Source: Dendrobates tinctorius (Eukaryota). From it: DNA of 64,000 nucleotides. The notes under the pieces are model-generated. The model made no database searches, was not told where the DNA came from, and saw only the letters and a list, made by a program, of their open reading frames with translations. The stretch covers positions 3,906,001 through 3,970,000 of the forward strand of contig NW_027361727.1 in the NCBI RefSeq assembly GCF_039654945.1, in the 5' to 3' direction. Positions 1-64,000 of this stretch are shown here, piece by piece. The stretch's first letter is position 1. Each line of letters opens with the position of its first letter. Both the position numbers and the translations under genes were made by a program.

Positions 1-142
1 TTCCTGGAAGCCCAGAAGGCACAGCAGAAAGGTGAAATTCTGCCACTTGTACCACCTTGTGTACTTGCTGAGAATGTATATTTTTGCAGTGGTGTAATTG
101 GATTCCGATTGGCCCCAGTGCAGAATTTGGACCTGCCCCCCC

Positions 143-145
<3 letters not shown>

Positions 146-175
<30 letters not shown>
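146..175. repeat. (CA)n microsatellite
   Basis: About 15 CA units. Confidence 0.9.
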
Positions 176-177
<2 letters not shown>

Positions 178-2094
178 TGGTCAGATGTATGGGCCCCTGT
201 AGTGTTCTAAATTCTATAAAGACTTATGAATTGCCCCTTTCATTATGTAATGAAATGTCCCCCATCCTGGTATATATGTCCCCATCCTGGTCTACATGGT
301 CCCCAATCCTAGTGTATGTGTCCCCGATCTGCCCCAAATGCATAATTAAAAATAAAAACATTCTACTCCCCTTTCCTCTGCTCCCACGTCGCCCAGTGTC
401 TTTTGTATCCACCGCACAGCCCGACAGCTGACATTGGAGTGTGCACCATTGTCATGCTCTGCTCCCTGTGGCTGCACCTCCGACGTCAGCTCACAGCCAC
501 TGCATGTGTCGCAGTGCAGCATGTATCGCATTGCAGGGACCCGACGGGTCTCTGCAACACCATGCATGTCATCTGGATCTGCGTCTTCAGTGAGGACGGA
601 GATGCAGCAGGAGCAGGCATCTGTACCCCCGTGCCTGCTCGTGGCCTTCATTGCTGCGACCACAGTCGTTGCACCTCTGTGTTTTTCTCTGTTGGTGAGC
701 CAATGGTCTTACCAATGTGTGTTTCCCTCACCCTGTGTTGTCTGAGTGGTGTTCTACCCGAGGGGATCGAGTGCGGGCGTCCAGTGGGATGAGCCCTGGT
801 TCTTGCTGGCTCTCGAAAGACAGCGAGGTCAGCAGACAAGAACACCCACTGATCCATGTGTCTCCATAGTGATGTCACTGACCAACACAGGAGCCGGAAG
901 TGCCAGAGCAGCGCCGCTCTCCTATTGATTTCAGTGGCAGTGAATCTGGCACCTGCACTTCCTTCCCTGTCCACTTACGGATCCGCAGCAGTTTTCCATG
1001 CGACTTACAGTACCATGTAAACCTATGGAAAACCAAATCCGCTGTGCACATGCTGCGGAAATTTCTGCGCAGATTTGCTGCGGTTTATTTTCCGCAGCAT
1101 GTCACTTCTTTTTTGCGGAACGGCAGCTGCAGTTTCATTCCGGGAAGAGCGAACATACAAAATTCCCTCTCTCTCTCCAGTCCAAACCGCAATAGAATCT
1201 GCATCAATTCTGCTGGACAAAGTATAGGAATCGGCAGGGAAAACTGCATGCGTTTTACCCTGCGGTTTCTGCCAAGCGATGCAGATTTTTCTGCAGAAAA
1301 AATCCACAGCGTGTGCGCACACCCTAAGGGTGATCAGATCCTACATAGTTATGTATCATACACATATATTGCAGGTGTAGGCAGGCATAGGATGAAAGAA
1401 AATGCAGAATGGATTTGATTAAGGGTCTCTAGGCCCATACACACCACACTGAGAGTGGAATTATTTTTAGCACAGTGGACTGACAGCTCGTAGGAACAGA
1501 GTCTGTCCTCTGGGACTAGGTATGAGTGAACCGAACCTGTAGAACCCGGAGAAGTAAGCTGGGCCCAGAGACCTGTGGTGAAATCCATTCTGCATTTTCT
1601 TTGCTGCCTGTGTTGTGCTGTATTGTATTTGAATGGAGCCCATGGAAGTCACCAGGGTTTCCTTGTTGACATTATTTCACATGTTTCTTCCAGCGCTTCC
1701 GCACCCCCATTGTTTCAAATTGGCAATCGTGTCATTCCTTTTGGTACAACCCCAGTGAACATCGGCTTTCCTGCTGTGCCAGCCAATTGTGTTTTGGTTA
1801 GTTAAAGCATGTACTTTAATAGATCTATCCCCATACTTTTTAATTTCTTTTCAATAAAAGTGTATTTTGAGTTCATCTAAAATATCCTAGCCAGTGGAAC
1901 AACACATTTATGATTTACTTGGGGTTTGAATATCTTGCATTTCATACTATCAACGCAGTGGTGACTTGGAAATGCCGACTGCATCGCTCTTCAGAGTGCC
2001 ATTCAATTCTCAAAACAAAAGATGACAACGTAGTTCAAGAACCAACAGACCATTATCATGACTCCTGCCCTCAAAAAGCCGAAGCAAATGTGTC

Positions 2095-3210
2095 TCTGTG
2101 CTGCAGAGCATCTCACCTAGAATTGTATATTATTCTCCTGCCCTGCAGAGCATCTCACCTATAATTGTATATTATTCTCCTGCCCTGCAGAGCATCTCAC
2201 CTATAATTGTATATTATTCTCCTGCCCTGCAGAGCATCTCACCTATAATTGTATATTATTTTCCTGTCCTGCAGAGCATCTCACCTTTACCTGCATACTA
2301 TCCCCCTGTCCTGCAGAGCATCTCACCTTTACCTGCATACTATCCCCCTGTCCTGCAGAGCATCTCACCTATACCTGTATACTACCCCCCTGTCCTGCAG
2401 AGCATCTCACCTTTACCTGCATACTATCCCCCTGTCCTGCAGAGCATCTCACCTATACCTGTATACTATCCCCCTGTCCCACAGAGCATTTAACCTATAA
2501 TTCTATACTATTCTCTGTCCTGCAGAGCATCTCACCTATACCTGTATACTATCCCCCTGTCCTGCAGAGCATCTCACCTATAATTCTATACTATTCTCTG
2601 TCCTGCAGAGCACCTCACCTTTACCTGCATACTATCCCCCTGTCCTGCAGAGCATCTCACCTATACCTGTATACTATCCCCCTGTCCCGCAGAGCATTTA
2701 ACCTATAATTCTATACTATTCTCTGTCCTTCAGAGCATCTCTCCTATAATTCTAAATTATTCTTCTGCCCTGCAGAGCATCTCACCTATAATTCTATACT
2801 ATTCTCTGTCCTGCAGAGCATCTCACCTATACCTGTATACTATCCCCCTGTCCTGCAGAGCATCTCGCCTATAATTCTATACTATTCTCTGTCCTGCAGA
2901 GCATCTCACCTATACCTGTATACTATCCCCCTGTCCTGCAGAGCATCTCACCTATACCTGTATACTATCCCCCTGTCCTGCAGAGCATTTAACCTATAAT
3001 TCTATACTATTCTCTGTCCTGCAGAGCATCTCACCTATACCTGTATACTATCCCCCTGTCCTGCAGAGCATCTCACCTATAATTCTATACTATTCTTTGT
3101 TTTGCAGAGCATCTCACATATAATTCTAGATTATTCTTCTGCTCTGCAGAGCATCTCACGTATAATTGCATACTATCTCCCTGTCCTGCAGAGCATCTCA
3201 CCTATAACTC
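2095..3210. repeat. 42-bp minisatellite (cctgcagagcatctcacct...)
   Basis: About 26 copies with alternating variants. Confidence 0.95.
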
Positions 3211-3830
3211 GCTACTGTTTTCCTGTGGGTATTTATGTCTGTGGGCATTTTTCACATATCATGTGAACACCCTCACCTTGCACCTCAAATATCATAGATC
3301 TGAAACTTTGTGATGATGCAATTGGCAATTTTCTGTGTGAGCAATTTTCCATGTGAGCATTTTTCCTGTGGGCATTTTTCCATGTGAGCATTTTCCTGTG
3401 GGAAATTTTTCCTGTGGACAATTTTCCTGTGGGCAATTTTTCCTGTGGGCATTTTTATGGTCACCGGTTTTCAGATAACATCCCTGGCTGCAGGGTAAGC
3501 AATGCAATTACAAATAGAGGACTATGAAATGACATAGCCACTTCAAGTGTAAGATCATAGACCGAGTCTGTAAAGTAGCACACGGGCGTGCGTGTCCTGG
3601 AGAAGTAGTACATAGTTGTTGTAGGTAACATCGTATTCTTCCCCAGAAGCAGCATTAGCAATAAATATCTCTGTATTATAGCATCCATGCTACAATATGC
3701 GCTTTTGAATTCCATCAGGTCTGATGATGGCCATATACTGATTATTAAATTTGTCAGGAAAAATCCTTTATTGTAGCAACAGCTATAGATACAATGACAC
3801 CAAATATATAACATAAGATTCATGAGCTCC

Positions 3831-3969
3831 ATGATGATTGTAGGAAGGGAAGGGGAGGGGGGGGGAGGAAAAGGTGGGATTTTGGCTTAATGTCATAAAT
3901 ATACTGTAACTGTACCTTTTCCTTGTTGTTAAAATTGTTAAAGTAATAAAAATAGTTAAAAAAAAAAAA
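3831..3969 (+). mobile_element. 5'-truncated L1-type retroposed fragment
   Basis: G-rich tract, AATAAA, poly(A), and a 16-bp TSD aagattcatgagctcc (3815-3830 and 3970-3985). Confidence 0.8.
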
Positions 3970-4029
3970 AAGATTCATGAGCTCCGATGTCTGACATGAG
4001 GAATCTGATGATAGAATTTCCCTCTAATT

Positions 4030-4435
4030 TTGATACGCAAATTGCCTCTTCAGAGAGAAAGAGGACTAGAACTCTATAGCGCCACCTGTTGGAAGTAGTA
4101 ATCGTACAAGTCTCTATTGACCTTTTAACAAGAATCACAGTTTGTTGATACGGTGTTTCAGGGTACTGCCCCTAGTCAGGGCCAGTTATGAGTTCTGATT
4201 TGGATAGGTGAGAGGCTCTGGACCAAGTCACCTAGCCAAATCAGGTCTCATACTTTGCCCTGACAAGGGGCAGTACCCTGAAACACCAGGTCTGAAAACT
4301 GAGATTCTGATTTGGCATTTATCCAAGTCATATTGCTCGATAGTGACTTGTAGGATCGCTGCTACCAATAGGAGGTGCTATAAAATTCTAGTCCTCGTCC
4401 TCTCTGAAGAGGCAATTTGCATATTTAATTTTCCA
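4030..4435. mobile_element. Palindromic element of about 400 bp with a divergent pair of HHR-like motifs; the ERV integrated just to its right
   Basis: gcaaattgcctcttcagagag / ctctctgaagaggcaatttgc arms; CTGACAA-ggggcagtaccct-GAAAC at 4260-4284 and its inverse at about 4155-4180. Confidence 0.65.
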
Positions 4436-4473
4436 GAGTAGCATTGCTCTGTGAATAAGCCTCCTTATATTGG

Positions 4474-4979
4474 TGTGATGGAAATATATACATTTCATAT
4501 AGATCTCACTTGCATGTATTCTCATATATACATATATATAATCACAGCTAACATGAACTCTATAATCAATTGCTTAGAATTACCTCGTGAGCCAGCTAGC
4601 TCAAACCAGACTAGCTCCTTGGTATTTTCCAGACATCGAAAAAGAGGAAGTAACACCAGATGTCCAAACTGATGTCTCAATTTTGTCCTGGCTCCAAGAG
4701 TAACACTTTAGCTACCTATCATGCACTGATCACGATATCTTCCATGTACTCAAATAGCCAATAGCATTGAAGCTCAGCCTTATCTTAATTAACTAACCAC
4801 TCCTTTCTATACGTAATTATAAAACCATGTATGTGTAATAAACCTTCAGAGTATTGAATGCTATCCTGTAACCATGTGTACAGAGTTTCATTTCATTGAG
4901 CGCTCAAACTACTCAGTTTAATTGGGAGCAGCTGCAGCACACACAGGGATAGATTAATCCCAACCAAATTTCCATAACA
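4474..4979 (+). repeat. ERV 5' LTR (506 bp)
   Basis: tgtgatggaaat...atttccataaca; TATAAAA and AATAAA inside; direct repeat of 16737-17243. Confidence 0.95.
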
Positions 4980-4981
4980 TC

Positions 4982-4999
4982 TGGCGCCCAATGTGGGAT
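4982..4999 (+). promoter_or_regulatory. Primer-binding site, tRNA-Lys(1,2) type
   Basis: tggcgcccaatgtgggat, 2 nt after the LTR, versus canonical TGGCGCCCAACGTGGGGC. Confidence 0.85.
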
Positions 5000-6849
5000 A
5001 ATGGACAAAACGCACGGGGACCCTGCTGACTGGAGAGACGGAGGTGTCGGCCATGGCCTTGGCTCATGGGGACAATGACTGCGCAGCTCCATAAGTAAGG
5101 TAAGAAAATCTGGTTATCTTACCTGAATGTCCCTGTGCCCAGTCCGGGTTTATACCTCTTGCCGGTCAGGTGTGGTCACCACCGCATTTCCCAGGTAGTG
5201 TAAAAAGTCTGCGCTCTTATCCAAACCCTGGGATATAAGCCAAGGTGTCTGCTGTGTGCTGTGTGTGTGTGTTTCATGTCTGTCAAGATCCGGGAGAGAG
5301 TTGGAAACTGTGACTGATTTTGCTTGCGGTTGCTGGGAAACCAATAACAGGAAGCAATCTCTCTGGATAAGTTATCACGGTTCCCGTGCATAACTGGAAC
5401 AGGTGAGGCCCAAGCACGGATGGTTTTAACTTGGAGAGATATCACAGGTGAGTCTCTCTGGATAAGCTGTCACGGTTCCCGTGCATACACGGATGGTGCC
5501 AGCTTGGGGAGATATCACCGGCTGATCACTGGAGAGGTTATCATGGTTCCCGTGCATACACGGATGGTGATAACCTAGTGGGATATCACCGGGCCCATCT
5601 CCCAGGACGGAGGGTGATATGTCCCAGCGCCAAAGCGCTTGGTGTGATTGGCAGTTGTCGGTTATCAGAGCAGCTTGCCACTACTGTCACAAAATTAAGA
5701 GGGCTTCGATTTCTCCCGGATGTCTATTCATGTGTGTCCGTCCGTCTGTGACACTGCTGCTGTCCATGAAGACCTGGAGCAGAAGTTTTTTTCACATTTC
5801 CTCTTTTGCCCATAGGGCGCGTCTTTGATATTTTTCATATTGTCACATCTGTTTTGTGCTGTGTTTCCTTTATTCATTTTTGCATTCTGTGAAAGTTTTA
5901 GCTGCAGTGTGAGAATTTTGAGGAAAGCTGGGTTGCTGAGCTGTATATACCATTGTTCAGTGTGCCCTTTTGTTTTCAGAGACATTACTGAGAATAGACA
6001 CGCAGGCAGAGGAAAGGGGAAGTGTGTGTCCTGCATCTGTGCACGGACATAAATATATTGTTGGAAGTTGTACTGATTTTTTATTTCTTTTCGGAGTGTT
6101 TTTTTAAGTTTTACCAACTCCTTGATTTTTATTAGTTTTTAGTTTTTCCTTTTTAAAGTTTTTACAAATGTTTTGGTTTTTGCCCTTTTCTTTCCTTTTT
6201 AAAGTAAGTTTTAAAATTAAGTTTTTGAAGTTTTTTTAATCACCTTTTTCTGAAGTTTTTGGAATAGACACAGTTTGTGTGATTTAGAAGGTTAAGTATG
6301 TGTATTTACAGGGGCAGCCTTTAGGCTGCGGCATGGCATGATGTATTGAAAGGAAAAAAGGAAGTTAGTTGAAGTTGGATCGCTGCTTGCGTTTTATAAA
6401 GTAGCAGCAGACTTACAGCATAGAAGGTACTGAGAGTTATGTGAACAGATCTGGAAAGGATTTTATTTTTACATGTATAAGATAGGAAAAGGTGTTCTCA
6501 GCAGAATCCAAATCTGTGCCATCTGTGGAGCTCCCCGCTCCCCCCTACAGGGAGAAGGTACCACTAGTCCAAGCATGCCCTCTCTGGCTGCAGAAAAGGG
6601 GAAGGAATCCGCCCCTCCTTCTCTCTCTTCTCCCTCCTCTCTCTTCCCTCCCCACATCTCTCTCCCCCTTCTCTCTCCTCTCCTCCTTTTCTCTCCTCTC
6701 CTTCCACACCTCTCCTCCCTCACCTCCCACGTCTTCTCCCTCTCCTCCTTTTCTCTCCTCTCCTCCCTCATCTCTCTCTCCTCCTCATCTTTCCACTCTT
6801 TCCACCTCCCCTCCCTGCTCCTCACGATCTCTCTCTCCCCCTCCTCTCA

Positions 6850-8527
6850 GTTCGTTGTCACCAGCTGGGCCAATGCCAAATCCAGACAATGTGGTGTCTC
6901 TATATCCACAGGGCACCTTCTCAAAAGTGCCAGTGCCAGCTTTGATATCAGGAGAAGAAAGTGAAAATCTCCCTACACAAAACACCACAGGTAGCCCCCC
7001 GATACAACAGCCAGCAGAGCCCACAGCTCGGGGTGCAGGAAAGGGGGAGGCAGGAGCTAAAAATGCTGAAAATGAGGAACCTACGTACCAGACAGAGCTG
7101 CCAACATTTACATCATCATCAACGCAGCCTCGGGGGGGGACATCCTAACACAAAAAGGCAACTTCTACGTGCAAACTTCAGCCAGTATGTGACCCAAACA
7201 CACAATATTACAGCTTCTCCTCTGATGAAAATGAAGAGGGAACATCATACATGCTGCCCAGTACTAGGGAAAGAAACCCACAGACACCAAGTAGGCAGGG
7301 GCAGATAGAGCCAGATCCCTTACATTATGCGCCCTTCACCCCTAGTCAGGTGTTCAGTATTCTGAATAATTCTAATCTGCCAGACCCCGATATGGACCCC
7401 ATGCCATTTTACCGAAGAATGCAGCAGAGCCAGCAAACATATACTGCGACCTGGATTGATCTCTGGTCCATAATGGAAATAAAAGCAGGTGAAGCATTCT
7501 GGCCAATCATGAAGGAACACTTCAAGCTTCTAGCAGAATTAAATGTGCACTCCTGGGAGTCAGAATCAAAGCTAATTGAGCAGCTCAGAGAGTGAGTCAA
7601 AGCCAGACACAGGGCAAGCCCTCAGCCTACATGACATGAGCCAAGACAAGACAGAGTCTGTAGAGAAGTTTCATGACAGAGTGATGCAAGTATTCCAAGA
7701 TTTAGGCTTCACTATTCATGATCAGATACACAGACAAATGTTGACACAGGCCTTTGTGCATGGACTAAGGGTCCTGTTTCATATAGCGATGCACCAGCAA
7801 TCCCGACAACAATACGACTTGGTAGGGATCGCTGGTGCGTCGATACATGGTCGCTAGTAAGCTGTCAAACATGAAGATCTCTTCAACGACGCACCAGCGA
7901 TCCCGATGATACGACCTGGTAAGGATCGCTGGTGCGTTGTCACACAGCAGCTATTCTGAATGATTCCAGCCTGCGTCCCTGAGTTCTGCGTCGCCAACTA
8001 GGTTGCTCGTCGGTGTCAAACACAGTGATGCATGCTGGCCAGCGGGATGCTGACTATGGCCCAGGACATTCGAGCACAATCAGCAATATCCAGCGGGGGG
8101 CCGGTCGCTGCTGCGTGTCACACAAAACGAGATCGCTGGCGAGATCGCTGTGGTGTCACAGAATCGGTAACGCATCAGCGATCACGCTAGCGATCTCGCT
8201 ATGTGAGACGGGGCCTTAAGAGAACCAATCAAGAAACTGCTGATAGTGGCCAGGCCTGAGTACAGGTCAATAGCAGTAGATACCCTGCTCACAGTAGCCA
8301 GAAGGATTGAGTCCCACCCAGGAGTGCGGAAGACAGCTCCTGTTATGGTGGCCACTGATGTGGAAGAGCAACCACCCTGCAGAGACAGGAGAAACATCAA
8401 GTGTTACAACTGTGGCAAACTTGGCCATTTCCAGAACCAGTGCAGAGCACCCTGCCAACCCAGGACATCACGCAGAGGAACAGGCCAAGAAAGAAACACA
8501 AGAAGCGGTGAAGAACCCCGTCCGTAG
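6850..8527 (+). pseudogene. gag: ERV gag remnant (capsid-like region and CCHC zinc knuckle), frameshifted and split by a MITE; 5' limit uncertain
   Basis: QDKTESVEKFHDRV (resembles the major homology region); AFVHGLR|EPIKKLL rejoins across the MITE; CYNCGKLGHFQNQC; ends in TAG at 8525-8527. Confidence 0.85.
7769..8216. mobile_element. Harbinger/Tourist-like MITE inserted in gag
   Basis: TAA TSD and imperfect TIRs; removing it restores GGA CTA AGA GAA CCA (GLREP). Confidence 0.85.
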
Positions 8528-9153
8528 GACAGAGGCAAGCCAGGTCCGCAAGACATCATGCCCCTGACATGTGAAACACCATCAGCGGACCCAATACCTC
8601 AAATCACCCTGAAGGTGGACGGGGGTTATCAGATCTTTCCTTGTGGACACTGGTGCAGTCAGAAGTGTGGTGAGACATGTGGAACGCCCTGACCCCAACT
8701 GACAGAATCCTCTGTTTTGTGTGGAAATTGATGGTCAAGTCAGACATTTCCAGCTTACATTACAAGCCCCTGAGCATGTGAACACAGCCAGAACACTCCA
8801 TCCTGTTCCAGTTTATGGTGGAGACCTGCCCACTCAACCTGCTGGGAGCAGACCTACTGCAGAAAGCTAAAGGTGACCAAAGTGTTCCAGGAAGATGGGA
8901 AAATGACACTTTCTCCACCCCTGACACAAGAAGAATCAATCATGCTGGCGGCCCTACAAGACCCTCAAACAACCTGTGCAAGCCTACCCAAGGAGGTGCT
9001 GGACATAGTACCCGAAAGCCTATGGTCCAAGAGAGACTTCAAGTTGCGCCAGTGCGGGTGTCACCCAAGTCTGGAACCCCGTACCCTCATAAGTCCCAAC
9101 ATCCCCTGTCCATCACCCAAAGTCGAACTGTCTCTGACCAACTGAAGGTCTAA

Positions 9154-9632
9154 GTGAACCTGCTGTTCAAGCATTGGCCAGGAAATTCAACCCAAAGGGA
9201 CCTTACCCGCTTCATGAAATGGCTGCACTGCATCCAGCTCCAGTGCCAGAGGATCATCTTGTACAAGATTCTGAAGGTGCTCCTTGAAATTTATCCAGGC
9301 CCTGGACCGGAAAACAGCCATTCAGCTCTTCAAACTGGTGCACAAATGCTGACCTGAGACCAAGCTGGAAGAAAGGAACAGCTGCTGGCCCATGCTGAGC
9401 AAAAAGAAACTGGTAAAGAAGGCATCCCAGCAAAGAGACCCCCAGTGATCAGAGCAGGTGTTAACACAGTGACCGCCTTGGTGGAGAGCAAGTAAGCTCA
9501 GCTGGACGTCATCTCTGATGAAGAGGATCCCAGCAAACGGCTTGTTTTCCTGCCGACTCTGTGCCAGAAGATGGGAGTCCCCTACTGCAATGTGAAGAGC
9601 AAGGCCAGACCGGGCCGCCTCGTCCATAGGAA
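9154..9632 (+). pseudogene. RPL7A: Processed RPL7A (60S ribosomal protein L7a/eL8) internal fragment inside ERV RT
   Basis: Degenerate translation RDLTRFMKWLHCIQLQCQRIILYKILKV; QALDRKTAIQLFKLVHK; [20 protein letters not shown]; [30 protein letters not shown] matches RPL7A; contiguous, with no introns. Confidence 0.93.
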
Positions 9633-9636
9633 TCAT

Positions 9637-12600
9637 ACAAATTCAAAGGGGGCAAGCGGGCACCATCACAACAATGTATATAATCACTGGGGGATCACTT
9701 GCATGACATGTAAAGGAATCCAATTAGAGAAAAAGACCATGCATTAGAGTAGGATCACCAGACAGAGACCAATAGGTACAAAATATAAATATATTTTATT
9801 GTTCACAAGCCAGAAATCAACACACATTTAAAAACATTTAAAAGACCCAACTAAGGATCATTTATGAACACTCCAACAAATGACAAAATATCATGCTCAA
9901 TATTTAATAATGTAGCACCTGACCGCTAATACTGAGTATTGCACAAAGAAGGATATCTACAAGTAAATGCTGCTAACATGAAGCCAAACAATCAGAGACT
10001 GTGGGAGAATACAGCCCCTATTTTGTAGAGACATGAGTGCAAGGGTTTAACCCTAACAACCACCATATGCAATGCCCATAGAGCCCAAAGGGCAAGGAAG
10101 CAGCTATACATAATACATGCACAAAATCCCAAAATAGAAATTTAGGCAAGCTGAATACGTCACCCTATATAAGTATAGGCAGGAGAAACAGTCAGTCGCC
10201 CCCTCATCTAAATAGCAGCAATGCGGTCAAAGTGATATTGAGAGTCAATGGAGGAGACCCACGCGTTCCGACACTGACAGTGTCTTTTTCAAGGTGAGCA
10301 TAACCGGCTGTTTCACCTATCGATTTATATCCCTGTAATTAATTATCATTCTTACCAGCTGGCAGCCTGAATCGGAGATACACATGTAAGTTCCTGGACG
10401 CCGGCGGCTCGGGACCCGGAACTGATCATTACCGGAGGTCAGGAGTTGTACAGCGCTTGCGCATAGTATGTAATGCAGCAAACATCCTGAGTGACAGAAA
10501 GTGGACATGCGCAGTGGAACCCCTGACCAAGAGGAATATAACGCGCTTGCGCCCATGGTGTATAAACGGAGGTATCTAGATCTATAAAGAAAGGCCACAG
10601 AGGGACACCAAAGATATAGACGGGAATCTCCAAATAAGGAGAAGAACATGCGCAGTGTATTTTTACCCGGCAGGAATGCAATACGTTTGCGCGCATATTC
10701 ACAGAGTCAGAAAAAATAGAGTTAGAGGAAAGAAGGACATGCGCAATATCCACAAGAAAGCCTTATCGGTGTTACCGCTAGCAGATCTACTGCACATAAG
10801 GTGTGAGGGCATAAATATTTAACCTCATGAATAAAGTATTTAAATACCAGCATAAATAATTTTTTTTTTTTTTTTTTACATTAATGTCCCTAGTTTACGT
10901 CCAGTATGATGTTTTCATATAAGTACCACAGTGTCCATTAATAAATACTCAATATATAAAGTTCAAGATTTATAGCACTTACGCAGGTCTATAGAGTAGA
11001 GTTTATTTCTATCCACCTTATATATTTTTTGGAATTAGCTGATAGGCAAAATAAGCCTCATTCAGACGATCATAAAGCCTATTGCAGGTGTAATATAGCT
11101 GGTTTATTTTAGTGTGCCCCTCAAGCATGAACAGATAACACTTAATCCACTACTACCACAGTATTAGAATAACCAAAGGTTAAATATTAAATCACACAAG
11201 TGTAAATATATACAACTAATTATATTTCTTAAAGAAGATCTCTTCAACTGTGCAAGATAGTAGTACACACCATTTGTTTGTAGATATCCGCGGAATTTCT
11301 TATTAATGGCATCCTCCTAAGAGGATTGCCATATGAGGTCCCAGAACTCATAACAGAGACATATTTCATTAAGGGCAAAGTTTAATCTCCATATTTAGAG
11401 GAGGGTCAGTTTTTAATATCCTTCTTAGATATATAGTTGGTCCTTCGAGCATGAACAGATAACACTTCGTTCTATACGGGCTGATTGCCGATTCCCATAC
11501 CACCACGCACAATTCTTATCTTTTATGAATTGGCTGATAGGCAAATACGCCTCACTCAAACAATCATAAAGCCTATTGCAGGTATGAAATGGCTGATTTA
11601 TTTTAGTATACCCCTCGAGCATGAACATATTCACTAATTCACTTAATTCACTAATGCCACAATGTTAAAATAATCAAGGTTAAATGTTGAATCACACAAG
11701 TGTAAATATCAACCATTAATTATATCTCCCAAGGAAGAGCTTTTCGACTGTGCAAAATTAGTAATACACATCATTTTTTATACATAGGTATTCACGGAAC
11801 TTCGTATTGTTGGATAACCATATGAAGCCCCAGGACTCTTAGGGTACCGTTACACTTAGAGATGCACCAGCGATCCCGACAACGATATGGATCGCTGGTG
11901 CATCGCCAAGTGGTCGCTAGTGAGCTGCCACACAGGCAGATCTCACCAGCGACATAGCAGGGGTCGGGGGTCGCTACTTACCTGTCAGATGCGGCGATCC
12001 TGACGTCCTCCCGCCCGGCTCCACGCGTCGCTCGTCGGCGCCACAGGAAGCCCAGCAGGAAGCTGACGACGAGAAATGGTCCAGGACGTTCTCGCGTGAC
12101 CAGCGATGAGCAGCGGGGGAGCCGGTCGGAGGTAAGTATCAGACATAGCGATATCGCTGCTGCGTCACCAAATCGGTGACGTTACAGCGATATTGCTAGC
12201 GATATTGCTATGTGTAACAGGGGCTTTGTAACAAATAGAGGCATATATCATTAAGTACAGAGCTTAATCTCCAAATTTAGAGGATCAGTTTTTAATATCC
12301 TTCTTGGGTATATAGTTGGTCCCTAGAGCATGAACAGATAACACTTCGTTCTATACGGGTTAATTGCCCATTCCCATATCACCGCAATATTAGGGCCAAA
12401 ATGGCCAAAAACAGAATCGCACAAATGTGAATGAGAAACACTGATTATATTCTTGAAAAAAATCTTTTGATAAAGCAATGATTAAGGTACGAACAATTCT
12501 AAGCATACTAACAAAATTTGTTGATAATAATGATCTCCATAAGAGGATAGCCATATTAAACCCATCAGGGCCTATATCAGATAGAAACAATTAAAATTGA

Positions 12601-13750
12601 AGGAAATTTTTTATATAGTCTCCAAAATTTAAAGAGAATTAGTTGTTCAGATATCCTTCTTTGGTATACGCTTATTCCCTTCCTCTAGAGCATTACATTT
12701 GGCTCAGTAGTTACAAGCTTGAGACAATACCAGATAGAGAATAATCAGGCTTAATATTCATGACCCAAGACTGTAAAGAATGTTATAACAGAGCCAAGTG
12801 ACCACAATGTCCGTATCCACATATAGCCTGTCCCATACCACAGAATGAATAAATTCATCTAACTGAACAGATACTGGACTTATATAGATATCGTTGTTTA
12901 TAGAGAGCTCCACATTTTGAAGATCATAAGCGAATCCCTATAGATAAAGGAATACATGCACAGTCCAAAATATATATATAAATGTAATGTTTGTAGTACA
13001 TATTTCTTCCAAAGGAAAAGAAAGGAAGCCTCAAGTCCACTCCTGCTTCACATGCTGAAACTTGGAAAAGGGGATTTACCTAGAAAAAAGGAAAAAAATA
13101 AAGGAAATAAGGAAGGGGAAGGAAAACAGAGATATAAATCGATAGGTGAAGCAGAGCCGGTTATGCTCACCTTGAAAAAGACACTGTCAGTGTCGGAACG
13201 CGTGGGTCTCCTCCATGGACTCTCAATAACACTTTGACCGCATTGCTGCTATTTAGATGAGGGGGCGACTGACTGTTTCTCCTGCCTATACTTATATAGG
13301 GTGACGTATTCAGCTTGCCTAAATTTCTATTTTGGGATTTTGTGCATTTATTATGTATAGCTGCTTCCTTGCCCTTTGGGCTCTATGGGCATTGCATATG
13401 GTGGTTGTTAGGGTTAAACCCTTGCACTCATGTCTCTGCAAAATAGGGGCTGTATTCTCCCACAGTGTCTGATTGTTTGGCTTCATGTTAGCAGCATTTA
13501 CTTGGAGATATCCTTCTTTGTGTAATACTCAGTATTAGCGGTCAGGTGCTACATTATTAAATATTGAGCATGATATTTTGTCATTTGTTGGAGTGTTCAT
13601 GAATGATCCTTAGTTGGGTCTTTTAAATGTTTTTAAATGTGTGTTGATTTCTGGCTTGTGAACAATAAAATATATTTATATTTTGTACCTATTGGTCTCT
13701 GTGTGGTGATCCTACTCTAATGCATGGTGGTCTTTTTCTCTCTAATTGGA
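9637..13750. mobile_element. 4.1-kb non-coding insertion with about 610-bp inverted ends; probable non-autonomous Penelope-like element
   Basis: 15-bp TSD gtccataggaatcat (9622-9636 and 13751-13765); inverted arms about 9719-10331 and 13131-13750, each carrying CTTGAAAAAG-hairpin-GGAACGCGT and a downstream AATAAA; internal repeats of about 495 bp. Confidence 0.7.
11841..12226. mobile_element. MITE of the same family as 7769-8216 and 36947-37372
   Basis: Shared gatgcaccagcgatcccgacaac and atcgct repeats; it interrupts one copy of the 495-bp internal repeat. Confidence 0.75.
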
Positions 13751-16736
13751 GTCCATAGGAATCATCATGCAGTCCCAGCTTTTCTCGATCAAGAGGAAGA
13801 CTGTGAAAGGAGAACCAGCCAGGTTCAGAATGGTGCATGACCTGAGGGCTGTGAACGAAGCCACCGTGTTTGAAACCCCAATTGTGCCAAATCCGCACAT
13901 TCTGTTGTCAAATGTACCAGCCACAGCAACAGTGCTCACGGTGATTGATCTGTCCAATGCTTCCTTCAATGTTCCCCCTTCACATGGACGACCTGTTCCT
14001 GTTTGCCTTCACGCACCAGGGGGGTGCAGAACACATGGGCAGTGATGCCCCAGGGGGGCCAGAACAGCCCTTCACAGTTCACCAAAGCATTGTCCTCCAT
14101 CCTCGTCAACTGTATTGCAGAGCATGGAGAAGTCATCAACATTGCTACCTGCACAGCCCTTTCCTTGTCTCTTCTACTCTACCTGGCGGAGCAGCAACGC
14201 AAGTTCTTGAAAAACAAAGTCCAGTGGTGTCAAAAGCAAGTTACGTTCCTGGGACAATGTATTGCCCGCCAGACAAAACGTTTGACAGATGACCGCCACT
14301 GTGGAGAAGATGGCTCCCCCAACAACTCTGAAGATACTGCAGGCCTTCCTTGTTCCAGTTTCATATTGCAGAACTTGGATCCCTGATGCTTCAGTCTTAA
14401 TGCAGCCTCTGTACGATTGCGTCAATGCAACCCTGTTCCTCCTGTCATATACAGCCTTCATCTCATACAGGAAACTGAAAGACTCCATAGTCTCTGCGCC
14501 AGCTCTAGGCCTAGGCCTCCCTGACTACGAGAAGCCATTCTGTCTTTACCAAATGGAAAAAGAAGGTAATGCTATTGGCATCCTAAAACAGACCCACGGA
14601 GGAAAACAGAGGCCTCTAGGATACTTCTCGCCCGCCTGGATCCGGTTGCAAGGGGGGCCCCCTCCTGCATGGTGTTTGCAGTGCACGCCCTCCAGGACAA
14701 GGCTGCTGACATCATTCTTGGACAACCACTGGAGATCCTGGCTCCGCACGACATCTCAGCAATTCTCTACCAGACCCAGCCAAAACATCTCTCCACCGCC
14801 CGGCATCTTCGCCTCCAGTGCTCTCAGCTGTTGCCTGACTCTACTCCCACTTCCAAGGGGGATGCCGATACGTCTTCAACCACCACTCTACTCCCACTCC
14901 CAAGGGGGTATGCGGATACGGACTCTTCAGAACAAAATCTGTAGGATACCATAGATGGCTCCAGATTTGCAGATGATGAAGGAAGATTCCACAGGGGATG
15001 TGCAGTGACCAGCAATCAAGAAATCCTATGGTCCAGAAGTTTGTCGCCTAGCTTGTCAGCCCAAGAAGCGGAACTGATAGCACTGACGAAGGCCTGCCAG
15101 ACTGCGAAGGACAAAACTGCAAATGTCTATACCGATTCCAGGTACTCGCATGGCATAGCACATGACTTTGGACCCATCTGGGCTGCAAGGGTCTTCATCA
15201 CAGCAAGTGGAACAACAGTGAAGCATCATGGAGCCATCAGAGACCTGCTGGATGCTCTCCAACTTCCAAAAATGGTGGCTGTGTTAAAAGTCAAGGCACA
15301 TGGAAAACTGAACACAGTAGAGGCACGGGGCAACAACATGGCAGACGTGGCAGCCTAAGAAGCAGCCAAAGGAAGACAATATGGAGAAGTGGGAGAGGTC
15401 GTAGAGCCGGACGGCTACTACATGACGACTGAAGACAAGAAAACCTGACAAAATGACGTCCTGGGATCTGTTCAAGAAGTTGCAGGACCAGACTCCAAAG
15501 GAGCAGAAGGAAAGCTGGATGCTGAAGGGACAACATATGAAGGAAGAAGGGCAAAAGCATTGGACTCCAAAACCCTGTCTACCTCAAAGCATTGGACTCC
15601 AAAACCTGGACTCCAAAACCCTGTCTACCTCAAAGTATGTACCCTATGGTGGTTCAATGGGCACATGGGCCCCCGCACAGATTGAAGACACAGATGAATG
15701 ATCTGATTGGACTCCTTCCTTAACAGACAAATTTACCAGCAGCTGTTTGACCTCAGACAAATGCAACTCTGGACGAATGGGAAGAAGTTCCCCCACATCA
15801 TCTGGTCAGAAGCTTTCCCAGTAAGGAACCGGACTACTGCCAAGAAGCTGCTCTCAGTAATAGTGTGCAGATACGGGGTTCCAGAAGTGATAGAGAGTGA
15901 TCAGGGACTGGCATTCACAGCAAACCTGACATAAGAGATCTGGTCAGCAGTAGGGTCAGACTTAGGCCTACACACTTCCCACCATCCCTCAACATAGACT
16001 AAGTGGGACACTTAAGAGCAGCATGTTAAAAATTGCCCAAGAGACAAACAAACCATGGCATTAGACCCTCCCAATCGCCCTTTTTAGTGTAAGGCATATT
16101 CCCATAGGCCCAGAAAAAGCTGTCACCTATATGAAATTTTATTTGGATCTAGTCCCAGGTCCCTCAGCAGTTGACTATGCAATATGATACTTTGTCTGTT
16201 TGTGTAATTGGACTCACCAAGAAACTTGCTAATGTCCATTCTCGAGTTTTTTGTTCATTGCCAGATCCAGAATCGGTACCTGGTATGCATGTCCTGAAGC
16301 CAGGAGACCGAGTGTTGGTGAAAAAAGTTTGTAAGGAGAGCATTCGATCCCAGATTTGATGGCCCTTCTCCAAGTGCTGCTGATGACACCATCATGGAGG
16401 GAAGACCCACTTGGATCCATGCATCGCATTGCAAGAAAGCTCTCATACCAGAAGATACACCTAAGCGGAATGATGCAGTGGATGCCCTACCTGACGGAAT
16501 AAATGACCTACCTGATGGAGAATACACACCGCTGACTACATAGACTGCTAACTAAGAGACTTTGATCACAATACAATGAACCCCCGTTAGGGACAGATCT
16601 CCTGACCGCCCATTTGCAAAAGTCTGTACGGAGGGAGGGTGTATGCACTAGGCGTGCGTCAGCCCACTGGCAGCATAAGAATTGCAGCACTTTGGCACAG
16701 GAGCAGGATTAGGGCAAGTGATATCTAAGGGGGGAT

Positions 16737-17243
16737 TGTGATGGAAATATATACATTTCATATAGATCTCACTTGCATGTATTCTCATAAATACATATAT
16801 ATAATCACAGCTAACATGAACGCTATAATCAGTTGCTCAGAATGACCCAGTGACCTCGTGAGCCAGCTAGCTCAAACCAGGCTAGCTCCTCGCTATTTTC
16901 CAGACATCGAAAAAGCGGAAGTAACACCAGATGTCCAAACTGATGTCTCAATTTTGTCCTGGCTCCAAGAGTTACACTGTAGTTACCTATCATGCACGGA
17001 TCACGATATCTTCCATGTACTCAAATAGCCAATAGCATTATAGCTCAGCCTTATGTCAATTAACTAACCACTCCTTTCTATACGTAATTATAAAACCATG
17101 TATGTGTAATAAACCTTCCGAGTATTGAATGCCATCCATATGTACAGAGTTTCATTTCATTGAGCTCTCAAACTGCTAAGTTTAATTGGGAGCAGCCGCA
17201 GCACACACAGGGATAGATTAATCCCAACCAAATTTCCATAACA
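16737..17243 (+). repeat. ERV 3' LTR
   Basis: About 23 substitutions and 2 indels relative to the 5' LTR by manual count; preceded by the PPT aagggggga (16727-16735). Confidence 0.95.
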
Positions 17244-17629
17244 TTGGCATGCCAGAGCCTGTATGTCACTCTCCACAAGGAGAAACATTACCCATTAGAC
17301 ACCTAATTTAGAAAAATTCTATTAGTGGAATTATTGACCAGGATAATGCTGTCATCTAGTGTTCACAACTGGGCATTACAATGTATATTTATCTGCACAA
17401 GTATCGCTATCCTGTACCCCAAGTGTTGGTGTCATATAATAATATATCCCAAGTGTCAGTATCATTATCCTGCACCCTAAATGTCAGTGTCATTATCCTG
17501 TACCCCAAGTCTTGTACCCAAAATGTTGCTCATTAGCCGGTCCCCCAAGTATCAGTTTGTCATTGTCCTGTACCCTGAGTGTCAGTTATGGCATTATTCT
17601 GCTGCAGGCGCTGGAGTTATGGCAGCACT

Positions 17630-18873
17630 GATAGAAGACTTTTCACCAGTCACCATCTTTTGCTTTTATTGTATTTCCGCTACTCCTTTGAGTATTGTTT
17701 TTTTTAAAATCCGCCATATGGCGCTATCCACAGATAGGGGCCTTTTTATTTAGTGCTAATTTTATGGTGTTTTCCAATGGGGCGTTCTAGGGGAATTATA
17801 CAGATCACACTAAAGACACCCCCATAGGATGCTGTGAGCCACGCCTCCATAGAATTCTGTGAGCTACGTCCCATACAATCATGTTAGCCATGCCCCCATA
17901 AAAATCCTGTGAGCCAGGCCCCATAGAATCATGTGAGCCATGCCTCCACAGAATCCTGAGCCATGCCTCCATAGAATCCTGTGAGCTATGCGTCCATAAT
18001 CATGGAAGCCTATGCACCCATAGAATCCTGTGAGCCATGCCCCCATAGAATCCTGTGAGCCACGCCCCCATAGAATACTGTGAGACACGTCCTTATAGAA
18101 TCCTGTGAGCCACGCCTCCATAGAATCCTGTGAGCCACGCCCCCATAGAATCCTGTGAGCCACTCCCCCATATAATCCTGTGAGCCACGCCCCCATAGAA
18201 TACTGTGAGCCACGTCCCTATAGAATCCTGTGAGCCACGCCTCCATAGAATCCTGTGAGCCATGCCTCAATGGAATCCTGTTAGTCACGCCTCCATAGAA
18301 TCCAGTTATCCACGCCTCCATAGAATCCAGTTAGCCACGCCTCCTTAGAATCCTGTGAGTCTTACGCCATAGAATCATGTGAGCCACGCCTCCATGGAAT
18401 CCTGTGAGCCACGCCTCCATAGAATCCTGTGAGCCACGCCGCCATAGAATCCTGTTAGCCACGCCTCCATAGAATCATGTTAGCCACGCCTCCATAGAAT
18501 CCCGTGAGTCTTACGCCATAGAATCCTGTGAGCCACGACTCCATAGAATCCTGTGAGCCACGCCTCCATAGAATCCTGTGAGCCACGCCTCCATAGAATC
18601 TTGTGAGCCACGCCTCCATAGAATCTTGTGAGCCACGCCTCCATAGAATCTTGTGAGCCACGCCTCCATAGAATCTTGTGAGCCACGCCTCCATAGAATC
18701 CTGTGAGCCATGCCTCCATAGAATCTTGTGAGCCACACCCCCTTATGAAAACCATATAGTTTAGCACTGAATAAAATGTCAGCTTTAAAAAAAACCCAGA
18801 ATACTCGGGAGAGCATCGGGAATACAGTAAGAGCAAAAATTGCCCACTTTTTACCTGGCGACAGGTCCTCTTT
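17630..18873. mobile_element. MITE (Kolobok/T2-like termini) enclosing a minisatellite
   Basis: Degenerate inverted arms 17655-17782 and 18740-18842; right end gacaggtcctcttta. Confidence 0.55.
17820..18738. repeat. 25-bp minisatellite (ccatagaatcctgtgagccacgcct)
   Basis: About 36 tandem copies. Confidence 0.95.
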
Positions 18874-20005
18874 ATGCAGGAGCATTATGGGGCAGTTGTT
18901 TTTATGTAATCTTCATCTTTCTGATTCAGATCAGGAGGATTGGAGGATTTTAAACAAAGCTCTGTAATAGGAGGCGCAAGCGATCTGATCGCTCCATGCC
19001 CTGTGTTTAGGAAATAGGTTGCTGGATTCTTCTGGACGGCGGGTTGTGCAGCATCTTGCATTGCCCTCCGCCCACTGGCTTAACCTGATCTCATTATTCC
19101 AGCGCCTAAGGCGGCCGACAGCAGGAGACAAATAGAGGTGGCAATGGAATGCAGCATTGCACAATGTGATATGGGTACTACTAATTATGGTGCACAGTAT
19201 ATGATGCTCTGTTTGGTAACCATGGATCACTATCTGTGCTCTTTACTATTAGACACTTTGTGAGCACTATGTGTACAGGAACTATCAGTATGGTGTTGTT
19301 TACGGAGATGCACTAAGTGAACAGTGCCATTTACTGTGATGCAATGTCTGAAGAGAGAATCTGTCACTTACCAAAATATATATTTTTCCCTGGTCTAAAA
19401 CCGAGTGAACAGCATTTACTTTTGTTCTCCATTCATGAGATATGTCCTCTCTTCCTTTTATATACATTTGTCAGCCAAGGGGGTGGGGTCAACTCATCTC
19501 TGTGGATGTTTTCTTGAATATTACACCCTTTAGCTAATGAGTACATTTACACACATGGGAGAATGGCCATATCTCGGGATCGGAGGGGCGCAGGAGGAAA
19601 AGAAAATGCCGGATTCAGGAGAATAGCAGCATTTACACCAGGTAAAAAAAATTAAGTGACAGATCCTCAATGGAGATGTACAATATTAAAATCTTGCTGT
19701 GCAGATGACTTTGCTGAGTGGAGTCATTGTTGAAATCTGTGTTCTCAGGTTATGGGCCAGCTGGAGAAGACTGGTAGAAGGGAACCATGCCAGAGAACGA
19801 GCCGTCTGACCTCACTGTTATACATTGTACTGTCAGTAGTTTTTAATGATCATCCATTATGATTACGCTCTGTAGAGCGTCGGTGCAGTATCTGACCCCG
19901 GTATCATTACTGTATTCAGGCTCAGAATTGTGGGAATATTATTGCCATTTGTACTGTTTTATTCACTAACTTTATAGCTGAATGATGGTGCTATGAAATA
20001 ACAGT

Positions 20006-21290
20006 ATGGTGGTATTATCCAGTCACTGTCTAGTGGTATTATTCAATAACTGTATCATGGTATTATCCAGTGACTGTACAGCCATATTATTAAATAACAG
20101 TTTCACAGCATTATCCAGTGACGCTACAGTGGTATTATTTAATAACTGTTTCACAGTGTTATCCAGTGATGGTATAGTGGTATTATTTAATAACTGTATT
20201 ACGGTATTATCCAGTGCTTGTACAGCAGTATTATTTAATAACACGGAATTATCCAGTGGCGGTACAGCGATATTGTTTAATAACTGTATCACAGTGTTAT
20301 CCAGTGACGGTACAGCTGTATTTAATAACTGTATCACAGTGTTATCCAGTGACGGTACAGCTGTATTATTTAATAACTGTATCACAGTGTTATCCAGTGA
20401 CGGTACAGCTGTATTATTTAATGACTATATCACGGTATTATCCAGTGCTGGTACAGCGGTATTATTTAAATACTATCATGGTATCATCCAGTGACTGTAC
20501 TGCAGTATTATATAATAAATTTATCACGGTGTAATCCAGTGACGGTATAGCGGTATTATTTAATAACTGTATTATGGTGTTATCCAGTGATGGTCCAGCT
20601 TTACTATTTAATGACTATCACGGTATTATCCAGTGCTGGTACAGTGGTATTATTTAAATACTATCATGGTGTTATCCAGTGACGGTATAGTGGTATTATT
20701 TAATGACTACCAGGCAGCATGGTTGCTCAGTGGTTAGCACCTCAGTCTTGCAGCGCTGGAGTCCTGTGTTCAAATCCCGCCAAGGACAACATCTGCAAGG
20801 AGTTTGTATGTTCTCCCAGTGTTTGCGTGGGTTTCCTCCAGGTTCTCCAGTTTCCTCCTACATCCCAAAGACATACTGATAGGGAATTTAGATTGTAAGC
20901 CCCGTCAGCAAGTGCCAATAATGTCTGTAAAGCGCTGTGGAATTAATGGTGCTATATAAATTATAAATTAGTAAAATAAATACTACCATGGTCTTATTCA
21001 GTGACGTTATAGCAGTATTTTTTTTAGTAACCCTATGGTGGTATTATCTAGTGCTGGTACAGTGTCATTATTTAGTAACTGTATAGTTTTATTATCCAGT
21101 GATAATTTTATCTGTGTTATTCAGTGAAATGACAGGGTTATTAGTCAGTATGGTAGTAATATTTAGTTACTGTCTAGTGGTTTTATCTTCTGATAGTAGC
21201 GCTATTACCTAGAAACTGTATGATGGTCTTGTCCAGTGACTGTTTATTGGTATTACTTAGTAACTGTATGTTAGTGGTATTAAATAGTAA
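20006..21290. repeat. Degenerate tandem repeat of about 60 bp (ttatccagtg...tattatttaataactg)
   Basis: Periodic motif, interrupted by the SINE. Confidence 0.85.
20713..20981 (+). mobile_element. tRNA-derived SINE (V-SINE-like)
   Basis: A box (gctcagtggttag), B box (gttcaaatc), V-domain-like gagtttgtatgttctccc...gggtttcctcc, L2-like tail tgtaaagcgctg; 7-bp TSD actacca. Confidence 0.8.
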
Positions 21291-21540
21291 CTGAAAAAAG
21301 TATTATCCAGAAAAAAATATAGTGGTAGTAACTGTAGTAACTGCAGTGTGGCTAAAAGTGCCCCATTCTGCTGATCAATGCAGGACCCAGGGGTTGGATT
21401 CACATCGCTCAATAAGTTATCACCCATCCCGTGGTTATATGATTACTTGTTTTCACCGCACAATCTCTTTAAGTGACTGCAGGGAAACAAGGAAAAGGCC
21501 ACATTAATAACTGGCTCTTGCAGTTTTCAACCGCAGCCTA

Positions 21541-21714
21541 AGGGTTCGCTCATACGTCCGTGTAAATCGGTCTGAGATCAGACCACTAATGCACAGACTA
21601 GCAATCTTTATGTATTGCTATGAGGCTGTCACGCTCAGAACAGGAGACCTGCGGCCAATTCATGCATTAGTGGTCTGATCTCGGACTAATTTAAACAGAC
21701 ATCTGAATGAGCCT
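21541..21714. mobile_element. Short palindromic MITE
   Basis: gagatcagaccactaatgca / tgcattagtggtctgatctc inverted pair. Confidence 0.6.
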
Positions 21715-21731
21715 TTACACTGTCGCCTTAA

Positions 21732-24424
21732 GGGCTCGTATTCATTTGCGAGAAAAACAGACAATTGCAATACAAAAAAAATTAAAAAAATCGGACTGAC
21801 GGCACTGTGATCAAAGTAAATCTATGAGTCCCTGCTCATCTGTGATTTTTTTTTCAGCTCAGAACAGGCTGAGAAAAAAAAAAAAAAAAAAAAATCGCAG
21901 CATGCTGACATTGTCCTCGTATCTTGGACGGGACTCGCCAAAGCAAGTCATTGGATGTGATAAAAAAAAATTGCATAGCACTTGGACGATGCAAGGGCCG
22001 TCCGACTTTTACACACACGTCCTTGAAAACCCGACATTTCATCTGCCCTGTACAGTAAAAATCACAGCGTTAATCGACAGAATAGATAGAATACATATAT
22101 ACGTAGAATAGATAGCTATAAAGATGACAGTAACATTATTACAGTGCATGTGTAGCTTACTGTACATGTATTTTATTACTAACATTTTCTGGAAAAAAAA
22201 AATGGCATGGGATCTCCTGAAATTTTATGAACCAGCAGAGGGAAAGCGGACAGCTTGGGGGATGATGTTTATAGCCTGGGAAGGGGATAATATTAATGGA
22301 GCTTCCCAGGCTATTAATATCAGCTCACAGCTGTATACCTAGCCGTTTCTGGTTATTATAATGGGTGACGCCCCCACAAAAAAAAGAAGTAGGGTCCTGT
22401 TTAATTAATAATCAGCAAAGGCTAGGCAGACAGATGCAGGCTGATATTAATAGGCTAGGAAGGGGCCATGGATATTTGTCCCCTTCCAGAATAAAAAATC
22501 AGCTCTCAGCCGCCCCAAAAATGGCGCATCCATAAGATGCACCAAATCTGGCACTTAGCCTAGTTTTTCCCACTTGCCCTGCTGCATTGGCAAGTGGAGT
22601 GATAGTATTGGGGTTGATGTCAGCTTTGTATTGGCAGCTGACATCAAGCCCAGGGGTTAGTAATGGAGAGGAGTCTATAAGACACCCTCATAGTCAAATT
22701 GTTAAAATAAATAACACCCAGAATAAAGTCCTTTATATGAAAAAAATTACACAGACTCCTTTATTGAATTAAAATTTAACAAGAACACATACTCACATTT
22801 ATGCCCAATCCATTGAAGCCCATGTCCCCTGTAAAAAAAATAAAAATAACACAACATCAACCTCACCTGTCCCAACGTGAAGATAATCCAATTGTCCAGT
22901 GACTCGTCTAGCTTTGATACATCTAGATGACAGACTGAATTGTTGCATGATGCAACAATACATCCTGCCATCCAGCAGACTCCGAGCAGCGCGTGCTTGC
23001 TCAGCCACTCAGTGACGTGATAAAGTTCATATCCAATGAATTCGCTTCACTTTACTGACATAACCGCGAGCATGAAAAAGTTCTCACACTCGTGGTACTG
23101 TCAGAAAGGTAATCGGAGTTAAGAGCCAATTAACTCAATTCAACTCGGTGACATCAGCGTGAGCGCCGTTAGGATTTTTCCAATGGCGCTCTTGCTGACG
23201 TACTTGAGGTGAAAGGAGTTCATTGGTTCTGAACTCAGAGGACCTTTCGAACGGCACTGTGAGAACTTTCCCGCACTCGCAGTGTCGTCAGTGAGGTGAA
23301 ATGAGTTCATTGGATAGGAATTCCGCGCAACTTTAACATGTCACCGTTAGTCACTGAGTTGAGCAAGCACGAGTAGCTCAGTGTCTCTGCTGGATGGCAG
23401 GTTGCATTGTCGAATCATGCAAAAATTCAGCCTATCTAGATGTAGCAGAGCTAGAAGTGTCACGTGACAATTGAATTATCTTCACTTCGGGGACAGGAGA
23501 GGATGATGTTGCTTCATTATTTTATTTTTATTTACAGGGGACATGGGCTGACTATGGGGTTAGTTATGGGGGCGTCTTATAGGTGTGTCTCCATTACTAA
23601 CCCCGAGTCTTGATGTTGGCTGCCAATACAAAGCTGACATCAACCTTAATACTATCACTCCACTTGCTCGCACACCAGGGCAAGTGGGAAGAATGAGGTT
23701 AAGCACCAGAATTGGCACATCTTATGGATACGCCATTTCTGGGGTGGCTGAGAGCTGATCTTTTTAGTCTAGGATGAGGCCAATATCCATGGCCCTTTCC
23801 TAGGCTATTAATATTGGCCTGCAGCTGTCTGCTTAGCCTTTGCTAGTTATTAATTGTAGGGGGACCCTACGTAATTTTTTTGGGGGGATCCCCCATTTTA
23901 ATAACCAGTAAAGGCTGAGTATAAAGCTGTGAGCTGATATTAATAACCTGGGAAGCTCCAAGGGTATTACCCACTTCCCAGGCTATAAACATCTGCCCCT
24001 AGTTGTCAGCTTTCCCTCTGCTGGGTAATAAAAATTTGGGGGAATCATACCATTTTTTCCAGAAAATAATTTACACACACAAAGTGCTGTATATCTATCT
24101 GTACCTATCCATCTCTGCTGCTGTGGGAAGGAATAGGAGATACAGATCCAAATTTGAAGTGTGCAGATAACTAAACCCGCTCAAATTTGGATCTGCATCT
24201 CCTATTCCTTTCCAAGGCAGCACAGATAGTTATATCATGGATCCAGAGCAGTGTTTAAACTCTGTCAGTGGTTGTGTGCACACAACCACATCAGGTGAGA
24301 ACCTCTTTGGAAATCAGATCTCATTCGGATGCGATGTGCTAAAAATCGCATGATACTCGTCTCACTTTTCTGGACCGATATCGGACAGTTTTTTGTTTTT
24401 TTTTACGGTGATGAGTATAAGCCC
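21732..24424. mobile_element. 2.7-kb foldback (palindromic) Harbinger-like non-autonomous element
   Basis: TAA TSD; TIR gggctcgtattcat / atgagtataagccc; long internal inverted arms about 22200-23170 versus 23180-24060. Confidence 0.75.
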
Positions 24425-25336
24425 TAAAATCAATATTCAATCATGACTACAAAGAGGCCTTTAATAGAGGCCTAGTGGCAGAGCTAAAGGGATTGTGCAA
24501 ATCATTTCTGCTTTCAGAAACAGAACTACACTTGACCATTGGTTGCATCTTGTATTGCAACTCAGCACCACTGAAGTGAATGGAGCAGAGCCGCAATACC
24601 AAACACAAGCCATGGTCAGGGGTGGTGCTGTTCCTGAAGGAGAGCAGTCATGGACGAGACGTTTAAGCTTCATGCCCCAATCTTAACCTGAAGATCATTA
24701 TAAGTGAAATGCACCAACTTTATAAAGAGCCAGCGATAATGTTGGCTCTTAATGCCTCAATACATTTGTCAGCCCATTGTTGATCACACTCCCGACTAGT
24801 ACACTTGTCTTGGGGAGAGAAGTGAAAAAGTTGTAAATTAGGCTGGGGGGCTACATGGAGAACGTGTCGCACAACTATTTTAGAGCTGCGACTTTGCTGT
24901 ATAAAAAATGATTAAAAATCCAAATTGCAGTTGTGTGCGATTTGCGTTGTCATCTAGGGCAAATGATCAGTGACATAAAAGCCTATGAATAAGCTTTAAA
25001 TGTCGCACATTAGTCTTCAACATCACAGAGAAAAAACAATGTAGATTTTGCACTGCACTGGGGTACGAAAAGTGTCAAATAATGAATTTGCCAAAAACAT
25101 CTGGTTAATGAAGACCAAGACCACAAAAAAAGGACAAGGATTGAGAAAAAAATAGTGCAGCAATGGTGAAGAAACCATAATGAATTTGGCCCAAAAACAT
25201 TTCCTAAAATCAAAACTTCAATTGCCCCTCAATCCAACAAGGTGCAAAGCGAATGATGAATCTTGGCCAAAGTCCATTAGCGACTTCCAGGATTTATCAG
25301 GACGCACTGACTCCACACAGGATAAATAAGCATCGA

Positions 25337-25342
25337 TTTATT
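25337..25342 (-). promoter_or_regulatory. Probable NAV2 polyadenylation signal (AATAAA), implying a 3'UTR of about 2.3 kb
   Basis: tttatt on the + strand at the end of a U-rich, UTR-like stretch; alternatives at 25497-25502 and 26130-26135. Confidence 0.5.
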
Positions 25343-27610
25343 GAATCATTAATAATTTAAGACTGGTACAATCAGTTTTGTTCGTATTGTCAGGAAACAC
25401 AATCTGATCCGACCGTGCGAAAATTCAGTTCAAATACAAAATAAATCCAGGCAAAAAAAGGAAATCCTACATAAAATACTCGTCCCTCCCACACCTTTTA
25501 TTTCCTTTTTTTAATCTTTTTTTTTTTTTTTACAAAAAGGGCTAAAAAAAAGTCATCAAAATGCAGCAGATTCATTAACTATTTACATTTGTTACACCGG
25601 AAACATTTACAGCTCCAGAAGGAAACTTCTCTCCAAAGTGAAAACAAAGTATTAACATGCGGGTGCGATACATGACGCGTTTCACCCACGTCACGTACAA
25701 TTTACAACATGGGGGGAAGGGTTATATTAATCTCTTGTTATTATTATTCCGGTCTCCTTTATAACAATGTTGCATAGAATCCAGCGGAGATCTTATGATT
25801 GACTTTGTAAAAGGCGATTGGAAGTATAAAAACTTTCAGAAACGTTGAGTGATTCTAAGTATCGTCAAGCCCATCGGCCATATAACAGTCTGTATAATAT
25901 GCTGTATCTTAGCCGGCACCAACATGGCCGAGACGTGGATCACATCAGCTACATCATGGTATAGACGAGATACAAAAAAAATAAAAATATACATCCAGGC
26001 AGACCTGCTTCCTGATGTTAACGAAGGACAATACAGTGTAATCTAGAGCCACCTGATGAGTTTCAGGCATCACAGACAACGATTTGTGATTTATATACAT
26101 AATCCCAAAGCTATAAATATAGATATATATTTATTTGTGAAATCTGTCAGTGATATGAAACATCCAGCCATATTCACAGTTATGGATTTCAGTGCTGGGG
26201 GACTCTCTGAATTCTACCGACGCGTTTCGCTTTATCAGCCCCTTCTCTTGGTAGCAGACTTTGGGCGCTTGTTTGCAGTACAACCGATGATCCCATGTGC
26301 ATTTCACCTTCCAGTCCACGCAGCGTTATTGTCGAAGTGTTTCCACTCAGGCCGGGTTATCGTAACATATGACAAAAAAGACACGTCACTCCGAGAATTC
26401 AGATGTGGGGTGCGCAGAAAAGGATACCAGTCCCAATTCAATAAAGAATAAGAAATCTGGCACTCCCAGGGAGTGCCGGATTTCTTATTCTGGGTTATCG
26501 TAACATGGTCTAACATGAAACAGAACACGTGAGGTATAGAAGAACTGCTCCTGCAGCCAGCACCTCTATTATGTATATATGATGTATAGACTTAGGCATT
26601 TCCCAGGTGGTAAATATAGAAGGATAATACAGGGTGCCTATTCACTTGTAAAACGCAAAACCAAAAAATGCAAACTGCTCCCCCTAAAAAAAAATGCAAA
26701 TAAAATTCATAATGCAGCAGGTACATGGGGACGGATATTATCCCTGGTGGGGTAGTGGTGTGGTATAGAGCTGTTGTCTGCACTACAAGTCCCAGCTTTA
26801 CAAGGAGAGTGCAGATACCCACCATGATTATAAGGCATTGAAAGGTTAGCACCAAAATGGGGGAGAGTGCGTCTTAGAGACATCGATGTTGGAGCAGACG
26901 GTTCCTGAGGAAGGACGGGTAGGCAGCTCCGCTCTTCCCTCTATGTATCAGGGAATGTGCACAGTGCAATATACTGTGAAGGGAACAGACACCGAGGAAA
27001 TGAGTGACTGGACAAAGATGCATTGGGGCTTTCTGACACCAGCCTGTTCATCTCTTCCCTGTCTGGTAACCCACCTCATACAATAGTCACCTGTCCTATG
27101 ACAGCAGAGTGGCGATTCAGTTTTTGGTTTGGTCTCAGACCCGATCAATGGTCATCATCTGTAAACCAATGTCCATGTGGTGGTGATGAGCCCTTTCATG
27201 CTCAGCGTAGAGTGGAGGAGTGAAGAGCGTCCTGAATAGCTGTATACTGTTTTCGGCAGACGCTCCGTCCCCCGGCGGCATCGGTTATACATAACGAGAG
27301 CAAGGCAAGCAGCGTAGTCAGCGACTATCTGCACTGAGGTCACCTAGTGAAGCTGGCAGGACCAGTACCCCTGTGTGTTTGGTTAGAGCAGCGTAGGCAG
27401 TGCGCCATCCCCTGTCCTGCCTGTGTAACTACAGATTAGTACATTTTCAGTGTGTCGGGCGTTTCGGCCCGGTGCATGTAATGAGTAGTGCAGCCTTGAT
27501 TCTAACATGTGGTCACATCAAACTGGGTGCAGCGACCAGCGCCCCTGTCTGTCTGAAAGCCTTATTTGCCTTTCATATCTCAGCCACCTGTAATTGGGTG
27601 ACTCTCATCA

Positions 27611-27736
27611 TCACAATGCAGACTCCAGGGAGGAATCCAGAATATCGTCGTGATGGCTGTTGCTGTTGGAATCGCTGTCGTAGCTCTGGGGGCTGGAAAA
27701 ATTGGCCGCTTCCTGGAGCCTCATCAACATGTTCAT
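27611..27736 (-). CDS. NAV2: NAV2 terminal coding exon (MNMLMRLQEAANFSS...LESAL*)
   Basis: 126 nt to the TGA stop; two more in-frame TGA codons follow. Confidence 0.95.
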   Translation of the reverse strand: MNMLMRLQEAANFSSPQSYDSDSNSNSHHDDILDSSLESAL

Positions 27737-27891
27737 CTGTAAGAACAAGAAATTTACAGTAATGGAAGCAAAACTTAAAGGGAATGTCAAGTTTTGTGCA
27801 AAGCGTGCCCTAACAGCAGCTCATACTCTGGCGTATCCTGCAAACTTTTTGCTCAACTCCAACAAATAATTTTATTTTTATGGCTCCTTAC

Positions 27892-28095
27892 CAGAGGATC
27901 TCCGTCCCCATCTCCTGATGGAGCTTGCTTGCTTGATGTCCCCTCCCTGGGCACAGAATACCCATCAAATCCAACATCTTCTGGTCGTAGCTGGAGAAGA
28001 GGAGGCCACTCATGCTGCAGGGAAACCGCTGTCCACGGGTAGGTATCCATAACCCACTTGGCAGGGTCTTCCCAGGGGGCTCTTCTGCCGTACAA
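27892..28095 (-). CDS. NAV2: NAV2 penultimate exon (LYGRRAPWEDPAKWVMDTYPW...GDPL)
   Basis: 204 nt, phase 0-0, tag/gtaagg. Confidence 0.95.
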
Positions 28096-28185
28096 CTAGA
28101 ACAGGGTAATGAGAAGGAAATTCTATGCATTGTACTTGATCAGCATGGCTGCCGCATCAATGATCTCCGAGATCAGGTTTCTTAC

Positions 28186-28304
28186 CTGCAGCCCTTCTCT
28201 GACAGCTTCCAGTAGGTAGGGGATGATGGAGTAGTTCCAGAGGTCAGTAAACCAAACCCTCGAACCATCCACATCCATTGGACAAGACAGGAACAAACGA
28301 GGTC
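28186..28304 (-). CDS. NAV2: NAV2 exon (GPRLFLSCPMDVDGSRVWFTDLWNYSIIPYLLEAVREGLQ)
   Basis: 119 nt, phase 1-0, tag/gtaaga. Confidence 0.95.
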
Positions 28305-28447
28305 CTAGAATAAATAAAATGATGGAAAATATGTGACATATCCCATTTACAGGACAGACTCTGGCTCTACTGTCACTTTACCCCCGAGGGTGGTTTGCAT
28401 GTTAATGACCGGGCCAATTTTTACAATTCTGTCCACGGTCCCTTAAT

Positions 28448-28722
28448 AAAAAAAAATGGGATAAAAAGATGGAATAACTCTGCGCTGCTTGAAAGATAGA
28501 AGTACATGTGGATATTCAGATGAAAAAGTGGCTATATTCAACGCGTTTCAGAGTACTATGACTCCTTCAAAGTGTATACTTTTGTGGTTTCCTGATGATG
28601 GTCGTAGTACTCCGAAACGCGTTGAATAAAGACACTTTTTCATCTGAATATCCATTTGTACTTCTAGCTTTCAAGCAGTGACGAGTGAATCCACCTTTTT
28701 ATCCCTTTTTTTTTTTTTTTTT
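28448..28722. mobile_element. Divergent (5'-to-5') pair of Penelope-like pLTR fragments with a hammerhead motif
   Basis: Arms of about 125 bp; CTGATGA (28592-28598)...tactccGAAACGCGTTGAATAAA. Confidence 0.72.
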
Positions 28723-31700
28723 ACTCTGGCTGGTCACGAGGGGACTGGAGGATCTGCAGCAGCTAATATTTCTATGAGCCTGTGTTTGGGCTCTATCTAG
28801 TGAGTAAAATCTGTGCTGAGCTCACGGTGACTTTTGAGCTGCGGTGACTTCGGTAAGATCCCCGCTAGCACCGTGAGCGCTCACGGTGCTAGCAGGGATC
28901 TGATCGCAGCTCAGCCCGGCTGGGAACACAGCCCAGTGGCCGGAGGTAACCTCGATGACGTCACCACCGGTCTCTGAGGCTGCACTCTCAGCAGCTCATT
29001 CACCAGTGGTTTTCAGCCGGGACGGTCGCATGTTGGCACCGTCCAGGTTGAAAACTATTTATCCCCCAGACATGGATTACAGCGTGGGAAAGAATGATGG
29101 ACAGGTATGGTATATTGTTGGTTTTTTACTTTATATTTATTACAGGAGATTGAGAGCTTCGCTGGGATTTGGCGATGCAGTAAGTATGGTTTATTTGAGA
29201 TTAATAAAGGAGTCTGTTTCATTTTTTTCAAATAAAGGACTTTATTCTGGCTGTTTCTTTATTTACAATACAATTATAGGATTAGTAATGGATGGGTGCC
29301 TTATTGACGCCTCTCCATTACTAAGCCTTGGGCTTGATGTCACCTGACAATACAAAGGTGACATCAACCCCACAAATATTACCCCACTTGCCACCTCTAC
29401 AGGGTGAGTGCGAAGAGCCGGGCAAAGCGCCAGAATTGGGGCATCTAATAGATGTAGCCCACAGCTGCCCAGGCTGGGAGGGGTCAATATCCATGGCCCC
29501 TTACCAGCCTGAGAATACCAGCCCCCCCAGCTGTGAGCTTTAGCAAGGCTGGTTGTCAAAAATGGGGGGGACCCCACGCCTTTTTTTAAATTATTTAAAT
29601 AATTAAAAAAAACAGCATGGGGACCCCTCTATTCTTGATAACCGGCCTTGCTGAAAGCTGAGGGTTGCAGCCCCCAGCTGTGAGCTTTGTCTGGCTGGTT
29701 ATCAAAAATAGGTGGAACCCACGCCAGGTTTTCTTTTTAACTACTGTATTTATTTACGACGCGGGAGCAGCAGATAAATACTCCCATCCGCGGCTCCTGC
29801 TGTCACTGTTATTAGCAGCAGCAGGGGTAGGCTGATGGGGATAATAGTCCCATCAGCCACCGCCTACTGTCTCTTTAACCCCTTCACCCCCAAGGGTGGT
29901 TTGCACGTTCATGACCGGGCCAATTTTTACAATTCTGACCACTGTCCCTTTATGAGGTCATAACTCTGGAACGCTTCCATTGATCCCGGTGATTCTGACA
30001 TTGTTTTCTCGTGACATATTGTACTTCATGTTAGTGGTAAAATTTCATTCAAATAACTTGCGTTTATTTGTGAAAAAAATGGAAATTTGGCAAAAATTTT
30101 GAAAATTTCGCAATTTTCCAACTTTGAATTTTTATGCCCTTAAATCACAGAGATACGGCACACAAAAAACTTGATAAGTAACATTTCCCACATGTTTACT
30201 TTACATCAGCACAATTTTGGAACCAAAATTTTTTTTTGTTAGGAAGTTATAAGGGTTAAAAGTTGACCAGCGATTTCTCATTTTTACAACACCATTTTAT
30301 TTTTAGGACCACATCACATTTGAAGCCACTTTGAGGGGTCTATATGATAGAAAATACCCAAAAGTGACTCCATTCTAAAAACTGAACCCCTTAAGGTGCT
30401 CAAAACCACATTCAAGAAGTTTATTAACCCATTAGGTGCGTCACAGGAATTTTTTTGAATATTTAAAAAGAAATGAACATCTAACTTTTTTCACAAAAAA
30501 AATACTTCAGGTTCAATTTTTTTTATTTTACCAAGGGTAACAGGAGAAATTGGACTGCAAAAGTTATTGTGAAATTTGTCCTGAGTAGGCTGATACCTGA
30601 TTTGTGGGGGGGAACGACTGTTTCGGCGCATGGCAGAGCTCAGAATGGAAGGAGCGCCGTTTGACTTTTTCAATGCAAAATTGGCTGGAATTCAGATCGG
30701 ACGCCATGCCACGTTTGGAGAGTCCCTGATGTACCTAAACAGTGGAAACCCCCTACAAGTGACCCCATTTTGGAAACTAGACCCCCCAAGGAACTTATCT
30801 AGATATGTGGTGAGAACTTTGAACCCACAAGGGCTTTACAGAAGTTTATAACGTACAGCGGTACAATTAAAAAATCATATTTTTTCCACAAAAATGATCT
30901 TTTCACCCCAATTTTTATTTTCCCAAGGGTAACAGGACCCTATAAGTTATTGTGCAATTTGTCCTGAGTACGCTGATACCCCACATGTGGGGGTAAACCA
31001 CTATTTGGGCGCATGGCAGAGCTCGGAAGGGAAGCAGCGCCATTTGACGTTTTTGGCTGGAATTGAGATCGGACACCATGTCGCGTTTGGAAAACTCCTG
31101 ATGTACCAAAACAGTGGAAACCCCCCACAAATGACACCATTTTGGAAACTAGACCCCCTAAGGAACTTATCTAGATGTGTGGTGAGCACTTTGAACCCCC
31201 CCAGTGCTTCACAGAAGTTTATAACGCCCGGGCGTGAAAATAAAAAATTCTTATTTTTTCCACAAACATGATCTTTTAGTCACCATTTTTTTATTTTCCC
31301 AAGGGTACCAGGAGAAATTGGACCCCAAAAGTTGTTGTCCAATTTGTCCTGAGTATGCTGATACCCCATATGTGGGTGAAAACTACTGTATGGGCACACG
31401 TCGGGGCTCGGAAGGGAAGTAGTGACGTTTTGGTATGCAGACTTTGATGGAATGGTCTGCGAGTGTCATGTTGCCTTTGGAGAGCCCCTAATGTACCTAA
31501 ACAGTGGAAACCCCCCACAAATGACCCCATTTTGAAAACTAGACCCACTAAGGAACTTATCTAGATGTGAGGTGAGCACTTTGAACCCCCAAGGGCTTCA
31601 CAGAAGTTTATAATGCCAGGGCATGAAAATAAAAAAAATCGTATTTTTTCCAGAAACATGATCAATTAGTCCCCAATTTTTTCATTTTCCCAAGGGTAAC

Positions 31701-32310
31701 AGGAGAAATTGGACCCCAAAAGTTGTTGTCCCATTTGGCCTGAGTACGCTGACACCCCATATGTGGGAGAAAACTACTGTATGGACACACGTCGGGGCTC
31801 GGAAGGGAAGCAGTGACGTTTTGAAATGCAGACTTTGATGGAATGGTCTGCGGGTGTCATGTGCGTTTGGAGAGCCCCTGATGTACCTAAACTATTGAAA
31901 CTCCCCACAAGTGACCCCCTTTTGGACACTAGACCCCCCACGGAACTTATCTAGATGTGTGGTGAGCACTTTGAACCCCCAAGTGCTTCACAGAAGTTTA
32001 TAACACTCGGACGTGAAAATAAAAAAAATCATTTTTTTCCACAAAAATGATATTTTTGCCCCCAATTTTTTATTTTCCTAAGGGTAACAGGAGAAATTGG
32101 ACCCCAAAAATTGTTTTGCAATTTGTCCTGAGTAGGCTGATACCCTACATGTGGGGGTAAAACACTGTTTGGGCGCATGGCAGAGCTTGGAAGGGAAGGA
32201 GCACCATTTGACTTTTTCAACTCAGAATTGGCTGGAATTGAGATCAGACGCCATGTTGCATTTGGAGAGCCCCTGATGTGCCCAAACAGTGGAAACCCCC
32301 AATTATAACT

Positions 32311-32385
32311 CCAACCCTAACCCCAACACACCCCTAACCCTAACCCTAGCCCTAACCCTAGCCCTAACCCTAGCCCTAACCCTAA
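32311..32385. repeat. Telomere-like (CCCTAA/CCCTAG)n inside the piggyBac-like element
   Basis: ccctaaccctagccctaaccctag..., resuming as ccctaa after the MITE. Confidence 0.85.
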
Positions 32386-32741
32386 GGCTGTGTGCACACG
32401 CTGCGGATTTTGCTGCGGTTCCGCAGCGGTTTTGGCTGCTGCGGACCCCAGTACCATGATTCCCTATGGGAATCAAAAACCACAGTGCAGACGGTGCGGA
32501 ATTTTCCGCGCGGATTATCTGCGGTTTTCAATCCGCAGAAAGAATTGACATGTCAATTCTTTCTGCGGATTCTCCTGCGGTTTGCCATCTCCTCTAATGA
32601 GGAGATGAAAAACCGCAGGACAAAACCGCAGAGCAATCTGCAGGTAAAACCGCAGGTCTTTTGACCTGCGGTTTCACCTGCGGATTTTACAAAATCCGCG
32701 CGGATGAATCCGCACCTAATCCGCAGCGTGTGCACACAGCC
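32386..32741. mobile_element. Harbinger-like MITE inserted in telomere-like repeats
   Basis: TIR ggctgtgtgcacacgctgcggatt; TAA/TTA flanks. Confidence 0.85.
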
Positions 32742-35700
32742 TTACCCTAACGGGAAAATGGAGATAAATACTTTTTTTTTAGTTTTATTATTTTTCCCTA
32801 ACTAAGGGGGTGATAACGGGGGGGTTTGATTTACTATTTATGGCGGTTTTTATGTTTGGCGGCTGTCACACGCTAAAAGACGCTTTTTATTGTAAAATAG
32901 TTTTTGCATCACCACATATTGAGAGCTATAATTTTTCTGTATTTTGACACACCGAGTCATGTGAGGTCTTATTTTTTGCGGGACGAGTTGACGTTTTTAT
33001 TGGTACCATTTTCGGGCACGTGACATTTTTTGATCGCTTTTTATTCCTATTTTTGGGACGCAGAATGAACAAAAACCAGCGTTTCATGAATTTCTTTTGG
33101 GGGGGTGCGTTTACACCGTTCCGCGTGCGGTAAAATTGATAAAGCGGTTTTATTCTTCGGGTCAGTACGGTTACAGCGATACCTCATTTAGGTCGTTTTT
33201 TTATGTTTTTGTCGGTTTCATGCAATGAAAACTATTTTATATAAAAAATAATTATTTTTGCATCGCATTATTCTGTGAGCTATAACTTTTTTATTTTTTC
33301 GCTGATGATGCTGTGTGGCGGCTCGTTTTTTGCGGGACAAGATGACGTTTTCAGCGGTACCATGGATATTTATATGCGTCTTTTTGATCGCGCGTTATTT
33401 CACTTTTTGTTTGGCGGTATGATAATAAATAATTTTTTGCTTCGTTTTTTATTTTTATTTTTTAAGGGGTTCGCTAAAAGGGTTAACTAATGGGACAGTT
33501 TTATAGGGCGGGTCATTACGGACGCGGCGATACCTAATATGTGTACTTTTATTGTTGTTTTTTTTTTATTATTTTCAAAAAATGAATTTATTGGGGAATA
33601 TTTTTTTTTTTTTTTTTACTAATTTATTTGGCGATTTTTTTTTTAATTTATTTTTACATTTTTTTTAAATTTTTTTTTTACTTTATTACATAGTCCCAGG
33701 TGGGACATCACTGTCCTGTGACAGATCGCTGATCTGTCACATCACAGATCACTGTGACAGATCAGCAATCTGTCACAGGCATTGAAGCAGACTTCCTCTT
33801 GCCTGCGCTTTGCAGGCACTGAGGAAGCCAGCTTCCTCAGGTCCCCGAAGGCCCCCGTCGCCATCTTGGATTCGGGGGCCTGGAGGATAGGAGCCCCCCG
33901 CAGCAACGCTGCACATTGCGCTGCCGTGGGGGGCTCAGGGAAGCACGGAGGGAGCCCCCTCCCTGCCGATGCTTCCCTTTAACTCCCGGTACACCGCGAT
34001 CATGTTTGATCGCGGTGTGCAAGGGGTTAACGTGTCGGGGGCGGTCCGTGACCGCCCCTGACACATAGTGCCGGGTGTCAGCTGTGATAATCAGCTGACA
34101 CCCGGCCGCGATCAGCGGCGCTCACCAGGTGGGCGCCGCTGATCGCGGTAGATGTACTATCCCGTCCACGGTCATACGGGCCCGGGTACAGTGGACGGGA
34201 TAGTACGTCGGATATCAGGAAGGGGTTAATTACTTAAAATGTAACTCTCACTATTCTCCCCTGCTCGCACCGATCACTGGCAGAGCAGTGTTCAGCACCC
34301 AGCACCTGGGAACAGCACTTACTGTAACACTTCTTCCCTGGCACCCGTCCTTGTGGTACTGATGCAGCACACGCATGCCACACATGTGCACAAGTATTAC
34401 ACACACGTACACTGATATCTCCGGTAACGGAAATATCAGAACGTGTGAAAGAGGCCTTATAGCGGGTTTTCATGTTTGGCAGCTGTCACACACTAAAAGA
34501 CGCTTTTTATTGCAAAAAATAGTTTTTGCATCACCACATTTTGAGATCTATAATTTTTTCCATATTTTGGCCCAAAGAGTCATGTGAGGTCATGTTTTTT
34601 GCGGGACGAGTTGATGTTTTTATTGGTACCATTTTTGGGCACATGACATTTTTTGATCGCTTTCTATTCCGTTTCTGTCTCATTTGGGAGACAGAATGAG
34701 CAAAAACCAGCATTTCATTAATTTCTTTTTTTTGGAGGGTTCTATACCGTTCCGCGTGCGGTAAAATTGATTAGGCAGATTTATTGTTCGGGTCAGTTGA
34801 TGACAGCGATACCTCATTTATATTTTTTTTTATGTTTTGGCGCTTTTATATAATAACTATTTTATAGAAAAAATAACTATTTTTGCATCGCTTTATTCTG
34901 AGAGCTATAACTTTTTTATTTTTCCGGTGATGACACTGTGTGGCAGCTCGATTTTTGCGGGACAAGATGACGTGTTCAGCGGCACCATGTTTATTTATAT
35001 CCGTCTTTTTGTTCACGTGTTATTCCACTTTTTGGTCAGCGGTATAATGATAAAGCATTGTTTTTTGCCTTTTTTTTAATGGTGTTCACTAAAGGGGTTA
35101 ACTAGTAGAACAGTTTTATAGGTTGAGTCGTTGCAGACTCTTCCCGAGTTAAAACATTAGTATTGTTTTTTCTAAATGATTATGAACTTGTTTTCTTTGC
35201 AGTATTTCAGGTCTGAAAGCACTATTTTTTTTTTTTAATTTTGACCATTTCTCCTTTTCAGAAAAAAACACAAAATTTATGGCTTTGGAAATTCGGAGAC
35301 ATATTGTCAGATGTTTGTAGACTAAAAGAACAATTTACATTTTACCCAAACATATACCTACAAAGAGAAAAATCAGCCACACTGAACATTTGGAAGTGGT
35401 CTCTTAATTTTTGCCATAGCTGTATATTGATTTTTTATTATTATTTTTGATTTTTAAAAAATATTTTTACAATTATTTAAATTTTTTTTTACTTTGTCCC
35501 CACTATGGGACAATGATTTTTTGCAGGTTGATCACTTCTATAGCATGCAGATGAAGCAGCATCTGCATGTCATAGAAGCTGTCAGCACTGCACTGAGAAG
35601 GAGACTTGCTGATCATGCATTGCGCATGATCAACGTTTCCTAGCTCTGGTGACCTGGATGTTGTCATGACCACATCCACGCACCATGGCAACGATCGTCA

Positions 35701-36140
35701 CGCCGCGGGGTCTCCTATCCAAAGTCAGAGGGGCTGTCAGCCCTGCTCCGGCCTCCGGAATGCTGCGATCTTGTTTGATCGCAGTATTTTGGGGGTTAAA
35801 GTGCCGGGAGCAGTCTGTGACCGCTCCTGGTACCTAGTGCCGGGTGTGAGCTGTCAGAATCAGCTGACACCCGGTGGTGATCGGCAGCGCACCCCCGTGA
35901 GCGTGGCCGATCGCGATGACGTAATATTCCGTCCATGGTCAAATTGGCCCAGGTCACATGGACGGAATATTACATCTGATGTCAGAAAGGAGTTAAATCC
36001 CTCTCCTGTGTGTGTGACAGCACCATCTACTGGCAGCTAATAAGAACTGCAACTATCCTGGCTGTGAAATGTAATAGGACTAGGAGACTGAACTGGAGAT
36101 CCACAACCTGGATAACGCACGGACTATGGGCGCCACTCAC

Positions 36141-36337
36141 CGATAGTGACATCTGAGGAGCTGTGGGTCTCCAGGAAGCGGTTCAAGTGTTGCCAGACTT
36201 TGGGAATCCAGTCTATTATCTTCCCCAGCTCTACATTTCTTGTCCGGTTACTCATTTCTGTTTCGATCAATTTCCTCCGGAGATAACGTCCAAGGAAACC
36301 TTTGACGGGTTCAGTGTGGTTGGCGCATAGCACCCAC
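36141..36337 (-). CDS. NAV2: NAV2 exon (WVLCANHTEPVKGFLGRYLRRKL...HSSSDVTI)
   Basis: 197 nt, phase 2-1, cag/gtgagt. Confidence 0.95.
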
Positions 36338-36946
36338 CTGTGTAACATACAGGGCAAAGGACAGGTTATACGACTGTGATAAGAGGTCTGAAAGAGCACG
36401 AATAAAAGCGTCCATACACTTTATATACCACTCACGAGACTCATCCATATACAGGATCACAGGCTGTAAATGTAAACTAGAATATGTTCATTTGCCAGGA
36501 GCAAGTAGACGTCTTGCAATAATGAGGGATTTACAGAGGTTGTCCGACAATCTTTAAAAACAAAGCACTTTTCTATTTGCCATCATTATACAACATGATC
36601 TACTGTTCCCTAGTAGCTTCAACTTGCATTTATTTACTTTTTCCACTTCTGATGAGATTGCACAGGGGAGTCTCACGCTCCGTGGCCTTATCTGACTCTG
36701 TGTGTGCTCCCTCCTTGCTGGTGTACTGCCAGTGCGCTCTGCTCTGAAGCAGGCAAGAAAACAGAGCACCTCATGTACCCGAATAAAAGTGAACGCATGC
36801 TCATTGTTCGGTCCTTTCCTACAGACGTTCAGAGAGGCTTGGGAGCGGACCGCACTGATTCAACATGGAGGCTGAAAAGCGGAAGGGAGGCCATTGAGGA
36901 AACGGCAGGAAATTTTATATAACAGTGTCAATTAAAACAATGCTTA

Positions 36947-37372
36947 AGGTCCCGTCACACCTAGCGATGCTATAACGATCCCGACAGCGATACGACACGA
37001 CAGGGATCGTTGCCGCATCGCTATGTGGTCGCTATTGAGATGTCAGACAGTCCAATCTACCCAACAACGGAGCAACGATCTAGCGTGTCATAGCGACCTT
37101 TGTAACGATGTCGGGAACGCTAATCCCCACCTTGTCTTGCTTCTGAGTCGCTAACGAGGTCGTTAGGCTAGGTGTCAAACGTGACGATACAAGCGACTCA
37201 GCGGGACATGAGCGACCAAAGAAATGTCCAGACATTTCGGGCACGATCAGCGATACCCGGCAGGGGGGCCGGTCGCTGGTCACTGTCACACACAGCGATC
37301 TTGCTGGTAAGATCGCTATAACGTCACAGTTATAGTGACTCAGCAGCGATCTCGCTTAGTGTGACAGGGCCT
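36947..37372. mobile_element. Harbinger-like MITE
   Basis: TTA TSD; aggtcccgtcacac...gtgtgacagggcct. Confidence 0.8.
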
Positions 37373-38020
37373 TTAGTCTTTAGAAGTTTAAGATATCAGG
37401 CAACTCCTTTAAAAAGGTTGTTCTCATGATCAATCTTCAGCTGCACATTGCTCCCCTGTCTCCAGGCTTGATGGGGTGCAGTCCTGATTAACTGTTCAGA
37501 GCAGCAGCATGATGACCCCACTAAAAACATCTAGCAAAGTCTGGTTTTCCTCTGCAGCATCAGAGCAGAGTAGAGCATGGGGCACCAACGTTGGATCAGG
37601 GCTTATAAGCGCTGCAGAAAAGTGATTGCAAGCACTGTGCTCTTTACCTAGAAAACCAGCCACTGCTCATAGACTACTGGAGGTGGCCGGTACCTAAGGC
37701 AACGAGCAGTAAAAAATGCAATTAAAAAAATCATGTTACAGAGAGAATTATTTAATAAGAAGTACACTGCATCCATGCTTGTTTTTGCAGTCACTATAAC
37801 CCTAAAGGGGTTTACTCATCAGTATAAAATGGATAAAATTACAACGTATATTTGAGAATCATTTAAGCTTTGTGGTTGTAACTTTGTCACTATTTCCAGA
37901 AGTCATGCTGGTTTTGAAATGGGCGAGTTAATTGTGGCAAGATTATAAAAGAAAACCGCCATGTACGGCCTTCACCCTGGTCACAATGAGCTTGATATTA
38001 AAAAATGGCATGAGACGCAC

Positions 38021-38092
38021 CGGAAGTTATGATGAAGCTGTAGGTTGGGGGTGGACGACGTGGCCTGGTTCATGGTGCCAATTATGTATGGG
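38021..38092 (-). CDS. NAV2: NAV2 exon (PYIIGTMNQATSSTPNLQLHHNFR)
   Basis: 72 nt, phase 2-2, cag/gtgcgt; found by manual translation. Confidence 0.93.
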
Positions 38093-38320
38093 CTGCAAAA
38101 AAAATAAAATAGCATTATATTAATGGGATGGTGCCTGCTGGATGTCACTGCTTATTCTGCAGTGTTATGTCAATCACAGAATCGCTTATGGGGAGATAAG
38201 AAATAATCTTCCTCCTCACAATTCCTCCGTATCTTCTACCTAGAGGGTCTGTACAGACAGCAGGACATAGAAACATACAGAACAAATCCCTACAGGAGAA
38301 CGAGGCAGAAGAGTCATTAC

Positions 38321-38475
38321 CACTTGTGGTATTTGCAGTTCAGGAGTCCATTAAAGATCTCGCCCAGCGAGCTGACATGATGGAGGTTGTCCAGGATGAT
38401 GACGAGGGGCATGTCCACCGCGTTATTCTCGCTGTTGCACTGATCGGCAAGATTGGAGAGATACTGGCGCAGCTC
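38321..38475 (-). CDS. NAV2: NAV2 exon, Walker B-like motif (VIILDNLHH)
   Basis: 155 nt, phase 0-2, cag/gtaatg. Confidence 0.95.
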
Positions 38476-38584
38476 CTGGAGGACAACAGAATATTCCACG
38501 CTGTAGTAGGGTCTTTATGTAGGGATATGGGGTCCCACTGTAAGGCCACGCTGCAGTATTAATCCTTCCTGGGGGAGTTTTTAC

Positions 38585-38820
38585 CTTACTGGACTTGTGA
38601 TCCACATTGAAGGTGGCGATGACGCCGTCCGTCAGCTCTCGCCCCTCACGCAGCACCATGTACTCAGACAGACGATTAGCCAGATAGGTTTTTCCTGTCC
38701 CGCTAGGACCGGACAAGATAATCCTTCTATGCTCCATCAATAATGAGATGTATCGTTGTAATATCGGTCGAGGTATCAAAGTCTCAAACACCAGGCTGTC
38801 CAAGCTGCTCTCCGAGAGAC
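38585..38820 (-). CDS. NAV2: NAV2 exon, AAA+ ATPase Walker A (GPSGTGKT)
   Basis: 236 nt, phase 1-0, cag/gtaaaa; HRRIILSGPSGTGKTYLANRLSEY. Confidence 0.96.
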
Positions 38821-38966
38821 CTGACATAAACATAGGAAAGAAATCAATGCCACAAATGTCAAATAGACGCCAAGACTAAAACCGCTTCTAGGTCCTGGAG
38901 GAAGGAAACCTCCGCTCTGCCTAATGAAGGGGGATCCCAAGCAAGAAACCTCTCCTACACTCATAC

Positions 38967-39135
38967 CTTTTAATGAGACAGAAATGGTGTCGCTCTCCCC
39001 CACAAGGTAGCCGCAGGGGAGCAGCTCAGGGGTCCCTGCTGTGTTCGTCCGCTTGATCTCGCCGATGCTGTAACCAACAACGCTGTCCGAATTCAGCCCC
39101 AGTTGTGTTACTGGATCCACATGTACTAAATATTC
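38967..39135 (-). CDS. NAV2: NAV2 exon (EYLVHVDPVTQLGLNSDSV...ELLPCGYLVGESDTISVSLK)
   Basis: 169 nt, phase 0-1, cag/gtatga. Confidence 0.94.
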
Positions 39136-39220
39136 CTGCAAAACACAGAACAGCGGTCACAGCACCGGAGTGAAACATAGCAGTGAGCCCTCTTTTCTAA
39201 GATGTGGCCCCACACATTAC

Positions 39221-39316
39221 CTTGAACAATCTTCGGACGACGCCATCAAGAACGTCCCATTTGGTTTTGCCACCGACGCCGATGCACCCGATAAGGAAGA
39301 CACGAGGCCGGCATTC
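39221..39316 (-). CDS. NAV2: NAV2 exon (ECRPRVFLIGCIGVGGKTKWDVLDGVVRRLFK)
   Basis: 96 nt, phase 0-0, cag/gtaatg. Confidence 0.94.
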
Positions 39317-39611
39317 CTGCAGGAAGGGAGAGGAGACTGTGATGATAGGAAGAGGTAACAGTTCACATACAGGAAAGATGTATATCTTTGTACCGTAACA
39401 GTTCACAGTCACCATTCATCATGTTGACACTGGGTGGCGCTGCGTCCTAAAAAAATATCTATTTTTCTACAGAATTGTTTCTGTTGGACACTGGGATCCT
39501 CCATGAATGTGACTACTGGGAACATAGTGACCAGTTGAGATCCTGATAATGTAATACAATGAGCAGGGGTGTAGTATGTCGTGCACTGACATCTGTATAT
39601 GCATCACACAC

Positions 39612-39709
39612 CTCTCTCCACTTCATCTCCTCCACGAAGCTCACAACGATCTTCACATGGCGGCTCTCTCTGCGCATGGTGCCATCAGCCGAGTCATCTA
39701 GCAACATGT
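39612..39709 (-). CDS. NAV2: NAV2 exon (DMLLDDSADGTMRRESRHVKIVVSFVEEMKWRE)
   Basis: 98 nt, phase 1-0, tag/gtgtgt. Confidence 0.92.
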
Positions 39710-39864
39710 CTATAAGAGAAATGTGAAAAACGGATTATGTACCTTGGAGTCTGATGGAGAGACAAGACTAAATACATGACTCGTCACAGTGTCAGTGATG
39801 GCGAATAATGGGCAATCACATGGGTCACACATCAATAATAATACTACCTCTCCCCTGCACTTAC

Positions 39865-40024
39865 CTAGGCTGGAGGACTCAGTCATGGTCATCCCAGGCT
39901 GGGAGAATCCTAGGGAATGTCTTGGGGAAGAAGAGATGGAGATCTGAGAAGGCGTTCTGCTACAACTCCCTGGGTTTTCAGCCTTCAAGCGATCGTTTTC
40001 AGCTTTTAGCTTCTCGATTTCCAT
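39865..40024 (-). CDS. NAV2: NAV2 exon (MEIEKLKAENDRLKAE...TESSSL)
   Basis: 160 nt, phase 0-1, aag/gtaagt. Confidence 0.9.
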
Positions 40025-40815
40025 CTTAACACAAGAATAGAACATTAGTCCAATCATATAATGTGGTCGGTGGTGTCAGACTAGATGTCAGTCAGTGAAG
40101 GAAGCCATTATTATGGCATTGCTAGATACTACAGAAAATCTGCAAATGCACTACAAATCTCAGCAGTTTCACATTTTACTGCTGTTACATGTTCATCTCC
40201 CAGAAATAAAAAACGGTAAAAGAAATGTTCCAATTCTTTATAAATAAAACTGAAAAGTTCTGCAACAACATTTCTCACTTTCCCCAGATCTCCGCTTGCT
40301 GTCAGTGTGCAGCAATATCCCTGTTTACATCCAGGACCACGTTTACTAGACTTCTTGATTTGTTTCATTCTCGACAATCCTCTATGAGCTGAACAGACAG
40401 ACACATGGTAGCTGAACTGACACATTGAAGCAAATCCTCAGGACAGGAGAGGGATTTGTGCTGCTGATGTGTCTAGACCGGACACAGTGGGAATGACCCC
40501 TCGCCTGTGAGGAATAATAGATCTGCATTTCTTTTCCGCTTCTGGATGTAAACAGGATATTTTCATTCACAGACAGTAGGAGATCCAGAAGAGTCATGAA
40601 GACCTGAAGCATATTAGAAAAATGTGCAATTATTGATGTTTATTTACATGAGAGCAGAAGCTGCTTCCTCATCTACAGGCGAGATGTTGGGGGTAGTAGG
40701 GCTATCAAGTACGCAGTGTGCAACAAAGTAATGTAGGGGTGACTGCCACTGCATGGTCAGCACTGGTACTGCATGAGGCTGCGTGGTGCTGGTCTGCGGG
40801 GTCTTGGCTCCTTAC

Positions 40816-40969
40816 CTGCATTCTGTTCATGGCCTCGCGCAGTGTATCCAGCTGATGTGCCGAGCTCAAGGCTTCCAGTCGGATGTCGGTCAGCTTCATC
40901 TCCTTGTCGCGGAGCTCGTTGCGCAGCTGCAGAACGCTGTCGGCCTCATTTACGGAGCAGTCGGAGAGC
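40816..40969 (-). CDS. NAV2: NAV2 exon (...VLQLRNELRDKEMKLTDIRLEALSSAHQLDTLREAMNRMQ)
   Basis: 154 nt, phase 2-0, cag/gtaagg. Confidence 0.93.
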
Positions 40970-41840
40970 CTGTAAAGACAGTGTGAGGTTTATGGAGCCC
41001 ATCCAGCCAAAGGCACAATCTGCTGGCAGCCAGAGCAGCTTATAAATCCAATATATATTTTTAGAGAGAGTGGCGCTGCCAGGATGATCCAGATCCAAGC
41101 ATGTTATAACCAACAACCTCCGCGATCAGTGATGTGTCGCCAATATAACACGGTTTTGGCTACAAGGGGGGGGGTTGGTTTTATGGAGATAAAGCAGATT
41201 TGAGTGTCTCATTATGTCAACAGGTTCGCTTTCTTATAAGCCCAAATGGCACCAAACATCTTATGCCATAGGAGCCATCAGGGCTATTAATGCGGAAAGC
41301 GCAGCTCCCAGCCCAGCTCTGGCTGTCTCATCCTGCCCCCGTCAGGCAACTTTTTCATGGTGCAATGAAAAGTTCTGCTATTCTCTATGTTGTGTTTTTA
41401 TTCCCTGCCATTTTCCACATCTTTGCTTGATCTCAGTGAATGGAAACATTTCACAGACTGAAATTCATCGCCTAGTGATTGTATCTCTTTATAACAGCGG
41501 CTGTGCCCTCTGCGGACCCTCTGACGGCAGCCATCATGCTGTCACTTTGATAGCTTAAAAAAAAAATTCTGTCAAGTCTGATAGAAGAGTAGACGGAGGC
41601 TCCAAATGCAGCCTGTGACAGCAGTGTGAACAGAGCCGAAGGGTTCTTTACGTAACACCTATACCATTCCAGAAAAAGCCCCAACGCTGAGCTGCACGAG
41701 AGAAATATCGGTCTCCGACACTCATGGGTGCAGCATCTGTATCATCGCTTGTCCTGACAAGATCATGTGGATTTCTATAATTAACTTGTAATTGATCAAT
41801 TATGGCTTATCTGATAATTAAATGATTAACGGATTGTAAA

Positions 41841-42528
41841 CTACTCCAATTACCCGGACAGGCCAGAGCCAGGCGCTGGGCTTAGTGTCAAGATGGATGT
41901 AGTACAGAGCTCAGGAGGAAGGAACAACCTGTAGTCCATTAATGAGGGCATCAACCTCCCACTGTATAGTATAGAGAATATACATGTCATCCCCTGAGGA
42001 AGAAGTTTTTAACTTTGAAACGCGTTGGGAAATAAATGTTTTAAAGCACACAACTTGTGAGGAGTGATGGTCTGGCAGCGCACGGCTAATCCATAAAAAT
42101 TCCTTCTTTGAATCTACTCCAATTACCCGGACAGGCCAGAGCCAGGCGCTGGGCTTAGTGTCAAGATGGATGTAGTGCAGAGCTCAGGAGGAAGGAACAA
42201 CCTGTAGTCCATTAATGAGGGCATCAACCTCCCACTGTATAGTATAGAGAATATACATGTCATCCCCTGAGGAAGAAGTTTTTAACTTTGAAACGCGTTG
42301 GGAAATAAATGTTTTAAAGCACACAACTTGTGAGGAGTGATGGTCTGGCAGCGCACGGCTAATCCATAAAAATTCCTTCTTTGAATCTACTCCAATTACC
42401 CGGACAGGCCAGAGCCAGGCGCTGGGCTTAGTGTCAAGATGGATGTAGTGCAGAGCTCAGGAGGAAGGAACAACCTGTAGTCCATTAATGAGGGCATCAA
42501 CCTCCCACTGTATAGTATAGAGAATATA
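41841..42528 (+). repeat. 273-bp head-to-tail repeat (2.5 copies), with one type I hammerhead motif per full unit
   Basis: Units start at 41841, 42114 and 42387 and are nearly identical. Confidence 0.9.
41990..42030 (+). ncRNA. Minimal type I hammerhead ribozyme motif (second copy at 42263-42303)
   Basis: tccc-CTGAGGA-a-gaagtt-ttt-aacttt-GAAA-c-gc-GTT-ggga: stem I tccc/ggga, 6-bp stem II, palindromic stem III AACGCGTT; activity not shown. Confidence 0.7.
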
Positions 42529-42587
42529 GAGGGGTGCAATAATTGGGGTTCCCCTTGATAAGTCAAAGAATAGAGAAATTTTATATA

Positions 42588-44125
42588 CAGTTGTGCGCAA
42601 AAGTTTACATACCCCGGCAGAATTTTTGCTTTCTTGGCCTTTTTTCAGAGAATATGAATGATAACACCAAAACTTCTTCCCCACTCATGGTTAGTGGTTG
42701 GGTGACACCAATTATTGTCAAACTACTGTGTTTTCTCTCTTTAAATCATAATGACAACCCAAAACATCCAAATGACCCTGATCAAAAGTTCACATACCCC
42801 ATTTCTTAATACCGGGTATTGCCTCCTCTAACATCAATGACAGCTTGAAGTCTTTTGTTGTAGTTGTGGATGAGGTTCTTTATTTTCTCAGATGGTAAAG
42901 CTCCCCACTCTTCTTGTCAAAACGCCTCCAGTTCCTGTAAATTCCTGGGTTGTCTAGCATGAACTGCGCGCTTGAGATTTCCCCAGAGTGGCTCAATACA
43001 TTGCGGTCAGGAGATGGAGATGGCCTTTCAGAACCTTCACTTTGTTCTGCTGTAGCCAATGACAGGTCGACCTGACCTTGTGTTTTGGATCGTTGTCATG
43101 TTGGAACATCCAAGTACGTCTCACGCGCAGCTTCCAGGCTGATTCATTTTTCCTTCATCTTTAACCAAGTTTCCTCTGCCTTTGTAGCTCACATATCCCA
43201 AAACATCAGCGATCCACCTCCGTGCTTTACAGTAGGAATGGTGTTCCTTTCATCATAGGTCCTGTTGACCTCTCTCCAAATGTAACGTTTATGGTTGTGG
43301 CCAAAAAGTTCAATTTTGGTCTCATCACTCCAAATTTCCTTGTTCCAGAAGTTTTGAGGTTTGTCTCTGTGCTGTTTTGCATATTGTAGGTGAGATGCTT
43401 TGTGGCATTTGCGCAGTAATGGCTTTCTTCTGGCGACTCGACCATGCAGCCCATTTTTCTTCAAGTGCCTCCTTATTGTGCATCTTGAAACAGCCACACC
43501 GCTAGTTTTCATACATTCCAGTATTGCAGCTGATGTTATTTGTGGGTTTTTCTTTGCATCCCGAACAATTTTCCTGGCAGCTGTGGACATTTTTGTTGGT
43601 CTACCTGACCATGGTTTTGTTCTCACAAATCCCCTGATTTTCCATTTGTTAGTCACAGTTTGAACGCTGCTGACTGGCATTATCAATTTCTTGGATATCT
43701 TTTTGTATCCCTTTCCTATTTTATTCACAATTCAGAAACGTCAGTGGCTCGATGAAAGATGCAAGAGTCTGTTTGGATCCCAGAAACTCACTCAGTGTTT
43801 ATGCACACACACTGATTACAGGCAAACAGGTCACAGGTGAGGATGTTACCTTTAGTAACCAGTCAAACCCTTCTGTGTCAGCCTCTGTGCATGTTCTTAG
43901 GCCAAAATCACCAGGGTAGGTGAACTTTTGTTCAGGGTCATTTGGATGTTTTGGGTTGTCATTATGATTTAAAAAGAGAAAACACAGTAGTTTGAGAATA
44001 ACTGGCTTCACCGAACCACTAACCATGAGTGGAGAAAAAGTTTTGGTGTTATCATTCATATTCTCTGACAAAAAGCAAAGTAAGCAAAAATTCTACAAGG
44101 GTATGTAAACTTTTGAGCACAACTG
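42588..44125 (-). mobile_element. Decayed Tc1 element (IR/DR type)
   Basis: TIR cagttgtgc(g/t)caaaagtttacataccc; partial transposase ORF 43189-43728 (GRPTK, WSDETKIELFG, TVKHGGGS); C-terminal part deleted and frameshifted. Confidence 0.9.
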
Positions 44126-44399
44126 TCTATATACATATATATGTATATAATGTGCAATAATTGGGGTTCTTCTTGATAAATCAAAGAGGAGAGAAATTGT
44201 ATATATGATGGGTTACATTAGAGGACAGAATGTCCATATAATATAGTCTTCTCAAAGTTCTAGGAGGTCAATGGAAGTGAATCTGTTAATATCAGCATCC
44301 ATGTTGGTCTAGGACAGTAGTAGGGTTAATATTAGTATTTTTGATGGTTAAGCAGGGAAGGGATATTGTCTAATCCACACACTACCTTAAACCACTTAA

Positions 44400-44915
44400 T
44401 GTCAATATCTCTGGTAATCTAGAGCAATGAAGGAGTAATGTCAGAATCCTCGGTGTTCTAGAACAGTGAGGGACCCAATTCCAGTATCCCTGGTGGTCTG
44501 GGGTAGTGAGGGAACTAATTTCAGTATCCCTGGTGGTCTGGGGCAGTGAGAGAGTTAATTCCAGTATCCCTGGTGGTCTGGGGCAACGAGGGAACCAATT
44601 CCAGTATCCCTTGTGGTCTGGGGCAGTGAGGGGGCTAATTCCAGTATCCCTGGTTGTCTGGGGGCAGTGAAGGAGCAAATTCCAGTATCCCTGGTGGTCT
44701 GGGGCAGTGAGGGGGCTAATTCCAGTATCCCTGGTGATCTACGGCAGTGAGGGGGCTAATTCCAGTATCCCTTGTGGTCTGGGTCAGTGAGAGAGCCAAT
44801 TCCAGTATCCCTGGTTGTCTGGGGCAGTGAAGGAGCTAATTCCAGTATCCCTGGTGGTCTCAGGCAGTAAAGGAATCATTTCCAGTAACCCTGCTGGTCT
44901 GGGGCAGTGAGGGAG
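44400..44915. repeat. Minisatellite of about 40 bp (ttccagtatccctggtggtctggggcagtgag)
   Basis: About 12 copies ending roughly 30 bp from a NAV2 splice donor. Confidence 0.9.
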
Positions 44916-44947
44916 GATAATTCGTATAGTTGTGATTGGTCACTTAC

Positions 44948-45117
44948 AGGGAGCTGGACTGAGAGCTCCTCATGAGCGGAGTAGACAGAATAGTGTTATG
45001 TGGCAGCTTCGGTGATGACGGCAGCGAGGAATCGGTCATTTCCTCAATATCAGAATGGGAAGACGCAGATTTGGGCGACTTCTTCTTGCCAAAGGCTTGT
45101 TTAAAGGAGCTTCTCAG
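44948..45117 (-). CDS. NAV2: NAV2 exon (LRSSFKQAFGKKKSPKSASSHSDIEEMTDSSLPSSPKLPHN...)
   Basis: 170 nt, phase 0-2, cag/gtaagt. Confidence 0.93.
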
Positions 45118-45310
45118 CTGTAAGGAAAAAATGGTATATTGTCAGTAATAGACGAGGAGCCCGAGGCCGGGAGATGGAGCAAATAGACAATGACAGGAGG
45201 GGGATGGGATGAGCGACGGAGGTGAATGATGACTGTAAGGTGAAGAATGAGCCGGTGGTGGTGAAGATGATGTGATGACAGAAGGAGTGACGGAGGGCTG
45301 CAGACCTTAC

Positions 45311-45319
45311 CTCATTCAC
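45311..45319 (-). CDS. NAV2: NAV2 9-nt microexon (VNE)
   Basis: Minus strand reads cccag|GTGAATGAG|gtaag; it gives KNW-VNE-LRSSFKQAF, as I recall for human NAV2. Confidence 0.85.
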
Positions 45320-46919
45320 CTGGGATAAGCAAGCAGAAGGGAATAGGAGGGAAACAACAAGAAAACACAATTTAAACAGACAGGAAAATGCCATATGCAC
45401 CAAATACAAACAAATACGAACAGGAGGCGGGAGATTCAGCATGCCCTAACCTAGGAAATCTACGACACAGGGAGCGCTGCTCATACACACAATCTGACAC
45501 TAGACTGGTCAAAACCGATCATTAGAGGTCAGGGGCAATATCTGACTGATGTACTGCAGCCAGCACGGACCTGAAATGGCTGATAACAGGGAACGAAAGA
45601 TCGCAATCAACAACACAGGAAGTGGGGATACAATTTAGTGAACAATCCCCTCTCCACAAGTCCATTTTTAAAGCTCATCAATAAAGTGATTTCATGTCCG
45701 AGCGTCTCGCCATTACACAGAATGGCCTTGACCGGTACTGTCTGTCCTGGACGCTCGCACATTGCAGGGGTGCAAAGCCATGCTAGCTCATCAATTAGGG
45801 TCCCATCAGCAGGGCCCCCTGCAGTCAGTCTGGACCTAATCCTTTACAAGGGGTGGTTCTACAAAGAAAAAAAAATGTTTCTCTTCCAAATCTGTGTGTG
45901 AGCAGCGGAAAATGGTTAGAAGCAAGCAAATCAACACCAGGGTAGTAAGTAACTATGTGCAGGAAGACACAGTCTAAGTACTTAAAGGGAATGTGTCAGC
46001 TAAAACTGACAGTATAAACTTGTAGGGAATATACAGTACTTATAGTGCACCCTTGGAGTGGCTAAGAGGCTGGATGCACAGCTCCACCCACTGGTTTTGC
46101 ATGTCTCCGCCTCTCTCACTGGTAATTGACAGCACTGACTTGCCTACAACAAACACTGCCTGCAGAGAATGCTCAGGAAACCAGTGTGGTCAGTCACCAG
46201 GGAGGGGGCGGGGCATGCAAAACAAGTGGGCGGAACAATGCACTGAGCCTTTTGGTCACACCCAGGGTGCACAGAGCATCTTAATTTACATATTTTATTA
46301 AAGTTCAGTTTCTGCAGGACGGAGGCAGCGATTAGAGAACTAAAAGAGCAATTATTATAGGGGCAATATCCCCAACAAGGCTTTGTGCTTGGTTTATACT
46401 ATCAGTTTGGGGTGGACATACTCCCTTGAAGTTTATGGAGGAGGCTTATATACTTGTTACAGTACAGCAGTGTTTAATAAGATGTGACGTCTATCTGAGA
46501 GAGAGTCGGGAGGCCTCCATTCACATATGATTAATATCAGTGGCTTCTCAGCACTGGAGATATGTGATATATAGCAGCGACCAGGGAGCTGTGGAAATGC
46601 GCAGCAAGATGAGGACAACTGTACTGCGATACAGCAGCTGTCCCTTTAAGTAACAGCTAATTCTCAAATTGGTAATCCAAGACTAGATTTATAGAGAGAA
46701 AAACTAAAATGACAGCACAAGATGGCAGATATAGAGGCAGTGAGGATAGATTGGCTGCTCGAGGACTGGGCACCTCTCTGCTGAAATCTAAGATCAAATA
46801 TTCCAGTGCTCATGCCCCCAATGAACCAAGCCCCCCATTAAGACTGTGTGAGGGTGCATGACTGACAGCACACAGTCCCAGATCACCATCAGCGCCCATC
46901 TGACGCCCGCTCTACACAC

Positions 46920-47068
46920 CCAGTTCTTCCGGTTCTTTTTCTTTTTCGAGTCGCTTTCCACGTTGCTGCCCACGCTGGAGTGACTTGTGGCGCTGTTAAT
47001 GCTGGAGACACTATCAGATGAATGCTGCCGTCGGATCCGCAGGTCAGCTGATGGCGTCGTCCCATTTC
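46920..47068 (-). CDS. NAV2: NAV2 exon (GNGTTPSADLRIRRQHSSDSVSS...KKKKNRKNW)
   Basis: 149 nt, phase 1-0, cag/gtgtgt. Confidence 0.92.
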
Positions 47069-47442
47069 CTGTAGGGGAAAATAAATCTAATCTCTTTACT
47101 ATGCAAAAAACAACATATAACCATATAAAGAAATAGAGTGCTGGGACTTGTTGTTCCACCTTGCCCTAAGGTGTATTGATACTTCTAGCTGTGGTGCCTT
47201 TATCGGCACCATAGCACCACCTATAGGCCAGATACAGTCAAGACTTGGTATACAACACAAATGTTCCCCCTCAGAGGAATCTACAGAGAATGACTGTGGC
47301 CTGCTTATTTCTCGCCCGCTTTAGTCACCCCATTCCTAGACTGGAGCCATGGTTACACTGGTCTTACTCGCTCAGCAGATTGCATCAGGAATTACCTGGA
47401 GACAGAGGAGCCCGGGGGGGGGATGCGGCTGCCTATTATTAC

Positions 47443-47554
47443 CTTTGCAGCTGAGCTCCGGGGTGTTGATGACACCGTTAATGGCCGCCTGTGCCGCTGC
47501 GTTCTGCTTCTTCAGTTGGTCTATGGTTTTCTTTAACTCATTCAGCTCTGAATC
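47443..47554 (-). CDS. NAV2: NAV2 exon (DSELNELKKTIDQLKKQNAAAQAAINGVINTPELSCK)
   Basis: 112 nt, phase 0-1, cag/gtaata. Confidence 0.93.
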
Positions 47555-47663
47555 CTGAAAAGAAGAAAAAGAAAAAAACAAAGACGTAAAGATTCACGTG
47601 GCATTTACTGAGAGCTTATTGCTCTCCGGCGACAGCAGAACTACAACTCCCAACAGTGCTCAC

Positions 47664-47747
47664 CTTCTGTTCTGCCGACATGGTGATACTCTGCAGCCTG
47701 ATCGTCATGTTGCTCAAACTTTGCTCGAAGGCGGCCACGAGATGAGC
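47664..47747 (-). CDS. NAV2: NAV2 exon (AHLVAAFEQSLSNMTIRLQSITMSAEQK)
   Basis: 84 nt, phase 0-0, cag/gtgagc. Confidence 0.93.
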
Positions 47748-49363
47748 CTGGAATAAAGAATAAATGGCAGAATAAAGCGCCCCGCCATTTTATCAGTGAC
47801 CACAATGTCTGCGATCACGGTCGGCGGAGTTCTATCATTTGCTTCCCTGGCGACACGCGGCACCCGTAACGCACGTCCGTGACGCTGATCGCACATCCTT
47901 TTTGTGTAGACATAAGCTTGTTATCTACCTCCAGGACAGGAATGGCGAGATGATGTTACATTCTCAAAGAAAAATGCAGAAATTTCAGAAATATATTTAT
48001 TTTTATTCAGGGCGTGAAAAGTATTTTACTAAACACGGCTCAATGACTACAAGGTACAGAGAGGAGGTGGAGGGGAAAGTGTTACAGGTCAGGTTGTACC
48101 ACACACACACGAGGCCCCTACACGTGGAATGTGTGCGAGGCGCGGGAACGTCACCCACGCTCTCACACCTGGCCGCCATATTGGAACGGTACTGCTAGTT
48201 ATGATCCTTCCCTATCAGCACATCTGTGTCAACCGTTACTGCCTGGTATTTCAGGAAGGGGAGACTAATGTTCTTCAAATAAAAATATAGCAATAACTCC
48301 GGAAAGATTCCTGGCTCATGTGATCACTACTGCACTCTGCTGAGCTTGTGCTTGTACTAGAGCGGCAGTGCAAAGCATGGTGGACAAAAAACAGTTGGCT
48401 AAAGACCCCCATACACTTCAGACTAGTGTTGGCTGAACCTGTAGATATCGACGGGTTCAGCCGACATTGAAAGATGTATGGGGCCGCCGGACGACATATT
48501 GATTACGCATGTCTGATTTTGGGCTGCTGGTCATTCTCCTGGAGAATGTCGGCCGCTGTGTACATTAGCAAACACAGGAGCGCCGTCATTTAGTTGGAGT
48601 CACTGATTACCGTAGGTCGGCAATAGGAAATTCTTCTAAAGTGTTTTACAAAGAAAAAAACTTCAAATGATCCTTTTAATGACAGAGATCTTCTTTGAAC
48701 TCCTCCTGGTCACTAGTGATGCATATAAGATGGCACATACATTTTCTATACATCAAATAAGTCGGCGGGATAATATGGCGGATTCCCGTCCTATGAGTCA
48801 GTGCGGATGTGCTCTCTATGTATAGATGCGTCCGCCTGCCCTATAATAGAGGATCAGTGGAAAATGACGTGTGCGCCCCGCACTGGTACTTCTGTATAGC
48901 GGCACACGTAGGAAACACAAGAAACGGCATTCTCCACCCAGGGAACGTCACACGCTGCTTATTCACCTAAAACACGCTCATCAGACCGCGACATATCTGC
49001 AGCAAATCACTGTGCAAACATTTACTGAGAAAACAGCGAGACACAAAGAAGAGCCGGATGTGCGAGCTCTGCGCATTGTGCGCTAACACAACAAGTCCCT
49101 ATGGGGCGCTGGGGGAGTACGAGCTCTGCGCATTGTGCGCTAACACAACAAGTCCCTATGGGGCGCTGGGGGACTGCGCTCCCATCTGACCACTGGGCAC
49201 AGGCTCACACAGAAGATCATCGGCTCAGACAAGTCGACCAAAGGTGAAAAGGAGAGCCAAAAAAGGGTCCCAGACATCTTTATACTTAAAAGTGTGGCAG
49301 ACAACAGGGAACAATAGATTGTATCTGGGGGGGGGCTTACTGTGGCACAAGTGAATACAGATA

Positions 49364-50970
49364 CAGTGGGGCAAAAAAGTATTTAGTCAGTCAGCAATAG
49401 TGCAAGTTCCACCACTTAAAAAGATGAGAGGCGTCTGTAATTTACATCATAGGTAGACCTCAACTATGGGAGACAAACTGAGAAAAAAAAAATCTAGAAA
49501 ATCACATTCTGTTTTTTTTTCCATTTTATTTGCATATTATGGTGGAAAATAAGTATTTGGTCAGAAACAAAATTTCATCTCAATACTTTGTGATATATCC
49601 TTTGTTGGCAATGACAGAGGTCAAACGTTTTCTGTAAGTCTTCACAAGGTTGCCACACACTGTTGTTGGTATGTTGGCCCATTCCTCCATGCAGATCTCC
49701 TCTAGAGCAGTGATGTTTTTGGCTTTTCGCTTGGCAACACGGACTTTCAACTCCCTCCAAAGGTTTTCTATAGGGTTGAGATCTGGAGACTGGCTAGGCC
49801 ACTCCAGGACCTTGAAATGCTTCTTACGAAGCCACTCCTTCGTTGCCCTGGTGGTGTGCTTTGGATCATTGTCATGTTGAAAGACCCAGCCACGTTTCAT
49901 ATTCAATGCCCTTGCTGATGGAAGGAGGTTTGCACTCAAAATCTCACGATACAGGGCCCCATTCATTCTTTCATGTACCCGGCTCAGTCGTCCTGGCCCC
50001 TTTGCAGAGAAACAGCCCCAAAGCATGATGTTTCCACCACCATGCTTTACAGTAGGTATGGTGTTTGATGGATGCAACTCAGTATTCTTTTTCCTCCAAA
50101 CACGACAAGTTGTGTTTCTGCCAAACAGTTCCAGTTTGGTTTCATCAGACCATAGGACATTCTCCCAAAACTCCTCTGGATCATCCAAATGCTCTCTAGC
50201 AAACTTCAGACGGGCCCGGACATGTACAGGCTTAAGCAGTGGGACACGTCTGGCACTGCAAGATCTGAGTCCATGGTGGCGTAGTGTGTTACTTATGGTA
50301 GGCCTTGTTACATTGGTCCCAGCTCTCTGCAGTTCATTCACTAGGTCCCCCCGCGTGGTTCTGGGATTTTTGCTCACCGTTCTTGTGATCATTCTGACCC
50401 CACGGGGTGGGATTTTGCGTGGAGCACCAGATCGAGGGAGATTATCAGTGGTCTTGTATGTCTTCCATTTTCTAATTATTGCTCCCACAGTTGATTTCTT
50501 CACTCCAAGCTGGTTGGCTATTGCAGATTCAGTCTTCCCAGCCTGGTGCAGGGCTACAATTTTGTTTCTGGTGTCCTTTGACAGCTCTTTGGTCTTCACC
50601 ATAGTGGAGTTTGGAGTCAGACTGTTTGAGGGTGTGCACAGGTGTCTTTTTATACTGATAACAAGTTTAAACAGGTGCCATTACTACAGGTAATGAGTGG
50701 AGGAAAGAGGAGACTCTTAAAGAAGAAGTTACAGGTCTGTGAGAGCCAGAAATCTTTATTGCTTGTTTCTGACCAAATACTTATTTTCCACCATAATATG
50801 CAAATAAAATGAAAAAAAAAACAGACAATGTGATTTTCTGGATTTTTTTTTCTCAGTTTGTCTCCCATAGTTGAGGTCTACTTATGATGTAAATTACAGA
50901 CGCCTCTCATCTTTTTAAGTGGTGGAACTTGCACTATTGCTGACTGACTAAATACTTTTTTGCCCCACTG
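49364..50970 (-). mobile_element. Intact Tc1 (DD34E) transposon with long TIRs
   Basis: TA TSD; TIRs of about 205 bp beginning cagtggggcaaaaaagtatttagtcagtc; 1607 bp. Confidence 0.97.
49580..50602 (-). CDS. Tc1 transposase, 340 aa, open frame
   Basis: Paired-like HTH, GAPRK linker, WSDETK, QHDND and SPDLNPIEN; 34 residues between the second D and E. Confidence 0.95.
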
Positions 50971-51510
50971 TATGTATGGGTAAAGGAATATTCACATATC
51001 CTGCAAATGCTGATAATAGGTAAAAATATTTTGCATTTATCTATCCTGACTCTACTCAGCCTAAAATGGCTGATAACAGCAAACAGAAGGCTGCATGCAC
51101 TGTAAAGGGTGCAACATCATGGTGCACAAAAAGGGCGACAACGGCATATAAGGGAGCATCGTCAGCGCATAAGGGGGCGATATAACAGCACATGGGTGTT
51201 CACCTGTTGAGCAGTATGATATTATTGTGGAGGAGTTTTGGGATCAATGTAGAGGGGTTTAATATCACTTTTACGAGTAAGATATGATGGTACAGGATGT
51301 GAGGTCACCATCACAGTACCGGTGTTCGATATCCGTATATAGTAATATGACATCGGAGGTATAATGTTACTGTATCTGTACATATCATCGCCATAACTAG
51401 GTATGACATCACTGCATAGGGGTGTAATATCCCCCCCTTATAGAATGACATGACTGTTGAGGGGTATGATTTCACTGTATAAGGGTACGCCATTTTACAA
51501 GACAACTTAC

Positions 51511-51585
51511 ATTGGCACTAAGCTGGGTTGTCAGGGCGGACACTTTTTCTTGGGAGGAATCCAACTCTCTTCTTAATTTGCGGAT
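51511..51585 (-). CDS. NAV2: NAV2 exon (IRKLRRELDSSQEKVSALTTQLSAN), coiled coil
   Basis: 75 nt, phase 0-0, tag/gtaagt. Confidence 0.93.
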
Positions 51586-51685
51586 CTAAAAAAGAACCAA
51601 CACATTTGATAAAGGCCACAGCGGACTACCGGCACAATCCGGAATATTAGATGATTTAATAGAAGATTACACTGAAGATACAAAC

Positions 51686-51709
51686 CTCTGAATGGCACTT
51701 TTCTTCTGG
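51686..51709 (-). CDS. NAV2: NAV2 24-nt microexon (PEEKCHSE)
   Basis: cag acceptor, gtttgt donor, phase 0-0; resembles recalled human PEEKCQSE. Confidence 0.88.
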
Positions 51710-53132
51710 CTGCAAAAGATAAAGAAGGAAAAAAAAAGTCCCATGAAATTCCATTTATAGAGAGCGGCGTCGACCCGCAACTCTGATATATTTCTCTTTC
51801 ATCCCCTATAAATAGCAGCAGGAGACGAGATCTGTGCAGACTTGTTTGATTTTCCCTTATTTGGGCAGTTTTTTTAATGAAACTATCGCTGCATTAGATA
51901 AGAGACCGGCAAAAAAAAAAAATAAGAAAAACACCCCCGACTGATGACATTCAGTGCCGCAGACGTCTAACACCCATCTCATGAATTTAATGGGATCCTC
52001 TCGGAACAAGAGCTGTTCATGTCTCACCTTCCTGCCGCAGGGACAATAAACGCACAGTGGTCACCGGATCTGCATTGTTAGGAGCGGTCAGCGCCGGGGG
52101 GCCCCTCTGAAGGGTTTATGGGGGGTTTTAATAGCAACAAGTGCAAATAATTCTCAAATTGAAGGGTGCTGCCTGAGTCAACCCTCACAATTAATGCATT
52201 TACAATGGAAAATTAAGCTACTTTGCTATTTTTCCTAATTAATAATCTACCGTTTTAGGTATACAGTTCCAATGCATACCGATTGGTCTCAATGGTTACA
52301 ATCCCATGGTGTAGAATCCTGCTACTCCTTCATAATATACATTTGGTAGGTAGAGACAATATGATGCAGAACTAGACTATACAGAATTTGTTTGGTAACC
52401 ATGGAGACACATAGAAATGCATAGGAACTGCAGACATAAAACACTAGTACTCTTTTAAAGACTTTTTGCTTCTATTCTGCAGAGATAGACTTACACTTGA
52501 AACGCCAAAACTCCCTAGCAAAAATAATCCCTCAAGCTATTCTCTTTTTTTTTAGCCATTTCTTAGATAAATCTGTTTCTGGGAAAGCTGGGCACCAATC
52601 ACTACGACTGGCAGATGTCCTACAGTCCTGAGGGGCACTTCATCCTAGTCGTGCAGCAATATGGGGGATGTATAACTGACCCCATAGACAGTAATAATAA
52701 TAGTCGCCTGGCTTTACCAAAAACAGATGTGTCTGCAACTGCATAAAACCAAACAAAAGGAGGCAGCATGGCGGCTCATTATCTGCATTACTTTTGGAGG
52801 GGCATTATTACCCATTCCATTTTGGCACCTTTGCTTTTTTACTGTCCCCACATAGAAAGATTCACATTTAAGGGTCTCGTAAAACTCAGGAGACGTTGTT
52901 ACATTAACAAAGACCCGAGGGGCTGCAAATAGTGAGTAGGAAATGAAGACAGAACTATATAGACGAGAGTTATAAAGCGGATTCCTTCACTAAAAGCTCC
53001 AGATTAAACAGCTAATCCTGCTGACTGACATCAGCCACTGCCGACCTGCACCGCAACCGAGTACGCAAAGCGCAAACGTCCATTACATTACATAGATTAA
53101 TATAAGAAATATATATGGACAATTATACTTAC

Positions 53133-53185
53133 AGTGGAGTATACAGAAGATGTGCTGGATACCAGAGACAGCGAAGATCCATGAA
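53133..53185 (-). CDS. NAV2: NAV2 exon (VHGSSLSLVSSTSSVYST)
   Basis: 53 nt, phase 1-0, cag/gtaagt. Confidence 0.92.
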
Positions 53186-53227
53186 CTGAGGGTTACAAAA
53201 AGGGGCGACATCAGGCACGTAGAACAA

Positions 53228-54891
53228 CAGCTGAGCACAGATCAGAGCCTCCCCATACAGCTGAGCACAGATCAGAGCCCCCCACACAGCTGAAAACAGA
53301 TCAGAGCCCCCCCATACAGCTGAGCACAGATCAGAGCCCCCCACACAGCTGAGCACAGATCAAAGCCCCCCCCCATACAGCTGAGCACAGATCAGAGCCC
53401 CCCATACAACTGAGCCCAGATCAGAGCCCCCCTTACAGCTGAGCCCAGATCAGAGCCCCCCTTACAGCTGAGCCCAGATCAGAGCCCCCCACACAGCTGA
53501 GCACAGATCAGAGCCCCCCACACAGCTGAGCACAGATCAGAGCCCCCCCATACAGCTGAGCACAGATCAGAGCCCCCCCACACAGCTGAGCACAGATCAG
53601 AGCCCCCCCATACAGCTGAGCACAGATCAGAGCCCCCCCATACAGCTGAGCACAGATCAGAGCCCCCCCATACAGCTGAGCACAGATCAGAGCCCCCCCA
53701 TACAGCTGAGCACAGATCAGAGCCCCCACACACAGCTGAGCACAGATCAGAGCCCCCACACAGCTGAGCACAGATCAGAGCCCCCCACACAGCTGAGCAC
53801 AGATCAGAGCCCCCCACACAGCTGAGCACAGATCAGAGCCCCCCACACAGCTGAGCACAGATCAGAGCCCCCCCCACACAGCTGAGCACAGATCAGAGCC
53901 CCCCCATACAGCTGAGCACAGATCAGAGCCCCCCCATACAGCTGAGCACAGATCAGAGCCCCCCCATACAGCTGAGCACAGATCAGAGCCCCCACACACA
54001 GCTGAGCACAGATCAGAGCCCCCACACAGCTGAGCACAGATCAGAGCCCCCCACACAGCTGAGCACAGATCAGAGCCACCCACACAGCTGAGCACAGATC
54101 AGAGCCCCCCACACAGCTGAGCACAGATCAGAGCCCCCCACAAAGCTGAGCACAGATCAGAGCCCCCCACAAAGCTGAGCACAGATCAGAGCCCCCCACA
54201 AAGCTGAGCACAGATCAGAGCCCCCCACACAGCTGAGCACAGATCAGAGCCCCCCACACAGCTGAGCACAGATCAGAGCCCCCATACAGCTGAGCACAGA
54301 TCAGAGCCCCCCACACAGCTGAGCACAGATCAGAGCCCCCCACACAGCTGAGCACAGATCAGAGCCCCCCACACAGCTGAGCACAGATCAGAGCCCCCCA
54401 CACAGCTGAGCAAATCAGAGCCCCCATACAGCTGAGTACAGATCAGAGCCCCCCATACAGCTGAGCACAGATCACAGCCCCCCCATACAGCTGAGCACAG
54501 ATCAGAGCCCCCCACACAGCTGAGCACAGATCAGAGCCCCCATACAGCTGAGCACAGATCAGAGCCCCCCCATACAGCTGAGTACAGATCAGAGCCCCCC
54601 ACACAGCTGAGCACAGATCAGAGCCCCCATACAGCTGAGTACAGATCAGAGCCCCCCCATACAGCTGAGCACAGATCAGAGCCCCCCATACAGCTCAGTA
54701 CAGATCAGAGCCCTCCCCATACAGCTGAGCACAGATCAGAGCCCCCCATACAGCTGAGCACAGATCAGAGCCCCCCACACAGCTGAGCACAGATCAGAGC
54801 CCCCCATACAGCTCAGTACAGATCACAGCCCCCCCCCCATACAGCTGAGCACAGATCAGAGCCCCCATACAGCTGAGCACAGATCACAGCC
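53228..54891. repeat. 28-31-bp minisatellite (cagctgagcacagatcagagccccccaca)
   Basis: About 55 copies that vary in C-run length. Confidence 0.97.
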
Positions 54892-55050
54892 ATTCCTACT
54901 AAGATCATCGTGTCCAGCTAATCTGCATTAGCTCCTAGAGTTTGATAAGACAGCAAGTGGATTTCAGACAACCTCAGATCTGTTTCCCCCATGCTTTACA
55001 CTGCAATTCAGATTCTTCAGATTAGCTGCAGTTTCTAAATCACACAATTA

Positions 55051-55492
55051 GGCCTCTTTCACACTTCAGTTGCTTGACGTCAGTTGAAATCCGCCGAGTT
55101 GAGAAAAAAAACGGATCCGCCATTTTTTTTGGCGGAATCCGTTTTTTTCCCATAGACTTAAATTAGCGGCGGATTGTGACGGATGGTCGTCTGTTGCATC
55201 TCCAGCCGTCTGGAGTGGACAGACAAAGGAACGTTTTTGTCAGCGGCGGAACCGCTTTTTTAAACTGAGCATGCCCAGAAGAGTTTACCATGCAAGCAAT
55301 TTACCCCCTAAATGCCGTTCTGGAACAGACCCAAAAATTCTCTCTCTCCTTTTCCAGAGCTCTGTTCCTTTAAATTTCATACACTGGCAGATCCATCCAC
55401 AAAACGGATCTGGTGCACCCGTTTTTTACAAAGCGGAAACGGATCTATTTTTTCACACTTTGGCGGATTTCAACTGAAGTGTGAAAGAGGCC
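55051..55492. mobile_element. Harbinger-like MITE
   Basis: TTA TSD; perfect 22-bp TIR ggcctctttcacacttcagttg. Confidence 0.88.
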
Positions 55493-56767
55493 TTAGAATA
55501 ACGTATGTGAATGAAAAATTAATTTCATTACTGCAAGGGCAGAAATTAAACACTCAGGTTCTTTAAGTCTTGAACTCTTCTTTATTGAGGCTATCAGTCA
55601 CAGACATCATTCTGGTTCAGGTGCCGCTGATCACTTGCTAAACTATAGGCAATGTGGTGTCTCCAGCACTGGAGGAGCTCGTCGTCTCACACCAGAACTG
55701 TCATATCTGTTTGTCTTGCAAGTCCAGTCCACAACAATGAGCCTGTGACATCGGTAAGCCGTCCCGTCTCCCCGGGCAGCCACACGGCCGCTCTCCCTCC
55801 AGACAGCGGACCACAGGGTGGAAAGGGAAATAAATGCTAATTGGATACTGGGTGAGGTGAGGGGCACCACGGACAACTGCCACACACAGTACCCACGCAC
55901 TGTATCCCGCAGCCCCCGCCACACAGCTTTCCACGGATCCTGAATGCATGTGCGAAACAGTTTAAACCTTCCTTAAAAACACATACTGTATATGAGCAAT
56001 TCAGCAACACCTGGCGATTCTCATCTCTAGGGTACAAACACGACCAGCTAGGATGATGCAGATATGGAGGAGACAGACTACAGCAGATGGTCAGGACGCC
56101 TCCAGCATTACTCGGATGACACTTCTTCAGGTTCTGTAGTATCTAGTACTAGGGTTCGAATCAAGGAAACGTTATCACACCTAGAATAAAAGCTTCACAC
56201 AACCAGTGCAGATGACGTGTAACCCTATAGCTTCCCTGCTGCCGGCTGGTAACAGATTACATGGAAACCACAGTCTCACGATGTGTACGATAAATTATCT
56301 GGGCTTAGTCGTGTCTGTTCCCAGGAAAAGTTGAAGACCCCTCTACTGACACCACCACACTAGGCTCCTAAATGGTAAATCTGCAAAATTAAGCCATTAA
56401 ATGCTATGGGTGGGGATATGCCAATGCACGATCAGGAGTCTGGGAGAGCAGGGAGACCACCCACATTCATGTGAATATTGAGATTTCCCACCAGTGTCAC
56501 ATTATACACAACACAGGGTGTCGTCTCAACACGAAATATCATCTCTTATCAAAAAGTAATACCCTGCAGGTCTCAGTGGAAATCTTTAGGTATTTGCCCC
56601 GCAGCACATATAAGACACAAGGACAGGTGCGTCACATTGGTGGGTAGATGCTGGTGAGGTTCATTCCCAGGCACTCTTTATGTCAGAGCAGCAATGCACA
56701 TAACTAGAGGCTACTACAGGTGCAGATCCTGTATAGGACACACCTGACCCCCATTATACAGTATATA

Positions 56768-57563
56768 CTGATCCCAAGTTACTTCCTGTATTATACTCCA
56801 GAGCTGCACTCACTATTCTGCTGGTGCAGTCACTGTATACATACATTACATTACTGATCCTGAGTTACATCCTGTATTATACCCCAGAGCTGCACTCACT
56901 ATTCTGCTGGTGCAGTCACTGTATACATACATTACATTACTGATCCTGAGTTACATCCTGTATTATACTCCAGAGCTGCACTCACTATTCTGCTGGTGCA
57001 GTCACTGTATACATACATTACATTACTGATCCTGAGTTACATCCTGTATTATATTCCAGAGCTGCACTCACTATTCTGCTGGTGCAGTCACTGTGTACAT
57101 ACATTACATTACTGATCCTGAGTTACATCCTGTATTATACTCCAGAGCTGCACTCACTATTCTGCTGGTGCAGTCACTGTGTACATACATTACATTACTG
57201 ATCCTGAGTTACATCCTGTATTATATTCCAGAGCTGCACTCACTATTCTGCTGGTGCAGTCACTGTGTACATACATTACATTGCTGATCCTGAGTTACAT
57301 CCTGTATTATACTCCAGAGCTGCACTCACTATTCTGCTGGTGCAGTCACTGTGTACATACATTACATTGCTGATCCTGAGTTACATCCTGTATTATACTC
57401 CAGAGCTGCACTCACTATTCTGCTGGTGCAGTCACTGTGTACATACATTACATTGCTGATCCTGAGTTACATCCTGTATTATACTCCAGAGCTGCACTCA
57501 CTATTCTGCTGGTGCAGTCACTGTGTACATACATTACATTACATTGCTGATCCTGAGCTACAT
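56768..57563. repeat. 86-bp satellite, array 1
   Basis: actgatcctgagttacatcctgtattatactccagagctgcactcactattctgctggtgcagtcactgtgtacatacattacatt, about 9 copies. Confidence 0.95.
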
Positions 57564-57596
57564 CATGACTATTTTGTGATTTTGATAGCCACTTAC

Positions 57597-57779
57597 CTTC
57601 TTCAAATCCGTCACGAAATGATCCAGAGCGGCTCATGGTTCTGGTCTTCTCATCCAGAGACATGGAGCTGTTCCTGTAGCGGGGTTCTCCGTAGTGATCG
57701 CCGTCTGTGTTGGACAGGCTGTGCGTCCGGAGCATGGTGGAGTTGGACAAACCCATGTGAGCTGCAGTTGTAGGACTTG
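57597..57779 (-). CDS. NAV2: NAV2 exon (SPTTAAHMGLSNSTMLRTHSLS...SGSFRDGFEE)
   Basis: 183 nt, phase 1-1, tag/gtaagt. Confidence 0.92.
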
Positions 57780-58180
57780 CTATAAAGGAAAGAAATCACA
57801 GCGGGCAATGAGCGACATCATCATGAACTATCATGGCATTACATTATCTAGCGCCCAAGAAGAACTGAAATCTGAAAGTAACAATTCTTAAATAATTACA
57901 TTCCATGACTCGTGGTTAGCACATTGGGATCGAGGGGGTGTGGGTGGAGGGGGGAACAAATGGGACCTTTTCTAGAGCAGAAAGCAAAAAATATAGAAGA
58001 AATCATGTCCCCTCATAATAGGAAGGTAAAAAAGCTATGAGAGTATGGATTAGATGGGCACAAGGGATATTGATGGGAGAGGATGCGGGTTTAGGTGAGT
58101 GAACCTCTGTAGACCATTCATTGATCCATGTGGCATTACATTACTATGGTCGCTCTCCAGTCGTCCATACAAAGACTCAC

Positions 58181-58341
58181 CGAGCTGCGAGAAGTTAAAT
58201 CTGGTGCCGGAGGGCGAGGTTATACTGGAGCTGGGCGAGAATGGCGAGCTACTGGCAGTGTCCTGGAGTCCGCTGGATGAATGAGAGCGCAGCCATTCCT
58301 TGGTATCATCTTGGTTTCGGAGCTGAGAAGATGGAGCGTAC
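58181..58341 (-). CDS. NAV2: NAV2 exon (YAPSSQLRNQDDTKEWLRSHS...RFNFSQL)
   Basis: 161 nt, phase 2-1, cag/gtgagt. Confidence 0.92.
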
Positions 58342-59139
58342 CTGCATGGACCAGGGATAAAAAAAAAAAAAAAAAAAAAGAATAAAATGATTAATTCTGG
58401 AAAGAAGGAGCTGTGGGGCAGCAAATGCTAAAAACACAACCACATTATAAGTCAAACTCCGAGCGGATGCATTTTGTTACAGTATTAAGCGATGGTACAT
58501 GGGGGTAAAGCAGACAAGGCGACAACCAACACAGCCACCATTATGGCCTCCCTAAGGGTCGTCACCCCGCCTCTCCTGTCCAGTCACGCTGTGATACGGC
58601 CCTACATGCTGGATTCTTGGGTGACAACCTTCATAAGTTATCTATGTAGTATTCAGCTGTCCTAAAACCAGATGTTATAATGAAAAAGCTGCACAGAAGA
58701 GGAAAACCTACATCACAATTTCTACATTCACGTTCAGGGGTGCAATAGTTGCAAAATCACACAGGAAAGGTGGCCTGCTGGGGCATGCTGGAACTTGTAG
58801 TTACGACACAGGGGAATTATGTTCATTTGAAATCACAGGATCCTCATGTGTCCCCCCTACCCATTCACTGCCCAATACAGCCAAAAGCAACAGGTGCAAC
58901 TGCAGAAAAAAAAATCACACAGGAAATCTATTGTCATGCGCCGGGCAGAACAGGCAAGAACCACTGATGGCTCTGCCAGTAAGGAAAGACTCTGTACAAC
59001 CTGCTGGATGTAACATTACATGGTAAAATCATTGTAAGGCAAACATCATGAAATTCAACCCAGTACATCCTTCAAAGCAAAGCCAGGAAGCCGTATTACA
59101 CTTTACATAGAAAATACAATTCTAAGTCACTATGTATCT

Positions 59140-60018
59140 GGTATTATACTCCAGAGCTGCACTCACTATTCAGCTGGGGCAGTCACTATGTACATACATT
59201 ACATTACTGATCCTGAGTTACATCCTGTATTATACTCCAGAGCTGCACTCACTATTCTGCTGGTGCAGTCACTATGTACATACATTACATTACTGATCCT
59301 GAGTTACATCCTGTATTATACCCCAGAGCTGCACTCACTATTCAGCTGGGGCAGTCACTGTGTACATACATTACATTACTTATACATTACTGCGCTCACT
59401 ATTCTGCTGGTCCAGTCACTGTGTACATACATTACATTACTGATCCTGTACTGATCCAGAGTTATATCCTGTATTATACTCCAGAGCTGCACTCACTATT
59501 CTGCTAGTGCAGTCACTGTGTACATACATTACATTACTGATCCTGAGTTACATCCTGTATTATACTCCAGAGCTGCACTCACTATTCTGCTGGTGCAGTC
59601 ACTGTGTACATACATTACATTACTGATCCTGCGTTACATCCTGTATTATACTCCAGAGCTGCACTCACTATTCTGCTGGTGCAGTCACTGTGTACAGACA
59701 TTACATTACTGATCCTGAGTTACATCCTGTATTATACTCCAGAGCTGCGCTCACTATTCTGCCGGTGCAGTCACTGTGTACATACATTACATTACTGATC
59801 CTGAGTTACATCCTGTATTATACTCCAGAGCTGCGCTCACTATTCTGCTGGTGCAGTCACTGTGTACATACATTACATTACTGATCCTGAGTTACATCCT
59901 GTATTATACTCCAGAGCTGCACTCACTATTCTGCTGGTGCAGTCACTGTGCACATACATTACATTACTGATCCTGAGTTACATCCTATATTATACTCCAG
60001 AGCTGCGCTCACTATTCT
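59140..60018. repeat. 86-bp satellite, array 2 (same family and orientation)
   Basis: About 10 copies. Confidence 0.95.
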
Positions 60019-60597
60019 ATTTCTATAAACTGCAATACGGTGATGAAAGGTGAACCATGTCCTACGTGTTATTAAGGAGACTATAATAAAACACATCTTA
60101 TATTGTAGTGCGTGCATGTGGCCGTTCCTCCCCCCTCAGTGGTTTATAGGGGCAGCTGTAGCCTTTTACACTTATCTGAAACTTGAGTTTCAGTGGATTT
60201 ACATGCAGACAGATGCTGCCCGGACTTTTGATGTCAATGTAGTCTGCTCTGCATAGACAGAAAAGTTGTATCTGCACAACTTTGTCAACGGATTTCTGCT
60301 GGATCAGTTCTAACTGGTGATTACTGGACATGTGAACAGAGCCTTAGCCAATGTACTAAGGATTTCTGGAGTCACCACCTCGGTTCACTACTAGCCACAT
60401 TTAAAAGGTATCTGGTTCTAGTGGCAAATTCCCTTTAATGACACCACACAGGACACACTGTCACATCCTATCATGCAAAACACACACAACAAAGGTAAGA
60501 TGGAACAAAAAGAACCAGTAATATCGGGTCACATGAAGACCCACAGCCAAAATGGAGAAGGCACCACACCACAAAGCAGGCGCCACTGAGACGATAC

Positions 60598-60642
60598 CTG
60601 AATCCTTTCTTAGGTAAAGTGTTTCTATCAAGATGAGGATCA
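60598..60642 (-). CDS. NAV2: NAV2 45-nt exon (DPHLDRNTLPKKGFR), likely a cassette exon
   Basis: cag acceptor, gtatcg donor, phase 2-2; resembles the navigator-family motif DRNTLPKKGLR. Confidence 0.9.
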
Positions 60643-62815
60643 CTGCAGCAAAGTCAAAAGAGGAGAGAAGACTTCAGAGGGAGGAAGAAGCTGGCGGGGT
60701 AGAGAGACGGACAGACGGAGCCGGCCGCAAACATAGGAAGACGCGCACACAAACGTGCAGATTACGTGGACACGAGGAGCGTGCAAAGTGCGGGATCAGA
60801 CATGGATGTGCACAAAGGAGAACGGTTACCATAAGGGAGGACACACAGGACACTCATCAAGATGGAGGCCCTGCAGCTTGTTGTGGATCAGACTATAAAT
60901 GTAGCAGAGCTGAACTCGTCCATTCTCTTTTCTTGGGGCTGTTCGGCTTGTGCCTTATAAACAGCATGTATCACCTACCTGATGGCTATGGCGGTAAGTG
61001 TATGAACACTGGGGGTACCACTGCTGGAATCTCCACCACTGTGCGGTCACACGTCACCACCGCTCTGTTCACACAGAGGACTCTGGCATCCCCCCAGCAG
61101 CTGGACCCCCAATCACCATACATTTGTGGTTATTTATTAGACAACCCCTATACAATGGGAAAAGTGGATGATCCTGGGGTCCAACAAAAATAAGACTAAT
61201 GTCCACCAAAGGGATGCAACATTGTAAGTGAACAAGTGGCCATCTGACAGACAGATCTGCCGTCAATGAGGTCACGTCCAAGAAGAGGGCATGAATGAGG
61301 GGCAGCGCAATATGTACTCTCTGATGAAACAGGAAGGCCCTGAGCCCAATTGCAGCAGATCAGGGTGTACATATTTATATGCCCAGCATACGGCGACATC
61401 GCAGGGCGAGGAGATGTAGACGCTCCTCTCGGCAGTGCAGGTACAGACACCTCTTAGTCGCTGGGTTCCTGAATAAGGTGCTACACCCTGGCTGGCAACA
61501 TGCAGGGACTCGGCAGCGTTCATTATATAGCTGCCTAATTACCTGGGGCAATTAATCTTGGAGCGCACCTCATGTAACCTAGATTTTCTCTAGCTGCAAG
61601 GCAGGATGACGCACAGCTTGGCTTCCGCCCTACCCCAGTTTACCTGCCGGCAGTGCGCCAATTACTACATTTTGCATCTTATTTTGATGCAATTTCAAAA
61701 CATACAAAAAAAAGAATCTCAAAAATTGCTAATTTACTTTATTTCCAGGATATAAAAGGCATAAACAGCAATGCCCTAGTTTAGGGGCCTCGTGAACATC
61801 AATCCTCTGCTATCGGCTGCCAGTCTAATGTGAATGGGGGCCTCCCGACTCTCCCCTTACAGATGATGATGTCGGGGGAGATCAGGATCTGGACTCTGAC
61901 AGCGGCTCTCCCATAGAAAACCCAGCAGCAGCGCTCAGCCCAGGCGAATGTTACTGTGTATAGGGGAGTCGGGAGAGAACTGTCGGCTATCTACTGTATA
62001 AGGGGGCGGCTTTTGAACTTGTGCTGCTGGGGAGACCTGTAGACTGTGAATAAGATGCAGACTACAGGCTGCCATTACACAGCCCTTAGACCAGACTGTC
62101 AGGGAAATTCCCACTGAATCCTTGCAGCCATAACACTAGTTTATTATTACTGATCATATCTTCTATCGATTTCAAAAGCGATATTAGAAAAAAAAAAAAA
62201 AAAATCTGTATTCCCTCCTTTTCTGCCAAGTTTTCAATAGCTACATTCAGCATCTTCTTAGCCTGATCCCTTCATGGGACGGACAGGTGACATCCAATAT
62301 GGCCACTAATAAGCCTCCAATATTGGGTCATCATCCAACTTTACTGGAGCCCAGAAAAGGCATTTTGGCATAATTTTACATTGATCTAATCCAATCTAAA
62401 GTCTGGCAACCGTACAATCCCTTTTGGGCAGCCATATTGGTTGTCACCCAGCTTTCGCAGACGCATTTCATAAGATAACCAAATGTATGAAATGACTGCG
62501 GATTTTTAGGGGAAAATGTTGGGTCACCATCAGCTATTTTCAGATTATTTTGCCAAACACAAGTCATGATGCAGACACACAAGAAAAAAAGCTTGTAGAG
62601 GACGGACGCTTACCACAAAGCGCAAGAATGACTGAAGACAAAAGACGTGATGACAAGCGGAGGGACGGGGGGCAGTGAAGCCGCATGCCACAAAGAAAAA
62701 AAAATCAAGCAAAAAGCCTCCGAGTGTGATGGCGGCCCGGGGACGAGAGAAGGAACAGCACAGGCGGCAGGTGATGAACACTCAGGCTGACGGCAGCCAT
62801 GACAGACACCGTTAC

Positions 62816-62881
62816 CTGTCCTGCTTCCGGGGGAGAGTATTTCTGCTGAATTTAGGACTAGCACCGGGGGAGGAGAGAGGG
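62816..62881 (-). CDS. NAV2: NAV2 66-nt exon (PLSSPGASPKFSRNTLPRKQDS), likely a cassette exon
   Basis: tag acceptor, gtaacg donor, phase 2-2, frame-preserving; resembles recalled human PLSSPAASPKFCRSTLPRKQDS. Confidence 0.88.
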
Positions 62882-63142
62882 CTACAGAAACGGGGGAACA
62901 GATCGAAGAGGGAAAAAAAAACATTATTAGTAAATTAATAAAAAGGGAACAAGTAAAGAAAAGGGCGATATGTGTAATTGCACTTAAAAACAGCAAAGAG
63001 TTAAACGGCCTATGTAAAAATACATAATTATTAAAGAATTTCTGCGACTTGCTGATATGCTTTATGTTGTAATTTTTCACCTATTTCAAGATTCCCGCTT
63101 GCTGTCAGAGAATGTGAACATTCCTATTTACTGGTCACTCAC

Positions 63143-63595
63143 CTCTCGGACATGGTGGTCTTCACACTGTTGGTTCTGACAAAGCCAGACATGGAGTCGT
63201 CCCGTGGAGAGGCTGTCATGGCGCTCGGTGAGTTGTTACTGCTGAGGGATATGTCAATGGACTCGCAGCTGGTGTGCAGGCTGCTGATCGACTGGTAGCC
63301 CAGACCGTCCTTACTGACCGCAGAGGAGCTGCTGGCGTTGGTGCCCCAGGTCAGGCTATTGGAAGGTGCCGAGTGAGCGGAGCCGGGGCTGGAGGCCAGA
63401 GGAGATGGGTTCAGATCCATATTTTTACCATACAGGGGGCTACTACCTCCGCTGCTCAGAATACCGCTCCCGGAAGGGGAGTCTGGGTGGGCCTGGGAAT
63501 TCATGGTGGCATGGGGGTTGGAAATAATCATGGAGTTTTTCATATTTTCTGAGGTTGTGGTGGGTCCTTGTTTGTTCGGCTTTCCGCCAAAAAGC
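63143..63595 (-). CDS. NAV2: NAV2 exon (RLFGGKPNKQ...VRTNSVKTTMSE)
   Basis: 453 nt, phase 2-2, tag acceptor, gtgagt donor; ORF 63139..63615. Confidence 0.93.
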
Positions 63596-64000
63596 CTAAA
63601 ACGGGAATGACACATTCATCGAGACGTTTTAGTGCCTTCTCATTTCTTGCTTTTTATGTGAAAACCGGTTTACAACACATTGCCGCTAATCAATGCAAAC
63701 ATTAATGCAAATATTGGCTCATTTTTCGCACTTGTGCCCTCTTAGGTCATAGGGAAGAAAGCAAAAAAAATCTATAAAGATGCATCCAATTAATGCCAAT
63801 ACACCTACTGGAAATGTGCACAGCAGCACAGAGTATTTTACAAGATCTTGTTGAAGGTCATCTATATGGTTAAATATTCTCTTTGCCACTATGCAACTCA
63901 AAGTTTGTTTGACTTTCTACAAGATCAATTTAAAAAAAAGATCAACTTAAAAAAAAAATTAAAAATAACTCCTGAAATACTCTGTGCCACTGTTTGGCTC

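What the first reader, a model, noticed from the sequence alone, without database searches (positions are those of the whole stretch)
41841..42528. Retrozyme-like array: 273-nt head-to-tail monomers, each with a minimal hammerhead ribozyme, antisense in a NAV2 intron
Seen: 2.5 almost identical 273-bp units. Each full unit has tccc-CTGAGGA-a-gaagtt/aacttt-GAAACGCGTT-ggga followed by AATAAA. Known: tandem monomers of roughly 150-350 nt with one type I HHR whose short palindromic stem III works as a dimer are the architecture of metazoan non-LTR retrozymes and newt satellite 2, which self-cleave to unit-length and circular RNA and are thought to be mobilised by Penelope-like elements. Inference: this may be an undescribed anuran retrozyme family, with two HHRs able to excise a 273-nt monomer. 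Caveats: the cleavage triplet is GUU (weak). The A-B-A-B-A layout could instead be a 131-bp pLTR piece (B) with a duplicated 142-bp host segment (A).
Basis: partly seen in the sequence, partly recalled or inferred. Interest (0 to 1): 0.85.

Follow-up and report, generated by a model that had tools for sequence, protein, structure and literature searches.

The report
Ribozyme repeat fragment with duplicated host DNA
The tandem array is real, but it is not a self-cutting mobile "retrozyme" family: it is a 131-base piece of a common frog jumping repeat carrying a small hammerhead motif, and the 142 bases of ordinary host DNA next to it were duplicated along with it.

Summary
Window 41841-42528 contains 2.5 copies of a 273-bp unit with one mismatch. 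Each full unit carries a minimal type I hammerhead (HHR) with a palindromic helix III, followed by AATAAA.

When contigs of public runs were laid on the locus:
- Segment A (142 bp) is covered by one contig, continuous with the unique left flank.
- Segment B (131 bp, with the HHR) belongs to a dispersed family, with summed depth about 5,600-15,000 against 8.5 for the flank.
- A related frog (about 97% identical) has a contig that reads left flank, one A, right flank, with no B.

So A is host DNA and B is a truncated piece of a repeat of the Penelope-like-element (PLE) min-HHR type. The likeliest history is one reverse-transcription insertion with an unusually long 142-bp target duplication (A-B-A), then one more duplication of the 273-bp unit.

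The two co-oriented HHRs could in principle release a 273-nt RNA containing host sequence, but no listed run that holds the stretch is on record as RNA.

The scan has noted many HHR/PLE insertions elsewhere in this genome. None was found that resembles this unit by sequence.

This is an ordinary kind of element in a slightly unusual arrangement, so interest is low.

The parts
41841..41982 (.). A1: host segment, copy 1 (142 bp). It carries the one derived base of the array, at 41904.
   Evidence: Depth equals the left flank (8.5, one contig) in DNA contigs of the same species. It is continuous with the flank in three species. The outgroup reads G at 41904 (table 3).
41983..42113 (+). B1: 131-bp fragment of a dispersed HHR-bearing repeat of the PLE min-HHR type, truncated at its 5' side.
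   Evidence: Summed contig depth is 5,600-7,000 against 8.5 for the flank. There are many variant contigs, and loose ends show other copies continuing upstream with different sequence.
41990..42030 (+). Minimal type I hammerhead 1. Helix I is 41990-41993 with 42027-42030. The core CUGAGGA is 41994-42000, with a bulged A at 42001. Helix II is 42002-42007 with 42011-42016. GAAA is 42017-42020. The palindrome ACGCGU is 42020-42025. The predicted cut is after U 42026.
   Evidence: The features match the PLE min-HHR description in PMC4209133.
42031..42036 (+). AATAAA, 5 nt after the predicted cut site. It is repeated at 42304-42309.
   Evidence: The same layout is seen in the unrelated HHR element at 28592-28632.
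42114..42255 (.). A2: host segment, copy 2.
   Evidence: Identical to A3 and one difference from A1.
42256..42386 (+). B2: second copy of the repeat fragment, identical to B1. It carries hammerhead 2 at 42263-42303, with the predicted cut after 42299.
   Evidence: Depth is 3,900-15,000.
42387..42528 (.). A3: host segment, copy 3, joined to the unique right flank.
   Evidence: In organism B the same A end is joined to the same right flank (record 17).
42589..43728 (-). Context only: a Tc1/Sleeping-Beauty-like transposon whose end starts at TA|CAGTTG, 60 bp to the right of the array. It is not part of the array.
   Evidence: Pfam gives HTH_Tnp_Tc3_2 and HTH_SB for the ORF at 43189-43728. Depth is 3-6e5. 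It is already present at this site in organism B (record 17).

Best explanation
Segment B is a 131-bp, 5'-truncated copy of an abundant frog repeat that carries the minimal hammerhead typical of Penelope-like-element (PLE) terminal repeats and of the non-autonomous elements derived from them. It was probably inserted by target-primed reverse transcription into single-copy host DNA. The two strand nicks fell at AT-rich spots 142 bp apart, at 41840/41841 and 42528/42529, so the host stretch between them (A) was duplicated as an unusually long target-site duplication, giving A-B-A. The two A copies then served as direct repeats for one unequal exchange or replication slip, which added another 273-bp A+B unit and gave A-B-A-B-A. 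The 273-bp 'monomer' is therefore a chimera of host DNA and transposon fragment, not a mobile unit.

Shown: the array itself, the HHR motif, that A is not dispersed, that B is dispersed, and the B-free site in a related species.

Inferred: PLE-type enzymes as the inserting machinery, the order of the two steps, a 4-nt TATA microhomology at the A|B joint, and any ribozyme activity.
For: (contigs of four public runs laid on 41565-42944):
- In DNA contigs of the same species (X1), the left flank and A have the same depth (8.5) and come from one 2,640-nt contig that runs from the flank through A and stops 26 nt into B.
- No other contig at least 85% alike lies on A.
- B sums to 5,600-15,000, with many variant contigs. 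For example, 27 contigs carry C at 42016 and 13 carry an extra A behind 42282.
- Loose ends show that other copies continue differently upstream of B's first bases (X5, before 42257) and downstream of 42031 and 42309.
- Organism B (X7, record 17, 560 nt, about 97% identical) runs 41565-41926 and then directly 42478-42609. That is flank, one A (minus 5 nt), right flank, without B.
- Organism C (X8) also covers the flank|A joint and the A|right-flank joint, and shares only the HHR core of B.

Age: the copies differ at 1 of 688 positions, against about 3% divergence between the two species. The array is therefore younger than the species split, and the outgroup base at 41904 shows that the one difference is derived.

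HHR type: there is an extra base between A9 and G10.1, a 6-bp helix II, a palindromic 15.1-16.1 stretch and a short open helix I. These are the features listed for PLE min-HHRs in PMC4209133.

Insertion mechanism: PLE target duplications vary in length because the distance between first- and second-strand nicks varies (PMC8557442), and the PLE endonuclease prefers AT-rich DNA (PMC11167929). Both array borders are AT-rich.

One X1 contig joins 41991 to 42262 on opposite strands. This is a head-to-head arrangement of another B-family copy, as is typical of PLE insertions.
Against: A 142-bp target duplication is about ten times longer than those the scan's earlier notes report for such insertions in this genome (14-15 bp), and I found no published PLE example of that length.

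The parent element of B was not recovered, so its link to a PLE with an RT/GIY-YIG ORF rests on the ribozyme type alone.

Logan contig depth is one flat figure per contig. It shows that A is not a dispersed repeat, but it cannot confirm that A is present three times in that individual.

No contig was seen that bridges the B|A joint, so the 2.5-copy structure rests on the assembly alone.

A B-free site could also arise secondarily, by recombination between A copies.
Confidence: 0.75

Rival explanations
1. One-step origin. The whole B-A-B insert arose in a single retrotransposition event. For example, after the first cDNA and the copy of A were made, the regenerated nick at the same A border primed a second round of reverse transcription on the same RNA, or the enzyme switched templates between the RNA and the target.
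For: B1 and B2 are identical with identical end points, and the A copies differ at one base only, so nothing separates the two steps in time. The PLE enzyme nicks and extends both strands and starts reverse transcription at defined internal sites (PMC11167929). PLE insertions are typically partial tandems (PMC8557442).
Against: No such host-interleaved tandem is described in the papers read. Identical end points follow equally well from a simple duplication of the 273-bp unit between the two A repeats, which needs no new mechanism.
Confidence: 0.12
2. Assembly artefact. The real locus has fewer units, for example A-B-A, and the extra 273 bp comes from mis-assembly of reads or of two alleles.
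For: No short-read contig bridges the B|A or A3|right-flank joints. The single A/G difference at 41904 could be an allelic difference, since the X1 contig reads G.
Against: 688 bp is well within single long reads. Contigs drop repeats and low-depth branches, so their absence proves nothing (stated). An artefact would still leave B as an insertion in host DNA.
Confidence: 0.07
3. One reading: a genuine non-LTR retrozyme family with 273-nt monomers, inserted here as a multimeric cDNA copied from a circular RNA.
For: The layout is head-to-tail units, each with a type I HHR. The size lies in the published 150-450 bp range (PMC7229834). The array starts and ends at arbitrary points of the unit, as rolling-circle copying would give.
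Against: Half of the unit (A) is not repeated anywhere else in DNA contigs of the same species, and it is present once, between the same flanks, in a related species that lacks B. No target duplication flanks the array. The circular fold of the unit is no more stable than shuffles (-63.4 against -64.5 +/- 4.5 kcal/mol). The HHR is the minimal PLE type, not the canonical loop-loop type of described retrozymes. No listed run that holds the stretch is on record as RNA.
Confidence: 0.03
4. The array is ancestral and organism B lost it. Recombination between A copies collapsed A-B-A-B-A back to a single A in the related species.
For: Recombination between direct repeats leaves exactly flank-A-flank, which cannot be told apart from an empty site.
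Against: The copies are far more alike (1 difference in 688) than the two species are (about 3%). An old array would therefore need continual homogenisation. Organism C also shows both flank|A joints.
Confidence: 0.03

Closest known systems
Minimal hammerhead ribozymes of Penelope-like elements (Cervera & de la Pena 2014, PMC4209133; about 9,000 such motifs reported in Xenopus tropicalis)
   Same: It has the CUGANGA and GAAA cores, an extra base between A9 and G10.1, and a long (6-bp) helix II. Helix III exists only as a palindrome (ACGCGU) that can pair between two copies. Helix I is short and open. The motif is carried by a dispersed repeat with many sequence variants.
   Different: This copy has G-U instead of the conserved G10.1-C11.1 pair, while about half of the family depth has C. 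The triplet is GUU. No PLE ORF or full pLTR is attached here, only a 131-bp fragment.
Metazoan non-LTR retrozymes (Cervera & de la Pena 2020, PMC7229834; vertebrate survey by Li, Clavereau & Pollet 2026, bioRxiv 10.64898/2026.07.22.740005)
   Same: Head-to-tail units a few hundred bp long, each with one type I HHR. The GC content is low. The link to PLE terminal repeats is the same.
   Different: In a retrozyme the whole unit is the mobile, multi-copy sequence. Here 142 of the 273 bp are single-copy host DNA. The HHR is the minimal type, not the canonical loop-loop type. No RNA evidence was found.
Retrotransposon insertions with long target-site duplications, followed by unequal exchange between the duplicated copies
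   Same: Host segment, insert, host segment, with exact borders and AT-rich nick sites. The extra unit is what recombination between the two direct repeats produces.
   Different: The 142-bp duplication is far longer than the 14-15 bp noted for related insertions in this genome.

Membership tests
Metazoan non-LTR retrozyme | Head-to-tail repeats of about 150-450 bp, each with one type I hammerhead | tested here: met
   Period 273, 2.5 copies, with one HHR per full unit.
Metazoan non-LTR retrozyme | The whole monomer is the repeated, mobile unit, present at many loci | tested here: not met
   A (142 bp) is covered by a single contig continuous with the unique flank, and only B is multi-copy. 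A related species has A once, without B.
Metazoan non-LTR retrozyme | Canonical type I HHR with closed helix I and loop 1 - loop 2 contacts | tested here: not met
   Helix I is 4 bp and open, and helix II is 6 bp with a bulged base. This is the minimal PLE type. There is no Rfam hammerhead hit.
Metazoan non-LTR retrozyme | Unit-length linear and circular RNA in cells | tested here: inconclusive
   No listed holder of the stretch is on record as RNA. Three small runs of the same species that were guessed to be RNA hold none of its words. Only contigs were available, so RNA ends cannot be seen.
Metazoan non-LTR retrozyme | Target-site duplication flanking the whole array | tested here: not met
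   Only chance 6-mers are shared between the two flanks. Instead, the duplicated sequence is A itself.
PLE minimal hammerhead (min-HHR) | Conserved core CUGANGA ... GAAA with an NUH cleavage triplet | tested here: met
   CUGAGGA at 41994-42000, GAAA at 42017-42020, GUU at 42024-42026.
PLE minimal hammerhead (min-HHR) | [quoted passage not shown] | tested here: met
   A 42001 is unpaired in the fold. The feature is listed in PMC4209133.
PLE minimal hammerhead (min-HHR) | G10.1-C11.1 base pair | tested here: inconclusive
   This copy has G42002-U42016. Among family contigs, C at 42016 makes up 3,218 of 6,201 depth.
PLE minimal hammerhead (min-HHR) | Palindromic 15.2-16.2 / loop 3, so that helix III forms only between two copies | tested here: met
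   ACGCGU is self-complementary. Two 46-mers cofold into the double hammerhead at -21.5 against 2 x -7.9 kcal/mol. In the 325-nt tandem transcript that fold lies 5.8 kcal/mol above the MFE.
PLE minimal hammerhead (min-HHR) | Located in the terminal repeat (pLTR) of an element encoding RT and a GIY-YIG endonuclease | not testable with these tools
   None of the 10 ORFs scanned against Pfam (of the 27 of at least 120 aa) matches a PLE protein. The rest of the genome could not be searched, so the parent element of B was not recovered.
PLE minimal hammerhead (min-HHR) | Self-cleavage (weak, as dimers) | not tested
   This needs in vitro transcription of a two-HHR construct.
PLE-type insertion | 5' truncation, AT-rich target, variable-length target duplication, often a tail or an inverted arm | tested here: inconclusive
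   Truncation is supported by loose ends. The borders are AT-rich. The duplication is 142 bp, which is unusually long. No tail or inverted arm is present at this locus, though another family copy is seen head-to-head (table 5).

The most novel reading that the evidence does not exclude
The locus is a retrozyme caught at birth. A PLE terminal-repeat fragment with its hammerhead, together with a long target duplication and one more duplication, has placed single-copy host sequence between two co-oriented ribozymes. If the + strand is transcribed and the HHR pair cuts, a 273-nt RNA that is half host sequence could be released, circularised and become a new non-autonomous element. A variant of this reading is that the B-A-B structure was made in one step, by repeated priming at the regenerated nick. 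That would be a concrete route from single PLE fragments to tandem HHR arrays.
Probability: 0.08. Interest if true: 0.6.

Novelty: new member of a known kind. Interest (0 to 1): 0.22.

Why it matters
It matters mainly as a caution. A tidy tandem array with one hammerhead per unit looks exactly like a retrozyme, yet half of each unit here is plain host DNA. Copy number of each half and an outgroup empty site are therefore needed before a retrozyme family is named.

There is also a modest positive point. The locus shows that a PLE-type fragment can come to flank host sequence with two ribozymes through a long target duplication. That is one conceivable way for new HHR-delimited units to arise, and it is relevant to the recent proposal that animal retrozymes derive from PLE terminal repeats (bioRxiv 10.64898/2026.07.22.740005).

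Tried and rejected
- Rfam at E<=10 on 41000-43500 and at gathering score on the whole window gave no hammerhead or other ribozyme hit. This is uninformative for minimal HHRs.
- A search for a target duplication flanking the whole array found only 6-mers.
- The circular fold of the 273-nt unit is -63.4 kcal/mol against shuffles at -64.5 +/- 4.5, so there is no viroid-like stability.
- BLAST of A, B and the unit against the window found no other copy; only the HHR core matches weakly at 28539-28630.
- An exact-pattern scan of metagenome contigs with the HHR gave 0 hits.
- A look-up of earlier scan findings by sequence gave 0. The word look-ups for 'NAV2' and for long Penelope target duplications gave nothing useful.
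- Pfam on the ten ORFs scanned found only Tc1-type transposases and no PLE RT or GIY-YIG domain.
- The NAV2 intron and antisense context was not verified.
- RNA expression could not be judged. No listed holder is on record as RNA, and all runs laid were contigs, which cannot show RNA ends or strand.
- No family consensus was built.

Full report
**1. The observation**

Tandem Repeats Finder reports a single array at 41841-42528 with period 273, 2.5 copies, 99% matches and no indels. A direct comparison shows one difference in 688 bp: position 41904 is A in copy 1 and G in copies 2 and 3.

By its borders the array splits into A (142 bp, three copies) and B (131 bp, two copies), giving A-B-A-B-A. 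The joints with the flanks and between A and B are sharp, with no shared bases.

- helix I: UCCC at 41990-41993 pairs with GGGA at 42027-42030
- core CUGAGGA at 41994-42000, followed by a bulged A at 42001
- helix II: 6 bp, 42002-42007 with 42011-42016, UUU loop
- GAAA at 42017-42020
- the self-complementary ACGCGU at 42020-42025
- U17 at 42026

The predicted cut sites, after 42026 and 42299, are 273 nt apart. AATAAA follows 5 nt later.

A generic minimal-hammerhead descriptor finds only these two sites in the 64-kb window on both strands, and none in 200 shuffles. Rfam finds no hammerhead even at E<=10. That is expected for a motif without a closed helix III. The NAV2 intron context was not checked.

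**2. What the two halves are**

In DNA contigs of the same species (run X1):
- The left flank and A have the same depth, 8.5. Both come from one 2,640-nt contig that runs from the flank through A and stops 26 nt into B.
- No other contig at least 85% alike lies on A.
- B sums to 5,600-7,000 in copy 1 and 3,900-15,000 in copy 2, with many variant contigs. For example, 27 contigs carry C at 42016 and 13 carry an extra A behind 42282.
- Loose ends show that other copies continue with different sequence upstream of B's first bases and downstream of 42031 and 42309.
- For scale, the Tc1-like transposon that begins at 42589 (Pfam) sums to 3-6 x 10^5.

Depth summed over contigs is not a copy number, but the contrast between one contig and very many is plain. 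A is not a dispersed repeat, and B is.

**3. The empty site**

Run X7 is from another organism that is about 97% identical in the flank. It has a 560-nt contig (record 17) that matches 41565-41926 and then goes directly on to 42478-42609. The three A copies are identical there, so this reads as left flank, one A (lacking 5 nt), right flank and the first 21 nt of the Tc1 element, with no B.

A third, more distant organism (X8) also covers the flank|A joint and the A|right-flank joint. Of B it shares only the hammerhead core at 85% or better.

The copies in the window differ at 1 of 688 positions, while the two species differ by about 3%. The outgroup has G at 41904, so the single difference is a derived change in copy 1. 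The array is therefore younger than the species split.

A is thus orthologous host DNA, and B arrived later. A collapse of an old array by recombination between A copies would give the same contig. However, it would require continual homogenisation of the array, and it is contradicted by A being single-copy.

**4. What B is**

The hammerhead has the traits listed for the minimal hammerheads of Penelope-like elements (PLEs) in PMC4209133:
- a base between positions 9 and 10.1
- a long helix II with a bulged base at its 5' end
- a helix III that exists only as a palindrome, so that two copies must pair
- a short open helix I

The conserved G10.1-C11.1 pair is G-U in this copy. About half of the family depth has C at 42016.

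Two isolated 46-nt copies cofold into the double hammerhead at -21.5 kcal/mol, against 2 x -7.9 for the monomers. In the 325-nt tandem transcript the double-hammerhead fold lies 5.8 kcal/mol above the minimum. That makes it possible but not favoured.

One contig joins 41991 to 42262 on opposite strands. This is a head-to-head arrangement of another family copy, and such arrangements are typical of PLE insertions (PMC8557442).

None of the ten ORFs scanned against Pfam matches a PLE protein, and the parent element could not be recovered with the tools at hand. The assignment of B to a PLE or a PLE-derived non-autonomous element therefore rests on the ribozyme type and this one arrangement.

**5. 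How the array most likely arose**

PLE target duplications vary in length because the distance between first- and second-strand nicks varies (PMC8557442). The PLE enzyme also prefers AT-rich DNA and can nick and extend both strands (PMC11167929). Both borders of A are AT-rich.

The simplest history has two steps:
- One target-primed reverse transcription of a 5'-truncated family RNA between nicks 142 bp apart gave A-B-A.
- One unequal exchange or replication slip between the two A copies then added a further 273-bp unit.

Two details suggest that some family copies also have TATA before B's first base. The X1 contig ends at 42008, so the 30-mer 41979-42008 is shared with other copies. There is also a small depth excess in the last few bases before B copy 2. 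This points to a 4-nt microhomology at the A|B joint. That is inference only.

A 142-bp duplication is unusually long. Earlier notes of this scan report 14-15 bp for related insertions in this genome (not checked by me).

A one-step origin, with repeated priming at the regenerated nick, cannot be excluded. Nor can an assembly error in the number of units, because no short-read contig bridges the B|A joint.

**6. Comparison with known systems**

Metazoan non-LTR retrozymes are tandem units of 150-450 bp with canonical type I hammerheads. They are dispersed in many copies and expressed as linear and circular RNA (PMC7229834). A 2026 preprint found them in all seven amphibians it sampled, with 57 families in Xenopus, and relates them to PLE terminal repeats.

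This locus has the layout of a retrozyme but fails the defining test that the whole unit is the repeated element. Its ribozyme is the minimal PLE type. No target duplication flanks the array. The circular fold of the unit is no more stable than shuffled sequence. No listed run that holds the stretch is on record as RNA.

I therefore file it as a fragment of a PLE-type min-HHR repeat with duplicated host DNA, not as a retrozyme.

**7. Novelty and score**

The kind is known and the family-level claim is refuted, so the finding is ordinary. The unusual points are the very long target duplication and the resulting pair of co-oriented hammerheads around host sequence.

The most novel reading not excluded is that this is a nascent HHR-delimited unit, or that it shows a one-step route to tandem arrays. 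I give that about 8%.

The scan has many earlier notes on hammerhead and PLE-type insertions elsewhere in this genome. None resembled this unit by sequence.

Noticed in passing
window 28445-28718: Two head-to-head arms of 118 nt, 87% complementary, with A-run and T-run outer ends. The right arm carries another minimal hammerhead-like motif (CTGATGA ... GAAACGCGTT, then GAATAAA) at 28592-28632, and the left arm carries a decayed mirror copy. It looks like a PLE-type two-armed insertion of a different family. It shares only the 3' half of the HHR and the AATAAA with segment B.
   Followed up: partly
window 42031-42036, 42304-42309 and 28626-28631: AATAAA lies 4-5 nt after the predicted hammerhead cut site in two otherwise unrelated HHR-bearing repeats. 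This suggests a conserved pairing of ribozyme and poly(A) signal in these frog elements.
   Followed up: no
window 30519-32198: A tandem array with a 390-bp period, 4.3 copies and 82% matches. It has no Rfam match at gathering score. I did not check whether it is one of the roughly 400-nt non-coding tandem retroelements noted elsewhere in this genome.
   Followed up: no
window 42589-43728 and 49580-50602: Tc1/Sleeping-Beauty-like transposons. One is a decayed copy starting 60 bp right of the array, already present at that site in the related organism B. The other has an intact-looking 340-aa transposase ORF with HTH_SB, HTH_Tnp_Tc3_2 and DDE_3. The family is extremely abundant in two frog species (summed contig depth 3-6e5).
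   Followed up: partly
window 41991 / 42262 (joint seen in a contig of run X1): One DNA contig joins these two B positions on opposite strands. Another copy of the B family elsewhere in the genome is therefore arranged head-to-head near its 5' end.
   Followed up: no
window 56766-57542 and 59141-60018: Two arrays of the same 86-bp unit, with 9 and 10.4 copies at 98% and 87% matches, lie about 1.6 kb apart.
   Followed up: no
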